From an uncultured bacterium (GTDB lineage Bacteria; Fidelibacterota; Marinisomatia; Marinisomatales; UBA1611): a stretch of DNA of 64,000 bases. Both the position numbers and the translations under genes were made by a program. How positions within the stretch are numbered: position 1 is the first letter of the stretch; each line of letters opens with the position of its first letter. The DNA lies in NCBI GenBank assembly GCA_943788175.1, contig CALSPG010000002.1:37317-101316 (forward strand), in the 5' to 3' direction. Positions 1 through 64,000 of the stretch are shown piece by piece. Below the pieces are notes generated by a model. That model searched no databases. It was given only the letters and a program-made list of their open reading frames with translations, and was not told the DNA's origin.

Positions 1-471
1 GTCTCCGATATTTGTCACACACCTAACATCTGTCCCTGTAAGTCCTGCGGGATCCCAATTCTCCGCCATATCAGATGAAATAGAGACACCAAATGGACCA
101 ACATGAACCAAACGTTCATTAACACTTAAAATCCCATGAGATAATAAACTCCCTAACCCATTACTCTTGGATAACCATGTCTCTCCATTATCTTCTGTTC
201 TAAAAACACCTTGAGAAGTACAATTATATATATACAAACTGTCATGGGTAAATCCTCTTGTCGGACCACTAGAGTCGTTACCATTGTTTGATAAAGTATA
301 GGTCATACCTTCATCAATAGAAACATAAGCACCCGTTTCTCCTCCCGCAAAATGATATTCTCCTTTTGACCCAAGGGATTGCATATCAAGGTTCTCAGTT
401 CCTGATGCCTGTTCCCATTGCCCAAAAAGTTGAGTAATAAATATTAAGATTATCGTTAAAATAAATTTCAT
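1..471 (-). CDS. Secreted beta-propeller (BNR/Asp-box, WD40/YVTN-like) protein, 3'-truncated by the window edge
   Basis: Manual translation from ATG at 471: MKFILTIILILLTQLFGQWEQASG... signal peptide, with Asp-box-like motifs (SIDEGMTY, RTEDNGETW, SSDMAENW). Not in the ORF track because it runs off the edge. Confidence 0.75.
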   Translation of the reverse strand, partial: MKFILTIILIFITQLFGQWEQASGTENLDMQSLGSKGEYHFAGGETGAYVSIDEGMTYTLSNNGNDSSGPTRGFTHDSLYIYNCTSQGVFRTEDNGETWLSKSNGLGSLLSHGILSVNERLVHVGPFGVSISSDMAENWDPAGLTGTDVRCVTNIGD

Positions 472-578
472 ACTTTAAAGCCTCGTAGAATAGAAATTAT
501 AATGTTGGGAAAGGGGTAAAATTATTAAACTAATAGTAATTCTCTCTTCTCTAATTCTTTTTCATAATCATATCCAAA

Positions 579-629
579 TCTACCCATCATATCGTAAATA
601 GTGATATTAATTAAACCATCTTCTGGTAG
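579..629 (-). pseudogene. Remnant of a FlgD-Ig/T9SS-type C-terminal sorting domain
   Basis: Reads LPEDGLINITIYDMMGR, similar to LPANEFVSINVFDLMGR in the CTD of the 9397-13846 protein. No surrounding ORF. Confidence 0.6.
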
Positions 630-650
630 TATGAATGATAATATTTGAAT

Positions 651-684
651 AAAAGAAAACCTCTCCTTTTAAAGAGAGGTTTCT
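651..684 (-). terminator. Intrinsic terminator downstream of a tRNA remnant and the GH3 gene
   Basis: Stem AAACCTCTC (657-665) / GAGAGGTTT (674-682), followed by a T-rich tract on the minus strand. Confidence 0.7.
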
Positions 685-694
685 GAGAAGTAAC

Positions 695-724
695 TGGTAT
701 TATTCTCGAGTACGCCCGACAGGA
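695..724 (-). repeat. tRNA-Arg 3'-end remnant (att-like copy)
   Basis: 709-724 AGTACGCCCGACAGGA matches 14121-14136 at 15/16. 695-707 TGGTATTATTCTC is identical to 2764-2776. Confidence 0.8.
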
Positions 725-752
725 ATTTTATCAAATACCTTTGGTATACTTG

Positions 753-2492
753 TTAAAATGAAACATTATATGTAACTGGAGAATTACCAGTGAATTTTAT
801 TTCCCCAGTTAAGCCCTTAACCAATGCAAGTTGTGTATTATCGTCTGTCTGATAGCAATTTATTCGACACCAAATACGCGGCATATAGATCAGATTTTTG
901 TAGGGATCTCCAAATCCGATACTAATTACTTTACTTAATGGAAGTTTATTAGCAGTCCACATAGTTAAGGCTTTTGAGTTATTTAGATTTAATGTCCCCC
1001 AAGGATTTCCAGGATTACTATAAAATGCAAAAATAAACTTATCGTATTTAGAGCTTAGATGTTCTAAGCTACTTTCTAACTCAAAATAAGATAAATCATC
1101 TCTAATATCCACCTTATACCCTCTTTTGGATAGTTCTTTCTTCATTATGCTAAAACTTTCGGTTCCTTTTTTCTCTGAAACTGATACTATTAAAAGCCTC
1201 CTTGTTTTTGTAGTGTCTAATGGCAATTGTTTGTTTTTATCTGCTAACAGCGTGATCGATTTTTCGGAAATCTGGTATGCATGCTTTTTATTTTCATCGA
1301 ATTCTTTATCTGATACAGACTTAATTGATGAGTAGTTTCCGTTAAATAATCCAAGCTGTTTTTTCAAATTCCAAACACGGTTTACAGCATCGTTAAGCCT
1401 TTCCATTGGTATTTCTTCTCTTAAGATACGCGCCTCAAGGGAATCAATAATTTCAATCCTTGGCCACAACAAAATGTCTGCTCCCGCCTTAAAGCATTCA
1501 ATTTCGGTCTCTAATTGGTTTTCATAGTAACCTGCTATACCGGCCATGTCAAGTGCATCTGATACCACAACTCCCTTAAATCCCATTTCTTTTTTCAGCA
1601 GGTTAGTCATTAGTTCCTTAGACAAAGTAGCAGGCAAATATTCTCCATTTAGTTTTTCTTTCTGATAGGCAGGAAATGTAATATGACCAGCCATTATTAC
1701 GGCTACTCCATTATCTATAAGGGTTTGAAATACTTTGCCATTTTTTTGTTTCCAGTTATGATAGCTAATCTGTAAGGTAGATGTACTAAAATGCTGATTA
1801 ATAAAATCTGTGCCATCGCCTGGAAAATGTTTTGCCGTTGCTGCTACTCCGTTTTTTTGCATTGCTTTTACTTGATTTGGTAATAAGCGAGTAGCAATGT
1901 TTTCATCGTCACTTATGGCTCTTACGTTGGTAAGAAAATTACCCGGGTTATTGTTCAGGTCTGCTACTGGATGCAGCAACCAGTTGATTCCAATTCCTCT
2001 TGCTTCCTTAGATATAATGTTACCCATTGAATATGCCGCTTCCTCAGAATTGGTTGCCCCTACTCCCATCTCACTTGTAGTTCGTGTAAAGCCCTTTATC
2101 TCTGAGCCAATTCCCGCCTCAAAATCTTCTACATAAAGCATAGGATATTTTGATGCCTTACTGAATTGCTGAACAGTGTTTTGGTAATGTTTCCATAAAG
2201 AATCACTTGGTGCCTCCGGTTTCATGTTCCAATTTGCCAAAAAAACAGAACCTATTGGATATCTGTTTACCAGCGTATATATCGATCCATTGCCATGTTT
2301 GGCAATCAGGCCTTTGTCATATTTGAAACAAACAAGCTGTCCTATTTTTTCGCGTATAGATAATTTTTCCCAACCTCTATCATTATCGAAAGCCTTTTCT
2401 TTATCCATAACTGATTCCTTATTTTCTTTTTTTGTTCCACAACACACTATAAATAAACATATAGTAAGTAGAATAATGTTCCTTTTAATCAT
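753..2492 (-). CDS. GH3 glycoside hydrolase (beta-N-acetylhexosaminidase/phosphorylase-like), lipoprotein
   Basis: GH3 motifs DFEAG, KHFPGDG...QH and VVSDAL. N-terminal signal with Cys. Confidence 0.9.
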   Translation of the reverse strand: MIKRNIILLTICLFIVCCGTKKENKESVMDKEKAFDNDRGWEKLSIREKIGQLVCFKYDKGLIAKHGNGSIYTLVNRYPIGSVFLANWNMKPEAPSDSLWKHYQNTVQQFSKASKYPMLYVEDFEAGIGSEIKGFTRTTSEMGVGATNSEEAAYSMGNIISKEARGIGINWLLHPVADLNNNPGNFLTNVRAISDDENIATRLLPNQVKAMQKNGVAATAKHFPGDGTDFINQHFSTSTLQISYHNWKQKNGKVFQTLIDNGVAVIMAGHITFPAYQKEKLNGEYLPATLSKELMTNLLKKEMGFKGVVVSDALDMAGIAGYYENQLETEIECFKAGADILLWPRIEIIDSLEARILREEIPMERLNDAVNRVWNLKKQLGLFNGNYSSIKSVSDKEFDENKKHAYQISEKSITLLADKNKQLPLDTTKTRRLLIVSVSEKKGTESFSIMKKELSKRGYKVDIRDDLSYFELESSLEHLSSKYDKFIFAFYSNPGNPWGTLNLNNSKALTMWTANKLPLSKVISIGFGDPYKNLIYMPRIWCRINCYQTDDNTQLALVKGLTGEIKFTGNSPVTYNVSF

Positions 2493-2641
2493 TGTATCTT
2501 CCTGCTTCCTGGTTTTTGAATTGGTATATCTTTTAATCTGTCTGGCAATTTATCTGGTTCAATACTTACCGCATCAATTTAAATAATAGAAAACTGATAG
2601 ATATTTTTTCATATCAAAAATTTAACAAATAATGTTGAATC

Positions 2642-2720
2642 TGTGTCCCTTAAAAGTGTGTCCATCATTTTTGTGTCCATCATTTGCTAAATATTGATTA
2701 AGGATGACAAAGGATGACAA
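2642..2720. repeat. Putative integrase arm-type sites (TGTGTCC x3, 15-bp spacing) plus three 10-bp-phased TGAYWA repeats (putative Xis sites)
   Basis: GTGTCC at 2643, 2658, 2673. TGATTA/TGACAA/TGACAA at 2695, 2705, 2715. Same layout as 14002-14065. Confidence 0.65.
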
Positions 2721-2752
2721 AAGAAAACCCCCCGAATAACCGAGGGGTTTAA
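2721..2752 (-). terminator. Intrinsic terminator after the degenerate tRNA remnant
   Basis: AAACCCC...GGGGTTT hairpin with a minus-strand T tract. Confidence 0.6.
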
Positions 2753-2770
2753 TGAGAGATGTGTGGTATT

Positions 2771-2821
2771 ATTCTCTATTACGCCCTACAAGTTTCTAAC
2801 TTGTATGCTTATGCTCCGGAG
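2771..2821 (-). repeat. Degenerate tRNA-Arg(CCG) 3' half; left att site of the integrative element
   Basis: Aligns with 14115-14164. The 14-bp core CTTATGCTCCGGAG (2808-2821) is identical to 14151-14164. Confidence 0.85.
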
Positions 2822-2851
2822 TTATAATACTAATCGCTGTAAGTGCAATTA

Positions 2852-3959
2852 TTATGCGCGATAGTCACTAACCATACTTACCGTGTCCCGGAAAGCAGTG
2901 TCCCGAATTGATAATTTAGTAGAATATTGATATTGTTTTGCTAATAAAGGAAAATCTTGAGCAACCCTTTTAAGATTCATATTAGCATAAACTTCAGTGG
3001 TAGTTACAGAACTATGCCCCATGATAAGCTTCAAATCATAGATAGGCATGCCCTTAATTAAGCTTCTAACGGCAAATGTGTGTCTAAGCGAGTGAAAGTG
3101 CTTCTTTGAATTAATACCGATCGATTTAAGAGCATTTTTTAAACATCTTTGATAAATGATTGCCTTGATCTTTAATCGTAGAGCCATACCCTTCAATTAA
3201 CCACTCTTTATAATTGATAAATATTTTTCTTAAAGAACTGTCCAATTCAATATTTCTACTAGATCCTCCTTTAGACTCCTCGCTTATATCTATCCAGTCT
3301 CCTTCAATGACAGATATAAAAGGTTCTCTTAAACGCATACCAGTTTCAAGGTATAGTCTAAATACATCCTTATAAAATGGATCTAGCCAATCAAGAGCCA
3401 TAATTTCTTCAAATTCTTTCTCCGTGATGTATATTGGATCTTTCTTTCGGACTTTTAATTGTTCTATAAAAGGTATTTTATTTATTCGGTCATTTTTCAA
3501 TAAATAACCAAACATAGTTTTTATAGTACGGAGATGAATATTGATGGTATTAATACTTAAACCTTTAGATTTTAAAAAATCTATAAATCCTATTATATTG
3601 CTAGTTACAATTTCATTAACTGCTTTATTTCCACTTAGATATTTTATTAAATAGTCTGTACCTTGTTTGTTTAAAGTGAGTGTATTTTTAGTAGTATTTC
3701 TACTAGCTAACCACTCATCTGAGGCTTCTTTTAACGTATATTTTTTTACTTTGATCTTGATTTGATTTGATAGCCAGGGAAAAGAGAATGCTACACCTGA
3801 TTTAATACCATCCTCAACTGCGTTAACTTCTGTTAGTCTTTCATAGGCAACCGCCATAGATGAGGTTCTTAGAGGTATTAACTTTTCTTTTTCATCGCCT
3901 TTTATTTGCCACCTTACTCGTGCATAAAACTTTCCTTTTCGATCTCTTAACCTAGCCAT
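2852..3959 (-). CDS. Tyrosine recombinase/phage integrase (split by a +1 frameshift at the T6 run 3135-3140)
   Basis: The two ORFs join into ~368 aa with an N-terminal arm-binding region, SAM-like core, TGMR, HSLRH, MGH and TTEVY catalytic motifs. Confidence 0.9.
2882..2905. repeat. Integrase arm-type site pair inside the integrase 3' end
   Basis: CGTGTCCCGGAAAGCAGTGTCCCG versus CGTGTCCCGGAAATTAGTGTCCCG at 14002-14025. Confidence 0.75.
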
Positions 3960-4005
3960 ATTAATTATACTTCCGATGTCTACATTTGTTCATTAAAATT
4001 AGTTT

Positions 4006-4221
4006 ATGAATGATAAACAAAAATGGTTTATAGTAATATTAGTTGGATGTATAGTCACCCTTTTAACTGCATTAACAGAGACTGATTGGAGATTTCTGAT
4101 TGATGTAACATTATTAGATGGAGGAAGTGAATATCACTACTCAATTAATTGGGTAGGTTGTTTATTAGTGGGTATTTCATTCTCATCCATTACTGGATTC
4201 TTTCTTTTTAAAGATAAATAA
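4006..4221 (+). CDS. Small two-TM membrane protein
   Basis: 71-aa ORF with two hydrophobic segments, filling the gap between int and the rep-like gene. Confidence 0.6.
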   Translation: MNDKQKWFIVILVGCIVTLLTALTETDWRFLIDVTLLDGGSEYHYSINWVGCLLVGISFSSITGFFLFKDK

Positions 4222-4320
4222 TTAGACATGGACAGACGCTCTTTCATTACTATAAATGGTAACTAATAAGATACCCTAGTTTGTAAGGGACTAAATAACT
4301 AAAGATAGCCATTTACACCC

Positions 4321-4863
4321 TTAATTTTTAGGGAGGTTGTTTAATATAGGGTTTAATCCATTAGGGGGCTTAGTACTATTAGGACTATCTTTTGTAAGGG
4401 TGTTATTTTTCTTTTTAAAACGAGTTCCCCTCCCAACTATATAATCTTTTATCTTTGGAATCTCATGCTTCCAATTTTCCTTTGGAAACCTTTTCCAGCG
4501 ACATTCACTTTCTCTAACTCCTTCAATCCATAGAAGTTTGTACTTATTCATGTCTCCTCTTGCCATACCACCGCGATAAGTAACTTTAATGAGTCCTGCC
4601 TCAATTAGCTCATTTCTAGCCCTTATATACGTTGCAGAAGCTCCTAATCCATTTGCTTTGAACTCTCTTTCGGTGAATGAGACTTTTCCATTGTTCGTGT
4701 AAGAAAAATTCTTCTTCTTCCTTGATCCAGTAAACTTTAACTCAGAATAAAAGCACCACATCAAATTTTTAGCTGCCGGCGACAATGCTTGGTAAGCCTT
4801 AGACCAGTATAGCCTATTTGTTAACATAAACGTAAACCGTTTGTCAGGTACTGGTTTCATCAT
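4321..4863 (-). CDS. Winged-HTH protein, replication-initiator-like
   Basis: LSPAAKNL...ATYIRARNELIEAGLIKV...NKYKL pattern typical of phage/satellite HTH Rep N-domains. Lies directly after the xis-like gene. Confidence 0.55.
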   Translation of the reverse strand: MMKPVPDKRFTFMLTNRLYWSKAYQALSPAAKNLMWCFYSELKFTGSRKKKNFSYTNNGKVSFTEREFKANGLGASATYIRARNELIEAGLIKVTYRGGMARGDMNKYKLLWIEGVRESECRWKRFPKENWKHEIPKIKDYIVGRGTRFKKKNNTLTKDSPNSTKPPNGLNPILNNLPKN

Positions 4864-4875
4864 GAAATTATAACC

Positions 4876-5064
4876 TTACCCGTTGAGCCACTCATCAACT
4901 CTAGATCTTTTGATAAGAATACGACCAGTCTCTTTAGATGCTTTAAGATTACCTCTATCAATATATCTACGGATTGTTGCAGTTGATAACTTAGAGTATT
5001 TGACCACTTCACCTATAGTCATCCATTCATCATTATGAATGTTATTTAGTATGTTTTTCATCAT
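4876..5064 (-). CDS. Excisionase-like HTH_17/MerR-type DNA-binding protein
   Basis: EWMTIGEVVKYSKLSTATIRRYIDRGNLKASKETGRILIKRSRVDEWL is a typical Xis/HTH_17 pattern. Confidence 0.85.
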   Translation of the reverse strand: MMKNILNNIHNDEWMTIGEVVKYSKLSTATIRRYIDRGNLKASKETGRILIKRSRVDEWLNG

Positions 5065-5174
5065 TTTCTCCTATATGAATTAATATGATAGGAGAAAACT
5101 ATATATGAGCACCTGCTTGTTATTAGGGTGGGCTAATGGAGCTTACTTTGAAATTATACGACCGTATGAACTAT

Positions 5175-5807
5175 CTATCCCCAGCCTAAATGCTTGCCAA
5201 AGTTCTCAAAATACCTCACTGCTCTTAATTGAAATTGCTTTCTAATTAAATCTTTTTGTTCGTCTTCACCGTTGTATGATTTACCACTTTCTAGAGTTTT
5301 ACCATAATGATCCAATTTATATTCAACGAAAAGATCATATGCCATATCTATCTGCCTAGCTGGAATAAGACCATATTCTTTCATTTGCCAGAAGAAAGGA
5401 CACAAAGCTAAACGTAACATTATATTGTGACCTGCTCTTGGGATTTTTTCTAGTTTTATTTTATCAATAAGAACTTTATATAAACCTCTAAAAAATATCT
5501 TATCATCAACAGTTATTTTCTCTAATGTTTTTTTTTGACCTAAAATAGTTTCTAACTGTTTTATTTCTAGTCTTTTATTGTGTCTGAGGTGGTTGATTGT
5601 TTCTATTTCAAGTTCAGATCTATCGTGCAAGTTCATTTTCATATAAAATATTGCTTTATTTAAGCTATGGGATAACTTCTTGCTTTGCTCAATATCGAAG
5701 CCATGCTCAACAAAAAATCTCATTAGGTTTTCTTTTTCTAATTTGTATTCCTCATTCACTTTTGAGCGAAGAATCTCCATGAAGTCTCTTGATTGTGTCT
5801 TCTTCAT
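5175..5807 (-). CDS. Hypothetical protein of the element core
   Basis: 210-aa ORF co-oriented with xis and rep. Confidence 0.65.
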   Translation of the reverse strand: MKKTQSRDFMEILRSKVNEEYKLEKENLMRFFVEHGFDIEQSKKLSHSLNKAIFYMKMNLHDRSELEIETINHLRHNKRLEIKQLETILGQKKTLEKITVDDKIFFRGLYKVLIDKIKLEKIPRAGHNIMLRLALCPFFWQMKEYGLIPARQIDMAYDLFVEYKLDHYGKTLESGKSYNGEDEQKDLIRKQFQLRAVRYFENFGKHLGWG

Positions 5808-6190
5808 ATATAGATTATCTAGATATACACATTAGTAATACACCTAGAGCAATTCTAATTAGGAGGGTAAAATTCAAACTTGATCCCTCCGCTATATCGA
5901 TTTATCCAGCTTCTCGGAGTATTTTTTCTAACGTCATTGTTTTGATTTTTAGTAGTATGACTAGACGCTTGAAGGTCAGTATCCCCAGGGATTTGTAAGC
6001 TTACAGATTTAAATAAAAATGATATCAAAAGGATACTCAAAAACATTATAGTAACATGTGATTCTTTTATTTGCATACAACTAGTACTTCAACAAACTGA
6101 TAAGTGTTCCAAAATCATTTTTGTAACTACATGATGTATTGTATTTCAACTCAATTGTATAAATTGGAGCAATTAATAAAGGAGTTAATT

Positions 6191-6454
6191 ATGAAATCTT
6201 ATATACAAGGAATGATAACAGGTGGTGTTTTAGTTTTTGCTGCGATTGTTTTTATGGGAGCAAGAGGTGGTAACAATGGTAAATATCAAGTAGCAATCTC
6301 GGGAGAAGATATAATCATACTAGATACGAGTAATGGAATTGGTTTTAGGAGATTTGAGTATGGAAACGATTTGGCTCACGAAAAATTTACTTATGAAAGT
6401 TTTAATGCCTATTTTTTGAAGCAGTTGGATGAAGCTAGAAAGAAAGGTTATTAA
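6191..6454 (+). CDS. Small membrane-anchored hypothetical protein
   Basis: GGAG RBS at 6181 and ATG at 6191 (MKSYIQGMITGGVLVFAAIVFMG). N-terminus is paralogous to 20228-20500. Confidence 0.7.
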   Translation: MKSYIQGMITGGVLVFAAIVFMGARGGNNGKYQVAISGEDIIILDTSNGIGFRRFEYGNDLAHEKFTYESFNAYFLKQLDEARKKGY

Positions 6455-6505
6455 TTAATACTGCAGAACTAAATAGGTATCCAACCTAGCATAAGGAAAA
6501 AATAA

Positions 6506-7051
6506 ATGGGCATTTTAAAAAATTTATTTTCATCTGATCCAAAACAAGCAAAAACAGTTGCTAAGAAAATAAATATAATTTTTAATCATTTTTCTTATTT
6601 ACTGAGAAAAGAGAAACCAGATACAATTAAAAAATTTCTTTTTGAACCCGTTAACCTTTCTATAATAAATACTCTAGTTTCAATTGGGTATAACCAGATT
6701 GATGGAAATAATAACATGAATTCATTTTGGACTGAGAATGAGATGACAAAAAAAGATGCATCAGGCAGACACACTCCTTATGGGTTCACAAACTTAGTTT
6801 TTAGTAGATTAAAAATTAAGAGGATTAGTGTGGATGCTATGTGGAGGGAGTACTGTTATTGGAGAGTTGATAATGAAAGGGATAAGTTTCTACATAATTG
6901 GGGTGTTGGCTTAGGCATGATAATTTATGAAATTGAGGTAGCAGATTATGGTTGGGATTCTGATTATCTAGATGGTTTATTTAATAGACATTTAGAGTTT
7001 ATTAATAGCGAAGGTTACATAAATTATAAAATTAGAGTACTATCAATTTAA
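6506..7051 (+). CDS. Hypothetical protein
   Basis: 181-aa ORF with an AAGGA RBS. Confidence 0.65.
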   Translation: MGILKNLFSSDPKQAKTVAKKINIIFNHFSYLLRKEKPDTIKKFLFEPVNLSIINTLVSIGYNQIDGNNNMNSFWTENEMTKKDASGRHTPYGFTNLVFSRLKIKRISVDAMWREYCYWRVDNERDKFLHNWGVGLGMIIYEIEVADYGWDSDYLDGLFNRHLEFINSEGYINYKIRVLSI

Positions 7052-7830
7052 TTTGTCATCAAATTTCCATTGATGTCATATTCAAGCCTATATACAGTTT
7101 CAGAACCTTTTCTTATGAAGCTAAGTTGTTTATTTCCATTTTTATAAAATTGATCAAGCTGTGTATGATTGAAATCATAGGACATTAACATTTCAATTTC
7201 TTTTTCTCCTGTTTCATAATAACTTATTGTTTTAAAATATTTTTGGTCTGGTATAGTATGAGCCGTGATCTCTGTTACCCCATATTCGGTAATCTTTTTA
7301 AGCATACCGCTTTCATACCAATCATAATGTAATCCAATATTTTCATATTCTCTTTCATCATTAGATGGTTTTTTTAATAATATTTCACCACCATATTTAC
7401 TAGGCTCACCGTTATCATGAAACTCAAGCTTAACATAATAATAAGAAGCTCTAGAAAACTGAGGATCATTTTTCTCAAATTTTTTAGAGAAGATGTAATT
7501 TCCATGGTTTGACTTTATTTCATGCGGTTTATAAACTATCCAAGATTCATCTGTCGGCTTTCCATTAATGTAATCACCTCTAATTAAAAGTTTATTTCCT
7601 TCTAAATAAAAAAGATATTCACCATTTCTAACATTATCATTGTATCTGGTTTTTGACCTTAAATCACCATTAGAGTAATAAGTTTTAACACCTACTAAAA
7701 CCTCATCAAATCCCTTTCCATCATAATAATTAATTTTTTTTGGTGTACCATCCTCCCATCTTGTAATGATCTTTTCTGTTTGCCCAAAACAAACTCCGAC
7801 CAATAAAACGATTAATAGATATTTTTTCAT
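7048..7830 (-). CDS. Secreted MORN2-repeat (YwqK antitoxin-like) protein
   Basis: Signal peptide and repeats such as YYSNGDLRS, WYESGMLK, YYETGEKE, FYKNGNKQ. Confidence 0.8.
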   Translation of the reverse strand: MKKYLLIVLLVGVCFGQTEKIITRWEDGTPKKINYYDGKGFDEVLVGVKTYYSNGDLRSKTRYNDNVRNGEYLFYLEGNKLLIRGDYINGKPTDESWIVYKPHEIKSNHGNYIFSKKFEKNDPQFSRASYYYVKLEFHDNGEPSKYGGEILLKKPSNDEREYENIGLHYDWYESGMLKKITEYGVTEITAHTIPDQKYFKTISYYETGEKEIEMLMSYDFNHTQLDQFYKNGNKQLSFIRKGSETVYRLEYDINGNLMTN

Positions 7831-9149
7831 TATCCTATCTTTGCACTTTTAGTTCTATTACACGATTCACACAGTAATTGAATATTTCTAACAGTGTCTG
7901 CTCCACCTTTAGAATGAGGAATTATATGATCATATTCTAATTTTTCATTAATTCCACATTCAATACATTTACCTTCATCTCTTCTCCAAACTTCTCTCTG
8001 CACTGTTTTAGGTATTGGTTTTCTTTTAGATTGATTGTCACTTTTTTTTCTTTCATCTGCAAAAACGCAAATGTAGTTATCTTCAATATTTGTTATTTCA
8101 TGCCCAGGATAATAAAAAACATTTTTAGGATCATAATTTTTAGGATCAAGTTGATGCCTCAAAGCATCTTTTTTTAATATTCCAGTCTCATCATACCTTT
8201 CGTCGTATTCAATAATTTTTTTAATATAATGATTAAGATCTTTGTAATGATAAATATCATAATATTCATTTTCTGCATTGTAATATTCAGTAGAAAGGGA
8301 AATTCCTTGTTCTAAGATTTCGAAATATCTGATTATACTGTCATGGATTTCATCTTTATCTGATAAATCTAGAGTACTTATTTTTGACCAAGATTTTTTC
8401 ATACATTTAGTACATTGGATTTCTATTCCTGTGCCAGAAGAATTAGTATCTAGTAAATTAAAATATTCCGTGTTGCATTTTTTGCAATTATCAAATTTAT
8501 AATTTTCTTGGATTAGACTTTTTATTTTTGGCTCAAGTATTTCAATCTCTGTTATAAATGCTTTCATTTTAGAAGAATAACTAAAAACGATATCATTGCT
8601 TTTTAACCAATTATCATAATATTCTTTTCTCTCCTCCAAAATATTTTTATAATAAAGAAGATATTCATTATTTTTCTCATCCTGATCAAATTTTTGTTTC
8701 GGTTTACTAAAAGGATTAATCCTTTCAAAATCATTATGATTAAAGACAGCAAGTAAAATAAACCAAATAGATGAAAAAATTAGTACCCCAGCAATCCTAA
8801 ACGATTTTAATTGAATACCTATGCTAGTGTCAAATGCCCCTTCGCCAGAATAATACCAAAAATTTAAATATATAATACTAAAGCAAGCTGAAAGAGCTAA
8901 AAACAAAAATGTTATATAAAAAGAAGTATTAAGACTATGATACTTGCTTACAACCTTATCTTCACTATCACCATTACTAATAGAGTTAAATTTTTCTATA
9001 ATTATATATGACAAAAATATAATTAATGCTGGAATCGATATCGAGATTAAACCAGAAAGAAACCAGTCTGATATATTAGCTCCTTTAAACCATCCATAAT
9101 ATGGATACATTAAAAAGATTATTATAATAATAATTAAAGCTTCTCTCAT
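7830..9149 (-). CDS. Membrane-anchored HNH endonuclease with a Zn ribbon
   Basis: About four N-terminal TMs, CKKC...CTKC, and C-terminal RDEGKCIEC...EYDHIIPHSKGG...NIQLLCESCNRTK. Confidence 0.85.
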   Translation of the reverse strand: MREALIIIIIIFLMYPYYGWFKGANISDWFLSGLISISIPALIIFLSYIIIEKFNSISNGDSEDKVVSKYHSLNTSFYITFLFLALSACFSIIYLNFWYYSGEGAFDTSIGIQLKSFRIAGVLIFSSIWFILLAVFNHNDFERINPFSKPKQKFDQDEKNNEYLLYYKNILEERKEYYDNWLKSNDIVFSYSSKMKAFITEIEILEPKIKSLIQENYKFDNCKKCNTEYFNLLDTNSSGTGIEIQCTKCMKKSWSKISTLDLSDKDEIHDSIIRYFEILEQGISLSTEYYNAENEYYDIYHYKDLNHYIKKIIEYDERYDETGILKKDALRHQLDPKNYDPKNVFYYPGHEITNIEDNYICVFADERKKSDNQSKRKPIPKTVQREVWRRDEGKCIECGINEKLEYDHIIPHSKGGADTVRNIQLLCESCNRTKSAKIG

Positions 9150-9260
9150 ATCGAATCATTTAATTTATATAATCGTTACAGGAATTGGTTGCACATTGCT
9201 GAGATTATTAGACCACTTTTATATAAACAAATCTACAAAAAATTACCAAATAATGCGTGA

Positions 9261-9345
9261 ATGGCTTATTTTAACAAGCCCCACCCCCATAAAAGCTATT
9301 TCAGTTGCATTTATTAAGTTGAAAAATTGGAATTGATTTAAAACA
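9261..9345. repeat. ~85-bp imperfect direct repeat, copy 1 (copy 2 at 13914-14000)
   Basis: Shares GGCTTATT...CCCAC...TATTAAGTTGAAAAATTGGAATT with 13914-14000. Confidence 0.8.
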
Positions 9346-9366
9346 AAAAACCCCACTACTGTGGGG
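9345..9366 (-). terminator. Intrinsic terminator of the large secreted-protein gene
   Basis: CCCCAC-TACT-GTGGGG hairpin followed by T6 on the minus strand. Confidence 0.8.
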
Positions 9367-9396
9367 CTTAATGTGATTATTATTTTTAAGTAGAAA

Positions 9397-12300
9397 CTAC
9401 TTAAGCAGTACCATCTTTCTAGTCTGTCTGAACTCTCCTGCTTGGATTGTATAGATATACATTCCAGCTGAAACAGGTTGACCTAGATTATTTGTAGCAT
9501 TCCACTGAATAGATCTAAATCCTGCAACTTGATTCTTATTAACCAATGTTTTCACCTCTCTACCCATCAAATCAAATACATTGATACTTACAAACTCATT
9601 TGCTGGGAGGTCATAGCTAATGCTTGTTGTAGGGTTAAATGGATTCGGATAGTTCTGGTGCAATGCAAATACCTGAGGTATTGTCGCATCAATATCGTTT
9701 GATAGTGTTCCAGCTTGAGTAATGGATACTGTTCCAATTTGACCATCAGTAACAGTTACTACTGTTTGTGGATTCGTTGTCAAATCATACGATGTTTCAC
9801 CAATATGTAGAGAGACTATTAAAGAATCAGGAACATTATAATGCTCGGCATTAATCTGATAATCTCCTGTACCGAAGAATTTCACTGAATATTCTTCAAT
9901 ATTATCTTCACCAATTGAGTTTCTAATGTCCGTTAAATAACTATTACCTAATGGACTATTCCAATCCTCATGAGTAATCCTCATGTACACATCTGTTCCT
10001 GGCGGTGTAGGTGGCGAGACAACATCAAAACCATCATATTCATTGGAGGCTAATTCGCTAAAACCAAACGCAAGATTATTTAAAGTAAAACCCCAATCAT
10101 AATCTAGATCAGTTACCTCTCTACCGCCAGTTTGCTGAATGAAATGCCTTGGGAATTCAAATCCAATAGTGTGCGTTCCTACATAAGAACTTCCAACTAC
10201 GCCAATCCACATACCTTGAATAATATTTGTGGCACTGCTCAATGCGTAATAACCATTAGCAGTCCTATTGTAGATGATAATTTCATTTTGAGTTAAACCC
10301 ATACTAGCAGCCTCGCTCCATGAATAAGCAACTGTATCTCCATCAATTTCATTCAAGAAGACTATTATACTATCTTTTTCTACAGGTCTAGCTCCTGCTC
10401 CTGCCATAATCCAGCCAGGAATAGCATTATGCTCTATATACATTCTACCATCCGTATTAACATTTTCATCATAAAGGTCAGGGTGTTCTCCACCAAAAAA
10501 GAGCAGTTCATTTTCAGCTTCATTGCCAATCCAGAAAGAACTTCCACTTTGAGCAACTTTATCTGTGTTATTTATTAACTCATATGACTGATTATCGTGA
10601 TTCCAATCATATGCAACATATGCTCCGTTTAAATCACCAGCAATAACATCATCAATTACATCACCAGAATAATATGGATGTACAAGACTCCAACCAGGTT
10701 GAATCATACTTAAACCAACAGTGTCGCCAATTACCGTTGCTTGAGCAGTGTGATCTGAGCCAAGAGTTATTCCGTCTTCACTGAACCCTTTCACGGAAAA
10801 AGTGATATTTGGAATATGAGATGCTTGGACTAAAAGTAATAATTCAGTTAAATCAATATTAAGCGTATCATAACCAGATGAATCATAGGCTATGTTCTCA
10901 ATTATTGGAAATTCAGTCGAATTAGATAAGCTATAGACTAAGTCATAATCATATACTTCCGAGGTAAATGCTACATTTAGATCAAGTGTAGTATCTCCTG
11001 GAAATACAGATATTTCATCCAAACCGTTTACGGAGATGAAACCATCTGAACCCTCAGGATTACCAGCAACCAAGGTCACATAAGTAATGGCTGAGTTAGA
11101 GACAGGCATTTCAAAAGAACCACCATAAATTCCATTCATTTGATCTGTCATTAGTACATCATTAACATAAACAGCAAAGTTTTGAAGTGCAGTAAGGTTT
11201 CCAAATGGTAGAACCTCTACGGAAACAGTCCCATTTATGTCAGAATGAACTTCAAGATCAACTGAACGATTAAAGTTCATAAAATCTACATTTCCAATTG
11301 AAATGTAAGAGTAATCATCACCCAAAATATTTTCCCATGAAGGATTGTGCGATACCATCCTTACTCCCTGATTAGGAGCTGCTGGTGGAGCAGGAAGATC
11401 GTATCCAGAGTCATAGCCCATACTAGCCTCATCATTTCCAGCAAAATAAAATGTACTATTCCCAGCATTCTCTACTTGCGTTGTAAGCTGAAAGTACCAT
11501 TCAGGTGCGTTTACATTTCTAGATACATTTCTGCTCTCATTTCCATTTTCATCAATGTGAATGATATCATAATTATAACTTTCACCTGGAGCTAAGGATT
11601 CATCTACGAACTGATTGAAAGACGATCCCGATGCTAATACCTCTCCATTCCTTCTTACCTCAGTGTAAGAATAATCCTCATCCAAAGGAGCATCCCATGA
11701 AAGTGTAGTTGTATAGGTAAATGTAGCAAAACTCACATTGACTGGTTCAACTGGTGCGATATTATCTACTGAATATCCATCCATTGGGCTAGATACAAAG
11801 AAAACATCATCGTCATCTGTATGAGCTACCACTAAAAAGTTTGAAGTAAACATCCCAATATGATTTGAATCAGCAATAGTTGGTGCTGTGTAACCATAAT
11901 TATCAAATTCTTGTGCAGGAGTATCGCCAATATATTCCCAGGCGTTTGTATTTCGTGTATTTAAGCGGAAATACATACCATCTGGTGTAGGTTGTGCCTC
12001 AATAGAACTAGAGCCATCTGTGTCCAATTCACGCCAAATTGAATAGTGCGTTATATCATAAACATCACTGCTGCCATCATAGTGACTACCTGAGAATTGA
12101 ATTCCGACAAACCCGCCTTGATCTTGAGGCATATCTTCAACAACTGTAATACTTGGTTCTCCGCCACCAAGGTTAGATTCTTGAGCACCACAATTATTCA
12201 TGCCTCCATACATGCCCATGTCAGCTGCTAGAGTACCTTTACCGGGAGGCAAACAATTATCATAATCATCAGGGTGTGCAGAATCTATTGCCGGACTAAA

Positions 12301-13846
12301 ATTCGCTAATACTCCAAACTCATTTTCAAATATTGGATTAGCATTTGTTATATTATTTACACCATTAATGTTCAGACCATTTAAAATTGAATATTGAGAA
12401 TTAAATGCAGGATTGCTCGGATAGCTTACATTATTAGCAAAATTGATAATGCTGTTAAGAAAAACAATACTCGAATTTTCTATGCTAATTGAAGCTTGAT
12501 TTTGAACCTGCTCAAGAACTATGTGATTAAACAGAGGGTTTGAATTTTTTAGATAAAATATATTGCCCTTCGTTTCATAAACCATTGAGTTTGAAAAATC
12601 TAAAGTTGAATTTATAATTTCTAGACTTGCTGAAGGCTCTAAAACCGCAGAATTAATATAGTTATTCTGATCATTTTTTATCCTCAAAGCATATAAACGA
12701 TTCCAAGCACCATACCTGCTATAATATTGTAAACGATACTGATAGATACCACCTGATGGTAGAGATGCAGAATAGGTGTGATTTCCGCTTTGAAAATAAT
12801 TTGAATTACTTGAATTGGAACTATTGTATATAGTAACAACACTACTCCATCCTTCATTCCAATCCTCTTCTGGATCAAAATCTCGATATTGAATGCTAAA
12901 GTCGCAATTTGAATTTCCGTTGCTAGAAAAATAAAAATCAAATTCAAGTTGTAGCCCACCATCAATGTTATCAATAAAAGGAGTCTCAAAATAAAAATAA
13001 CCATAGCTTGCACTCATGCGTAAACCGTAATCTCCATCTGAGTTATCAAGATAAATTTGAGGACTATCCATATCATTATGCATTTTAAAAAGAAAAGGCT
13101 CATATGGCTGAATATTTAAAAGGTTTTGTCCATTTCCTCCAGCAGCCGGATAATTAAAGTCTTCATTGAAAATTTCTTGATAAGACGCATTTTGATTTAG
13201 ACTATTTACTGTAGAGATATTTATGTCTGATAAATATGAATATGACATTATTGAACTATCAGAGTTCAAAAAAGACAAACCAAGCCATTCATCATTTTCA
13301 TGACCTATCAATTTAATTAAACTGTCTGGTTTACCCTCTGCTATCAATCTTCCTAATACAGAAAATTGCGTATTATCCTTAAATTTTAACTCTACTCCCG
13401 GCTTTAATTCTAATATATTGCCCTCTTCAACATAAATATCTCCATCAATATCATAAGGTGAATAATCTGCTGATATGACACCAGACAAACTTCCAGTTAA
13501 ACTATTTACTACTTCAGCGTTTAACATAACAGCTGCTGTCCCAAAGGTGCTTCCTGCTAGCACTACTCTGGCTATCAAAATTTCCTACTTGAGGAGGATC
13601 AAAAGTCACAACCACTTGTTGGGTTTGACCATCAGTCATAGCAATCTCAGTTATGTCAACACTATAAAAACTTGGTGGTGTTATTGTTATTGTCTGATCA
13701 AGATTACAAGTAAGCGTAAAAGTTTGCGTTGGGGTATTCCCCATTAAAACATTTCCAAAGTCTAAAGTGGATGGCGATACTACAATTGCATCCTGTGAAA
13801 ATGTTAAAGAAAATAAAAGAATAAATGACGAAAGCATCTTTTTCAT
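9397..13846 (-). CDS. Large secreted multidomain protein (~1480 aa): ASH/choice-of-anchor-D-like, beta-helix-like, FN3-like, C-terminal FlgD-Ig/T9SS type-A-like domain; +1 frameshift near 13567
   Basis: ORF 13514-13846 (signal peptide, VSPSTLDFGNV) joins ORF 9397-13578 on removing one base. C-terminus ALHQNYPNPFNPTT...GMYIY...KMVLLK. Confidence 0.8.
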
Positions 13847-13913
13847 TGATATAGTTCCTCTTGTGTTGAAAAAATATAAACAAATTAAATAAAATATGTT
13901 AGGATTCGATTTA

Positions 13914-14000
13914 ACGGCTTATTATACAAATATCCCACTCCCTCTCACTTATATCAATTTCATATATTAAGTTGAAAAATTGGAATTACATCAAAATAAA
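13914..14000. repeat. ~85-bp imperfect direct repeat, copy 2
   Basis: Matches 9261-9345. Confidence 0.8.
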
Positions 14001-14001
14001 T

Positions 14002-14065
14002 CGTGTCCCGGAAATTAGTGTCCCGTTTTAAGTGTTTTATGATAATTGGTGATAATGTATGATAA
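14002..14065. repeat. Arm-type sites (GTGTCCCG x2) and TGATAA x3 at a 10-bp period
   Basis: GTGTCC at 14003 and 14018. TGATAA at 14040, 14050, 14060. Confidence 0.7.
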
Positions 14066-14122
14066 AAGAAAACCAACGATTTTATAGAGGGCTTGTCGTT
14101 AATAAATGGCGTTTATTCTCAG

Positions 14123-14169
14123 TGCGCCCGACAGGATTCGAACCTGTGACCTTATGCTCCGGAGGCATA
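14123..14169 (-). tRNA. tRNA-Arg(CCG) 3' half only (anticodon arm, T arm, acceptor 3' strand); att site
   Basis: Minus strand TATGC-CTCCGGA-GCATA AGGTC ACAGG-TTCGAAT-CCTGT CGGGCGC A. No D arm or acceptor 5' strand upstream. Confidence 0.85.
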
Positions 14170-14243
14170 GGCTTACATCTATTAAATGACTAATTTGATT
14201 TGATAGATTTCAAAACATCTTTCCTTAATTTATATCAAGCTAT

Positions 14244-14771
14244 ATGATTAATTATCCTTATTTAAGACTATTAAAAGCCTACTACGACTCCAAATCAAAG
14301 GAACCTTTAAAAATTGAGGGTGAATCCATTCTTAGGTTCCGTGCAGGTATTTTTGATATCGATCCCTATATGGAAATCAATAATGGCCGATATCACACTT
14401 TAGGAGATATTGGAAGATTTAACCATGGGTTTCGTACGGGGTTCTATAAAAAATCGAGAAAGCACAACTTAATATTTACCTTAGCAGGAGCAACCGCAAA
14501 GTACCGACACCGAATTCCTTTTTGGAAAAAGTTTGAAATGAGAACCAAACTCGTATTTACAGATGACAGATGGGTTTACTATAAAACAGATTTTCATTCC
14601 GAAGGCAGGTTAAGCTCTAGCATTTTAGCAAGAACAGGCACTGTCAAAAACAGAAAACTTATAACAACAAAAGAAGCGGCTAACTATTTCGAATTAGACG
14701 TTCCAGATTACGATCTACCAGATTGGGTATCTCTCTGGATTAAATCAGATTCAAAATATCCAGGTTTTTAA
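14244..14771 (+). CDS. Acyl-CoA thioesterase (4HBT_2/hotdog family)
   Basis: DIDPYMEINNGRY...DIGRF...YRHRIPFWKKF motif. Confidence 0.8.
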   Translation: MINYPYLRLLKAYYDSKSKEPLKIEGESILRFRAGIFDIDPYMEINNGRYHTLGDIGRFNHGFRTGFYKKSRKHNLIFTLAGATAKYRHRIPFWKKFEMRTKLVFTDDRWVYYKTDFHSEGRLSSSILARTGTVKNRKLITTKEAANYFELDVPDYDLPDWVSLWIKSDSKYPGF

Positions 14772-14780
14772 TATCTTTTT

Positions 14781-15278
14781 TCAATCTTTATCGGAAAGAT
14801 TAAAATGAATAACTGGCATTTGAACCTCTTGCTTTGCTAAGGTAGCTTCTATTTTATAATCGCCATACATACGATTTAGCATATCTGCCGCTTTAAGCCT
14901 TGCTCCAATGATTTGAGAAGTATCCTCAAAAACGCTAGTAAGAAAGGCTGCTCTTTCTTGCCTGGAGCTGACCCTATTACCTCTTTCATCTATTTTTCTA
15001 GCCTCTACAATTGCATCAGACTGGATAAGTCCACAATCTTTGTAGCCCTGCCTTTCTAGCTCTAAACGAATGAGCGGTTTTTTGAGGTTTTCGCATGCTA
15101 TTGTGTGTATGGATTGTCGACTTTTTGTCTTATACCCTGCTGCAATGACTGCTTGAGCACCATCACCGCCACTTTGAATATATGCGTCAACAAAACGCTG
15201 TTGTTTTAGCGTAAGCCGCTTATCAAAAGATAGAGCTCTACTCGATGATTGATTTGTCTGTTGATTTTTCATAATCAA
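14781..15278 (-). CDS. Phage terminase small subunit-like protein
   Basis: LTLKQQRFVDAYIQ...AQAVIAAGY...ACENLKKP...RLKAADML, a Terminase_2-type pattern. Confidence 0.85.
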   Translation of the reverse strand: MIMKNQQTNQSSSRALSFDKRLTLKQQRFVDAYIQSGGDGAQAVIAAGYKTKSRQSIHTIACENLKKPLIRLELERQGYKDCGLIQSDAIVEARKIDERGNRVSSRQERAAFLTSVFEDTSQIIGARLKAADMLNRMYGDYKIEATLAKQEVQMPVIHFNLSDKD

Positions 15279-15406
15279 ACTCCTTTTTATTTGGGAAATA
15301 GGACTCCCGGTTTTTTAATAAGAGTGTGATTATGTTTTATAAAAACCCCATATCATATTATAACAAGACTAACTAAAATCAAATAGTTTTTACGTTATTT
15401 TAATTT

Positions 15407-17629
15407 TTACAGGTTTAATTCCCAGAAGCTTAGCATTTTAGTATAGAGATGAATTCTTGCTTCATCATCTGCAATTCCATGCTTGCGCATGGGATAGAAC
15501 ATCATCTCAAACTGAATATTTTCTTTGACAAGCTCATCGATAAAATGCCAAGAGTTTTGTGGATGAACATTGTCATCGTATGTACCATGAACAAGAAGCA
15601 ATGACCCATGTAAATTTTTAGCAGTCTTGATAAAAGAAGTACTTTCATACCCTTCTGGGTTGTCTAAAGGGCGTTTCATACCAAACTCCGCCCATTTTGT
15701 ATCATAATAATGCCAATCCGTAACCGGCGCAACAGATACACCTGCTTGAAACTCTTTTGTATTGGTCATCATATTGAGCGTGAAGCTCCCTCCACCACTC
15801 CAACCCCAAACGCCAAACCTACTAGGGTCGGTATAGGATTGTGCTTTAAGCCATTTTATTCCATCAACCAGGTCTTCTCTTTCAATAGGGCCTGACATCG
15901 CCCTTAGAACGTGATTTTCAAGCTTCTTACTGATTGCGGTACTCGCACGATGATCGAACTTAACAATCAAATATCCTTTGTTAAGGAGCATGTTATCAAA
16001 GAATAGAGATTGACCTTGCCAGCGATCAAATACAGTTGGCGCGGAAGGTCCTCCATATACATGAAAAATGACCGGATACTTTTTAGAAGGATTAAAATCT
16101 TTTGGTTTTAAGATCTGCGCAGGCATCATAAAATTATCTCTGGTCGGAATCGTAAACAGTTCTGGGGTCTGCAGGTCATACTCTGCCAAAATCTCTGGCC
16201 GATCTCCAATAAGTGTATGCGCAGCTTTACCATCCTTGTTATGAAGGATAAGCGTTGGCGGAGAGGTTCTATCAGAAAACACATCTAAGTAGTAACTACC
16301 GCCCTCATTAAAATATATTTTATGAACGCCAGCGGGTCCAGATAGTTTCTCCATTGTCTTGCCATCCAGGCTAGACCTATAAAGATGCCTCTCCACAGAA
16401 GATTCTTTCATTGCCGTGTAATAAATTTGGTTATTTTTCTCATCTATATTGACCACAGATTGTCTCATCCAGAAGGTTCCACCTGATGATCTTAAAGCCC
16501 AATTTCCATCTGTAATCTGGTTAATAAGTTTGCCCTCATAGGAGAACTGATAAAGGTGCGCATACCCATTTCGCTCGGACTGCCAGATAAAGCTTTTATC
16601 TAAGAAATATAAATCATCCGTGATATTGACCCAGCCGCTATCGGTTTCTGTTAATATTTTTTTAACATTTTTCCCGGTGGCTCTATCAACAAAGAAAAGG
16701 TCTAATTTATCTTGAGCTCTGTTCATGGTCTGAACGCTCAAACGCTCGTTTCCAGGAAGCCACTTTACCCTACATAAATATTCAAAAGGATCTAGGTCTA
16801 CCCATTTCAGTTTTGAATTGCTTAATTCAATAATCCCAAGTTTGACAACTGGATTCTTTGTCCCCGCTTTTGGGTATCGCTGAGTAATAAGCTCAGATTC
16901 TGCTGGCTTCCAATGCACATAATGCATCTTCGTCACCTCAGACTCATCAGTGTTTAGGAACGCAATCGCTTTGGAATCATCTGACCACCAGTACCCAAGA
17001 TCTTTTCTCCCAAATATTTCTTCCCAATAGACCCAAGAAACCGTTCCATTCAAATTGGTTTCTGAACCACTAAAGGTGATTCTTTTTTCTTTTTGTGTTC
17101 GTATATCATAGATATACATATCATTATCTCTTACAAACGAAATTTTCTTGCCGTCTGGTGAAAACCTGGCTCCTTTTTCTTCTGATTTTGAATTCGTTAC
17201 TCTGCGATAGCTTTCATTTGGTACGTCTAAAATGTAAATATCATCTTCAAAGAAGTAGATACCGTGATTACCCGTTGAACTAAAGGAACTTGGCCATTCT
17301 AAATACATAGAGGTATCGGTTCTTCCTACTGCACTTAAAATAGATTTAGAAATTTTTTCACTATCAACAACAGGAACCATTTTCATCGATGAGCTTGGAT
17401 TCATTTTAAGTAGTGTGCGCTCCTCCTTTGGTTTGCGCATATCCATCAAATACAATGTATTATCATTAATCCAAGCGGTTTTGTAACTAGCGCCTACCAT
17501 CCTGCCTTCATCTGAATAAATCCAATCAATATCAAATTTTTCTTCTTTTATTTCATCACTACAGGCTTGAAAAAGAAATAACGGTAACAGTGTGTATTTT
17601 AAGATAGCTCTCATTTGGTTTCCTTTCAA
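15407..17629 (-). CDS. S9B dipeptidyl-peptidase IV family lipoprotein
   Basis: DPP-IV propeller (WVYWEEI), GWSGGG nucleophile, HGTYDDNVH, C-terminal His. Confidence 0.93.
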   Translation of the reverse strand: MKGNQMRAILKYTLLPLFLFQACSDEIKEEKFDIDWIYSDEGRMVGASYKTAWINDNTLYLMDMRKPKEERTLLKMNPSSSMKMVPVVDSEKISKSILSAVGRTDTSMYLEWPSSFSSTGNHGIYFFEDDIYILDVPNESYRRVTNSKSEEKGARFSPDGKKISFVRDNDMYIYDIRTQKEKRITFSGSETNLNGTVSWVYWEEIFGRKDLGYWWSDDSKAIAFLNTDESEVTKMHYVHWKPAESELITQRYPKAGTKNPVVKLGIIELSNSKLKWVDLDPFEYLCRVKWLPGNERLSVQTMNRAQDKLDLFFVDRATGKNVKKILTETDSGWVNITDDLYFLDKSFIWQSERNGYAHLYQFSYEGKLINQITDGNWALRSSGGTFWMRQSVVNIDEKNNQIYYTAMKESSVERHLYRSSLDGKTMEKLSGPAGVHKIYFNEGGSYYLDVFSDRTSPPTLILHNKDGKAAHTLIGDRPEILAEYDLQTPELFTIPTRDNFMMPAQILKPKDFNPSKKYPVIFHVYGGPSAPTVFDRWQGQSLFFDNMLLNKGYLIVKFDHRASTAISKKLENHVLRAMSGPIEREDLVDGIKWLKAQSYTDPSRFGVWGWSGGGSFTLNMMTNTKEFQAGVSVAPVTDWHYYDTKWAEFGMKRPLDNPEGYESTSFIKTAKNLHGSLLLVHGTYDDNVHPQNSWHFIDELVKENIQFEMMFYPMRKHGIADDEARIHLYTKMLSFWELNL

Positions 17630-17741
17630 ATTCTAACAGACGTTAACAACAAAATATAACTAATATGATTTAACGTAGTTTAATTAAAAACAAGAAAACT
17701 GGTTATTTATTCGTTATCAAAACTTGAAGTAATATATACCC

Positions 17742-17891
17742 ATGAAATTCTTTCGAGATGTGTTTAAAACAAGGGATATAACAGATTCAAAAAAAATAGA
17801 TTTTACTCCTTATAACATTATGGTCATTGTTGTAAGACTGTTTATTATTGCTTTTATCTTTTTAACGGTTAGCAGATACGTAGGTATTTAA
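17742..17891 (+). CDS. 49-aa single-TM small protein upstream of pxpB
   Basis: Manual translation MKFFRDVFKTRDITDSKKIDFTPYNIMVIVVRLFIIAFIFLTVSRYVGI*. Stop is 2 nt before the pxpB ATG. Confidence 0.5.
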   Translation: MKFFRDVFKTRDITDSKKIDFTPYNIMVIVVRLFIIAFIFLTVSRYVGI

Positions 17892-17893
17892 TC

Positions 17894-18595
17894 ATGGATC
17901 AAGAAACCTTTAGACCACCAACTATTTTGCCTGCTTCTGATCGGTCGATTATGATTCAGTTTAATCAAGAGATATCCGAATACATTCACCAGCAAGTTCA
18001 TTTTTATAGCACTCTTTTATTAGAAACCCACGAAGATAAAATCAGCAACCTCTCACCTGCTTACAGTTCCATATTAATTCGGTTAAAGGAAGGAATCTCT
18101 ATATGGCGAACCATCGCAAAACTAAAACAATTTTTTAACGAGAATCATGAAATAAAAGTCACCGATAGAACGAGAATCAAAATACCGGTTTGTTATGAAG
18201 GCGGATTTGCACCTGACCTTGCACGCGTTTCCGCCCATACAGGATTAAGCATTAAGCAAATCATTCATAAGCACACAACTGGGAAATATTTAATTTACTT
18301 TTTAGGTTTCTCTCCTGGATTCCCCTATGTCGGAGGTATGGACCCAAACCTTGAAACACCGAGGTTAGAATCTCCGAGAACCAGTGTCCCTGCGGGGTCT
18401 GTTGCTATTGGAGGAAAACAAACAGGCATATACCCAATTCAAAGCCCTGGAGGCTGGAATATCATTGGCAGAACGCCTCTTAATTTATTTAGTTGGAATC
18501 AAGCGAAAACGCCTGCGTTACCCATGGGAGCATCCATTGAGTTCTATTCAATTACAGACCAAGAATTTCACGACAACCAGGAATCACTATTTTGA
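17894..18595 (+). CDS. pxpB: 5-oxoprolinase subunit B (KipI/AHS1 family)
   Basis: IPVCY...LGFSPGFPY...GSVAIGGKQTGIYP..SPGGW. Confidence 0.92.
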   Translation: MDQETFRPPTILPASDRSIMIQFNQEISEYIHQQVHFYSTLLLETHEDKISNLSPAYSSILIRLKEGISIWRTIAKLKQFFNENHEIKVTDRTRIKIPVCYEGGFAPDLARVSAHTGLSIKQIIHKHTTGKYLIYFLGFSPGFPYVGGMDPNLETPRLESPRTSVPAGSVAIGGKQTGIYPIQSPGGWNIIGRTPLNLFSWNQAKTPALPMGASIEFYSITDQEFHDNQESLF

Positions 18596-19500
18596 AGATG
18601 ACGGTGATCAAACAAGGGTTTCAAGACCTGGTACAAGACCTTGGTCGAAATGGCTATACTCATGTTGGCATTTCACCTACGGGAGCTGCAGATAAAGTAT
18701 CGATGAGAATTGCAAATCTTTTCTTGGGCAATCAGGTTAATGATGCTGTTTTGGAGATTACGCTGTTTGGCGGGACGTATCTTTTTGATATGCCAACGAC
18801 AATCTGCCTTTCTGGAAGCCATTTTACTGCAACAATTCGAGGAGATGACGTTCCTTTTAACAAGCCTGTAACTATCCAAAAAAGAGATATACTTTCTATT
18901 GGAGGCTCTACATCAGGCGCAAGGTGCTATCTTGCAATTCAAAATGGTTTTAGTGTTACAGACTTACTTGGCAGCAGCTCAACCCATTTAATGTCCAAAA
19001 CGGGAGGATTCAGAGGAAGAAACCTTCAAAAAGAAGACCAACTAGCTTATAATGAGCCGGAAAAAAGATATTTCCCAATCGATCGAAAGTTTCCAATTGA
19101 CCATAACCGTTCTATCATTAGGGCAACACCTGGCTTGCAACATTCTCTTTTTGACAAACCTACTCAAGAATTATTTTTCAGTAAAGAATACACTGTATCT
19201 CATCAATCTAATCGCATGGGAATTCGTATCCATGGGCCTAAAATACAAAAACGAACACCTGAGGACATCATAACCGAGGGTTTACCGCTTGGAGCAGTAC
19301 AGGTTACAGGTAACGGTGATAGCATTATTACGTTTGTTGACCACCAAACAACAGGTGGATATCCAAAAATTGCAAACGTAATTGCTGCTGACATGCATAA
19401 AGTTGGTCAATTAAGGCCCGGAGATGTCTTTACATTTGAACTCATTACCATGGACAAAGCAGAAACGTATTATCTCGCTCAGGAGCAAATACTTAAATAA
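18592..19500 (+). CDS. pxpC: 5-oxoprolinase subunit C (KipA/AHS2 family)
   Basis: QDLGR, SNRMGIR and DHQTTGGYPKIA motifs. Overlaps the pxpB stop. Confidence 0.92.
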   Translation: MKMTVIKQGFQDLVQDLGRNGYTHVGISPTGAADKVSMRIANLFLGNQVNDAVLEITLFGGTYLFDMPTTICLSGSHFTATIRGDDVPFNKPVTIQKRDILSIGGSTSGARCYLAIQNGFSVTDLLGSSSTHLMSKTGGFRGRNLQKEDQLAYNEPEKRYFPIDRKFPIDHNRSIIRATPGLQHSLFDKPTQELFFSKEYTVSHQSNRMGIRIHGPKIQKRTPEDIITEGLPLGAVQVTGNGDSIITFVDHQTTGGYPKIANVIAADMHKVGQLRPGDVFTFELITMDKAETYYLAQEQILK

Positions 19501-20231
19501 TGATCGATATCAATTGCGACATGGGAGAACTAACTACGCTTTTAGAAGACGGAACGTATGAAGCTTTAATGAACCATGTCACCTCAATTAATATAGCTTG
19601 CGGCGGTCATGCTGGCGATGAAAAAATGATACGAGTCATGGTTGAGACTGCTAAGGAGAAAAACGTCAAGATAGGCGCACACCCGAGCTACCCAGACCGT
19701 AAGAACTTTGGTCGATATGAAATGGACATTAGCGATAAAAAGCTGTCTACTTCAATCCTGGAACAAATTACCAAAGTTATAAATATTGCGGAGGAGCATA
19801 ATTATTCAATTAGTCATATGAAACCTCATGGTGCTCTTTACAACAAAGCGGCAAACGATGAAAGCTTAGCAACCTTAATCGGTGAGACCATTAAATCTAT
19901 CAACCCCTCTCTCCCGGTTATGTGTTTGGCCGGTTCTAAAATGGTTTCAACATTGAAAGATATGGGATTAAATGTATTACGTGAATCCTTTGCTGATAGA
20001 ACCTATGAAGCAGATGGTAGCCTACGGAAAAGAGTATTAAGTGATGCTTTAATATTAAACCCTCAAATTGCAGCAATGCAGGCATATAATATATCTAAAA
20101 ATAATAAATTAGTTGCTCATGACGGGACAGAAATCACCCTTCAATCGGAGACGATGTGCATTCACAGTGATACACCAGAAGCCTTAAAAATTGCAATTGC
20201 TGTAAACAATAAACTAAATAGGAGTCAATGA
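19500..20231 (+). CDS. pxpA: 5-oxoprolinase subunit A (LamB/YcsF family)
   Basis: DINCDMGE, NIACGGHAGD, KPHGALYN, CIHSDTP. Confidence 0.95.
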   Translation: MIDINCDMGELTTLLEDGTYEALMNHVTSINIACGGHAGDEKMIRVMVETAKEKNVKIGAHPSYPDRKNFGRYEMDISDKKLSTSILEQITKVINIAEEHNYSISHMKPHGALYNKAANDESLATLIGETIKSINPSLPVMCLAGSKMVSTLKDMGLNVLRESFADRTYEADGSLRKRVLSDALILNPQIAAMQAYNISKNNKLVAHDGTEITLQSETMCIHSDTPEALKIAIAVNNKLNRSQ

Positions 20232-20500
20232 TGCGTTCATATTTCCAAGGCCTTATAACAGGCGCCATACTGGTATTTTCTTTATTCATTTTCATGGGAC
20301 AGCAAGACCTTCAAAAAGCGGAAGAACGTGCTAACAATAGGTTTGATGAAATTGTAAAAGCGATAGAAATTATTTACACCGAGATTGGTTCTACATCAGA
20401 TCATCATTTTGTGAAGTTAAATGAAGTAGAAAAAAAGGTTGATCACATGGAGACGCTTGTTGTCGAGATGTTCAACTACGGCATTAAATGCAAATTGTAA
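20228..20500 (+). CDS. Small membrane-anchored coiled-coil hypothetical protein
   Basis: GGAG RBS. MRSYFQGLITGAILVFSLFIFMG resembles the 6191-6454 N-terminus. Confidence 0.7.
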   Translation: MMRSYFQGLITGAILVFSLFIFMGQQDLQKAEERANNRFDEIVKAIEIIYTEIGSTSDHHFVKLNEVEKKVDHMETLVVEMFNYGIKCKL

Positions 20501-20504
20501 TCGA

Positions 20505-20874
20505 CTAACTGCTAATAATTGCCGCTGCGACAAGAAGCCCTGCGCAATTTGCAATCATATCTTTCACGCTAAAAAATCCGTTTTTTTCCCCTCGAGTCAT
20601 TTAATTCTTTCGAAAGGCCTGCAACAAAACTTAATGCCGTAGAAACAGGCAAAGACTCTGACTCCGTATTTTTAGATTTATTGACCAGAACGTACTGACA
20701 ACCCAGCGATATCAAACAGCTGTAGGTAAAATGCTGCGCTTTATCTACAGCAAACCATTTGTCTACCCTTTTTACTTTTTGTTTTTGTTCTGACTTCGTG
20801 TCAATAGGGTTGTTATCCTGAGCGCTTATAATACAGAAACATAGGACTAATAGTATCACAATATACTTTTTCAT
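20505..20874 (-). CDS. YfiM/DUF2279-like protein (+1 frameshift at T7 20581-20587)
   Basis: DKAQHF...GLSKELND motif. The shifted frame continues GFFSVKDMIANCAGLLVAAAIISS*. Confidence 0.7.
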
Positions 20875-20879
20875 TTTTA

Positions 20880-21374
20880 CTATTGATTATAATTCTTGAG
20901 ATCGTTTGTGTGGTCTAAAGTCATTTTCCAAGACCCACCTACTTTAATATTATGAGTAGACCAATGCCCCTCTCGCTCCGTCGTTACGCCTTCTTTTGAT
21001 GTACTTTTTACTTTCCACTTACCATAAGCAAAGGCTCTGCTACCAAATACTTGCGCTGATATTACTTCTGCACTATGATTAATTGACTCTGAACTTCCGT
21101 ACCAATCAATAAAGTCTTGTTTTATCTTATCAAGGCCTTGAATTGGAGCAAGTCCATTCCCATTCACAATCGCATCCTCAGCGTATAAAGAAAGACTCCC
21201 AACCACATCCATTGTGTTTGCATACATTGAATATTTATCACAAATCGCTTTTTGGTATTCTGCTTTAAAATCACCATCTGCACTGCTTATGTCAACCTCT
21301 ACACAATTAACCAGCAGAGCTAAGCTCAACACTATTATGGATTGTTTCATTGGAATCTCCTTTGTTTTCTGCAT
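20880..21374 (-). CDS. NTF2/SnoaL-like (DUF4440) exported protein
   Basis: LYAEDA...GSWKMTLDH pattern. Signal peptide from Met9. Confidence 0.75.
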   Translation of the reverse strand: MQKTKEIPMKQSIIVLSLALLVNCVEVDISSADGDFKAEYQKAICDKYSMYANTMDVVGSLSLYAEDAIVNGNGLAPIQGLDKIKQDFIDWYGSSESINHSAEVISAQVFGSRAFAYGKWKVKSTSKEGVTTEREGHWSTHNIKVGGSWKMTLDHTNDLKNYNQ

Positions 21375-21524
21375 TCAATCTAATGAAGCAGATGACAAAA
21401 GATTAGAGCTTTAAGTAGTTTTTTATATAACCGAAAAAGAAGATATGATAAGGTTTACAACTAGCATGCATACTATAAAGTAATACATTATATAAAATAT
21501 TATAAATATTTATATTATTTGTTT

Positions 21525-22610
21525 TTAAAAATTAAACCTTAACTGAAAACTGACCTCTTCTTTTTCATTATTTTCTTTAGAATACAAATTAGAAATAGCA
21601 ATTCCAAGAAGCCGAACAGAGCGCTCAATTTTTTTTTGATAGATTAATTCTTCGATTATCGGAAAGAATTCGTGTTTCTTTGATATATGACGTTCTATCG
21701 TCTTGCTTCTCGTTTGAGTTGTAAAATCATTATATTTCAATTTTACGGTAATAGTCCTACCTTTATTTTTTGATTTAATCATTCGTTTTTCCAGCTCGTC
21801 AGCAATACTGTCAAGTTCATCGAGCATAAACGCCTCAGACTTAATATCTTTCGAGAACGTTCTTTCTGCTCCTACCGACTTGCGTATGCGGCTAGGGTTT
21901 ACAGGGCTATCTTGAATACTTCGGACTATTTTGTAGTAATGACTTCCTGCTTTTCCAAAATAAGCGATTAGTTTATCTTTATCTAGTTTGCGTAAATCAG
22001 CACCATAATAAATACCGAGATCGTTCATCTTTTTTGCGGTAACCTTACCGACACCAAAGAATTTTTTCACCTCGAGTGTATCAATAAACTCATCTACCTG
22101 AGATGGATGAATCGTCTTCTGTCCATTAGGCTTATTGACCTCTGTCGCAACTTTTGCCAAAAACTTATTAATCGAAATACCGGCGGATGCTGTTAGGCCT
22201 GTTTCCGATGTAATCCTGGCTCGTATCTCTTTTGCGATATCGGCTGCAAGTTCTACATTTTTTTTATTTTCGGTAACATCCAAAAAAGCCTCATCAAGTG
22301 AAAGCGGCTCAATGATATCTGTATAATCGGAGAAAATAGCTCTTATTTGACCTGATATCTCTTTGTATCTATCAAACCTTGGCCTTGCAAAGATAAGGTC
22401 CTTACATCTCTTTTTTGCAAGAACAGAGGGCATCGCAGACCTTACGCCAAATACTCTGGCTTCATAGGATGCTGCAGCGACCACACCTCTTTCTTTGCTT
22501 CCACCAACAGCTACTGGCTTACCCCTCAGAATCGGATTGTCTAATTGTTCAACTGAGGCAAAAAAGGCATCCATATCAATGTGGATGATTTTTCGTATGA
22601 CCTTTTTCAA
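21525..22610 (-). CDS. dinB: DNA polymerase IV
   Basis: IIHIDMDAFFASVEQ, SYEAR, SLDEAFLD. Confidence 0.97.
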   Translation of the reverse strand: MKKVIRKIIHIDMDAFFASVEQLDNPILRGKPVAVGGSKERGVVAAASYEARVFGVRSAMPSVLAKKRCKDLIFARPRFDRYKEISGQIRAIFSDYTDIIEPLSLDEAFLDVTENKKNVELAADIAKEIRARITSETGLTASAGISINKFLAKVATEVNKPNGQKTIHPSQVDEFIDTLEVKKFFGVGKVTAKKMNDLGIYYGADLRKLDKDKLIAYFGKAGSHYYKIVRSIQDSPVNPSRIRKSVGAERTFSKDIKSEAFMLDELDSIADELEKRMIKSKNKGRTITVKLKYNDFTTQTRSKTIERHISKKHEFFPIIEELIYQKKIERSVRLLGIAISNLYSKENNEKEEVSFQLRFNF

Positions 22611-22669
22611 AAGGGAAACGTAAAAATGTGAGGATTACAATAAGCTGAGATCAACTTAATGAAAAGGTC

Positions 22670-24640
22670 CTACTGGTTCCAGTAAAGCTTTCTTTTTAGC
22701 TTATTGGATAAGCTTTGCACTTCGGTATGCCTGAGCTTGACACCTAAAAGTGCTTTTGATTCTTTCACAAACTCATGAAAGGGAATACGCAGAACGGATG
22801 TTTCTCCTGACGTTAATGATTTTTTTCCGTCTGGAGTAACAATGATAATCATACCCGTATGTGCTTTAAGTTTTTCAATGTCTTCTTTAGGCTCTTGTTC
22901 ATGGTAACCAAGCCTAGTTTCAATTATTTTGTCCCAAAAATAAAACTCCGGAACGGTACTTTTAATCTGCTGTTTACAAGAGAACTGATTTTCTTTGGTT
23001 ACTCTTTTTGGATTTTTCAGTTCAGTAAAGTTGTATTTTTTGAGCAACGCATGGAAGAAGGTATGAAATGCATTTTGCATACTTTCTCTTGTTTTAAGCT
23101 GATTCGTAAATGCTTTAAGGTCCACGCCTACTTTAAGAAGTCCTGCTGTCCAGTATCCATACTTTGCACAAATGGCGTGGTAAAGTCCTTTTTCATGGGT
23201 TGTGGCATACTTGCCAAGGAGTCTATTCTCCCCGGTATTTAGTGATTCTTCTACGAGCCTTCTAACGTTTTCATATATGACCTCAATCTTCCATGGGTCA
23301 TCTAGCTCATCATGATATAATGAGTCTAGATCCTTAACAGGAAGTCCAAGATTTTCCATAAAATTAATATAGCTTCCTTTTCCTAGTTCTGTCATTTGAT
23401 CTAGTACTTCAGCTTCATTTTCGTCATTTTCTAAATACTTTCGCGTAATTCTCTGTCCGTTCGAATATCTTCTAAATACGCCCTGAAGCATATCGTCGAA
23501 GGTCGAAGCATCGCGCAAATCGCCGTCCACATAAATATCACGAAAAACTCTCTCAATATGATCTATATAGTACTGATGAGGAGCGCAGGGTTCCTTATCT
23601 CTGTAGAAGTAGGCTTCTATCAAACTGCCTAAAAGAAAATCATCATCGTGCATGAACTCTCTAAATTTAGAATCTGCCCACGTTTTTCTTAACCCTCTAT
23701 AGAAATAAGCGATGTAATCGTATTTTGGCTTTGTTAAATGCTCTTGTTTAAATACAAATTTTTGTTCGATCAAATAATCCAGAAACATAAGGACAAACCG
23801 TTTTCTGTTTGCAGCTGCAATCTTTTGTTTGATCTCCATATAATCAAATCCGGCTGCTTCTACGGCTGCTTTCCAACATAGTTCATGCGTAGCCAAATCT
23901 TTTGTGCCAAACATGCGCACACCTTCTTGCATTATGGACACTAATGAAATTCTCAATTCAGGTGTTTTTTCGGCCTGCGACAATGGAAAGTCTGAACCAG
24001 GGTAGCGAATGAAATCAGGAATACGAATGAACTTCCTATCATCCTTATCTTTTGGATTCATATATTCAGCTGCGAGCACTCTATCACCAAAGATGCCAGC
24101 AACTATTTTTAAGGTTTCAGACCAGTTTTTCTTTTCTTCCTCCTCATTAGTACCATAAACTGGCGGAAGGTGACAATTGGGATTAATACCTGCATGCGCA
24201 TATGCATCTTGAACAGTAATAAACAATTTGTTCTTCCCTAAATTTTGAAGCTGAGCTAAAAGTGGTTTGTTGAACTGATTAAAAAATCCGCGTACCGACA
24301 AATCAAATGTTTTTTTATTCTGATGCCTTTTGGCCCATTTATCGTGGGCACTTCGAAGCTCGTGAACCATTCGCTGTTTTGACCATCTATCATGCATCGC
24401 CGTTAGATAGTCTGTTGGGTTTGCATGATAACGCTTCATCGTATAGCGTATCTGCTTCTCCGTTAAATTTGGAATAATATACGAAATTTCTTGGACGGTC
24501 TTCTTCTTCCAGATACTTAGAACGATAGCCAGCGCTTTCTGCTGGACATCTTCTAGTTCATGCACCATCAGCTTCTCTAACAGGATTACCTGTTTTTCTG
24601 TGGGAACTCTACCTGTTTGTTTTTCTTTTTTTTCTGCCAT
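22670..24640 (-). CDS. Hypothetical 656-aa protein: N-terminal HTH, helical repeats, degenerate PD-(D/E)XK-like C-terminus
   Basis: Long intact ORF. Domain calls come from motif inspection only. Confidence 0.7.
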   Translation of the reverse strand: MAEKKEKQTGRVPTEKQVILLEKLMVHELEDVQQKALAIVLSIWKKKTVQEISYIIPNLTEKQIRYTMKRYHANPTDYLTAMHDRWSKQRMVHELRSAHDKWAKRHQNKKTFDLSVRGFFNQFNKPLLAQLQNLGKNKLFITVQDAYAHAGINPNCHLPPVYGTNEEEEKKNWSETLKIVAGIFGDRVLAAEYMNPKDKDDRKFIRIPDFIRYPGSDFPLSQAEKTPELRISLVSIMQEGVRMFGTKDLATHELCWKAAVEAAGFDYMEIKQKIAAANRKRFVLMFLDYLIEQKFVFKQEHLTKPKYDYIAYFYRGLRKTWADSKFREFMHDDDFLLGSLIEAYFYRDKEPCAPHQYYIDHIERVFRDIYVDGDLRDASTFDDMLQGVFRRYSNGQRITRKYLENDENEAEVLDQMTELGKGSYINFMENLGLPVKDLDSLYHDELDDPWKIEVIYENVRRLVEESLNTGENRLLGKYATTHEKGLYHAICAKYGYWTAGLLKVGVDLKAFTNQLKTRESMQNAFHTFFHALLKKYNFTELKNPKRVTKENQFSCKQQIKSTVPEFYFWDKIIETRLGYHEQEPKEDIEKLKAHTGMIIIVTPDGKKSLTSGETSVLRIPFHEFVKESKALLGVKLRHTEVQSLSNKLKRKLYWNQ

Positions 24641-24684
24641 AATTCAAATTCGATAGGATAAGATAAATTTTTCCGCAGTCCTAT

Positions 24685-26859
24685 TTAGCCTATTTTAAGA
24701 TGAAGTCGGAAATATTCGAAGAGTTTCTTGTAAACATGTTTTCCTGCATTATTACCATAAATGCCATGATTTCTTGTTGGATAATACATGACATCAATCG
24801 GTTTATCTGCTTGAATACATGCTTCAATAAATTTTGTAGTGTTCTGAGCATGAACATTATCATCGTGGGTACCATGCATTAGAAGCAGCTTCCCTTTTAA
24901 CTTATCAACATAGGTTATTGTTGAGGTCGAATCGTATCCAATCGCGTTTTCTTGGGGCAGGCCCATATATCTTTCTGTATAGGCTGTATCATAAAGTCTA
25001 AAATCTGTTACCGGCGCAACAGCGACACCAACATTGAATAGATCCGAATGTTTGGTAAGCATCAGACACGTGAAGTAACCACCTCCACTCCAACCCCATG
25101 CTCCGATACGATCTTTATCCACATAACCTTGATCAATTAAATAGTTTACTCCGGTAGCATGATCTCTTGAAAGATAATGCGCCATATCACCATAGCTTAA
25201 GTTTTTAAAATCTCTACCTCTTCCTGACATTCCTCGCGCATCCATAGAAAAAATAATATACCCCTCCTTGGCTAAGAATTGCTGAAAGCCACCCTGCCAA
25301 CGATTTTGTACAATTTGAGTCCCAGGCATTCCGTAGCCATGAACAATCATAGGATACTGTTTGCCTTCTTCATAATTATGGGGAAGCGTAACAATTCCAT
25401 TTAGAATGGTTTCATTATCATCGGCTAGAAATCGAACAATAGAAGGCTTTGATAAATTAGTTTGATCAAAATTTGAGAGGTCCGTTGTTCCTAAGGTTCG
25501 TAATAAGGTTCCATCGCTACTACGAAGCCTAATTGTTCTGGGCTGATCAATCGAGGAGTAGGTATCAATAAATGTTTTGCCATTGGGGTTCATCGAAACA
25601 GAGTGAGTCCCTGGTTCAGGTGTTAATAGTTTTAGTGCAGTACCATCAAAACGAACAGAATAAAAATGTTTTTCAAGAACGGATTTTTTATTGGACATAA
25701 AAAATATAGTTTCATTTTTTTCATCTACATGCACGATCTCTTTTACTTCCCACTGCCCGCTAGTCACCGGAACCGTAAAACGACCATCTGTTCTTTCAAG
25801 GTACATGTGTTGGTAACCATCTCGTTCTGAGATATGTAAGAATAATCCATTTTTGAGAATTTGGTTTGTCTCATGAAGTTCAACCCATCCATCAATATCT
25901 GTCTCCGTGAGACCTTTCATCGTCCTACCACTTGAGATATCGGCGTAGATCATTTGCCACTTTTTTTGGAGTCTCTCAAGCTTCATCACCCAAAGATTAT
26001 CATTGTCATACCACTCAAACCAAGGATAATAGACACTGGTATCTTGATCAAGACTAATAAATTTCTTTCCACCTCCTTGAACATTAACAACCGCAATTTT
26101 TATAGATGGGTTTCGTCGTCCTGCTTTTGGATAATACACTTTTTGAATATCTGGATAAAGTTGAAGATCATCTATCATACTAAACTGACTTACTTCAGAC
26201 TGATTTTCTTCAACAAAAGCAATAAAGCGACTATCAGGTGACCACCTGTAGCCATCATAACCACTTAATTCTTCTTCATAAACCCAACCATAATGTCCAT
26301 TCAAAACAGTTTCCGAACCCGTTCTGGTTAGCTTTTTTTCTCGGTCACGGTTAATGTCGTAAACATATAGGTTATTATCATCACGGACATAAGACACCCA
26401 TCTATTATCAGGAGAAATCTTCACGTTTCGTAGATTTTTATTTTTTTTACTTACTTTTATTAAGGATCTATCACTGATACGTAATATGTAATAACTGCCT
26501 TTATTAGAGTGCCGCCATATTCTATTTCGCTCAGACTGAATCAGCATCAGTCCTTTATCTTTAGAAAAACTCCAGCGCAGGATTGGGATATCTTTATTTT
26601 TGTATCTAAAAACGCTACTATCTAAATAAACTACGGTATCCCCAAGCGCAGGATCCACAGTGTAAAAAGAACGTCTATTCTCTGCTTTTCCCTTTACAAT
26701 AATCTTATCAGATCCCCTTTTCCATCTATAATCACCCATGCTCGGATATTTAATGTTTAAATTATAGTTTACCTCCCACCATGGTGTAGGCTCTGCTAAA
26801 ATAATACTCGAGCAAAAAGAGAAAAGAATGAAACCTGCTTTTAAGAAACTAAATCTCAT
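24685..26859 (-). CDS. S9B dipeptidyl-peptidase IV family protein
   Basis: WVYEEE, GWSGGG, HGTHDDNVH. Confidence 0.93.
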   Translation of the reverse strand: MRFSFLKAGFILFSFCSSIILAEPTPWWEVNYNLNIKYPSMGDYRWKRGSDKIIVKGKAENRRSFYTVDPALGDTVVYLDSSVFRYKNKDIPILRWSFSKDKGLMLIQSERNRIWRHSNKGSYYILRISDRSLIKVSKKNKNLRNVKISPDNRWVSYVRDDNNLYVYDINRDREKKLTRTGSETVLNGHYGWVYEEELSGYDGYRWSPDSRFIAFVEENQSEVSQFSMIDDLQLYPDIQKVYYPKAGRRNPSIKIAVVNVQGGGKKFISLDQDTSVYYPWFEWYDNDNLWVMKLERLQKKWQMIYADISSGRTMKGLTETDIDGWVELHETNQILKNGLFLHISERDGYQHMYLERTDGRFTVPVTSGQWEVKEIVHVDEKNETIFFMSNKKSVLEKHFYSVRFDGTALKLLTPEPGTHSVSMNPNGKTFIDTYSSIDQPRTIRLRSSDGTLLRTLGTTDLSNFDQTNLSKPSIVRFLADDNETILNGIVTLPHNYEEGKQYPMIVHGYGMPGTQIVQNRWQGGFQQFLAKEGYIIFSMDARGMSGRGRDFKNLSYGDMAHYLSRDHATGVNYLIDQGYVDKDRIGAWGWSGGGYFTCLMLTKHSDLFNVGVAVAPVTDFRLYDTAYTERYMGLPQENAIGYDSTSTITYVDKLKGKLLLMHGTHDDNVHAQNTTKFIEACIQADKPIDVMYYPTRNHGIYGNNAGKHVYKKLFEYFRLHLKIG

Positions 26860-27523
26860 TTTTAAGCTTTTTTAAAAATTTGACCATCATATCAAAAGTT
26901 ATTGTCTTCGTGTTAACATTCCTAGGACTTGGATGATAGGCTCCATAAAGAGCTATCCCATTTGGGAGATTGTATCCAACTCCATGCTTGAAAGGGTAGT
27001 CTTTCATTTTAATGTCATGGGATTTACGGGTAAAATGCAAAAAAGACTCAAACCCAATTTTACCTAGACCAAGAACAATTTTTAAATTTGGAAGACACTC
27101 AATTTCACTAGCAAGATGCTTCGCGCAATTATTCCGCTCTTGAGCGGTAGGTTTATCTCCAGGGGGAACACATTTTACCGCGACCGACATAAAACCATCT
27201 AATGTTAGACCATCGTCTCTGGAGGTTGAATCTGCTTGGTTAGCCATTCCAGCAGCGTGTAAACACTTAAACAAAAAATCCGCAGATTTATCGCCGGTAA
27301 ATACGCGTCCTGTTCGATTACCTCCATGCGCTGCAGGTGCTAGACCTAAAATAAGAAGATTAGAATTCGGGTCACCATATCCAGGAACAGGCTTTCCCCA
27401 GTAGTCCCAGTCCATGTATGATTTTCTTTTTTCTTGTGCTATTTTTGTCCGAAAATTGACTAATCGCGGGCATTCTACGCACTTAATTACTTCATTTCTT
27501 ACTTTATGAATATTTTGAACCAT
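26849..27523 (-). CDS. Uracil-DNA glycosylase, family 5 (UdgB-like, Fe-S)
   Basis: CVECPRL, GLAPAAHGGNRTGRVFTGD, HPSPRN. Confidence 0.9.
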   Translation of the reverse strand: MVQNIHKVRNEVIKCVECPRLVNFRTKIAQEKRKSYMDWDYWGKPVPGYGDPNSNLLILGLAPAAHGGNRTGRVFTGDKSADFLFKCLHAAGMANQADSTSRDDGLTLDGFMSVAVKCVPPGDKPTAQERNNCAKHLASEIECLPNLKIVLGLGKIGFESFLHFTRKSHDIKMKDYPFKHGVGYNLPNGIALYGAYHPSPRNVNTKTITFDMMVKFLKKLKNEI

Positions 27524-27658
27524 CTTATCTAATTCTCATATTAAAATTGCTATGTCTTAAATTTAGTCTTGTTCATTGTTTCATGCTTGTTCAAAGTCTA
27601 AATTTGACACCATTTAATATAATGGAATATTTTTAATTTATACGTTGAAGGAATTATT

Positions 27659-29485
27659 ATGGGTTTAATGGTCACATTAAGAAAACGAATGACAGTAGTG
27701 CTGTGGGCTTTATTGCTTCTCTTTTTATTAAGTATGTCCGTTGGCGGTTTAGTTGGCGGAGCGAATATCATCGATCAAATTGCTGGAAGAGTCGATCCCT
27801 CAAGAGTAATTGCTCGGATTAATGATCAAGATATTTCTCCAGATTATTTTAATAATTTAGTAAATCAGCAGATAAATCAAGCAAAAGAAAACGGCCAAAC
27901 TGTTAATGATGCACTCTACGAGCGAGTAAGAAACTCTGCATGGACAAATCTTGTACAAGAAGTCTTAGTAAGTTCAGAAATTAAAAGATTAGGATTAAAA
28001 GCAACAGATGAAGAGATAATCTACCACTTGAGAGAAAACCCACCTGAGTTTCTGCGTTCAAACCCGACGTTTCAAACTGATGGAAAATTTGATTCAGAAA
28101 AATATCTTCTAGCTCTTTCCTCCCCTCAAGGAGATGAATGGACTCCAATCGAGAACTGGATGAGAAATAGCTACATACCCAATCTTAAACTCACTCAGTT
28201 TTTAAATGAAAATGTACTTGTCACTGCTGAGGATATAAAAAATGATTTTGTAAAGAAAAACGTAAAATATACAATCGATGCTATTCATGTTACGTACGAC
28301 AAGGCACCAAAAGATGATATTGAACCATCTGATAATGAGCTCACAGATGAGTATAATGCTTCACTATCGGATTTTGAACATGATGAACTTCGCAACCTAA
28401 GCTTTGTTTCTTGGAAAAAATCACCATCATCACAGGATAGTCTTAATAATACCTATCTAGTAGCTGACATTATGGAGAGAGCAAAAGCGGGTGAAGACTT
28501 TTCAAGTTTAGCAAATGAATATACTCAAGACCCTTCTAACCAAGAAAAAGGTGGTGACCTGGGTTGGTTTGGTAAAGGACAAATGGTTAAACCGTTTGAA
28601 GAAGCCGCATTTAAAGCAAAAAAAGGCTCTATAATTGGACCAATTGAGTCGCGCTTTGGAAGCCATATCATTAGCGTCAGAGATAAAAGAACAGAAAAAG
28701 GCAAAGATCAAATATTGGCCTCGCACATATTACTAAAAGTCGAAGCAAGTCCAACAACACTGTCTGACCTTAGAAGAGTTGCCACTCTTTTTAGTTATGA
28801 TGCTCAAGATTCCGGATTTACTGCTGTTGCAAATAGCAATAACCTAGCCATTATATCGCAAGAAAATGTCGAACAGTCCTCTTCCCGAGTTAGGGCTATC
28901 GGTTCAATGCGTAGTGGCGTGAGATATGCTTTCAATAATAAAGTTGGTTCTGTTTCAGATGTTCTTGAAAATGATCAGTTTTATGCTGTTTTTCACGTTG
29001 ACAGCTTAATTGAGGAAGGGCACAAATCGTTTACGAGTGTTAAATCTCAACTCATGAATAAGGTAAAAAGAGAAAAACAGAAATCTGCTTCAAGGGATAT
29101 TATTGATGGATTAGCCATAGAGTTAAATGCAGGCGAACAATCTCTTCGCTCTTTAATTGAAAAGCAAAAGATTTTTGATAGTGTTAAAGATGAATCAAAA
29201 ACGATAAACGAAGGCTTTACCTCTATTGGTAGAAGCAATTTTATTACAGGAGCATTATTAAATAGTGTTGAAGGGAAAATTGTTGGTCCTGTTGAGACAA
29301 ACAGAGGCTGGGCAATTATTCATATCAAAGCTATTGCTTCAATCGACTCAACAGAATTTGAGGTGCAGAGGGAGTCTTTAGCAAGTGGACTTCAGACAAA
29401 AAAGCAAAATCAATATCTGCAAAACTGGTTGGATGACTTAAAAGATAACGCTGAGATAGTTGATAATAGAAATTATTTCTATTAA
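27659..29485 (+). CDS. PpiD/SurA-type peptidyl-prolyl isomerase
   Basis: N-terminal TM, SurA-N domain, parvulin motif GGDLGWF...MVKPFEEAAF...ESRFGSHII. Confidence 0.9.
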   Translation: MGLMVTLRKRMTVVLWALLLLFLLSMSVGGLVGGANIIDQIAGRVDPSRVIARINDQDISPDYFNNLVNQQINQAKENGQTVNDALYERVRNSAWTNLVQEVLVSSEIKRLGLKATDEEIIYHLRENPPEFLRSNPTFQTDGKFDSEKYLLALSSPQGDEWTPIENWMRNSYIPNLKLTQFLNENVLVTAEDIKNDFVKKNVKYTIDAIHVTYDKAPKDDIEPSDNELTDEYNASLSDFEHDELRNLSFVSWKKSPSSQDSLNNTYLVADIMERAKAGEDFSSLANEYTQDPSNQEKGGDLGWFGKGQMVKPFEEAAFKAKKGSIIGPIESRFGSHIISVRDKRTEKGKDQILASHILLKVEASPTTLSDLRRVATLFSYDAQDSGFTAVANSNNLAIISQENVEQSSSRVRAIGSMRSGVRYAFNNKVGSVSDVLENDQFYAVFHVDSLIEEGHKSFTSVKSQLMNKVKREKQKSASRDIIDGLAIELNAGEQSLRSLIEKQKIFDSVKDESKTINEGFTSIGRSNFITGALLNSVEGKIVGPVETNRGWAIIHIKAIASIDSTEFEVQRESLASGLQTKKQNQYLQNWLDDLKDNAEIVDNRNYFY

Positions 29486-30642
29486 ATATTATTATTTTCC
29501 AAAAACTTAACTTTTTGGTCTTGATAATGTTTCTTATTCGGGTCACCCTGAATACATTTATTGATTACCTCTAGAGCGTCCTCAGTTCTTCCAAGTTTCC
29601 AGAGCACTTCTGCTTTCGTATCTAGAATTTGAATATCTTCTCCATATTCTAGTGCAATATTAACTTTCTCTAGAGCTATTGTTAGATTTCTTCCAAGCTC
29701 TGTCATCCTCCAAGCGAACCCATTTAATAAACTAGGAAGATATTTATAATTTTCATCATATAAGTTGACAGCTTTTAAATAAATAGAAGCTTCTAGATCT
29801 GGGTCTTCCCCGCCTTTCTTCACAATTCTCATTATCTGCCAGTAAGACAATTTTTTTCCATTCAATATTATCAGTGATTAATACATAACGATTGAGATCC
29901 TCAATTTTATTATTCACTTTTGCTTTGTATAGCAATCCGTAAAAAGTAGGCAGTTTCAGAAGAATCCCTATTATCTTCTACAAGGTTATCCAGGAGTTTC
30001 AATAGAAACATCAATCGAGCCTATTCGATAATAAAGCTGGCTTATGTTAAAAATACGTTGAAAGCTGAATTCACTTTCCTGCTCATAGTATTGTAAGGCA
30101 TTCCTTAAATGTTTTTCCGCAGAATCTTTTACATTAAGATCGATATATTTTTCAGCTAATGTAAGTTCTAAACTAGGGTCATCCATGTTTGTTAGATATT
30201 TGGATTGCAAAAATGACAATGTATTTGTGCCACTTTTTATCCTCACTAACTCAGACATAAACTCATCAGGTGGCCTATATCCAACGATTCGATCAATTTC
30301 ATTTCCAGATGGATCTAATAATAATATCGTAGGGTATCCTCTTACTCTATAGGTTTCCTTCTGTTCAGGACCAATGCCTTTTTCTGCATCTATCTTTATT
30401 GAGATAAGGTTTTCACTAGCATATTTTATTATTCTTTTATCTGAGTAGGTATCGTTATCCAAACGATCACACCATGTTCACCAATCTGTTTCAAAATCAA
30501 CTAAAATCATTTTTTCAAGATTTTCTGCTATAATGTTGTCTAAAGAATCTTTACTCCAAGGATAAACGTTATTTTTTTCACAACTAAACGAAAAAAGTGA
30601 AAATAATATTAACAATAAAATCTTTAAAATTGATAAGAACAT
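29482..30642 (-). CDS. Exported thioredoxin-like selenoprotein (UxxC) with a TPR-like C-terminus; three +1 frameshifts in 29851-29999
   Basis: ATG at 30642 is in frame through TGA 30480-30478 (codon 55: VDFETDW-U-TW-C-DRLD), then YRVRGYPT (cis-Pro loop). SECIS-like hairpin follows the TGA. C-terminal LNGFAW...ILDTKAEVLWKLG is TPR-like. Confidence 0.8.
30448..30473 (-). promoter_or_regulatory. Putative bacterial SECIS element
   Basis: Minus strand GGT-GTG-ATCGTT-TGGAT-AACGAT-ACC. The apical loop starts 16 nt after the UGA and has G at position 2. Confidence 0.65.
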
Positions 30643-30646
30643 TTTC

Positions 30647-31063
30647 TTATTCTAAGCCTAATCGAGCTAAGTTATCAGAAATCATTTTAGGAACTCTAAC
30701 AGGTTTATTATCTTTATTTACAAATGCGTGAGTAGTGTACCCTTTTACATGAAGTATTGAAGATTTAGCACACAAAATTGAGTAGTCTATATCAAGCTTA
30801 GCCTTTGGAAAAATAGATATACTAGACTTAATCACAAGACCTTGCTCAAAATGTGCACCTTTAAAATATTCACAATGACTACTGATTACAGGAAGCATTA
30901 TTCCAGTATTTTCAATCTTTGTTACACTTAAGCCTATAGATTTTAATAATTCAGTACGTGATTCTTCAAAGTATTCAAGATATCTTGAATGATATACAAT
31001 ACCCATTTTGTCAACATCACGATAATAAACTTTTACTTTATGATCATACGATATCATTTTCAT
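30647..31063 (-). CDS. Acyl-CoA thioesterase (YbgC/FadM family)
   Basis: VYYRDVDKMGIVYHSRYLEYFEESR. Confidence 0.9.
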   Translation of the reverse strand: MKMISYDHKVKVYYRDVDKMGIVYHSRYLEYFEESRTELLKSIGLSVTKIENTGIMLPVISSHCEYFKGAHFEQGLVIKSSISIFPKAKLDIDYSILCAKSSILHVKGYTTHAFVNKDNKPVRVPKMISDNLARLGLE

Positions 31064-32010
31064 TGCTCAAAAAACCCAAGTTTATCATATTTTTCTATCC
31101 TCATATCAAGAAATTGTTTCGGTTCAATCGATTTAAAATCATTTAAAGCATTTAATAATGCTGATTCTAAATTTTTCGCTGATGACTCAGAATCTCTATG
31201 TGCTCCACCATTTGGTTCTAGAATCACCAAATCACAAATACCCAAATCTACCATATCATCAGGCGTTACTTTTAATGCTTCAGCCGCATCCTCAGCTTTA
31301 TTTGCATCACGAAAAAGAATGGAAGCACAACCTTCTGGACTAATTACAGAGTACCAACTATTTTGCATCATTAAAAATTTATCACAAACACCAATGCCCA
31401 ATGCTCCACCACTTGCGCCTTCTCCAATTACTATGGAAATGACTGGAACTTTCAAACTTGACATTTTTATCAAATTATTTGCAATAGCCTCTCCCTGTCC
31501 TCTTTCCTCGGCACCAATACCCGGGAAAGCACCTGGCGTATCCATAAAAGTAATAATTGGTATTTTAAATTTTTCAGCAAGCTTCATTACACGCATAGCT
31601 TTTCTGTAGCCTTCAGGCTTCATCATACCAAAATTTCTATGCAGATTCTCTTTTGTATTACGACCTTTTTGCTGAGCAATAATTGCAACTTTTTTGTTAT
31701 TTATTTTTCCAAATCCTGTTACTACAGCAGGATCATCGGCGAATAACCTATCTCCATGAATCTCAAAAAAATCGGCAAATATTAATTTAATATAATCAAG
31801 AGAATAAGGTCTTTCAGGATGCCTAGCCAGTTGCACTCTTTGCCATCTGCTTAATCCTGAATGGATTTTGTTTATCAACTTGAGTCTTTTTTCATGCAAT
31901 AATGCAATTTCTTTTGCCACATCAGAATTGGGCTTAAGGATTGATTCTTTTAAATGAATTTCTTCATCTAACAATCGAATTGGTTCTTCAAATTCCAAGT
32001 AATATTTCAA
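31060..32010 (-). CDS. accA: Acetyl-CoA carboxylase carboxyltransferase alpha
   Basis: QLARHPERP, DTPGAFPGIGAEERGQ, GEGASGGA. Confidence 0.97.
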   Translation of the reverse strand: MKYYLEFEEPIRLLDEEIHLKESILKPNSDVAKEIALLHEKRLKLINKIHSGLSRWQRVQLARHPERPYSLDYIKLIFADFFEIHGDRLFADDPAVVTGFGKINNKKVAIIAQQKGRNTKENLHRNFGMMKPEGYRKAMRVMKLAEKFKIPIITFMDTPGAFPGIGAEERGQGEAIANNLIKMSSLKVPVISIVIGEGASGGALGIGVCDKFLMMQNSWYSVISPEGCASILFRDANKAEDAAEALKVTPDDMVDLGICDLVILEPNGGAHRDSESSAKNLESALLNALNDFKSIEPKQFLDMRIEKYDKLGFFEQ

Positions 32011-32051
32011 ATTAAGTTATCCTAGATTAAAAAATGTATGATAATGGTTCG

Positions 32052-34103
32052 TTACCCATTTAACAAAGTTTTAATAATTATTTCTACATCTAATTTAAGG
32101 TTTTGATTTTGTATATAATAATGCTGAGCTGATTTTCGTGTTTCAGATTCTAATTTGACATTTTTCAATCTTTCTAGACCTGTGATCCCAGGTTTACATA
32201 AAATTTCTGGCGAATTTTCACTACTATTAATTAATGTAGAACCTACAATGCTTATGTTGCCTTTCAAAACGTCAAAAAGTAGGGGTATGTCTCTAATCAA
32301 TTTATTCTTCGTTTTAAATATCCTTGCATTTATAACAATACCAGCTTCACCCCAAAATTGAATTTTCACTAATCTTCCAAAAAATATATAAGAAAGTATA
32401 ATTGGAAATAAAATGATTAAGAATAGAATAGAAATGATTATATCAAAAATTCTTTTTGAAAGTTTGTGAAGTTTTTGGTAAAAGTTATATTCAATATTTA
32501 TAAAAGAAATGCCTCCGATATCCTCGACGTTCGATTTTCCTAACAAAATATCTTGTTCACTAGGAACCATTCGGTATATCAATCTTAAATCTCTAGTTTC
32601 ATCCATAAAATCTAAAATTTCTTTATTACTAAACGAGGTGGAACTGAAAATAATTTCATTTATTTTATGAGTATAGATAAGCTGACGCGCTTGCATTAGT
32701 TCTCCTAAAAAGGGAATAGGTAAACTGTTACTTTCTTTTGGATAATTTTTATCAATGTAACCAATAAGGTCTAGCCCGCTATCAAAACGATTTAATATGC
32801 TTTCAGCGATTCTTATTCCTTCACTATCTGAACCTAATACTATTGTTTTCCTTGCAAATAATAAAGATTTAGAGTGATTTACACTTCTAAAATATCCTCT
32901 TGAAATTAAATAATGAGTAAATATTCGCCAACCTGGAAGAAATAGTGCTATCATAGTCGAAGCATTTATGATTACCAATCTTGAATAGGCGAATTGATTA
33001 AAAAAGTATGTAAATAAAACAGCCAAAAGAAAACCAACTACTGTCCCAATTAAAGCTCTAGAATAAGAAAGTATGTATCTAGAATATAATTGAAGATATG
33101 AATATACCAAGAGCCATAACGCTACATAAACTATTGGAACTAGACCATGACTATCAAGAATTGGATTGAAATTACTAAATCTAAAATAAACAGCAAGGCT
33201 AAATGAGCCCGATATAATACTGAAATCCATGAACAATGAAAAAAATAATGATTTCTTTTCATTAAATGAAGCTAGAAACTTATTTAATCTGATACCAAAG
33301 GATATTAAAGCCCGAGTGACTAAACTTAGAGTCGAGGAATAGTGTTTATCTACAAAAATGTCCATTGAATCATAAAAAGCTTGCCGACTATCGTATGGAG
33401 CAGTTTTTACAGATTCGCCTTTGTAGTGAACTATTTTTGTTTCAGAAAAATAATGAACCTCAAAATTAGCTTTCCATATTCGCAAACAAATATCGATATC
33501 TTCACCAAACATAAAAAATTGTTCATCAAAACCACCAATTTTTTTAAATACACTAGAAGAAATCATCATGCAAGAACCACTAATTGCATCAACAGTATGA
33601 TTTTTTGAAGGATCTAAATAAGTCAGATTATATTTACCCATCCACTGAGAATTTGGAAAAATTTTATCTAAACCAAGTATTTTTGGTAAAGCAACTTTTA
33701 GTGTCGGGAAAGACCTTTTACAAGATAATTGTAGACTCCCATCTGCATTCAGGATTTTTGGACCAACTACACCTATATTTTTGTTCATGGATATAAATTT
33801 AATCAACTTGGAGATTGTATCTTCTTCAATGATAGTATCTGGATTCAAGACAAAAAGATATTCTCCATTCGCATGTTTGGCGCCCTGATTAACAGCTTTG
33901 CCAAAGCCCACATTTGTACCATTTGATATAACATCAATTGTTTTATATTTTTTTTTTAAATGATCACAAGTACCATCATAAGAATTATTATCAACAACGA
34001 TAATTTCAAAATTATTATAGTCTGATTTTAATATGGAATCAATAGCATGCGAGATATAAGAGCGAACATTATATGATACTATTATTATCGATACTTTTCT
34101 CAC
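32052..34103 (-). CDS. GT2 glycosyltransferase fused to TM, CoA-binding-like and sugar-transferase-like domains
   Basis: IIVSYN, VVDNNS, LNPDT, FFMFGEDID, then TMs and KRIFDII...KPGITG. Confidence 0.85.
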   Translation of the reverse strand: MRKVSIIIVSYNVRSYISHAIDSILKSDYNNFEIIVVDNNSYDGTCDHLKKKYKTIDVISNGTNVGFGKAVNQGAKHANGEYLFVLNPDTIIEEDTISKLIKFISMNKNIGVVGPKILNADGSLQLSCKRSFPTLKVALPKILGLDKIFPNSQWMGKYNLTYLDPSKNHTVDAISGSCMMISSSVFKKIGGFDEQFFMFGEDIDICLRIWKANFEVHYFSETKIVHYKGESVKTAPYDSRQAFYDSMDIFVDKHYSSTLSLVTRALISFGIRLNKFLASFNEKKSLFFSLFMDFSIISGSFSLAVYFRFSNFNPILDSHGLVPIVYVALWLLVYSYLQLYSRYILSYSRALIGTVVGFLLAVLFTYFFNQFAYSRLVIINASTMIALFLPGWRIFTHYLISRGYFRSVNHSKSLLFARKTIVLGSDSEGIRIAESILNRFDSGLDLIGYIDKNYPKESNSLPIPFLGELMQARQLIYTHKINEIIFSSTSFSNKEILDFMDETRDLRLIYRMVPSEQDILLGKSNVEDIGGISFINIEYNFYQKLHKLSKRIFDIIISILFLIILFPIILSYIFFGRLVKIQFWGEAGIVINARIFKTKNKLIRDIPLLFDVLKGNISIVGSTLINSSENSPEILCKPGITGLERLKNVKLESETRKSAQHYYIQNQNLKLDVEIIIKTLLNG

Positions 34104-34104
34104 T

Positions 34105-34821
34105 TCAAGAATGCCATTTAAATATTTTCCAGATTCTTAATCTCCAAACCATGAAAATTGCTTCATAAACAATCGTCTTAGACATTTTTGATTGGCCTAT
34201 TGTCCTATCAGAAAAAATAATAGGTATTTCTTTTATGTTGTAACCTTTCACCCAAGTTCTGAAGTTCATTTCTATTTGGAATGAATATCCTTGAGACTTA
34301 ACAGAGTCAAGTTCAATAGAGGCTAGAACGTTTGATTTCCAGGCTTTGAATCCTCCTGTGCCATCCATTATTGGCATACCAGTAATCACTCTTGAATAAG
34401 CATTTGCACCATAACTTAGCATTAACCTTCGAAGGGGCCAATTGACTACGCTAATACCTTTAATGTAACGACTACCGATAACGAGGTCATAATCTTTGAG
34501 CTTTTTCACCATTAATGGAAGATCCTTAGGATTGTGTGATAAATCAGCATCCATTTGTATGACATAATCATATTTATTTTCTAAAGCCCATTTAAAACCA
34601 AAAATATAAGCGGTTCCTAAACCAGATTTTTTTGATCTAGTTTCAAGAAATAAGTTCAAATATTTTTTTTGGAGTTTTTTTACCTTTTTACCCGTACCAT
34701 CAGGAGAGTTATCATCAACAATTAATAAATGAAATTCAGGATTTTCGCCTAAAACCATATCAACCAAACGTTTAATATTTTTTCTTTCGTTGTATGTAGG
34801 TGAAATAACAAGAGTTTTCAT
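34105..34821 (-). CDS. Polyprenol monophosphomannose synthase (GT2)
   Basis: PTYNE, VDDNSPDGTG, MDADLSH, GYSFQIE. Likely start is Met12. Confidence 0.9.
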   Translation of the reverse strand: MKTLVISPTYNERKNIKRLVDMVLGENPEFHLLIVDDNSPDGTGKKVKKLQKKYLNLFLETRSKKSGLGTAYIFGFKWALENKYDYVIQMDADLSHNPKDLPLMVKKLKDYDLVIGSRYIKGISVVNWPLRRLMLSYGANAYSRVITGMPIMDGTGGFKAWKSNVLASIELDSVKSQGYSFQIEMNFRTWVKGYNIKEIPIIFSDRTIGQSKMSKTIVYEAIFMVWRLRIWKIFKWHS

Positions 34822-35687
34822 GCGTTTATATTCTCCCAAATATATTTTAAACAATCACTAATGTTTGAAGGCTCTAAATTTAAAATACTTTTTGCCCTAT
34901 CCACATTTAAACCGCCCTTTAATGGCCTTGCAGCGATTTGATTGAGCTCAGCGGTTTTAATAGGGTTAATCAAGTTTTTTTTTAATTGAAAAGTCTCTGC
35001 AATTTTAATTGCGAAATCGAATCTACTTAAATAATCATTATCGCCCCAATGAATTAAACCATTTAATTCAAATTCAATAGCTTTGTCTATGGCTACAGCA
35101 ATTGAATTAGTCCATGTTGGATTATTCCATTGATCATCAACGACATTGATCTTTTTATCATCTTCAAGAGATTTAACGACCCAATTTAAAAAACTTGCCG
35201 GAGATTCGCTCATATAGTCAAACAAAACATTCGTTCTAATAATTAAACTATCTTTTGAGTTTTCCTTTAAAAAGTTTTCAGCTTCAAGTTTTGTTCTGCC
35301 GTAAACATTAATTGGGTTCACACTACTATTTTCACTGTATTGTCCAGTTTTTCCATCAAAAACATAATCAGTCGATAATTGAATAATAGGCCCATTAAAT
35401 ATCTCTACTATATTTTGCAATCCTGTAAAGTTTACTGAAAATGCTAAATCCGGTTTCTTTTCACAAAGGTCAACATTGGTTAGGGCAGCTAAGTTAATAA
35501 TTATATCAGGCGATGTAGCCGAAACAATATCTCTAATTAAAATGGGATTTGTAATATCAAGAAAATAATTTTTTTGATAAGTATAATGGTTTTTTGATGT
35601 CGGAATGATATCATACTTAGAGCTAAATAAAGTTTTTAAAGTTTTACCTAATTGACCAGAAGCGCCTGTGATGAGAATTTTTTTCAA
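34818..35687 (-). CDS. rfbD: dTDP-4-dehydrorhamnose reductase family
   Basis: GASGQLG, STDYVFDG, YGRTK, DQWNNPT. Confidence 0.85.
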   Translation of the reverse strand: MKKILITGASGQLGKTLKTLFSSKYDIIPTSKNHYTYQKNYFLDITNPILIRDIVSATSPDIIINLAALTNVDLCEKKPDLAFSVNFTGLQNIVEIFNGPIIQLSTDYVFDGKTGQYSENSSVNPINVYGRTKLEAENFLKENSKDSLIIRTNVLFDYMSESPASFLNWVVKSLEDDKKINVVDDQWNNPTWTNSIAVAIDKAIEFELNGLIHWGDNDYLSRFDFAIKIAETFQLKKNLINPIKTAELNQIAARPLKGGLNVDRAKSILNLEPSNISDCLKYIWENINA

Positions 35688-36751
35688 TCTAATTTAAAAC
35701 TAGTGTTTATTGATTTTGCAATATATTCTAATTGCCTTAAATAAGCTGCCTTAGCTTTCCCTGGGCTATAAACTAGAGTATTAATGTGAAAAGTCCGATT
35801 TGAAGTTTTATCATAAAATATAAAAGATTGAAATGGACCACCTTTCGCTTCCAGTGAATCATTAGAGGCCCATACTCCGGTGCACCGCCATCCTGGAGAC
35901 TTGTTAAAATAAATTTTTTCCAAGGTAAATGCATAATCACTAAATGATATTGTCCCAAAATGGCTTTTTGAAGACTTCCAAAATTTTTGTCCGACTACAA
36001 GTTCATCATTCATCATGTTTCCATTTTCCCAGTTTACCGAAAGCCATCTATATGGATATTCAGCTCCCATCCAGAATACTTTTGAATCTCTATCATTTTT
36101 TAAGATTTCCCAACCCCAAGGCACTTTTATGTCCCAGTTATAATCAGACTTTATTTTTTTTTCCTCTTCATACTGTGTGTCTTTAAACAAAAACTTGTTT
36201 GTTCGGTTATTAAATTGTTGATTGTAATGGTAATGAATAAACTTTTTATTTTTTTCAAATTCTGTGTATAGATGATCTTTATTAATTGCATTGATTACCA
36301 TAAAAACCTGATCTTTTGCATATAAATCTCTCTTTAAATAAAGAGGATTCTCGCTCTCTGAGTTATTAGATTGATATTCTGGCAATAAATCTTCGATTAA
36401 TCGAAATCCAGAATTTGAGTTTTTCCTTTTTACCGATGCAATAATCAGATGTGCATATTTTTTTAAGTCTTGATAACTAGAAGGTCTATAAAAAAATAAT
36501 TTATATACTGGCTCAGGCTTTGGGGTAAATATGGTATCATTAAAAATCGTTTGTAAATATTTTTTAATTATTGGCTCATCTATTTTTGAGCATACAATTC
36601 TGATCTCATCATCCATACCAAGAGAGTGTTTTTTTGAACCACAACCAATTAAAAGAACCAAACCTATGACCGCGTGAATATATTTATATCTAATTATCAT
36701 AATACTTAATTTAATAATGGTAGAACCTGAAACTATAATCTTGTCACCCAT
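35684..36751 (-). CDS. DUF4837-family lipoprotein
   Basis: LIGC lipobox, GGPF and YSPGKAK C-terminal motifs. True start is probably downstream of 36751. Confidence 0.65.
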   Translation of the reverse strand: MGDKIIVSGSTIIKLSIMIIRYKYIHAVIGLVLLIGCGSKKHSLGMDDEIRIVCSKIDEPIIKKYLQTIFNDTIFTPKPEPVYKLFFYRPSSYQDLKKYAHLIIASVKRKNSNSGFRLIEDLLPEYQSNNSESENPLYLKRDLYAKDQVFMVINAINKDHLYTEFEKNKKFIHYHYNQQFNNRTNKFLFKDTQYEEEKKIKSDYNWDIKVPWGWEILKNDRDSKVFWMGAEYPYRWLSVNWENGNMMNDELVVGQKFWKSSKSHFGTISFSDYAFTLEKIYFNKSPGWRCTGVWASNDSLEAKGGPFQSFIFYDKTSNRTFHINTLVYSPGKAKAAYLRQLEYIAKSINTSFKLD

Positions 36752-38097
36752 TTAAGATGAACTTTACCATTCTGCAATGCAGAACCAAATGGTACAGCAT
36801 ATTGTACTTCTACAAGCGCTTTTTTCGATATTTTGTTTAATCCAAAACCAAAACTATATTTTGGATAATAATTTTTTGCGAAACTACAATCTATAAATGT
36901 AATTGCTTTAAATGAGTTATCGAGAGTGTAATGAATTTCTAGCGATTGAATAGATAATGAACTTGATTTAAACTGATTATCGTTAAATCCTCGAAGACTA
37001 TTAACACCACCGAAGCTAATTTGTCTAGATAAACCAATCTCTCCTTGAAACGGTTTTATTAAATCGTTATATGATTTTAAACAAAAGTTTATTTTATGAA
37101 AAAAGTTTGAAAAACCTATAAAATTTAATTTCGTCTTAAGATAAAATTCATTTATAAATTTATCTTCTCCAATATCAAACTCAATATCAAGCTTTTGTCC
37201 TTTTTCTGGCAGTAAAACTCTATTAAAGCTGTTGTGCTCAAATACAAATTTTAAAGCTTTATAATTTGTTGAAAAATAATTTTTTCTTAACCCCTGTTCC
37301 GTACTGGTTATGTCCCCTTGTTGATATCCAACGTAAAGTGAGCCATAATAGTTATTGAAAAATTCTATATTAATTCCAAATTGTGTTTCAGTAAAATAAT
37401 TATTCACTATTTGATAATTATATTCTCCTTTTAAACCTATACCCGTTATCAACAAATGAGGACGATGTAAACTGATTTTAAATGATTGATTTGTTGAATC
37501 TATATTTTTCCACTTAAATGTAATTCTCTCCATTGCACCCCAAAGGTTTTCAAATTGAGAATCTACTGCACCATTTAAATTCCAATCATTACCATATGAC
37601 TTTGAGCCGCCAAAAACACCAGAGAAAAAATTATTAAAATCAGGTACTAAATCAATTAGCATACCTATTTCCCCCTCCGATAAAATACCAATATCAACAA
37701 AAGGTTTTTTTTTGATAAAATAATACTTACTTACCATTTTTTGCTTTTTGCGTTCAATAAAGAATTCAAAATTTTTATCAATTGATAGATTTTTGACATC
37801 ATCTTTAATATGTTTAAGATATTTATGTTTTATTTTTGTTTTACTTTTAATAATTATTGTATCAATATTTTCTTGAACATGTGATAAAGTATATGAAATA
37901 TTTTTAATGTTTTCGTCATATGAAGATAATTGATAATGCATGTTTGAGTACTTATGCTGATCTAATAGAGAGTCTAAGGTTTGATAAATAATTAAACTGT
38001 CAGGATTATTAAACTTCACTTGATTATTTGAAAATACAACTTGAATAAAAAAAATAAATATAAACTTAAGACTATAGATATGCACGAAACTCACCAA
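36733..38097 (-). CDS. BamA/TamA-like outer-membrane beta-barrel protein
   Basis: FENLWG and FGGVNSLRGF motifs. Confidence 0.7.
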   Translation of the reverse strand: MVSFVHIYSLKFIFIFFIQVVFSNNQVKFNNPDSLIIYQTLDSLLDQHKYSNMHYQLSSYDENIKNISYTLSHVQENIDTIIIKSKTKIKHKYLKHIKDDVKNLSIDKNFEFFIERKKQKMVSKYYFIKKKPFVDIGILSEGEIGMLIDLVPDFNNFFSGVFGGSKSYGNDWNLNGAVDSQFENLWGAMERITFKWKNIDSTNQSFKISLHRPHLLITGIGLKGEYNYQIVNNYFTETQFGINIEFFNNYYGSLYVGYQQGDITSTEQGLRKNYFSTNYKALKFVFEHNSFNRVLLPEKGQKLDIEFDIGEDKFINEFYLKTKLNFIGFSNFFHKINFCLKSYNDLIKPFQGEIGLSRQISFGGVNSLRGFNDNQFKSSSLSIQSLEIHYTLDNSFKAITFIDCSFAKNYYPKYSFGFGLNKISKKALVEVQYAVPFGSALQNGKVHLKWVTRL

Positions 38098-41000
38098 TTA
38101 TATTTAACAAATTATTATATCGTTTATTATTTAAATAATTAAAGGAAAATGATAAGGATATATCTTGTTTTAGAAAATAATTTAACCTGATACTTGCTGA
38201 GGTATTTTTTCCTAAGGTTTGTCCATTTAATGCTTCAGGGGGTAAATATGTAAAATCTGATTTTTTTTCATTTAAGTTAATACCAACATTTGTTAAAACA
38301 CTCCCAGATTCCCACAGATATAAACGACCATTATATTCAAAACCTAAACCATATGCTTTAAAATCATTTAAGTACACAACACCCTGATCTAAACCATATT
38401 GAAAAGATATTTTATTTTCTACTTTAAAATTATTAAGTGAATATGAAAATTTGTGCCATATGCCTTCAAATTCCCTATTTTTTATATCAGAAATACTCGT
38501 TTGAATTTTTTTTCTGTGATAATAGCTATCAACGATAAAACTTGAATAATTAGTAACATTGAAATATCCATAAATACCTGACTTATTCGTTGATAATAGT
38601 TCATTCCCTCGGGTATCATAACCCTGAAAATCTTTAGATAAAATATTGTACCCTCTTATTCTTCTATTATTATTTTTCAAATCCAATTCAATTTCAATCA
38701 TATTATTGAAATATGATTTGGAGATATTTTGATTATACGGGTTAGGGTTTAAAATATTTTTTAAGTTTATTATTGAACCACTGTAGTTAAAATTTGTGTT
38801 CAAATTAATTTTTAAAGGTGCTCCATTTTCAAATTTTTTAAAATTTAAAGTAAGTATTTGAAACCCTTTAATGTTTTTGGTAACAGTTCTATTACCGGTA
38901 GATATGAGATATGAGATAAATGATCCATTTGGGTCTTGAATGTAAGTATTGAAAACTTTATCATATCTATAATTACCTAAACCAACACCTACTGAATCAT
39001 AGACAAGAGAATATGTATTATTTTGTGTTTGCTCAGTTGAAGTTTTTAACTCGTATTTAATAGGCTGATTAGATTTGAAATAATTAAGATTAATAGAGCC
39101 TAATAAATAATTTAATTTTGTATTATTTACATCTTTTAAACGTTTTTTTAAGACTATAGAATTTCTCCACCCGTTTTTATTTTGATTAATGTATTTTAAT
39201 GATGAAACAATATCATTACTACTTAAAAAAGTTTTATCATCTTGTAGACCGCTATCAAAGGTATCTTTTTTGTTTTCCAAACTTATATTTAGGATTTTTT
39301 TATTTTTTTGATATTTTAATCCAGCAACTAAGGCTTCGTAATCTCTAAAATATGTTTTTTTTTCCGATCGATAAATTAAATATGGATTTAAATAACCTAT
39401 ATTGTATTTTAAAGAAATATTCGAAGTCTCATTTTTTTCTTTACTATTTATAATTTCTTTATATTTAAAGCCACTATCTTTAAAGGCACCATGAATGATT
39501 GTGTGAGATAAACTCAGTCTGTTTTTAGTAGCCTCTCCAATATCAAGGCTAGAAACTTGTATATCTGAACTACTATAATCTTTTATATCTATATATATAT
39601 CAAAAGATTTTTTATTTTCTTCAAAATTTTCAAGACTATCAATGTCCCACTCTCTTTTAAATTGAACATCTCTATCTAAGCTAAATGACGTGTATTTTTT
39701 TTGTCGTACTAAAGTAGTGTAAGATAAACCATAACTTAAATTTCCTAGCTCTAATGAGTCTATCGAGGCATCAAGCTCAAAAAGGTTTCCAGATAAAATA
39801 TTATCACTGCTTGATAAAATATTTTTATCATTTGATGATTTTGAAATAACTGATTTTATAGAAAAATTATTACCAAAATCATAATTGATTTTTGAAAAAT
39901 AAAGATTCTTTGATTTTGGTGCTGATATTAATTGATTTGGACTAAAGTAATCTTTCAAAAGCTCTTTTTGTTCAGGATGAACGAACCTGTAATATATTCT
40001 ACCTGATGAGTTTATAAGTCTCTCATAAGTACCATTTTCATTATTAGTAAAGACTACGTTATACCTTGAAAAATCATTTACCAAAAAAAGGGGGTCAAAT
40101 ATAAAAACTCCATTATCTAAATAGTATGAACCTAAAGAATCTTCAATAGCACCAGAAATAACAACAGCATTCCCCCCTTCATTTAAGGTATTTTGATAAA
40201 TTTCACTATTCATTGATAAGTCATTTGTATTATCTTTTTCTCGGTGAAATCCAGCTACCACATTTAAATTTTTTGACAGGTTTGCCTTATAAGAACCGGC
40301 CACTATGCCTTTGGTATAATTGTCATCAACAAATTCATATTCTACTAAAATATCTGAATCAACAGTTATTAACTGTTTCGCCGTAAATGTTATTTCGGCT
40401 AATGAATAATCAATAACGTAATCATAATTTGCTCCTCTTTCCATATTTTGACCATCTAACCAGACTTTCTCTGATCCTGCAATAATGTATATATTTTTAC
40501 TATTTGTAGATGACAATAGCTCATAGGGGCCTTGAGCACCATCAATTCCATTAATATCTACTTTTATATATTGACCTCTAGTAGATGAGACTAAAGCATT
40601 CGTATTAAATTTATCAAATTTGACCTGAGCGTTAAGTCCAATTACATTACGCTCTAGATTTATTAATGCATCTACCTTATTGCTGTACAAAATGTCACCA
40701 GCATTTAAAGAAAAATAGGGATTACTCATTGATATATACACTTGGTCAAAATCTTCAAGATTTCTAGTGTCGCCTTGAGGTTGAATTACCATATTTCTAT
40801 CACTAAGAATTGCTCCAAGTAAAATACCATTATCAAGTTTTCCACTTAGACTTAAATTTAGACCTCCCGTTAAATCAGATGTTCCATTTGAAGAAAAATT
40901 AATTTTTCTGTCAATTGAACCAGAAGTAAAAAGATTATCATTAAAACTATTTCTATAAAAGTCTTTTTTGTTTTTTTTATTTAAATCTAAAGAATCTAAA

Positions 41001-41305
41001 TATGATAAGCTGCTCCAAAGAGGGCCTACACTAAAAGGCAAGTCTTTTTCTAGATAATTATATTTCACAACAATTTTTAAAGGTATATCATAATTATTTT
41101 TCCAAAAAAGATAGCCTTTAGTGTAGTCAATGCTATCTGGAATAATTTGATCAATACTAGAGTCAATAATTAATGACTTTGGAAATATAAAATTTTCGCT
41201 TAATAAATATATATTTTTATCGGACTTTAAAAAGAGTGTGTCACTGATTGACTTTTTATTAGCAAATAAAAAGTTAATCAGAACAATAATAACAAAAAAA
41301 CGCAC
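38072..41305 (-). CDS. Large outer-membrane hypothetical protein
   Basis: 1077 aa with a signal peptide, GSEKVWLDG...DYVIDY motif and beta-strand-rich C-terminus. Confidence 0.75.
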   Translation of the reverse strand: MRFFVIIVLINFLFANKKSISDTLFLKSDKNIYLLSENFIFPKSLIIDSSIDQIIPDSIDYTKGYLFWKNNYDIPLKIVVKYNYLEKDLPFSVGPLWSSLSYLDSLDLNKKNKKDFYRNSFNDNLFTSGSIDRKINFSSNGTSDLTGGLNLSLSGKLDNGILLGAILSDRNMVIQPQGDTRNLEDFDQVYISMSNPYFSLNAGDILYSNKVDALINLERNVIGLNAQVKFDKFNTNALVSSTRGQYIKVDINGIDGAQGPYELLSSTNSKNIYIIAGSEKVWLDGQNMERGANYDYVIDYSLAEITFTAKQLITVDSDILVEYEFVDDNYTKGIVAGSYKANLSKNLNVVAGFHREKDNTNDLSMNSEIYQNTLNEGGNAVVISGAIEDSLGSYYLDNGVFIFDPLFLVNDFSRYNVVFTNNENGTYERLINSSGRIYYRFVHPEQKELLKDYFSPNQLISAPKSKNLYFSKINYDFGNNFSIKSVISKSSNDKNILSSSDNILSGNLFELDASIDSLELGNLSYGLSYTTLVRQKKYTSFSLDRDVQFKREWDIDSLENFEENKKSFDIYIDIKDYSSSDIQVSSLDIGEATKNRLSLSHTIIHGAFKDSGFKYKEIINSKEKNETSNISLKYNIGYLNPYLIYRSEKKTYFRDYEALVAGLKYQKNKKILNISLENKKDTFDSGLQDDKTFLSSNDIVSSLKYINQNKNGWRNSIVLKKRLKDVNNTKLNYLLGSINLNYFKSNQPIKYELKTSTEQTQNNTYSLVYDSVGVGLGNYRYDKVFNTYIQDPNGSFISYLISTGNRTVTKNIKGFQILTLNFKKFENGAPLKINLNTNFNYSGSIINLKNILNPNPYNQNISKSYFNNMIEIELDLKNNNRRIRGYNILSKDFQGYDTRGNELLSTNKSGIYGYFNVTNYSSFIVDSYYHRKKIQTSISDIKNREFEGIWHKFSYSLNNFKVENKISFQYGLDQGVVYLNDFKAYGLGFEYNGRLYLWESGSVLTNVGINLNEKKSDFTYLPPEALNGQTLGKNTSASIRLNYFLKQDISLSFSFNYLNNKRYNNLLNIIGEFRAYL

Positions 41306-41306
41306 T

Positions 41307-42152
41307 CTATTTTAGTTTAGCATTTAATATCAATATATGATCCTTAGATAATACAGCCAAAGATCGGTTCAAACTTTTCACATCTATGACAGGTAGACTA
41401 ACTTCAGGTATTTTCAACTTTATTTTTTTTATAATTGATTCACCTTCACCTTTTTCATTAAAAACAAACCAAGAATTACGCAAAGGCACCAAAAACTTCC
41501 CTGATTTAATATTTGATGTGAATGAATTTTTATACTCCCCGTGCCTAGAAAACAAATGAAAATCTGAATCACAATCAAGTAATCCGATTTCACCATTTTC
41601 GTTTATATTAATTCGCTTTATACAAAACCCAATTTTAGAAAATCTATTTAAGTCTATTAATGGAATTTTATTGAGCAATCTATTTTCCAATAAAAAAATA
41701 CTGTGAAATTGAGAAGAATAAATTAGAATTTTGCCCCACTGATCGATCGCTGCAAGATCGGGGTACAACCTAGGTTCTAGTTTTACCTCACCCATGTAAT
41801 TAAGTCTATAATCTAATTGAATAACCTTATTTTCCAATCTATCAATAATAGAAATTCCATGAGGGTCTACACCTACCCAGATTGGTTCAGAAAAAGAGAA
41901 AGGTCCTCTTCCAAAGCCTCCTACAGTTTGCAGCCCGTTTAAAGTACCAATACTCACTAATTGATTATCGATTTTATCTAACAATAGAAAACTACCAGCA
42001 ATGCCCCATTCGACTAGACTGGGATTTATATTTAAAATGTTTAGCTCAGGCGGAAAAGCTTGATAATCTACAACGCTTAATTTAGGTTGAGCCTGAGATA
42101 AGCAAATTACAGCAAAAAGATATACAAATTTATTTTGGTATCTTCTCAGCAT
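41307..42152 (-). CDS. Exported hypothetical (NHL-like propeller) protein
   Basis: 281-aa ORF in the operon, GGFGRG..FSEP motif. Confidence 0.65.
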   Translation of the reverse strand: MLRRYQNKFVYLFAVICLSQAQPKLSVVDYQAFPPELNILNINPSLVEWGIAGSFLLLDKIDNQLVSIGTLNGLQTVGGFGRGPFSFSEPIWVGVDPHGISIIDRLENKVIQLDYRLNYMGEVKLEPRLYPDLAAIDQWGKILIYSSQFHSIFLLENRLLNKIPLIDLNRFSKIGFCIKRININENGEIGLLDCDSDFHLFSRHGEYKNSFTSNIKSGKFLVPLRNSWFVFNEKGEGESIIKKIKLKIPEVSLPVIDVKSLNRSLAVLSKDHILILNAKLK

Positions 42153-42954
42153 TTGTATTTAAAATTGGAAACAGTAAGAAATAACTGCCAATAAAAATCA
42201 TTAAAAAACTAATCATCTGCGCACCGCTAAATGTATCAAATAAATATTTTTCATTTGTCCGTAAAAACTCTATGGAAAATCTTTCGATACCTGCTAATAA
42301 TAAATAACTAAAAAACATAGTCCCCGATCTTTGGTTTATTTTACGTCTTGACCATAAAAGAAAGAATAATAAGGCAGCAACCACTGATTCGTATAACTGA
42401 GTGGGATGAACTTTAAAAATCTCAGAACTTATTCTTGAAGTATCAATCCAAGGGTAATAAGCTGCAAAGCTTGAAATTGTAGTTGGAGGTAAACCTTCGG
42501 GGAAAGAAACTGCCCAAGGCAATGAACTTGGCAATCCATAATCATCCCCCACTAGGAAACAACCAAGTCTGCCAATAGCATAACCAATCATTATTAAAGG
42601 CGCAATAATATCAGCAAATAAGTACCATGGAAGGTTTCTATTTTTAAGAATAACTGAAACACATATTATGCTACCTATTAAACCGCCCAAAAATACTAAA
42701 CCAGACCCACTAAATATCATTCCCATAGGGTCCTGAATAGTTCGATCTAGGTTCTCAATCAAATAATATATTTTCGCACCCAAAACACCACCGACAGCAG
42801 ACCAAAAAATAATATCAGAAGCAATCTCTGTATCATATTTTAGTCTCTTCATTTCAAGGTACAGCAATCCATAGCAAGTGTAGAATGCTGTAACAAGCAT
42901 TAAACCAAATGAATATATTTTTATTGGACCAATTTCAAAAATTACAGGATACAT
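42130..42954 (-). CDS. lgt: Prolipoprotein diacylglyceryl transferase
   Basis: GRLGCFL, HPTQLYE, RFSIEFLR. Confidence 0.93.
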   Translation of the reverse strand: MYPVIFEIGPIKIYSFGLMLVTAFYTCYGLLYLEMKRLKYDTEIASDIIFWSAVGGVLGAKIYYLIENLDRTIQDPMGMIFSGSGLVFLGGLIGSIICVSVILKNRNLPWYLFADIIAPLIMIGYAIGRLGCFLVGDDYGLPSSLPWAVSFPEGLPPTTISSFAAYYPWIDTSRISSEIFKVHPTQLYESVVAALLFFLLWSRRKINQRSGTMFFSYLLLAGIERFSIEFLRTNEKYLFDTFSGAQMISFLMIFIGSYFLLFPILNTNAEKIPK

Positions 42955-43117
42955 TTTTATTTGTACTCATGATTTAAAATAAAAAAATTAATAATGTCTA
43001 GCCTAAAAATGAACAATCTCCATTTTAATAACATAAAATTATAACGTCAATAGTCTTTATGTAGTTCCAATAATAATCTTTATATGACCCTATAAGAAAT
43101 ATATGATACCACAAAAA

Positions 43118-43825
43118 TTATGCTAAAGTCATCCTAATTAATACTATTAAATCATATATACTGTGAGTGTATGCAGTTATCCCAAATCCTCTGAAAAGAT
43201 ATAAAACACCTAAAATAATTCCAGCAAAAAATCGCAATAAAAATAATTCCATAGAAAAGAAATCACCATACTCACCCATGAAGTGAAATGCTGAAAAAAT
43301 ACCACCAGAAATTATAAGCGCTACTATTTTTCTAGATAATTGTTTCCATAAAAAAATAAAACCTAGTAGCCTCGTTAATCCTGCAATTAATAAAACTCGA
43401 AATAGAAACTCTTCATATATACCAGCTCCAATAGCTAAAGTTACTTGCTGTAAAATCATTTTGCCCATAGGATTCATTAATACTAACATAAACTTTGACA
43501 ACATCAGATAAAGAATAAATGACCATAGGACACTCTCGATAAACATAAAGAAAAGAAAGTTAGATTTTAATTCTTTTTTCTTATCGGCTTTTATAAAAAA
43601 TATAAATGAAAGAGCGAAACCGAAAAAAAAAACAAATCCAAGGGCATATAAACCATAGATATCAAACGATTCTAAAATATTTCGCATCAAAAAATCAGCA
43701 CCATTACGCACAACTATGATATCATCTTTTGAAAGAAAAAGTATACTTATTTCATAGACAAAAAAGAGAGGTATCGTAAACAAAAAAGAATAGAAATATG
43801 ATCGGGATGTAGAAAAGTACGACAT
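43118..43825 (-). CDS. CPBP/CAAX intramembrane metalloprotease
   Basis: EEFLFR, FSAFH, HSIYD. Confidence 0.85.
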   Translation of the reverse strand: MSYFSTSRSYFYSFLFTIPLFFVYEISILFLSKDDIIVVRNGADFLMRNILESFDIYGLYALGFVFFFGFALSFIFFIKADKKKELKSNFLFFMFIESVLWSFILYLMLSKFMLVLMNPMGKMILQQVTLAIGAGIYEEFLFRVLLIAGLTRLLGFIFLWKQLSRKIVALIISGGIFSAFHFMGEYGDFFSMELFLLRFFAGIILGVLYLFRGFGITAYTHSIYDLIVLIRMTLA

Positions 43826-43844
43826 CTAGTATTTTTACGCTAAA

Positions 43845-45647
43845 CTAATCATCTCCTATTTGAAGAGCCGCAAGTAAAGCTTCTTGAGGTATTTCGACCT
43901 TACCAATCATTTTCATTCTTTTTTTACCTTTTTTTTGTTTTTCCCACAATTTTCTTTTTCTTGTAATATCACCACCATAACACTTAGCTGTAACATTTTT
44001 CTTAAGGGCTTTTACAGTTGTTCGAGCAATTATTCTTCCATTTAAACAAGCCTGAATTGCAACTTCAAACATTTGCCTAGGAATTAATTCTTTAAGTTTT
44101 GAACACAATGCAACTCCCCTGTGGTAAGCATCATTTGAATGGCATATTGAAGATAATGCATCGACAGAATCTCCGTGCATTAATATTTCTAATCTTTTCA
44201 AATCAGATGGTACAAATTCTCTGAATTCATAATCTAATGATGCGTAACCTTTAGATAATGATTTCAATTTATCATAAAAATCAAATATAATCTCTCCCAA
44301 GGGAAGCTCATAATAAATCTGAGCTTTTTCAGGAGATAAATAGTTAGTAGTTTTATAAATACCTCTTTTTTTTTGGCAAAGGGTCATAATTGCTCCGATA
44401 TATTCTTTCGGGGCTAAAATTTCAGCAGAGACCATCGGTTCAAGTATTTTATCAATATCACCAGTACCAGGCATTTGTGAAGGAGTATTGATTTTTATTG
44501 TTGTACCATCTCGCATTAAAACTTCGTAAATAACATTTGGGGTTGTTGTTATTAAATTCAGGTTAAACTCTCTCTCAAGCCTTTCTTGTATTATTTCCAT
44601 ATGTAAAAGACCTAAAAATCCACATCTAAAACCAAAACCTAGAGCTTCACTAGTTTCCGGCAAAAACTCTAATGAGGCATCGTTTAGTTTCAATCTTTCT
44701 AATGCGACTCTCAATTGATCGTATTCATCACCATCGACTGGATATAAACCGGAAAATACCATAGGTTTTATCTTTTTGTAACCTGAAAGTGGCTCTAAGC
44801 ATGGATCATGATTAGATGTAATTGTATCACCAGGCTGAATATGCCCCATATCCCTTATACTTGCGACTATATACCCAACATCACCAGATTTTAATTCGTT
44901 AGATTCAACCATTTTTAAAACAAAATGTCCAACTTCTGTAATTTCATAAACTTCGCCATGAGCATGAAACTTAATAGACATTCCTTTTTTAATTATGCCA
45001 TCAAAAACCCGAACGTAAGGTATTGCTCCTCGATAATTATCATATGTCGAATCAAAGATTAAAGCACGTGTTTTTTCTTCGTCCTTATATAGTGGTGGAG
45101 GTATGCGTTCTATAATCGCATCAAAAATCTTATTTATTCCAAGCCCACTTTTTGCACTTGCCTCAATAATTTCTTCTTCTTCACAACCGACTAATTCGAC
45201 AATCTGTTGCTTAACATCTTCTGTCATTGCTGAGGGCAGGTCTACTTTATTAATTATTGGAATTATGGTAAGATTATTTTCAATCGCTAAGTAAGCATTT
45301 GAGACTGTTTGCGCCTCAACGCCTTGAGCAGCATCAACGAGTAATAAAGCTCCCTCGCATGCAGCTAACGATCTACTTACTTCATAGGTAAAGTCTACAT
45401 GCCCAGGCGTGTCTATTAAATTAAAAATATAAGAAGACCCATCATGATGGGTATATTGCATTTGAATAGGATGACTCTTTATAGTAATGCCTCTTTCACG
45501 TTCTAAATCCATACTATCAAGAACTTGATTTTGCATTTGTTTTGAAGACAGAGTTTTCGTCTCTTCAAGAAGTCGATCTGCTAAAGTTGATTTTCCATGA
45601 TCAATATGAGCAATAATAGAAAAGTTTCTTAATAAATCTTTTTTCAC
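43845..45647 (-). CDS. lepA: Elongation factor 4
   Basis: RNFSIIAHIDHGKSTLADR, KCYGGDITRKRKL. Confidence 0.98.
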   Translation of the reverse strand: MKKDLLRNFSIIAHIDHGKSTLADRLLEETKTLSSKQMQNQVLDSMDLERERGITIKSHPIQMQYTHHDGSSYIFNLIDTPGHVDFTYEVSRSLAACEGALLLVDAAQGVEAQTVSNAYLAIENNLTIIPIINKVDLPSAMTEDVKQQIVELVGCEEEEIIEASAKSGLGINKIFDAIIERIPPPLYKDEEKTRALIFDSTYDNYRGAIPYVRVFDGIIKKGMSIKFHAHGEVYEITEVGHFVLKMVESNELKSGDVGYIVASIRDMGHIQPGDTITSNHDPCLEPLSGYKKIKPMVFSGLYPVDGDEYDQLRVALERLKLNDASLEFLPETSEALGFGFRCGFLGLLHMEIIQERLEREFNLNLITTTPNVIYEVLMRDGTTIKINTPSQMPGTGDIDKILEPMVSAEILAPKEYIGAIMTLCQKKRGIYKTTNYLSPEKAQIYYELPLGEIIFDFYDKLKSLSKGYASLDYEFREFVPSDLKRLEILMHGDSVDALSSICHSNDAYHRGVALCSKLKELIPRQMFEVAIQACLNGRIIARTTVKALKKNVTAKCYGGDITRKRKLWEKQKKGKKRMKMIGKVEIPQEALLAALQIGDD

Positions 45648-45734
45648 TAAAAGAAATTAATCAGCTGAAGGGTTCAATTATGATTTTTTATTCAATATTA
45701 TACAAAAATTATATAATAACAAAAGTTGCGACTT

Positions 45735-46169
45735 CTAGTATTTTCTTTGTAGTTGTAAAAGTCTGAGGTTTGCTTTTTTGCGGTTACCATCTTGTATTAA
45801 AGAAACGACTTTCATTGCTTCTAAAATAGGAATATTTATATTATCTGAATTTGTATATAATGCATCCATATGCATTGTTATTAATTGCAAGTCATACCCC
45901 ACTGCTTCAGAGAAATACTCATCAATTAAAGAATAGTACCTTTCGATATAATATGGTTCTATCCAATTCTTATCATTTAAATATTGTTTTGCTACCTCTT
46001 CCTTATGCTTTTTCTTCAAAACACTTAAGGCACTGTAAGCACCATTTATAAAGGATATTTTTTCTTTTGAAGATAATGAGAACCAAAATTCTGAAGGGGA
46101 TTTTGTATTTTGTGTTTGACCAATTAATAAACTGATCGATAGTAGCATACTATATATTATTATCTTCAA
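45735..46169 (-). CDS. Exported hypothetical protein
   Basis: 144-aa ORF with a signal peptide, coupled to nadE. Confidence 0.65.
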   Translation of the reverse strand: MKIIIYSMLLSISLLIGQTQNTKSPSEFWFSLSSKEKISFINGAYSALSVLKKKHKEEVAKQYLNDKNWIEPYYIERYYSLIDEYFSEAVGYDLQLITMHMDALYTNSDNINIPILEAMKVVSLIQDGNRKKANLRLLQLQRKY

Positions 46170-46171
46170 TC

Positions 46172-47779
46172 TTATTTCTCTTTAAAGTGATTGACAATTG
46201 GGAATCGCCTACCAAATCCAAAAGCTTTTTTTGAGACTCTTAAACCGATAGGTGCTTGTCTCCTCTTATATTCATTAAAATAGATTTTATTTTTTATTTC
46301 TATAATAGTTTTCTCTTCGAACCCTTGATTAATTAATTCAGAGTTTGAATATGTTTTTTGAACAATTAAGTCAACTAATGGTGATATCACATCATAATCA
46401 AATGGATCAACTTGATTAGGCGAAAGCTCTGCTGAGGGAGGTTTTTCAATTGAATTCAAAGGTATAAAACTGCCCTTATTATTGTTAATCCACTTTGCAA
46501 GTTCATAAACTTCACTTTTATTTAAATCTGAAATCACTGATAATCCGCCACTCATATCACCGTACAAGGTACAATACCCTAGAGCTAACTCAGTTTTATT
46601 GCCTGTAGAAAGTACTAATCTTCCAAATTTATTAGATAAGGCCATTAATATGTTACCTCTTACCCTAGATTGTATGTTTTCTTCGGCAGCCCCCCTATCT
46701 GTACCAGAAAAAAAATCAACTAAGCTATCTTCGAAGCGGTCAACAAGTTCTTGTATTGGGATCGTTTTAAAATCTATTCCCAGGTTCTTTGCTAATAATT
46801 CCGCATCTTTTTTGCTGTGTTCACTACTAAACTTTGACGGCATTGAAACGCCATAAACAGCAGCTTCTCCTAAAGCGTGGCTAGCCAAGACTGCAACAAC
46901 AGCACTATCAATTCCACCAGATAAACCGATTATAGCTTCATAATTATTAGTTTTACTAAAATAATCTTTAATGCCTAAGGTAAGAGCATTAAAATAATCT
47001 TCGTATTTTGAGTTATGATTAATTTCAATCCTAGATGTTGATTTTAAATCAACATAAAGGATATCTTCGATAAATGACTCGCTTTTTGCAAAACACATGC
47101 CCTTTTCATCTACAGCGAAAGAAGACCCATCAAAAACTAATTCATCCTGCGCACCCACGATGTTACAATAAAGAAAAGGAATTTTAATTTCTTTCACTTT
47201 TTGGCTTATTTGATCTTCTCTATCATTTAACTTCTTATCTCGAAATGGAGATGCCGATATATTTATTAAAAAATCTGCACCCTTTTGTTTTTGCAAATAA
47301 GACACTTTTTTTTCATATCCGTCATCCCATAAATCTTCACAAATTTGAATTCCAATATTTACTTTCTTACCATCTAATATTATCGGCCAAACTGTTGGCC
47401 ATGCACCTTGAGTAAAATATCTACTCTCATCAAAAACATCATAAGTAGGTAGTAATATTTTATCATAATTATTTACAATTTCACCATCTTTACATAGAGC
47501 CGCGCTATTAAACATTCGATTGTTTTCTGTTCTAACATAACCTACAATTAATGGATTAGTTGCTTTCTCCGCTATAGAATTGATTGCAATATTATTTAAT
47601 TCAATAAAATCTTCATCTAACAATAAATCTTGCGGTGGATATCCGGTTATCGCTAATTCTGGAAAAACAACGATATCTGAATTTTCTGCTAAGGCTTTTT
47701 TATAAAATTCTAGTATCTTGTTCTTGTTTGAATCAATTGCCCCGACTGTGGGATTTATTTGACATAACGCAATTTTCAT
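46172..47779 (-). CDS. nadE: Glutamine-dependent NAD+ synthetase
   Basis: Nitrilase domain (FPEL, ICED) plus GLSGGIDS, ENIQSR, KPPSAEL. Confidence 0.96.
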   Translation of the reverse strand: MKIALCQINPTVGAIDSNKNKILEFYKKALAENSDIVVFPELAITGYPPQDLLLDEDFIELNNIAINSIAEKATNPLIVGYVRTENNRMFNSAALCKDGEIVNNYDKILLPTYDVFDESRYFTQGAWPTVWPIILDGKKVNIGIQICEDLWDDGYEKKVSYLQKQKGADFLINISASPFRDKKLNDREDQISQKVKEIKIPFLYCNIVGAQDELVFDGSSFAVDEKGMCFAKSESFIEDILYVDLKSTSRIEINHNSKYEDYFNALTLGIKDYFSKTNNYEAIIGLSGGIDSAVVAVLASHALGEAAVYGVSMPSKFSSEHSKKDAELLAKNLGIDFKTIPIQELVDRFEDSLVDFFSGTDRGAAEENIQSRVRGNILMALSNKFGRLVLSTGNKTELALGYCTLYGDMSGGLSVISDLNKSEVYELAKWINNNKGSFIPLNSIEKPPSAELSPNQVDPFDYDVISPLVDLIVQKTYSNSELINQGFEEKTIIEIKNKIYFNEYKRRQAPIGLRVSKKAFGFGRRFPIVNHFKEK

Positions 47780-47835
47780 ATAATTCTTAGTTATTAAAAA
47801 TTAGATAATAAAATATAATAATTTGTTAATAAAGC

Positions 47836-49155
47836 TTATGGCTCGAGCCTAGCCATTGTTCTAGGAAAAGGAATTGTTTCTCTAATATGAGTAGTGCCAC
47901 AAACCCAGGCAACGAATCTTTCAAGACCAAGACCAAACCCAGAATGGGGTACTGAACCATATTTTCTCAAATCTAAATACCATTCAAATGGCTTTAGAGG
48001 TAAATCATGGTGCCTGATTGTCTCTATTAAAATATCAATGTTATCTTCTCTTTGACCACCACCAACTATTTCCCCATACCCTTCAGGAGCTATCATATCT
48101 ACTCCAAGAGCTAAATTCTTATTATTTTCATCCCTTTTCATATAAAAAGCTTTTGTATCTACTGGCCAGCTATGTATCATTACAGGACTTTTGTATTGAT
48201 TAGATATTATAGTTTCATCAGCAGCACCAAAATCTTTTCCATACTTAAAATCAATACCATTATTTTCAAGAATACCCACTGCTTCATCATAAGTTATTCT
48301 AGGAAATGGAGATTTTACGCATTCTAACTTTTTAACATCACGTTCTAAAATATTTAATTCATTTTCACATTTCTTGACAACTTTTTTGATAATATATGAC
48401 ACAAGAGATTCCATCCAGTCCATATTCTGAGCCAAGTTACAATAAGCCATTTCAGGCTCAACCATCCAGAATTCAGTTAAGTGCCTTCGCGTTTTGGACT
48501 TTTCTGCTCTAAAAACAGGTCCAAAGCAGTACGATTTACCAAAAGCCATTGCTCCTGCCTCTTGGTATAGCTGGCCACTCTGCGTTAAATATGCTTTTTT
48601 TTCAAAATAATCTAACTCAAACAAAGTAGTAGTACCTTCTACAGCATTTCCTGTGAAAACTGGAGAATCAACAAGAATGAAATCATTGTTATCAAAGAAA
48701 TCTCTTATTGACTTTACAATTTGGTGCCTAATTCTAAGAATTGAGTTTTGCCTTTTAGACCTAATCCACAAATGTCTGTTTGACATTAAGAAATCAGTAC
48801 CATGTTCTTTATTTGAGATAGGATATTCATTAGTCGTATGATTCACAATCGATATAGTCTTTACGCTAAGTTCAAAACCACCAACAGCTCGGGGCTCTTT
48901 TTTGACTAAACCTGTAATTGTAACGGAATCTTCTTGATTAAGATTCTGTTCTAAGTTAAAACTTTTAGAATCGCATTCTCCATTAACTACAACACATTGA
49001 AGTAAACCAGAGCCATCTCTTAATATAAGAAACCATATTTTACCAACGCTTCTCCTATTGTATACCCATCCATTAATTTTTACTTCTTGCCCAGAGTAAT
49101 TACCTAAATTTTTTATTATTACAGTTTCCATGTCTTCTAAGTTTCTCCTTACCAT
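47836..49155 (-). CDS. asnS: Asparagine--tRNA ligase
   Basis: LTQSGQLY, FRAEKSKTRRHLTEFWMVEPE, PHSGFGLG. Confidence 0.95.
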   Translation of the reverse strand: MVRRNLEDMETVIIKNLGNYSGQEVKINGWVYNRRSVGKIWFLILRDGSGLLQCVVVNGECDSKSFNLEQNLNQEDSVTITGLVKKEPRAVGGFELSVKTISIVNHTTNEYPISNKEHGTDFLMSNRHLWIRSKRQNSILRIRHQIVKSIRDFFDNNDFILVDSPVFTGNAVEGTTTLFELDYFEKKAYLTQSGQLYQEAGAMAFGKSYCFGPVFRAEKSKTRRHLTEFWMVEPEMAYCNLAQNMDWMESLVSYIIKKVVKKCENELNILERDVKKLECVKSPFPRITYDEAVGILENNGIDFKYGKDFGAADETIISNQYKSPVMIHSWPVDTKAFYMKRDENNKNLALGVDMIAPEGYGEIVGGGQREDNIDILIETIRHHDLPLKPFEWYLDLRKYGSVPHSGFGLGLERFVAWVCGTTHIRETIPFPRTMARLEP

Positions 49156-49712
49156 GTAGTCATTATATCATTAATTATATCTTGTGCAATTTTTTTAACC
49201 GCAACCTTTGAAGCAAACTCTCTTGGCTCACCAAATTCATCTTCGTCTTCACCATCAATTTTACCATCGCCATCATTATCTACGCCATCAGAACTAATAT
49301 CTCCGCTGAGTCCATATGCCCCCCAACCAGAAAAATTACCTTTTAAAATAATTTTCTCATCACGATTATCATACCATTCAAAGTAAACATCAATTTTGTA
49401 TCTATACTCCGAGACAGACTCTTCTTTGTTAAAAGTGTAAGGCCCATCCGTTATTTTTTTAATTGAACCTCTAAGTATAGAATCAGAATTTAAATTACTT
49501 ATTTTCAATATTCCTTCATCATTGAATGCATTTTGAATACCATCAGTGATATCTTCTGCTATACCAAATTCAGCAGTCTCATTTTCTAGCAGTGGAATTG
49601 AGATAGTATTAATATGTGGTGGTAATGAACCAGACATCGAATAAAATGCACAAGAAAAAATAAATGACATTATAATACAAAAAATTAATATTTTTATTTT
49701 ATTTAGAATCAC
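49149..49712 (-). CDS. lptE: LptE-family lipoprotein
   Basis: FSC lipobox, YSMSGS...TISIPLLENET pattern, C-terminal W. Follows a sigma-54 activator as in FCB bacteria. Confidence 0.7.
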   Translation of the reverse strand: MILNKIKILIFCIIMSFIFSCAFYSMSGSLPPHINTISIPLLENETAEFGIAEDITDGIQNAFNDEGILKISNLNSDSILRGSIKKITDGPYTFNKEESVSEYRYKIDVYFEWYDNRDEKIILKGNFSGWGAYGLSGDISSDGVDNDGDGKIDGEDEDEFGEPREFASKVAVKKIAQDIINDIMTTW

Positions 49713-49714
49713 AA

Positions 49715-50938
49715 TTAATTCCGCTTGATCTTGGGTTCAAGATTATAATCTTCAATTTTTCTGTACAATGTTCTTTCACTAACGCCTAAGGACCTTGCCG
49801 TTTTCCTTCGGTTGTTATTAAAAAACCTTAGTGTACGAATGATAGCCTCTTTCTCAAGATCTTTCATCCTAATCTCACCAATAGCATCATCCCGAATTAA
49901 AGGTTGACCATCTTCAGTAACCTCTAAATTTTTATCATTAACTGGATTTATTATTTTTAGGTTATCTTTTGGCAATATTGGACTTACACCAAATAAAGAA
50001 CTATCTTTATCAACAGATAAAATAGCTCTAATCATTTCAGTATCTTGTTTTAATGAAAATAATTGGCGTAAAATAATGTCAATTTCTGCCTGTTCTGTTG
50101 ATTTATTTACTGGAATTGGTAGTTTTAAATTATCAGAAATTGGTTCAGCAATTACATCATCTAATTCCCTACTAACCATCTCTTCAGTAATTCTCTCGCC
50201 TTTTTCTAATACCATTACTTTCTCTACAAAATTTTTCAATTCACGAACATTACCAGGCCAATCATATTGTTTCATTTTACGAATAGCATCAGGCATAAAG
50301 CCTCGATATAAAATCTCATTTGACCGTGTAAACTCTAGTGCAAACCTTTCAACAAAAGGATTAATATCCTCAACTCTATCCCTCAAAGAAGGAATATGAA
50401 TATTAACGGTTTTCAAACGATAATAGAGATCCTGTCGAAACAACTCCTTCTTAACTAATTCTGACAAATTTTTATTTGTAGCGGCAATTACCCTAACATC
50501 TGTATATCTTACCTTTGATTCGCCCACTCTCATGTATTCACCAGTTTCAAGTACTCGTAATAACTTTACTTGAGTCCCAAGCGGAGCTTCTCCAATTTCA
50601 TCTAAAAAGATAGTAGCTTTATTTGCCTGCTCAAAATATCCTTTCCTATCATCGGAAGCACCAGTAAAAGAACCTTTTTTATGGCCAAATAATTCACTCT
50701 CAATTATTCCTTCAGGGATTGCACCACAATTAACTGTAACCATAGGATTAAAAGAGCGTTTACTATGCTTATGAATTCCACGTGCGACCACTTCTTTACC
50801 ACAACCAGACTCACCAGTAACTAAAACTGAGATATCAACTGGAGCAACTTGAGCTATCATACCTAAAACTTCAAATATTTTTTCAGAAGTACCAATTAGC
50901 CCTGATTGTTTTTGTAGACGATGTAAATCTATTTCCAT
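49715..50938 (-). CDS. Sigma-54-dependent AAA+ activator with Fis HTH, no N-terminal sensor
   Basis: GESGCGKE, ELFGHKKGSFTGA, WPGNVREL, LGVSERTLYRK. Confidence 0.93.
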   Translation of the reverse strand: MEIDLHRLQKQSGLIGTSEKIFEVLGMIAQVAPVDISVLVTGESGCGKEVVARGIHKHSKRSFNPMVTVNCGAIPEGIIESELFGHKKGSFTGASDDRKGYFEQANKATIFLDEIGEAPLGTQVKLLRVLETGEYMRVGESKVRYTDVRVIAATNKNLSELVKKELFRQDLYYRLKTVNIHIPSLRDRVEDINPFVERFALEFTRSNEILYRGFMPDAIRKMKQYDWPGNVRELKNFVEKVMVLEKGERITEEMVSRELDDVIAEPISDNLKLPIPVNKSTEQAEIDIILRQLFSLKQDTEMIRAILSVDKDSSLFGVSPILPKDNLKIINPVNDKNLEVTEDGQPLIRDDAIGEIRMKDLEKEAIIRTLRFFNNNRRKTARSLGVSERTLYRKIEDYNLEPKIKRN

Positions 50939-50954
50939 ATTAAAAACACCTCTT

Positions 50955-51923
50955 TTAAGAGTTATATATTTTCCATGTTGAACTAATTATATTACGTAAA
51001 TCAGACTTACTTGGAGACCAATTAATAAGCTGTTTAGCTTTTTCAGATGAAGCTATGACAACATCAGGGTCGCCATCCCTCCTTTTAGAAACTTTAAAAT
51101 TAATTTTTTTGTTACTTACATCTTCTGTCATTTTAATGATTTCAAGCACCGAGTGCCCACGACCGGTACCAAGATTAATAGTAAGATTGTTGTCATTTTG
51201 AAATAAATAATCAATCGAGGCTAAATGACCTTTGGCTAAATCCGTAACATGTATGTAGTCACGAACGCCAGTACCATCTAATGTTGAATAATCATTTCCA
51301 TAAACTTGAAGCAGTTCGCGAGAGCCTTCAGCTACCTCCATAACCAGAGGAATTAAATTCTGTGGATTATTCTCCTTATTTAGGCTTTGTTTGTCACTAT
51401 CATATCCTGCAGCATTAAAGTACCTTAGAGAAGCATAACTTATGTTTTTTAAATCACTATACCATTTCAAATTTTCTTCAATAACTTTTTTAGTATAACC
51501 ATAAAAATTAATTGGGTTCAATGAATGCAATTCATCAATTGGAGTATATAATGGAATACCATATACAGCGGCACTTGAAGAAAAAATAATTTTCTTTACA
51601 TTATACTCAACACAAGCTTTTAGAAAATTTAGGCCACCAATTATATTATTTGAGGCATATTTAACAGGGTCAATCATAGATTCACCTGCGGCTTTATAGG
51701 CAGCAAGATAAACGGCAACATCAAAACTACTAGAAGTCATTACTTCAGATAGATTTTGATTTGACAATGTTGAACCCTCAAAAAAGTCTATTTCATTATC
51801 TATATTATTTTTAAAACCACTGGATAAATCATCGAATACAACAACATTGTGTCCAGCTCTAGAAGCCTCTAAAACAAAATGAGAACCAATATATCCAGCT
51901 CCACCTACAACTAGAATATTCAT
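50955..51923 (-). CDS. galE: UDP-glucose 4-epimerase
   Basis: [25 protein letters not shown]. Confidence 0.93.
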
Positions 51924-53920
51924 TTAACACTAACCTTCATGCTTCTTTCAAAGCTATCAATTTCATCTCGAAGTTTAGCAGCTTTTTCAAAATCTAAATT
52001 TTCAGCAGAATTAATCATTTCTTTTCTAAGCTCTAATAAAATATTTTCACGATCCTGCAATGTCATGTCTTCAAAGTTTTGATCCTTTGATATAATCTCT
52101 TCTTCCTTAGCCGAACCAGCTACAGATGTAGATAGCATAATTTCATCAATCGATTTATTTATAGTCTTGGGTACGATATTGTTTTTAATATTGTAAGATT
52201 TTTGTACTTTTCTACGCCTCTTTGTTTCTATAATCAAATTATCCATCGCATCAGTTACCTTATCTCCATAAAGGATAACCTTACCTTCAACGTTCCTTGC
52301 AGCTCTGCCAGCTACTTGAAGAAGACTGCTTTTTGACCTTAAAAATCCTTGTTTATCAGCATCAATTACAGCCACCAAACTTACTTCAGGTAAGTCCAAA
52401 CCTTCTCTCAATAAATTAATACCAATCAATACGTCAAAAATTCCAATCCTTAAATCTCTCAATATCTTTACTCTTTCAACACTTACTATCTCCGAGTGTA
52501 AATATCTCACTTTTATATTTACACCGCTTAAGTAATCTGTTAAATCTTCAGCCATTCTTTTTGTCAAGGTAGTTACTAATACTCTTTCATTCTTTTTAGA
52601 CCTTTTTCTTATTTCACCAATTAAGTCATCAATTTGACCTTTTGAACTACGGACATCGACTTTTGGATCTAACAGTCCCGTGGGTCTAAGAATTTGCTCT
52701 ACAACAACTCCTTTACAAAACTCTAATTCAGTGTCAGATGGTGTAGCAGAAACAAAAAGCATCTGATTTTGAGATTTGATAAACTCATCATATTTTAATG
52801 GTCTATTGTCAAGTGCACTTGGCAATCTAAAACCATGCTCTACTAGAGACATTTTTCTTGCTCGATCTCCATTGTACATTGCTCTTATTTGTGGAAGAGT
52901 GACATGCGATTCATCTAAAATTGTTAAAAAATTTTCGGGGAAAAAGTCTATTAAAGTAAATGGTTTCTCACCTTCTTTTCTTCCCGCAAAATATCTAGAA
53001 TAATTCTCAATACCAGAACAATAACCAAGCTCGATCATCATTTCAATATCAAAATTTGTCCGTTGTTCTAACCGTTGGGCTTCTAATAGTTTATTATGGG
53101 ACCTTAAAAATTCTAATCTATCTATCAGCTCTTTTTGTATCATATCAATAACTTGTAATGTTTTTTCCTTATCTGTAACGAAATGCTTTGCCGGGAAAAT
53201 AACTACTTTTTCAATTTCTTCGATTATTTCTCCTGTCAAATAATCAAATTTAGAAATTGTTTCAATTTCTGTTCCAAATAGTTCTATTCGTATACACAAG
53301 TCTTCGTATGCTGGAAAGATTTCAATAACATCCCCCAGCACTCGAACATTACCCCTTTCAAGAACTTGATCATTTCTTGAATAATGAATATGAACGAGAT
53401 TAGATAATAACTGCTTTCTATCTAAATTATCACCACAGGAAACAGTTACAGAGCCTTTTATATATTCTTCTGGAGCACCCAGACCGTAGATACAAGAAAC
53501 TGAAGAAACAACTATAACATCTTCCCTACTCATCAATGAACTCGTTGTTTTTAACCTGAGTTTGTCAATCTCTTCATTTATTGAAGCATCTTTTTCAATA
53601 TAAGTATCCGTAACTGGTAAATATGCCTCAGGCTGATAATAGTCATAATAACTTATAAAGAATTCAACCGCATTATTTGGAAAAAGTTGTTTCATCTCAC
53701 CATACAACTGGGCAGCAAGCGTTTTATTATGTGACATTATTAAAGTTGGTCTTTTAATTGTTTCAATAACATTTGCCATGGTAAAAGTTTTTCCAGAACC
53801 AGTGATGCCCAATAAAGTAGTATATGGTTCACCTTTATCAAGTGATAATATTAAATCTTCGATTGCTGAAGGTTGATCGCCTGTAGGCTTATATAAGGAC
53901 TCAATTTTAAAATCTGCCAT
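51920..53920 (-). CDS. uvrB: Excinuclease ABC subunit B
   Basis: [24 protein letters not shown]. Confidence 0.98.
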
Positions 53921-53975
53921 AATGACTAATTTACCAATTTTTCACAAGAATCGTCAATGGCAGACTATGAGAATA

Positions 53976-55824
53976 TTATAATTTATTCTGTAACGATTTA
54001 GATACAGATATAATTTCTTTACTTATTTTTTTTGATAAACCTATTTTTTTAAAAATAGAATCGGGTGTTTGGTTAGCTAAATCAGCAGTTCCATCATAAT
54101 TAGTAAATATTTTTTTTTATTGTTTTCTCCCCGACACCACTAATTCCTAACAACGGAGAGTCTATCGTTGTTTTCTTTCTTTTCTGTCTTTGAAAAGAAA
54201 CCGCGAAACGATGTGCTTCATCACGAATTCTCTTTAATAAAACTAAACCTGTAGAATCTTTATGTATACTTTGAGCATTAGAATTTCCAGGAACAAAAAC
54301 CTCTTCTAATCTTTTTGCTAATCCAATTATAGGTATATAATCGAGCCCTAACTCTCTCAAAGCAGACATCGCCATGCTCAATTGACCTTTACCCCCGTCA
54401 ATCAGAATTAAATCAGGATAAATTGATTTTTCTTTTTTAAGTCGACTATATCTTCTAAAAACAACTTCTCTAATTGATGCAAAATCATCAATTTTATTAA
54501 CTGTTTTAATTTTAAATTTTCTGTAGTTTTTTTTTCTTGGCTTACCGTCAATAAAGGATACCATTGAGGCGACAGTATCTGTTCCACCTAAATGAGAGAT
54601 ATCAAAACCTTCGATATTCTTTGGTGGTACTTCGAGCCTTAAATCACCTTGTAAGGATAATACGGAATTTGGTATATATTGTTTGTACTTGTTTTTTTTT
54701 AAAATCCAATCATTTAAGAGAAGTTCAGCATTTTTTATGGTTATTCTAAGTTCCTTGGCTTTCTCTCCTATTTTAGGATATTCAAATTGTACTTTTCCCT
54801 TTCTTTCGGAAGATAAAAGCTCTTGTAATTCTTGATCATTTGAAGGTCTTATTGGCAAGGAAATAACAGGCGGAATTAAATTACTTTCCATATAAAATTG
54901 TGAAATAACAGTTTTATATGTACTTTTTTCATCATAAAACAAATTTTGCAAAGATATTTTTTCTCTACTATAGATAAATCCATTTCTTATTCTAATGATT
55001 ACTACAACTCCAATTTCATTTTTACTTGCAAGAGCAAAAACATCTCTATCTTCTAATGTTGAACGCACATGACTTTTCCGAGAACTAAATCCTTGAATAG
55101 ATTTTAATTGATCTCTAAATAATGCTGCCTCCTCGTAAAGCATATTCTTAGAGGCTTCTTCCATTTTGGATAAAATATAAGTTTCTATCTCATTTGTCTG
55201 ACCTTTCATAAAAGCGATAACATGTTTTATCATGTTATTATATTTTGATTGAGAAACTAAGCCTTCACAAGGTCCTTGACATCTTTTTATATGATAATCT
55301 AAACATATAGAAATTTTCTTTTCTTTAATAAAATTATCGTCAATAAAATAGCTGCAGCTTCTAATTGGAAAAACTTTATGCAAAACCTTTAATATCATTC
55401 TCAATCTGCGAGAATCTGTGTAAGGACCAAAATATTTTGATCCATCTTTTTTTATTTTTCTAGTTATCAATAATTGTGGGTATGGTTCTTTTGTAATTTG
55501 TAAATAAGGATACGATTTGTCATCTTTCATCAGAACATTATACTTAGGCCGATGTTTTTTAATTAAGTTTGCCTCAGTGAGAAGTGCCTCAATCTCATTC
55601 TCAACAATAATCCATTCAAAGTTTTCTGCATTTTTCATCATAGATACAGTCTTTGAAGATTGATTTTTTTTGCTTTGAAAATATGATCTTAATCTATTTT
55701 TAAGATTTTTTGCTTTCCCAATGTATATTATTACATTTTTTTTATTTTTAAAGGAATAAACACCGGGTAATTCAGGAAGGGCTTTTAATTGGTCTTGGTT
55801 CTTTTCCATTTGAATATTGAACAA
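53976..55824 (-). CDS. uvrC: Excinuclease ABC subunit C (+1 frameshift at T9 54110-54118 in the HhH tail)
   Basis: GIY-YIG, FDISH, LIDGGKGQ, RDEAHRFA. The shifted frame continues to a stop at 53976. Confidence 0.95.
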
Positions 55825-55842
55825 TTTTTCAAATTAAAAAAA

Positions 55843-56250
55843 CTACGCTGGCCTCTCAGCTAACTCAACCAAAACACCGCCTGTACATTTTGGATGAATA
55901 AAAATGACTTTAAAACCTTCTACTCCAATTTTAGGAATATCATTTAATACTTCAATTCCAGAAGATTTAAGTTCAATTATCGCTTGATATACGTCATCAA
56001 CTTCTAAACAGACATGATGTATCCCTGGACCTCGATTTCTTATAAATTTATCGATAGGAGAATTAGGTCCCATAGAAGTGAGAAGTTCTATTTTCCCTCT
56101 AGATGTATCATAAATTTTTGTATTTACGCTTTCTGACTTAACGCTTTCAGAGTGAGAATGAAGAATATTTAAAATATTGCCCCAAAAAGAAGATGATTCA
56201 TTTAAATCTTTTACAGCAATTCCAATGTGTTCAATTCCTAATATTTTCAT
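55843..56250 (-). CDS. mce: Methylmalonyl-CoA epimerase
   Basis: IEHIGIAV, GIHHVC, FIHPK.TGGVLVEL. Confidence 0.9.
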   Translation of the reverse strand: MKILGIEHIGIAVKDLNESSSFWGNILNILHSHSESVKSESVNTKIYDTSRGKIELLTSMGPNSPIDKFIRNRGPGIHHVCLEVDDVYQAIIELKSSGIEVLNDIPKIGVEGFKVIFIHPKCTGGVLVELAERPA

Positions 56251-56252
56251 TA

Positions 56253-57287
56253 TTAAAGCAATTCAAATTTCTTTTGTTTTAGGTTTAATCCTAATCCTGC
56301 TTTTAAGGATTGGAGTTTTAAGTGCCCATCCTCAATTTTTACACCATTATAAGGGTCATCTTTTATTAAAAGATTGCCATCTAGATCAATAAAATCACAG
56401 GCACTTGATAAGTGCGCTGCTGCGGTAATGCCTACTGAAGACTCAACCATGCAACCAAGCATAATTTTCAATTCTAATTTTTTTGCAAGATCTATCATTT
56501 TCAAAGCTTCATCAAAGCTACCACATTTCATCAGCTTTATATTGATACCATCGAAACAATCAACTAGGCCATTCAAATCATTTGATGAAATACTATTCTC
56601 ATCTGCTATCAAAGGTAATGGGGAGATAGATTTTAATCTTTTTGTGTCTTTTAAATTTAAAGCTGAAAATGGTTGCTCAATAAACTCTACATTCATATCA
56701 GCGAGCCAAAATGCCATGTTCTTAGCCATTTCATAGTCCCAACCTTCATTGGCATCAATTCTTATCAATTTATCTGTTTTTTTCCTTATTATTCTTATAA
56801 TCTCTTTATCATTATCTGGAGTACCTAATTTTACTTTTAATATTGAGCATTGTTCGCTTTCTTCCAACCGCTCATCGAGCTCATTTAGATTTCCTATTGC
56901 AATCGTATAGCTAGTTTTTGGAAGAATCTCGTCTTTAAAACCAAACATCTTAAATAATGGGACTTTTTCTTTTTGTGCACCCCAGTCCCAAACTGCCATA
57001 TTTACTGCAGCTTCTAAAGATGATATACCTTTTAACTGAGGTTTTAAGAAATTCCATAAATGATCTCTAGAATTACAATTTTCGGGGATAGTTAAGCCCT
57101 TATTTAAAACTGATAAGATTAATTCGACAGATTCGTTGTAACGCTTTGAAGGTGCCGCTTCACCTCTCGCGATAATATCCCCATCCAATATATAAATATA
57201 TATAATGTCGTAATAATCATTCGAACTTCGAGAAATACCGAAGGTATGAATAAGATTTATTCTATTTTTACAAAATTTAATTTCCAT
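56253..57287 (-). CDS. Enolase-superfamily dipeptide epimerase / N-acetyl-D-glutamate racemase (DgcA-like)
   Basis: KVK, DANE, EQP, DE, KLMKCG, GCM, DLDG. Confidence 0.88.
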   Translation of the reverse strand: MEIKFCKNRINLIHTFGISRSSNDYYDIIYIYILDGDIIARGEAAPSKRYNESVELILSVLNKGLTIPENCNSRDHLWNFLKPQLKGISSLEAAVNMAVWDWGAQKEKVPLFKMFGFKDEILPKTSYTIAIGNLNELDERLEESEQCSILKVKLGTPDNDKEIIRIIRKKTDKLIRIDANEGWDYEMAKNMAFWLADMNVEFIEQPFSALNLKDTKRLKSISPLPLIADENSISSNDLNGLVDCFDGINIKLMKCGSFDEALKMIDLAKKLELKIMLGCMVESSVGITAAAHLSSACDFIDLDGNLLIKDDPYNGVKIEDGHLKLQSLKAGLGLNLKQKKFELL

Positions 57288-57289
57288 AA

Positions 57290-58316
57290 TTATATTAGAT
57301 TCGAAATTGATTCAATTAAATTTGAATTTCCGAATCTAATTAAATCTGTTGTTGGAAGTTTATATGAAGACTCAAATTCGTTTATTGTATTCTTAGCAAT
57401 ACTTTTATCCAATTCAAATGTTAATAGGTTGATGCCAATAAATGAAGACTTTTTGAATGGAGCCATAAGATCAATATGAAGTTGCATAAGTTTATTAATA
57501 TCTGGTATTTCATGTCCCATCACATCCTTTGTGCGACTAGGGTCATGTGTTAAAATGAAATAATCAGGCATACACCCGTGAATTAATCCTAAAGTTACAC
57601 CAGAGTATGCATAATTTGATAACGCTCCTTGACCCTCAACGATTATTAAGTCAGTATCGTCCTCTACTCTAGTATCTATAAGGTTCTCCATTTCACCAGA
57701 CATAAAATCTGATATTACAGCATCTATTGCAATACCATCTGAAAGCAATATCCCTGTTTGCCCTGTTCCAATAAATTTAACTTTTTTATTCAATACACTT
57801 AATCTAGTTTTAATTTCCCAAGCAGTTGTCATTTTACCCGAATCACAATCTGTGCCTACAACTAAAATAACTGGAGTATATCGTTCACGCCAAGAACCTT
57901 TCGAAAAATTTGGCGGATTTGGAGGCATCCTTAAATCGATAATTTTTGAACCAGATTTCTTAGCAAGTTTTTTTAAATATGTATTCTTGGATAAAAATTC
58001 ATGCATTCCACTTACAATGTTTACGCCATCTTGTTATAGCTTCTTTTATCTCATTAAGCATTTGTTCACTGACGATTCCCCCCTGAGGAGCGTTTCCTAT
58101 GACAAGGTGATCTGGTTTATATTTTTTCGTATCGTTAAATGAACCAACCACTGGGATGTCACCTCCAATTTGAATAACATCATTTGAGGTTAAGCCTTTT
58201 TTTTCAGGGTCAATAATTGCTACTACTTCATCTTCCATATAACGTATAAGCATATTCCCCGTTTTATTTTCAATATGATTGAAAGAATTAATTGCTAAAA
58301 CAACGAAGCGAGACAT
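57290..58316 (-). CDS. DUF1611 protein (D-glutamate N-acetyltransferase DgcN-like); +1 frameshift near 58034
   Basis: KTGNMLIRY and IGNAPQGG join VSGMHEFL, GTDCDSGKMTT, TGQTG, EGQG. Confidence 0.85.
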
Positions 58317-58328
58317 CTTAGCAATTAG

Positions 58329-59093
58329 TTAGTATTTGGGTGGTCTTTTTTGAACGAAAGCAGTTAAACCTTCTGAAGTTTCATCGGTTTCAAATAAATC
58401 TGAAAACTTTTTAGCTTCGATTTCCAGCCCAGCTTTTAGATCTAAATTTGAACTACTATTTATTAATTTAATTGATTCATTAATAGCATTAGGACTATTT
58501 CTTATTATAGTTTCAGCAATTTTATTACAATTGGAAATTAAATCATCTTTTTTTACAACTTTATTAACAAGACCTATTTCATATGCCCTTTCAGCAGAAA
58601 TATTCATACCAGTTAATATTATTTCATTTGCAATCCCCTTGCCTACTATCCTGGGCAACCTTTGCGTTCCGCCCCATCCGGGTAATAACCCTATCTTAAC
58701 CTCTGGCTGAGAAAAAATGGCATCTTCACTAGCTATTCTAATATGGCATGATAATGCAAGCTCTGAACCCCCTCCAAATGCATACCCATTTACTGCAGCA
58801 ATTACTGGTTTATTTGAATTTTCAATTAAACTTGTAATCAAATGTCCCTTTTTTGCAAATTTTAATGCTTCTTTCTTACCCATACCTTGCATTAGCTTAA
58901 TATCGGCTCCAGCTATAAAGGCTTTATCTCCAGCACCAGATACTATAATTACCCTGACGTCAGAATCTGATATAAGCTCATTAATTTTTGATATAAATTC
59001 ATCTAAAACCTGACTATTCATTGCATTTAATGAACCAGGTCTATCAATTTTTAAATAACCTATTGAATTTTTAACTGAAATTTTTATAAACAT
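58329..59093 (-). CDS. Enoyl-CoA hydratase/crotonase
   Basis: AFIAGADI, GGGSELALSC, PEVKIGLLPGWGGTQRL. Confidence 0.92.
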   Translation of the reverse strand: MFIKISVKNSIGYLKIDRPGSLNAMNSQVLDEFISKINELISDSDVRVIIVSGAGDKAFIAGADIKLMQGMGKKEALKFAKKGHLITSLIENSNKPVIAAVNGYAFGGGSELALSCHIRIASEDAIFSQPEVKIGLLPGWGGTQRLPRIVGKGIANEIILTGMNISAERAYEIGLVNKVVKKDDLISNCNKIAETIIRNSPNAINESIKLINSSSNLDLKAGLEIEAKKFSDLFETDETSEGLTAFVQKRPPKY

Positions 59094-59099
59094 ATAAGT

Positions 59100-60569
59100 T
59101 TATTTCCAATATGTTCTGCTTAATAATACAATAACAGTAAAAATCTCTAACCTACCTAGGAGCATGCAAAAAGATAATATCCATTTTCCTGCTTGAGGCA
59201 ATAGAGCATAATTATCTGTAGGGCCAAAAGAACCTAAACCCGGACCTATATTACCCATTGCTGAAGCGGCTGCACCTATAGCCGATAATAGATCTACACC
59301 CATAAAGGTTAAAGCAATTGAAGAGATAGCGAATGATGATACAAAGAACAAAAAGAAACCAAGAGTATTTCTTACGACATCTTCATTTATGGACTGTTTA
59401 CCAATACGAACAGGAATTAATGCTCGCGAGTGTAACATTCTCCTAGTTTCTGAAGCTGCATATTTGACAAGCACCATAACTCTTATTATTTTCATTCCGC
59501 CGCCTGTAGATCCACCCATAGCACCAACAAACATTAAAGAAAGAAGAACAGCTTGCGTAAAGAAAGGCCATAGCTCATAATCAGCAGAGCCGAATCCTGT
59601 TGTCGTTATAATCGATATCGTTTGAAACATAGAATGCCTAAGATTAGCCAAATTATAACTATTATGATTCCACGATATGGATAAAAATATTAAAAAGCTA
59701 ATTGAAACGATTAGAAATAAATAAGCTATAAATTCTCTATCTTTACTGTAAGATTTGAACGATCCGTTTAGAGCTTTATAATGAAGCGAAAAGTTGACTC
59801 CTGCTAGAAGCATGAAAAACATAATTACGAACTCAATAAGGTAATTATCATAATATGCAATACTTGCATTTTTTATAGAAAAACCACCAGTAGGCATAAT
59901 AGTAAAAGCATGACAGATTGAATCAAATATTGGCATTCCAACTAGAGCAAGAGCTATTATGTTTACAAAAGTAATGCCAAGGTAAACAATCCATAACATT
60001 TTTGCAGTCTCTCTTAATCTAGGCTTTATTTTGTCAGCTACAGGCCCTGGAACTTCTAATTTAAATAATTGTATTCCGCCTGAACCTAGAATGGGAAGGA
60101 TGGCTATATAGAATACGACAATACCCATACCCCCAATCCATTGAATAAATGACCTCCAAAACAAAAGACCGTGACTAAGGCTCTCGATACCATTTGGTAA
60201 ATTTGGTAAAGTAGCCGGATTCCCAATTATACTAGCTCCAGTCGTGGTCACACCAGACATAGACTCAAAAAAAGCATCAGTAAAATTTGGAATAGCACCT
60301 GTTAAATAAAATGGCAAAGCTCCAGCTAAAGCTGCCGTTATCCAAGAAAAAGTGACGACAGCAAATCCTACTTTATTACTTAAAGATTTATTATTTCTAG
60401 TAAAAAACCAAACAGGAGCACCAAAACAGGTACAAATTAAAAATGAATTAATAAAACCAAGTGTATCTGATTCACTAAAATAAATTGAAATTAAAATAGG
60501 TATTAACAATGTAACACCTAAAAGAAAAAGCAATGCTCCAAGAACATTTAATATAGGTTTAAAGTTCAT
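59100..60569 (-). CDS. trkH: Trk K+ uptake membrane protein
   Basis: FESMSGVTTTGA, TTTGF, GSTGGG, MLLGRLE. Confidence 0.95.
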   Translation of the reverse strand: MNFKPILNVLGALLFLLGVTLLIPILISIYFSESDTLGFINSFLICTCFGAPVWFFTRNNKSLSNKVGFAVVTFSWITAALAGALPFYLTGAIPNFTDAFFESMSGVTTTGASIIGNPATLPNLPNGIESLSHGLLFWRSFIQWIGGMGIVVFYIAILPILGSGGIQLFKLEVPGPVADKIKPRLRETAKMLWIVYLGITFVNIIALALVGMPIFDSICHAFTIMPTGGFSIKNASIAYYDNYLIEFVIMFFMLLAGVNFSLHYKALNGSFKSYSKDREFIAYLFLIVSISFLIFLSISWNHNSYNLANLRHSMFQTISIITTTGFGSADYELWPFFTQAVLLSLMFVGAMGGSTGGGMKIIRVMVLVKYAASETRRMLHSRALIPVRIGKQSINEDVVRNTLGFFLFFVSSFAISSIALTFMGVDLLSAIGAAASAMGNIGPGLGSFGPTDNYALLPQAGKWILSFCMLLGRLEIFTVIVLLSRTYWK

Positions 60570-61918
60570 GACGTAAACATTTTATTGATCTTTATTCTAG
60601 CTTCAGGTTTTGCAAACACTAAAGCGATATCTTCCTCCGTTAATTGACTATTTCCATGAGCTACACTGATTTTTCCATGATGATTAATCATACCTATAAT
60701 GCTATCTTTTGGAATATTCAATCTATTAAGAGTTTTTGTAGTTATTTCACTCCCCTCTTCTGGTTGCAATTCAAATGCATCTAGACCAATCTCATGAAAA
60801 GCCGCGACCGATGTATCAGAAATATCACTATGAAGTTTTCTTAATATTGAATTCGCTGTTGATAAATTTTTGCTTATAACAGCACCAAAACCTATTTCTT
60901 TTATAGTTGGCATATAATCAGTATTAACAACATGAATTATACTTTGCTTCGCTCCTAGGTGGTTTGCTAACATTCCAGAAATTAAATTAGTCTTTTCATT
61001 TTCTGTAACTGCAATGAAAGTATCAACTTCTTGTATGTTCTCCGCTTTTAAAAATTCAACATCTGTTCCATCACCATAGACAACCATAGCATCTTCTAAT
61101 TTTGTTGATATGTTTCCAGCTTTTTGCCTATCATAATCTATAAGTCTAACATTATAATCTTTTGATATTTGAGCAGCTAATGTTCTTCCAATTTTTGAAC
61201 CACCAACAATCATAATATTATCTGATACAGAACTAGTTATATTTAATAAATCAAGCAATCTATCAATATTTTTAGATTTCAAAACAAAATGAGCAATGTC
61301 ACCTTCACGAAACTTAAAATCTGAAGAAGGCATAATTGATTCGTTGTCCCTTAATACAGCAACCACTGTAAATCTAAACCTATCAGTTGTTTTACAAATT
61401 TCTGATAAGGTTTTATTATCAAGCAATAGCTTCTTCCATCTATCGATTCTAATACCAACCATAGTCAATCGTCCACCTTCAAAACTTCTAGCTTGAACAG
61501 CATAAGGATACTTCATTAATTGAATTATTTCTCGGCAAACCTCGTATTCAGGGTGAATAACCATATCAACACCAAATTTTTCGGGTTTAATTATACTATC
61601 TCTTGATGAATATTGCTGATCTCTAAGCCTTGCAATGATTTTATTGGCACCTAGCTCGTGAGATTGTTGAGAAGCAATTAAATTTATCTCATCTACTTTT
61701 GTGAGACACAAGACATAATCGGCATCACATACTTTAGCATCTAATAAAACTTTAGGACTGGCACCATTGCCTTCAACTACAATAACATCCAGATTTTCTG
61801 TCGCTCTTTGACACTTTTCTGAATCAATGTCAACTATTGTAATGTCATAGTTCTCTTCGCTTAAAGCTTTAGCAACATGAAAACCAACTTCACCTGCACC
61901 AATAATTATTACTTTCAT
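60566..61918 (-). CDS. trkA: Trk K+ uptake NAD-binding subunit
   Basis: Two RCK domains (GAGEVG, GGSKIG). Confidence 0.95.
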   Translation of the reverse strand: MKVIIIGAGEVGFHVAKALSEENYDITIVDIDSEKCQRATENLDVIVVEGNGASPKVLLDAKVCDADYVLCLTKVDEINLIASQQSHELGANKIIARLRDQQYSSRDSIIKPEKFGVDMVIHPEYEVCREIIQLMKYPYAVQARSFEGGRLTMVGIRIDRWKKLLLDNKTLSEICKTTDRFRFTVVAVLRDNESIMPSSDFKFREGDIAHFVLKSKNIDRLLDLLNITSSVSDNIMIVGGSKIGRTLAAQISKDYNVRLIDYDRQKAGNISTKLEDAMVVYGDGTDVEFLKAENIQEVDTFIAVTENEKTNLISGMLANHLGAKQSIIHVVNTDYMPTIKEIGFGAVISKNLSTANSILRKLHSDISDTSVAAFHEIGLDAFELQPEEGSEITTKTLNRLNIPKDSIIGMINHHGKISVAHGNSQLTEEDIALVFAKPEARIKINKMFTS

Positions 61919-61990
61919 TAATTATATATCATCTATACTTATATTTAAAAAATACATTATTTTTCTCAAAATAAAAGCCTTTATTGTTTA

Positions 61991-63238
61991 TTAAGACTCT
62001 CTCATGATTTCAGCGCCTAGTCCTAAAAACTTTTTCTCAATTTTTTCATAACCACGATCTATATGATAAATACGACTAATCTCAGTTTTACCTTTTGCTG
62101 CTAGTGCTGCAATAAAAAGAGCCGCACTGGCTCTTATGTCAGTTGACATTACAGGAGCACCAACTAATTGATTCACTCCTCTAATAAATGCAGTGTTTTT
62201 TTCTACTTTGATATTTGCTCCTAATCTAGCTAATTCAGGGATATGACTGAATCTATCATGGTACACAGTATCTGTTACTATAGCTGAACTCTCTGAAAGA
62301 GACATTAAGGCAACCCACTGAGCCTGTAAATCTGTTGGAAAACCAGGGTAAACGGCTGTGGTCATATCTATAGAATTAATTTTTTGTGGCGGTGATATCA
62401 ATATTGAACTGGCTTCAATTTTAACTTTGCAACCAACTTCACTTAACTTATCAGTGACTTTCTTAAGATGTAATGGAATGATATTTTTGATTTTTATTTC
62501 ACCATTTAACGCTCCCGCCATAAGAAAAGTACCTGCTTCAATTCTATCAGGTATTACTGTTATATCAGCTTGATTTAGTTCCTTGACTCCAGAGATAATA
62601 AGTGTATCAGTTCCAACACCTTCAATATCTGCTCCCATACTATTTAAAAACTCACATAATTGAGTTATCTCTGGCTCCTTTGCACAATTATATAATCTTG
62701 TCAAACCTTTTGCTCTTACTGATGCCATAACTAAGTTACCAGTCGCACCGACAGATGGGAATTCAAAATGAATATCAGCTCCTTTTAGCTCTTTTGCTTC
62801 AGCCAGTATATTACCACCTTCCAAATCAAGCTTTGCACCAAGCTTCTCTAGACCCTTTAAATGATAATCTACGGGCCTAGGACCCCATGCACATCCGCCT
62901 GGTAGAGAGACTTGCACCTTACCAAATCTAGAGATTAAAGGACCTAGTACATAAAATGACGCTCTCATTGTTTTTACAAGTTCATATGGGGCTTCGGGAT
63001 TATTAACTCCGGTTGAATCAATGGTTACGGAGCCGTTATTAAAAGAAGTTTTTGCTCCAGTAATTTCAAGTAATTGCATCATAGTACGAGTGTCTCTAAG
63101 GTCAGGAACATTATGTATTGTAAACTTACCTGGACACAGTAGCGTAGCAGACATTATAGGCAGAACTGCATTCTTTGCTCCACTTATTTTGACTTCCCCG
63201 CTGAGCGTTTTACCACCATTAATTATAATTTTAGCCAT
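61991..63238 (-). CDS. murA: UDP-N-acetylglucosamine 1-carboxyvinyltransferase
   Basis: SGAKNA, MRAS, LPGGC, PGFPTDLQ, DRGYE. Confidence 0.98.
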   Translation of the reverse strand: MAKIIINGGKTLSGEVKISGAKNAVLPIMSATLLCPGKFTIHNVPDLRDTRTMMQLLEITGAKTSFNNGSVTIDSTGVNNPEAPYELVKTMRASFYVLGPLISRFGKVQVSLPGGCAWGPRPVDYHLKGLEKLGAKLDLEGGNILAEAKELKGADIHFEFPSVGATGNLVMASVRAKGLTRLYNCAKEPEITQLCEFLNSMGADIEGVGTDTLIISGVKELNQADITVIPDRIEAGTFLMAGALNGEIKIKNIIPLHLKKVTDKLSEVGCKVKIEASSILISPPQKINSIDMTTAVYPGFPTDLQAQWVALMSLSESSAIVTDTVYHDRFSHIPELARLGANIKVEKNTAFIRGVNQLVGAPVMSTDIRASAALFIAALAAKGKTEISRIYHIDRGYEKIEKKFLGLGAEIMRES

Positions 63239-63240
63239 TT

Positions 63241-64000
63241 TTAAGCTTCAACCTCTCTACCAACAAATAAATTCTTTATGATTCTGTCACTAATTTCCCC
63301 AGTGAGGTATTCAGCTTTGACAGAAGTTGAATTCGAATTTATTACGGACTTAGTTATATGCAAATGATTATCGGCATTCAATGCAATTTGCGGGAGATGA
63401 GTAATACATATAACTTGTTTATGGGTAGATAATTTTTTTAAATGATTTGATACTTTTTTTGCTGTTTCTCCAGAAATACCAGTATCAATTTCATCAAAAA
63501 TTAATGTTGTTACTGGATTCTTATCTTGAAAAACCGTTTTTATGGCTAACATTATTCTAGACATTTCACCACCTGATGCAATTGAAGCCATTGGCTTTAT
63601 TGGCTCTCCAGGATTTGCGGATAAGAAGAACTCTACTTGATCAATGCCATTTGAAAATATTTTTACTGGCTTATCTTCATTTTTCATGAAACTAGAGTCA
63701 TCAGAGACATTAGATATTTTAATTTCAAATTTGGCATGCTTCATATTAAGCAAAGCTAGCGATGCTTCAATTTTATTTGATAAAATACCAATTTTTGAAT
63801 TTCTTTTTGCGGAAATTTTATTCGCAACTTTAATATATTTATTTTCATAATCTTTAATTTTATTTTTTAAATCAGAATCTGATTGAGCATAAGTAGAAAG
63901 TTCATTTATTTGTTTTTTAATTTGTTTTTCATTTTCAAAAATAGATTCAATCGAGCCTCCATATTTCCTTTTTAAAGTTTCTACTACGCTTATTCTATCC
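63241..64000 (-). CDS. recN: DNA repair protein RecN (C-terminal part; 5' end outside the window)
   Basis: ASGGEMSR, IFDEIDTGISG, CITHLPQIA. The frame stays open to the window edge. Confidence 0.95.
   Translation of the reverse strand, partial: DRISVVETLKRKYGGSIESIFENEKQIKKQINELSTYAQSDSDLKNKIKDYENKYIKVANKISAKRNSKIGILSNKIEASLALLNMKHAKFEIKISNVSDDSSFMKNEDKPVKIFSNGIDQVEFFLSANPGEPIKPMASIASGGEMSRIMLAIKTVFQDKNPVTTLIFDEIDTGISGETAKKVSNHLKKLSTHKQVICITHLPQIALNADNHLHITKSVINSNSTSVKAEYLTGEISDRIIKNLFVGREVEA

Follow-up and report, generated by a model that had tools for sequence, protein, structure and literature searches.

An additive genomic island at a tRNA-Arg(CCG) relic in a marine SAR406-type bacterium, probably built by serial integration of small tyrosine-integrase elements

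Uncultured bacteria of the SAR406/Marinimicrobia type abound in the ocean, and little is known of how they acquire genes. We analyzed a stretch of 64,000 nucleotides from one uncultured bacterium (GCA_943788175.1, CALSPG010000002.1:37317-101316; hereafter the window), in which copies of a repeat module stand beside genes for a glycoside hydrolase, a tyrosine recombinase with its excisionase-type partner, an HNH nuclease and a very large secreted protein, next to a flank in which the thioesterase-like and terminase-small-subunit-like genes keep the same order in the sister species G001 (Table 1). On its left side the variable island starts at about 590-630, and contigs of all four metagenome runs break or branch at 583-626.

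Table 1. Features of the locus, with positions counted from the first nucleotide of the window
Feature	Positions	Strand	Content and evidence
Remnant resembling T9SS C-terminal sorting-domain coding sequence	579..629	-	71% identical to 9559-9609 in the large protein's C-terminal domain
Module A, fragment of an A-type att arm, 95 nt	630..724	-	Terminator 656-683; TATTCTC 701-707; last 14 nt of tRNA 711-724
GH3 glycoside hydrolase	753..2492	-	Pfam Glyco_hydro_3, 4.5e-65
Module B arm	2642..2781	-	GTGTCC x3; TGAYAA-like x3 (2695-2720); terminator 2725-2750; TATTCTC 2770-2776
Core B, degenerate tRNA-Arg(CCG) 3' part	2782..2826	-	78% identical to core C; 14-nt CTTATGCTCCGGAG at 2808-2821
Tyrosine integrase (int), two frames in the window (2852-3196, 3126-3959)	2852..3959	-	Pfam Phage_integrase, 9.6e-12; Phage_int_SAM_5, 6.9e-08
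Possible replication initiator	4321..4863	-	Weak match to phrog_270, 6.6e-05
Excisionase-type HTH protein (xis)	4876..5064	-	Pfam HTH_17, 5.2e-12; phrog_66 'excisionase and transcriptional regulator', 6e-10
Element body	5175..7830	.	ORFs 5175-5807 (-), 6104-6454 (+), 6506-7051 (+), no known family; MORN-repeat secreted protein 7048-7830 (-)
Membrane protein with C-terminal HNH nuclease	7830..9149	-	Pfam HNH, 3.6e-13
Module D remnant	9223..9392	-	Extension 9223-9347, located upstream of the HNH gene; large-gene terminator 9348-9369
Large secreted protein with T9SS C-terminal sorting domain, two frames (9397-13578, 13514-13846)	9397..13846	-	Pfam Por_Secre_tail, FlgD_ig
Module C with extension	13913..14124	-	Extension 13913-14000; GTGTCC x2; TGATAA x3; weak hairpin and T-run; TATTCTC 14115-14121
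Core C, 45-nt tRNA-Arg(CCG) 3' part	14125..14169	-	Anticodon stem to acceptor end; putative crossover segment 14151-14164
Decayed tRNA 5' side and fixed right flank	14170..14243	-	Sub-threshold Rfam match reaching 14190; conserved in G001
Conserved flank	14244..15278	.	Thioesterase-like 14244-14771 (+), Pfam 4HBT_2; terminase-small-subunit-like 14781-15278 (-), Pfam Terminase_2, phrog_51, 1.7e-16

The original prediction, made from the sequence alone, had described a composite att module recurring four times along the array. Modules B (2642-2826) and C (14002-14169) are indeed full copies with the parts in the predicted order: GTGTCC at 15-bp spacing (2643, 2658 and 2673 in B; 14003 and 14018 in C), three TGAYAA repeats at 10-bp spacing (14040, 14050 and 14060 in C; a degenerate set at 2695, 2705 and 2715 in B), then AAAAGAAAACC and a hairpin, TATTCTC and the tRNA 3' part. 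Module A, placed at 631-724, is a partial copy of 95 nt (630-724) that keeps TGAYAA-like, terminator, TATTCTC and tRNA-end parts only, with neither GTGTCC sites nor the 14-nt crossover segment; over these 95 nt it is 96.8% identical to the complete A-type module that follows an intact tRNA-Arg(CCG) in the congener G004, and the identity ends on both sides. The fourth copy, taken for a very decayed module at 9261-9392, did not hold up: the region has no GTGTCC, TGAYAA or tRNA part, its extension (9260-9347) is 72% identical over 88 nt to 13913-14000, which adjoins module C on the left, and the remainder is the large gene's own terminator, a type present in more than 15 copies on contig C8. The short distances from modules to stop codons are as described (724 to 753, 2826 to 2852, 9392 to 9397). 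We also found a fourth GTGTCC pair that had been overlooked, at 2883-2903 within the integrase 3' end, where 2882-2905 is 92% identical to 14002-14025 of module C.

This recurrence exceeds chance. The 2.27-Mb genome contains eight instances of GTGTCC-N8-10-GTGTCC where 0.06 would be expected, four of them inside the array, and the phased TGAYAA triple occurs in the genome only in module C (0.008 expected). The 14-mer CTTATGCTCCGGAG has two matches in the window against 0.14 expected, while blastn E-values against the whole genome were 1.5e-4 for modules A and B, 8.8e-5 for B and C and 1.6e-7 for C and D.

The modules had been assigned to a tRNA-Arg(CCG), which turns out to be a relic: 14125-14169 is its 3' part only and the 5' half is decayed. 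ARAGORN predicts no tRNA gene in the window or on the whole contig, and Rfam none in the window at the gathering cut-off, the best trace being a sub-threshold match on the minus strand at 14130-14190 (26.8 bits against a cut-off of 29, model positions 7-64). Core C is nonetheless 98% identical to the intact tRNA-Arg(CCG) of G004, where an intact tRNA does precede the module. Without such an anchor in the window or contig, the usual attR structure is incomplete here. Cores B and C, both partial 3' copies of the target tRNA, form direct repeats with an exact 14-mer in common, and this putative crossover segment remains in two copies only (2808-2821 and 14151-14164). G001 is 94.4% identical to the window over DPP-IV, terS, thioesterase and the core as far as 14133, and unrelated beyond; an X1 contig that covers 14139-18000 carries another 2,982 nt without a placement on the window, and these two sequences diverge from it at 14133-14139. 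The comparison with relatives that the original prediction had proposed shows conserved flanks and variable content beyond the core (G001, metagenome contigs). The locus also suggests that a tRNA gene reduced to its 3' half can go on serving for attachment across a species split.

The element next to core B encodes a tyrosine recombinase. In the contigs of all three runs that cover the site (X1, X4 and X5) one base is absent at 3131/3132, and leaving it out joins the two int frames into about 368 aa by frame arithmetic, against 369-370 aa in the homologs; the frame-corrected int once thought necessary for an excision assay is therefore probably not needed. Among the other element functions, xis is clear, the replication initiator is a weak match, cargo is present and conjugation genes are absent. 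Homologs of the candidate initiator adjoin int on contig C8 (65%) and in genome G199 (56%). The HNH gene is the last gene of this int-bearing backbone, and G199 carries an HNH remnant at the equivalent place, adjoining a module. When module C is joined to int at the common 14-mer, the two GTGTCC pairs lie 223 bp apart, and contiguous pairs elsewhere are spaced likewise: 223 bp in G201 (tRNA-Arg), 225 bp in G199 (tRNA-Pro) and 225 bp from module B to int in the window. The predicted arm sites flank the core on both sides.

Such an array could in principle be an assembly artefact of a metagenome-assembled genome, a chimera produced when related elements were collapsed or wrongly joined. The single-base errors at 3131/3132 and at 13561, where an X1 contig leaves out one base within the large T9SS gene, would fit that account, as would contig ends that overlap other contigs and the assembly of two alleles of a tRNA-Pro site. 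We nevertheless regard it as very unlikely: an independent 7,554-nt X1 contig runs unbroken over 2619-10173, from module B through its core, int, HNH and module D into the start of the large gene, other contigs cover 904-2648, 11484-13867 and 14139-18000, and the junction of core and flank is found in G001 too.

The same element family occurs elsewhere. In this genome the module layout is also found at tRNA-Val, tRNA-Lys and tRNA-Pro; across genomes the module adjoins intact tRNA-Val, tRNA-Pro and tRNA-Arg, with int at the element's far end or lost. Of 233 genomes of the order, 21 carry a homolog of int; the eight other members of the genus have none. Twelve of these 21 loci show an exact GGACAC pair at the 3' end of int (one of the 21 has no downstream DNA), and partial matches to the tRNA model lie beside int in 6 of 20. 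On contig C5 of G000, tRNA-Val(TAC) is followed by a module, about 9.8 kb with xis and int, and a 243-nt direct repeat at 90% identity; this sister element sits between an intact tRNA-Val and a tRNA-Val fragment. G203 has the order tRNA-Pro, module, T9SS cargo, xis, int, Pro fragment. For the tRNA-Pro sister element, the assembly includes both the empty and the occupied allele. Module C with its extension is 90% identical over 216 nt to the module adjoining int in G201, where McrBC lies beside the module. Beyond the int-proximal core a further module is seen in five of seven loci examined (window B, C5, G201, G199 and, in part, G203; absent from G228 and C8), and it is the trace of a previous occupant.

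These loci bear on a second alternative, segmental duplication of a native regulatory region downstream of the tRNA, with no mobile element involved. Modules beside tRNA-Lys (C7) and tRNA-Arg (G004) do lack an integrase nearby, as duplication would have it, but no module accompanies the native tRNA-Arg(CCG) on C1 or its syntenic counterparts in G001 and G003, integrase genes themselves contain GTGTCC pairs, and the distribution is sporadic (21 of 233 genomes), all of which makes this explanation exceedingly improbable.

We propose that attP of this family would have four parts: an int-distal arm, a copy of the tRNA 3' part, a crossover region and an int-proximal arm. The distal arm would hold the paired GTGTCC sequences, which are putative integrase arm-type sites, the phased TGAYAA repeats, which are probably binding sites for Xis or some other accessory protein, and a terminator that would serve the tRNA. 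The crossover region would comprise the anticodon loop and 3' stem, with the exchange itself falling, we infer, within tRNA positions 32 to about 50, and the proximal arm would be the other GTGTCC pair, which lies within the 3' end of int. On integration, the distal arm and the tRNA part would remain at each element's tRNA-proximal end, so that stacked elements would leave a row of modules. Decay is visible along this row, since A is cut on both sides, the 14-mer survives only in B and C, and D is without arms and core. Module A would then be the trimmed end of an old layer, and the GH3 gene with module B a decayed element without int or a usable left att; 2822-14164 would be a composite in which the int-xis-HNH backbone was fused to the large T9SS protein and module C, the cargo end of another element of the family, after deletion of the integrase, core and arms that had separated them. 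Module D, with arms and core missing, would be the fusion point. The GH3 gene is stranded cargo: module A has just 14 nt of tRNA left and no crossover segment, and the unit therefore has no left att. No close GH3 ortholog exists in 53 other genomes of the family (best 32% identical, in two genomes). The large T9SS protein is captured cargo, and its gene has neither att nor core on its left. The D and C extensions are only 72% alike, and the gene may have arrived either when two elements fused or through recombination at the extension.

The original prediction saw in the same row an integron-like platform, where a single resident integrase would take up and release cassettes without an integrase, each of one gene and one module, at a tRNA-derived site. 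In its favour, the module that ends each of three units lies close upstream of one gene's start and close downstream of the stop of the next, module edges coincide with many contig breakpoints, and the cargo adjoining modules varies among genomes (T9SS protein, GH3 and HNH here, McrBC in G201). However, the missing left crossover site of the GH3 unit and missing left att of the large gene do not suit such cassettes, the modules are ordinary arms of int-bearing elements seen at four other tRNAs, and there is no attC-like inverted repeat per cassette. Neither of the predicted circular junctions (14164 to 2822 and 2821 to 725) is among the joints displayed by assembled contigs, whose two 'go-back' joints are otherwise explained. 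We consider the platform improbable. What endures of the prediction is its reading of the module as a tyrosine-integrase att structure targeting the anticodon-loop region of tRNA-Arg(CCG), of the locus as a tRNA-anchored additive island, and of exported proteins as frequent cargo; the single integrase stacking integrase-less cassettes does not. Further against the platform, an IntI-type integrase was rejected (NCBIfam TIGR02249, with a cut-off of 265 bits, scores the intact homolog at 45.6 and the two pieces in the window at 22.6 and 43.7), as were integron attC cassettes, the repeats being direct and composite with a tRNA part and terminator, and int lying inside the array rather than at a platform end.

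Taken together, our findings indicate that the locus is probably an additive island of a marine SAR406-type bacterium at a tRNA-Arg(CCG) relic, where small tyrosine-integrase elements of one family integrated site-specifically in series and deletions followed. Judged by its bounds, the only two copies of the 14-nt segment, the 11.3-kb composite 2822-14164 with int, xis, HNH and the large T9SS protein would be the sole unit that the integrase could still excise. Assembled contigs, which drop rare forms, show no attP or empty-site junction for it. Contig depths, which were summed over contigs and to which paralogs or other strains may contribute, exceed 100 over the flanks in X3 and X4 and are high over the thioesterase/terminase flank in X3, X4 and X5; they are 0-22 over the int backbone (3001-7200) in these three runs, and about 90, 0 and 0-3, respectively, over GH3. 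Module C and the flank at high depth where the int backbone is rare imply that C-type modules also exist without this element. It is conceivable, though doubtful, that the composite is active and newly captured its 1480-aa T9SS exoprotein by fusion with a neighbour, that the conserved ~90-nt extension separating cargo from arm sites is a cargo-swap hot spot, and that the family shuttles exported degradative proteins among SAR406-type bacteria via an attachment site reduced to half a defunct tRNA gene.

The proposed attP is reminiscent of that of phage lambda, in which a P arm, core and P' arm carry arm-type Int sites and Xis sites. Here too arm-type repeats would flank the core, phased accessory repeats would lie in the int-distal arm only, and the int-proximal arm would abut or overlap int; unlike in lambda, the core is a tRNA 3' part with a terminator, and the binding sites are predicted. 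The result is a clean and testable att map, with two GTGTCC pairs as arm sites, spaced by about 224 bp, a phased set of TGAYAA repeats and a putative crossover. Integrons are defined by an IntI-type integrase, an attI/Pc platform and cassettes with attC hairpins. The array shares with them ordered cargo units parted by recombination-site-like repeats, but has none of these three components, and its repeats are the arms of whole elements.

Closer counterparts are known, and gene gain by accretion at tRNA sites has already been described in ocean bacteria. In the accessible part of the report on tycheposons, the tRNA-anchored additive islands of Prochlorococcus (Hackl et al., bioRxiv 10.1101/2020.12.28.424599), a tyrosine recombinase at a tRNA 3' part is likewise accompanied by xis, a small replication-type gene (here the weakly matching initiator) and cargo, adjacent elements are parted by partial tRNAs, degenerate remnants accumulate and heterogeneity peaks beside the tRNA; the marine habitat and a nearby terS gene are also shared. 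The likeness is drawn from layout rather than integrase clade. The host here belongs to another phylum, tycheposon hosts including Alpha-, Gamma- and Deltaproteobacteria as well, and that part of the text mentions neither 'Marinimicrobia' nor 'SAR406'. Further differences are the anchor tRNA, here a relic without its 5' half, the whole arms of about 170-250 nt that recur and are mapped beyond the tRNA piece, and the cargo, in which glycosidases and T9SS-exported proteins predominate. For ICESt1-type elements, decay to cis-mobilizable elements (CIMEs) and their accretion follow a three-step route (Pavlovic 2004 and Bellanger 2011, cited in PMC5704250). As far as the available text describes it, that route also passes from integration to an integrase-less unit, and its composite units can move together. 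A CIME keeps attL and attR, unlike the GH3 and large-gene units, and neither is a CIME, the left att of the former being 14 nt of tRNA without the 14-mer and the latter having no left core; ICESt1-type elements differ further in their conjugation genes. The tandem islands of Dehalococcoides at the tmRNA gene ssrA, in the available part of PMC3146451, are similarly site-specific at a small RNA gene end and carry adaptive cargo. Judged by titles and abstract openings, the papers found on Marinimicrobia integrases, tRNA and genomic islands do not deal with such elements. Their cargo is ecologically meaningful, comprising T9SS-secreted proteins, a GH3 glycosidase and, in a relative, McrBC defence. 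The array is best read as the product of serial integration, decay and fusion, after the manner of tycheposon islands and CIME accretion rather than of an integron-like cassette system, suggesting that this style of island building also operates in the SAR406/Marinimicrobia phylum.

The repeated module of the array is real. Modules B and C carry the parts in the order first described from the sequence: GTGTCC at 15-bp spacing, three TGAYAA at 10-bp spacing, AAAAGAAAACC with a hairpin, TATTCTC and a tRNA 3' part. The window covers C2:37317-101316 of genome G000 (2.27 Mb, 33% G+C, 12 contigs). Across this whole genome, GTGTCC pairs occur eight times against 0.06 expected, four of them in this array, and the phased TGAYAA triple once against 0.008; the 14-mer CTTATGCTCCGGAG, a putative crossover segment, occurs twice in the window against 0.14. 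All three signals greatly exceed chance expectation. Two of the GTGTCC pairs in the genome have no tie to an att site; they lie in long tandem repeats at contig ends that contain GTGTCCCGGTAGTTTGGTGTCC. Module A had been proposed as a partial copy and is indeed present, as the right-hand 95 nt of the module alone. The supposed decayed copy "D" (9261-9392) is of another nature: 9260-9347 aligns with 13913-14000 (72%, 88 nt) in the stretch left of module C, hereafter the extension, and the large-gene terminator follows it. The module hairpins, read on the minus strand, resemble intrinsic terminators placed after the tRNA end; a terminator scan recovered those of A, B and D, that of module C being weaker. 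No Rfam family matched the module or the extension. That the extension acts as a promoter stays a tentative reading, because a sigma-70 scan was uninformative (64 found, 70.9 expected).

The interpretation of the module as an att site holds. A fourth GTGTCC pair lies within the 3' end of the integrase gene, 92% identical to the module C pair, spacer included. When module C and its tRNA core are connected to the integrase side through the 14-mer that both carry, the product is a classical attP, its core flanked on each side by arm-type repeats. The two pairs stand 223 bp apart in this rebuilt attP; contiguous pairs are separated by 223 bp in G201, a genome from another genus of the family, by 225 bp in the related genome G199 and by 225 bp from module B to the integrase. 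In lambda, attP combines arm-type integrase sites with sites for Xis. By analogy, GTGTCC would serve as the arm-type site of the integrase, and TGAYAA would be bound by Xis or another accessory protein. On the integrase side, tRNA identity extends no further than the 5' border of the anticodon loop (module B, G201 and the metagenome locus L051); on the other side, the sister species G001 and one contig from metagenome run X1 depart from the window at 14133-14139. From these alignments, we infer a crossover within tRNA positions 32 to about 50. The att anatomy of this locus is unusually clear.

The same architecture is found at three further tRNAs of G000 (see table). Since this layout also occurs at intact tRNAs, as in the related genome G203, where an intact tRNA-Pro is followed by a module, T9SS cargo, xis, int and a Pro fragment, the module comprises the integrase-distal arm, an element-borne tRNA 3' part and a terminator; integration leaves it adjoining the tRNA. 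At the tRNA-Lys remnant, no integrase or tRNA-Lys fragment was found within 8.6 kb. In the tRNA-Val element, the int-side copy carries mutated GTGTCC sites and the integrase is read in several frames; the element's cargo resembles, by eye, a 2-oxoacid dehydrogenase operon. The end of contig C7 (C7:407076-410257) carries intact tRNA-His and tRNA-Pro together with the native DNA downstream of them, and it matches C8:8351-10080 (within C8:1-10595) at 99.5% identity over 1733 nt; the C8 stretch comes after an integrase and a tRNA-Pro fragment. C7 thus shows an empty site and C8 an occupied junction. With both tRNA-Pro alleles assembled, the sampled population is polymorphic for at least one member of the family.

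Coordinates of features (window positions where no contig is named; C5 to C8 are other contigs of the same genome) and summed contig depths in runs X3, X4 and X5
Feature	Location	Description
Module A	630-724	att-arm copy
Module B	2642-2826	att-arm copy; tRNA 3' part 2782-2826
Module C	14002-14169	att-arm copy; tRNA 3' part 14125-14169
14-mer	2808-2821; 14151-14164	putative crossover segment
Fourth GTGTCC pair	2883-2903	integrase 3' end
Large-gene terminator	9348-9369	same type in >15 copies on C8
Sub-threshold tRNA match	14170-14200	26.8 bits, cut-off 29
Terminase-small-subunit-like gene	14781-15278 (-)	phrog_51, 1.7e-16
tRNA-Val(TAC) element	C5:326429-336650	apparently complete, ~9.8 kb, xis + int, between 243-nt direct repeats 90% alike
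tRNA-Lys(TTT) module remnant	C7:276440-276681 (L001 8440-8682)	directly downstream of intact tRNA; GTATCCCCC twice, terminator, TATTACTCTC
tRNA-Pro	C8	int, then Pro fragment
Tandem repeats	C8:121265-123166; C6:316179-318187	units of ~111 nt
~160-nt repeat	C8	at least 5 copies (8364-8522, 9922-10080, 12345-12504, 14670-14826, 19688-19845)
C-type module with flanking genes in G201	L052 1736-5655	module 90% identical to that of the window
Depth, flanks	1-600; 14401-18000	X3 127-164; X4 92-249; X5 11 (left), 54-74 (right)
Depth, GH3	1201-2400	X3 ~90; X4 0; X5 0-3
Depth, int backbone	3001-7200	X3 3-22; X4 0-15; X5 1-7

Integrase relatives occur in 21 of the 233 genomes of the order, and none was found at E<=1e-20 in the eight other genomes of the genus. 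An exact GGACAC pair sits at the int 3' end in 12 of the 21 loci (one lacks downstream DNA), and partial tRNA matches lie beside int in 6/20. Collections of viral, genome and metagenome contigs were scanned with the motif GTGTCCCGGAAANNAGTGTCCC. No locus was found among viral contigs; genome contigs gave three, of which the G201 contig is relevant, and metagenome contigs five, one of which (L051) starts at the core and enters a 76.5%-identical int. The other four metagenome loci are GC-rich tandem repeats unrelated to the element. Further matches to the arm-site motif fall in 15-nt tandem repeats on GC-rich (about 60%) contigs of unrelated organisms (L044, L046-L050; one Candidatus Sulfotelmatobacter, one Spirochaetota), which are probably unrelated to the family. 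On the G201 contig (L052, 7584 nt), the module has an intact integrase of 369 aa on one side and a restriction pair of McrBC type on the other, made up of an AAA_5 protein (945 aa) and McrC; the cargo beside this module thus includes defence genes as well.

The array had been placed at a tRNA-Arg(CCG) gene, and here the original prediction fails: ARAGORN and Rfam found no tRNA gene in the window or on the contig. What remains is the 3' part alone, consisting of the anticodon stem and loop, variable loop, T arm and acceptor strand, 98% identical to the intact tRNA-Arg(CCG) of the congener G004; immediately to its right lies a sub-threshold tRNA match. The intact tRNA-Arg(CCG) of G000, on contig C1, has a different anticodon stem and no module. 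The attachment site at this array is a tRNA relic. G001 has the same relic junction, with a flank 94.4% identical over 2734 nt, so loss of the tRNA 5' half predates the divergence of the two species. In five related genomes (G002, G005, G006, G007, G016), the neighbourhood downstream of DPP-IV is variable and showed neither a tRNA nor an element. In the conserved flank of the window, a terminase-small-subunit-like gene stands alone between the DPP-IV and thioesterase genes; it is also present in G001 (87% amino-acid identity) and may be the relic of a satellite-like element across the att site.

The array is built of layers. Module A is 96.8% identical to the module at the intact tRNA-Arg(CCG) of G004, and identity ends abruptly at 630 and 724; it is thus a fragment cut on both sides, keeping 14 nt of tRNA and lacking the crossover segment. 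After the G004 module come at least six genes for proteins that match C-terminal domains of T9SS type, and 17 kb there contained no integrase; this arrangement resembles the region left of the window array. The GH3 gene, for which 53 other genomes of the family yielded no close ortholog, forms with module B a decayed unit without int. The 11.3-kb composite at 2822-14164, bounded by the only two copies of the 14-mer, comprises int, a weak replication-initiator match, xis, unknown ORFs, a MORN protein, an HNH protein, the D remnant, a large T9SS protein and module C. A full module stands directly beside an HNH remnant in G199; an arm belonging to the int-HNH backbone therefore once occupied the position of D. 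The D and C extensions are 72% alike, a divergence equal to that among modules A, B and C. The composite is best read as two related elements fused, a deletion having taken the arm, core and second integrase, with recombination at the extension as an alternative route. The large gene might instead have been inserted with duplication of the extension, although the 72% identity of the copies speaks against a recent duplication. Such a fusion of two elements corresponds to gene capture as the accretion literature uses the term (PMC5704250). On C8, at about 8364-39736, a single terminator type (AAAACCCCAC...GTGGGGCTT) follows genes more than 15 times in a long run of secreted-protein paralogs, and a ~160-nt repeat also recurs there.

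Assembled contigs from four marine or seawater metagenome runs of four studies (X1, X3, X4, X5) bear on the assembly and on the population. A base at 3131/3132 is absent in X1, X4 and X5 (X3 has no cover there), and without it the two integrase frames join, by frame arithmetic, into about 368 aa, homologs having 369-370 aa; a base at 13561 is absent in an X1 contig, restoring the frame of the large T9SS protein. The window frameshifts are therefore probably assembly errors; the G000 assembly seems to carry indel errors, and its other "frameshifts" warrant caution. An X1 contig of 7554 nt covering 2619-10173 supports the assembled order. The right flank stays fixed in G001 and in an X1 contig, both of which carry different content to the left of about 14139. 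The depth pattern fits independent presence and absence of the layers, as a consistency argument only, since depths can include other strains and paralogs and a stretch without contig cover in X4 or X5 proves nothing by itself. The joints 14164->2822, 2821->14165 and 2821->725 were absent among those shown, which derive from assembled contigs, where rare forms are dropped. Joint 2648->630 was considered as a circle; its 35 extra letters, once reverse-complemented, reproduce the arm portion of the complete A-type module of G004, and by this match it represents such a module in a co-occurring strain, not a circle. Joint 9245->2656 (X5, depth 6.55) was not counted, as it joins two family-conserved stretches and may stem from another element. 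The high-depth joints 626->9223, 590->9341, 7830/7833->9228/9406 and 9374->9623 were not taken as structural evidence for this locus: their sides are 18-38 nt in repeated motifs, namely the C8 terminator type, a shared signal-peptide coding start and CTACAAAAAATTACC (24 near-matches).

Taken together, the original observation was largely right and its att reading correct, while the integron-like mechanism finds no support: the integrase scores 45.6 bits against the integron-integrase model (cut-off 265), there are no attC-type repeats, and the array is not an integron. A literature search for Marinimicrobia/SAR406 found no description of such tRNA-anchored integrase elements. The locus represents a known kind of tRNA-targeted element, in a phylum without such a description in the literature searched, at an attachment site that is a tRNA relic. 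Strictly, the int-less units differ from CIMEs in that one att site is missing. The three-step CIME/accretion route (PMC5704250) matches the array, as does the model given for the tycheposon islands of Prochlorococcus.

Follow-up and report, generated by a model that had tools for sequence, protein, structure and literature searches.

A predicted selenocysteine-containing thioredoxin-TPR lipoprotein gene of a marine Marinisomatota bacterium

The gene, its interruptions and its neighbours

We analysed a 64,000-nt stretch of DNA (here termed the window) of a marine bacterium of the Marinisomatota (Marinimicrobia/Fidelibacterota), a placement in line with the named relatives, which belong to the Neomarinimicrobiota/Fidelibacterota. 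The gene described here is located on the minus strand (29482..30642) and encodes a putative thioredoxin(UxxC)-TPR lipoprotein of 385 aa, once three extra bases are left out of the sequence. Starting from an ATG at 30642, 54 codons specifying a hydrophobic N-terminus with a Cys residue at position 21 lead to an in-frame TGA (30478..30480, minus strand). This triplet stands where a thioredoxin motif has its first Cys (DFETDW-U-TWC; translated context ...DFETDW*TWCDRLD...) and is predicted to encode selenocysteine 55 of a U-T-W-C58 site. The coordinates and the translation agree with the initial annotation, which had placed a TGA at this motif position after 54 open codons.

Past the TGA, the frame is open for 163 further codons (to position 29986), and the remainder of the gene is distributed over three frames in the window sequence as assembled. 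Gene calling with translation table 11 yields three short ORFs (54, 158 and 127 aa). A database protein of 385 aa (P0020) aligns to the window piecewise in the expected frames (pieces 1-215, 216-233, 233-263 and 263-386), and the orthologues of two related genomes, G003 and G001, are uninterrupted proteins of 385 aa. It had been anticipated that standard annotation would miss such a gene, and the databases do mostly overlook the Sec forms, cutting them short or misreading them: among 150 listed representatives, 34 begin immediately past the motif, and 5 of the 120 top database matches carry W at the Sec site (Cys in the other 115). The W residues of these five proteins are best read as the result of the gene-caller's choice of genetic code.

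The three extra bases are located in homopolymer runs at positions 29997, 29941 and 29851. All three are absent from G003 and G001. The first two are left out in the contigs of all four short-read runs inspected, and the third in three runs, the fourth being without cover at this site. The four runs come from three studies and represent populations rather than the source cell, and one of them may be the source sample. One contig of 885 nt spans all three sites, and a contig from one study differs from the window allele in nothing but the left-out bases over 29925-30016. Two alleles coexist in the runs at 29740-29985 and 30682-30800, differing at 8 and 7 positions across 114-143 nt, and all three indels of the assembly fall in the strain-variable stretch 29740-29985. 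The three extra bases add up to a net shift of +3; therefore the last part of the gene returns to the first frame. One of the runs is an RNA library, whose contigs cover 29 of 30 bins; its records reach 67 kb in length, and such contigs cannot show transcription.

Had the TGA arisen as a nonsense change and were the frameshifts real, the locus would be a pseudogene or a sequencing artefact, a reading to which the four interruptions in the window's own sequence lend some weight. We consider it very improbable. The TGA is unaltered in the short-read contigs of the four runs and is common to 23 of 30 orthologous loci across several families, while the extra bases are all +1 changes in homopolymer runs that are missing from close relatives and from independent contigs of three studies. 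On the basis of these comparisons, we attribute the three frameshifts to errors of assembly within a strain-variable stretch, and it is almost certain that the locus represents one intact selenoprotein gene, with the incorporation of selenocysteine being predicted.

The gene is preceded by a block of two genes on the same strand (30647..32010): (i) an acyl-CoA thioesterase gene (30647-31063; TIGR00051 over its cut-off) and (ii) a gene at 31060-32010, which we take to be accA-like. Of 30 loci, 25 have the thioesterase gene beside the thioredoxin-TPR gene and 24 have the accA-like gene there; both are probably co-transcribed with it. On the other side lies a convergent gene for a 608-aa peptidylprolyl isomerase-like protein (27659-29485, plus strand), whose stop codon overlaps that of the thioredoxin-TPR gene by 4 nt (29482-29485). 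This arrangement was found in only 7 of the 30 loci, all of one genus, so the isomerase was not linked to the function of the gene. The neighbourhood was dropped as a functional clue, since only the thioesterase and accA-like genes are conserved and these give no hint of a redox role.

Selenocysteine machinery and the recoding hairpin

The host genome (2.27 Mb, 92% complete) contains the complete set of genes expected of a selenocysteine-using bacterium by the initial annotation: selA and selB, which are adjacent on contig C3, selD on contig C7, which has an in-frame TGA of its own, and a tRNA-Sec gene (selC) with the anticodon TCA on contig C6. All of these score over the respective curated cut-offs. 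TGA serves as an ordinary stop in this genome, terminating 210 of the 1197 ORFs that are 250 or more codons long, and prfB is retained. A reassigned code (UGA read as Trp or Gly) was therefore ruled out, in agreement with the earlier view that the genetic code is unchanged.

Several other genes of the genome contain in-frame TGA codons. At least nine selenoprotein candidates were found, of which six have export signals by inspection, and several of their hairpin loops lie 16-19 nt past the UGA. The candidates include (i) an UshA-like lipoprotein (CGU), two Bcp-type peroxiredoxins (TPGU) and SelD (C1:245976, C5:279033, C5:139022 and C7:397476), and (ii) three exported UxxC redoxin-type proteins with T9SS-like C-terminal tails (C6:72356, C1:334413 and C8:48293), one of which passes the NF053656 cut-off (115.5 vs 100) and another of which is just under it (94.9). 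A further candidate (C3:132690, minus strand) is a 785-aa lipoprotein with a Big_7 Ig domain and no NCBIfam family, in which the TGA lies within PGY-U-VITFPQDG. Ten loci retain the TGA of this lipoprotein together with a CCCCA-GGA-TGGGG hairpin, invariant among them, that lies 17 nt downstream, and distant paralogues mostly have Val, not Cys, at this site. It is not listed in the available part of the selenoprotein table of a 2026 inventory (PMC13188914), and its motif is absent from the supplements of the 2008 GOS (ocean DNA) selenoprotein paper. The Big_7 lipoprotein is more novel than the thioredoxin-TPR gene.

A putative bacterial SECIS hairpin is located downstream of the TGA of the thioredoxin-TPR gene (30444..30473, minus strand). 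Its core stem-loop (30467-30451), ATCGTT-TGGAT-AACGAT, begins 10 nt past the TGA and consists of a 6-bp stem and a 5-nt loop, UGGAU (30461-30457), which puts the start of the loop 16 nt from the codon, exactly where the initial annotation had put it. According to the available part of PMC13188914, the published bSECIS model has a loop of 3-9 nt with G in its first two places, a spacing of 16-37 nt, an upper stem of 4-16 bp and an energy threshold of at most -7.5 kcal/mol. The hairpin conforms to this geometry, and its minimum free energy (-6.9 to -7.7 kcal/mol, depending on the window folded) sits at the threshold.

Taken as a lone sequence, the hairpin is within chance expectation (z -0.65 to +0.62 versus shuffles), and 29.6% of the 93,695 TGA triplets counted over all six frames are followed by a loosely defined hairpin; we therefore did not use it as evidence by itself. 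The SECIS-like element owes its credibility to conservation and covariation across orthologues and not to the energy of one sequence. Among 20 distinct TGA alleles, the six stem positions are paired in 91.7% of cases, and 10 changes are two-sided (GC, AU, UA and UG at one stem pair; CG and UA at the next). The covariation score of these alleles is 0.321, against 0.138 for shuffled alignments (reached in 0 of 500 shuffles), and exceeds that of every slid control. The stem pairs of the seven Cys alleles, by contrast, are only 50% paired (434 of 500 in the shuffle test). RNAalifold applied to the TGA alleles recovers the same upper stem and an additional lower stem. In a wider set of 80 loci, the best among 594 confirmed stretches, a 4-bp stem carrying a GG/GU loop occurs at 36 of 37 TGA loci and at 2 of 43 Cys loci. 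The shuffle test overstates significance, as the covarying rows are kin, and the stem overlaps the codons for D-R-L-D-x-D; the pattern nonetheless extends across several families. Recoding of the UGA to selenocysteine is a well-supported prediction: it would be directed by SelB attached to the hairpin, which lies 16 nt downstream.

Orthologues and the exchange of Sec and Cys

Of the 233 genomes of the order that were searched, 56 gave matches at E<=1e-25, and we examined the best 30 loci. In the column of the in-frame TGA, 23 loci have TGA and seven have TGT or TGC, which is the pairing of Cys with TGA expected of a selenoprotein family. In all loci but the window's own copy (29/30), the frame is unbroken to the C-terminus. 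A second scan, of species-representative genomes that partly overlap with this set, yielded 594 confirmed stretches, the best 80 of which comprise 37 TGA and 43 Cys forms, a ratio that is no census because the first pattern of the scan demands Cys. Within these 80, the TGA forms bearing a phylum name are of Marinimicrobia type, apart from one FCB group label and one Lentisphaeria label, and Cys is found in the rows of Ignavibacteria, Zixibacteria, Calditrichaceae, Armatimonadota, Planctomycetota and Acidobacteriota.

The selB gene was detected in 171 of the 233 genomes of the order, including 19 of the 23 TGA-bearing genomes; the four misses are genomes of 55-70% completeness. In one family of the order (f12), neither selB nor the thioredoxin-TPR gene (E<=1e-25) was found in any of 38 genomes. 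All seven genomes with a Cys allele also carry selB, which rules out the Cys alleles as a mark of lost Sec machinery and indicates that Sec is not essential to the function of the protein.

A tree was constructed from 29 orthologues with the Sec/Cys site masked, the window genome being excluded because of its frameshifts. The Cys forms constitute three separate, well-supported groups, so that at least three changes between Sec and Cys are needed. Two of these groups are nested in a supported clade that contains 19 Sec rows, and one Cys allele (G005) retains 5 of the 6 stem pairs of the hairpin; both observations suggest reversion of Sec to Cys on this midpoint-rooted tree, whose root is insecure, the outgroups forming long branches.

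Architecture and a possible role in the envelope

The predicted protein comprises three parts. The first is a lipoprotein-type signal peptide ending in Cys21 (30580..30642, minus strand); a signal peptide with Cys21 had been noted in the initial annotation. By inspection, the leader is charged and hydrophobic, with a small residue before the Cys. All full-length aligned rows have a hydrophobic leader, and Cys21 is found in 19 of 21 aligned orthologues. The genome contains lspA, and the product is probably exported and lipid-anchored at Cys21. The second part is a thioredoxin-like domain (residues ~25-138; 30229..30570, minus strand), which matches Pfam PF13098 with 49.5 bits (cut-off 27), carries the UxxC motif and has an invariant GxPT (Pro104); Asp49 is presumably the general-acid Asp of thioredoxins. 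The third part is a TPR-like helical solenoid (residues ~140-385; 29485..30225, minus strand), which is all-helical in the structural model and matches consensus TPR proteins in structure; Pfam TPR matches to this region stay below cut-off. An AlphaFold2 model of the G003 orthologue, built on 21 rows (mean pLDDT 91.4), contains a leader helix, the thioredoxin fold at ~25-138 and helices thereafter to the end. The invariant columns are concentrated at the active site, in the GxPT loop and in the last TPR pair (N306, W310, R311, M312, D340, T341, A343, E344 and K348 in the solenoid). No NCBIfam model covers the whole protein over its cut-off, and the same holds for intact orthologues. Longer relatives (P0122, P0130, P0133, P0141, P0143 and others) have two or three thioredoxin-like stretches or carry the module C-terminally in larger proteins.

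The matches that come closest to residues 25-138 in structure and sequence are (i) the gamma domain of DsbD (Z 16.0, rmsd 1.9, 110 aligned residues), (ii) the Bacteroides protein 2KUC (Z 15.4), which is also the closest solved sequence, and (iii) Chlamydia DsbH (Z 15.3). The protein described here differs from these in having Sec in place of the first Cys, a predicted lipid anchor and a fused TPR solenoid. The whole-protein scores are far below the cut-offs of the DsbH (NF043050; 38.8 vs 190 bits) and DsbD (NF001419; 46.7 vs 330 bits) models. The top NCBIfam row is TsoB (NF045694), a rhodanese/DsbD fusion-like selenoprotein, owing to a shared DsbD-gamma-like domain; only the last 114 of its 572 positions align (73.3 bits vs a cut-off of 805), and TsoB has a different architecture and a UxxxxU Sec motif.

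The genome encodes a full DsbD, with N-terminal, TM and thioredoxin domains, and gave no match to DsbA, DsbB or VKOR, an absence that is no proof in a genome 92% complete. It is established, according to the available part of PMC3322552, that DsbD feeds several envelope oxidoreductases. Together, these observations make an envelope reductase the most likely role. In the mechanism we favour, the selenolate of Sec55 would attack a disulfide or an oxidised cysteine of a client, Cys58 would resolve the mixed bond, and the DsbD-type membrane protein would re-reduce the DsbD-gamma/DsbH-like domain; the TPR solenoid would bind a protein client or partner, lending the reductase its specificity. We regard a DsbD-fed envelope thiol-disulfide reductase with a client-holding TPR arm as the probable function, and assign a probability of about 0.6 to the explanation as a whole (an intact Sec gene, a lipoprotein and this reductase mechanism). 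Among the points against it, a TlpA-like lipoprotein (WCGPC) is encoded directly after dsbD on the same strand (contig C10) and is a more obvious DsbD client than the thioredoxin-TPR protein.

The same TlpA-like gene argues against a reductant dedicated to cytochrome c maturation (CcmG/ResA-like) or to another single pathway. The genome does contain a cytochrome c assembly protein (PF01578) as well as DsbD; however, no ccm genes lie close to the thioredoxin-TPR gene in the loci inspected, and the domain of its product resembles DsbD-gamma/DsbH, not TlpA/CcmG. We judge such a role to be improbable. Scarcely better placed is a disulfide oxidase or isomerase that would replace the missing DsbA/DsbB system. 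It would account for the lack of DsbA, DsbB and VKOR matches in a genome that nevertheless encodes Cys-rich exported proteins, and 2KUC is annotated as a 'putative disulphide-isomerase', a label that is itself putative. No re-oxidising partner was seen in the genome, and Sec at the attacking position and the likeness to CxWC/DsbH proteins would point to reduction.

More serious, although still unlikely, is the possibility of an envelope 'chaperedoxin', in which the TPR arm would hold unfolded exported proteins in general, while their cysteines would be protected or reduced by the Sec domain, by analogy with cytoplasmic CnoX/YbbN. CnoX has the same order of domains, an N-terminal thioredoxin domain followed by a TPR domain; the top two Foldseek rows are YbbN of E. 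coli (E 7.3e-7) and Salmonella (3.4e-6), and the CnoX of C. crescentus is both a holdase and a reductase, as described in the available part of PMC6282202. The overall shapes differ, however (TM-score only 0.23-0.24, rmsd ~21 A), and the WCGPC motif is lacking. CnoX is cytoplasmic and passes its clients to GroEL/DnaK (PMC6282202, same part), whereas the lipoprotein signal of the Sec protein would place it away from both. Invariant residues are tightly grouped in the last TPR pair, a pattern that suggests a single specific partner and not a holdase of general use.

UxxC thioredoxin-fold proteins are the commonest kind of selenoprotein. The predicted protein joins a selenoprotein family already predicted from ocean DNA in 2008, the Trx-like 2 group of the GOS survey, with which it shares the Pfam domain and the UxxC motif. 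The Trx-like 2 block of Dataset S1 contains nine occurrences of WUTWC and eight of DFETDW; several WUTWC entries show a signal peptide, the Cys and part of the helical tail and, compared by eye, are visibly near-identical to the G002 and G004 orthologues. The entries of the group (22 sequences in the table of the 2008 paper) are read-length fragments without a host, and the group also includes unrelated UxxC proteins. The terms TPR, signal peptide and SAR406 do not occur in the main text of the 2008 paper. A PF13098 UxxC row, with WP_011366075.1 as its representative, is retained in the available part of the 2026 inventory (PMC13188914), in which TPR, lipoprotein, signal peptide and Marini- have no occurrences. 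Literature searches, which covered papers outside subscription, returned no description of the full thioredoxin-TPR architecture.

The biological advance is therefore modest, the UxxC thioredoxin-fold kind being common and the family having been predicted in 2008. The gene call corrects the annotation of an abundant marine phylum, for which databases split or truncate the Sec forms or insert Trp into them. A bolder and rather doubtful interpretation is that the protein is a Sec-using envelope counterpart of CnoX, i.e. a membrane-anchored chaperone-reductase for exported clients, in a host with DsbD and without DsbA, DsbB or VKOR matches, with an active site that has undergone at least three exchanges of Sec and Cys in Sec-making lineages. 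If this were true, the family would offer naturally matched pairs with which the benefit of Sec could be tested. Sec and Cys orthologues of ~60% identity occur within the same genus, in hosts that both have selB, with the hairpin gained or lost to match. Such pairs may provide a ready means to gauge how much Sec adds to the catalysis of an exported oxidoreductase.
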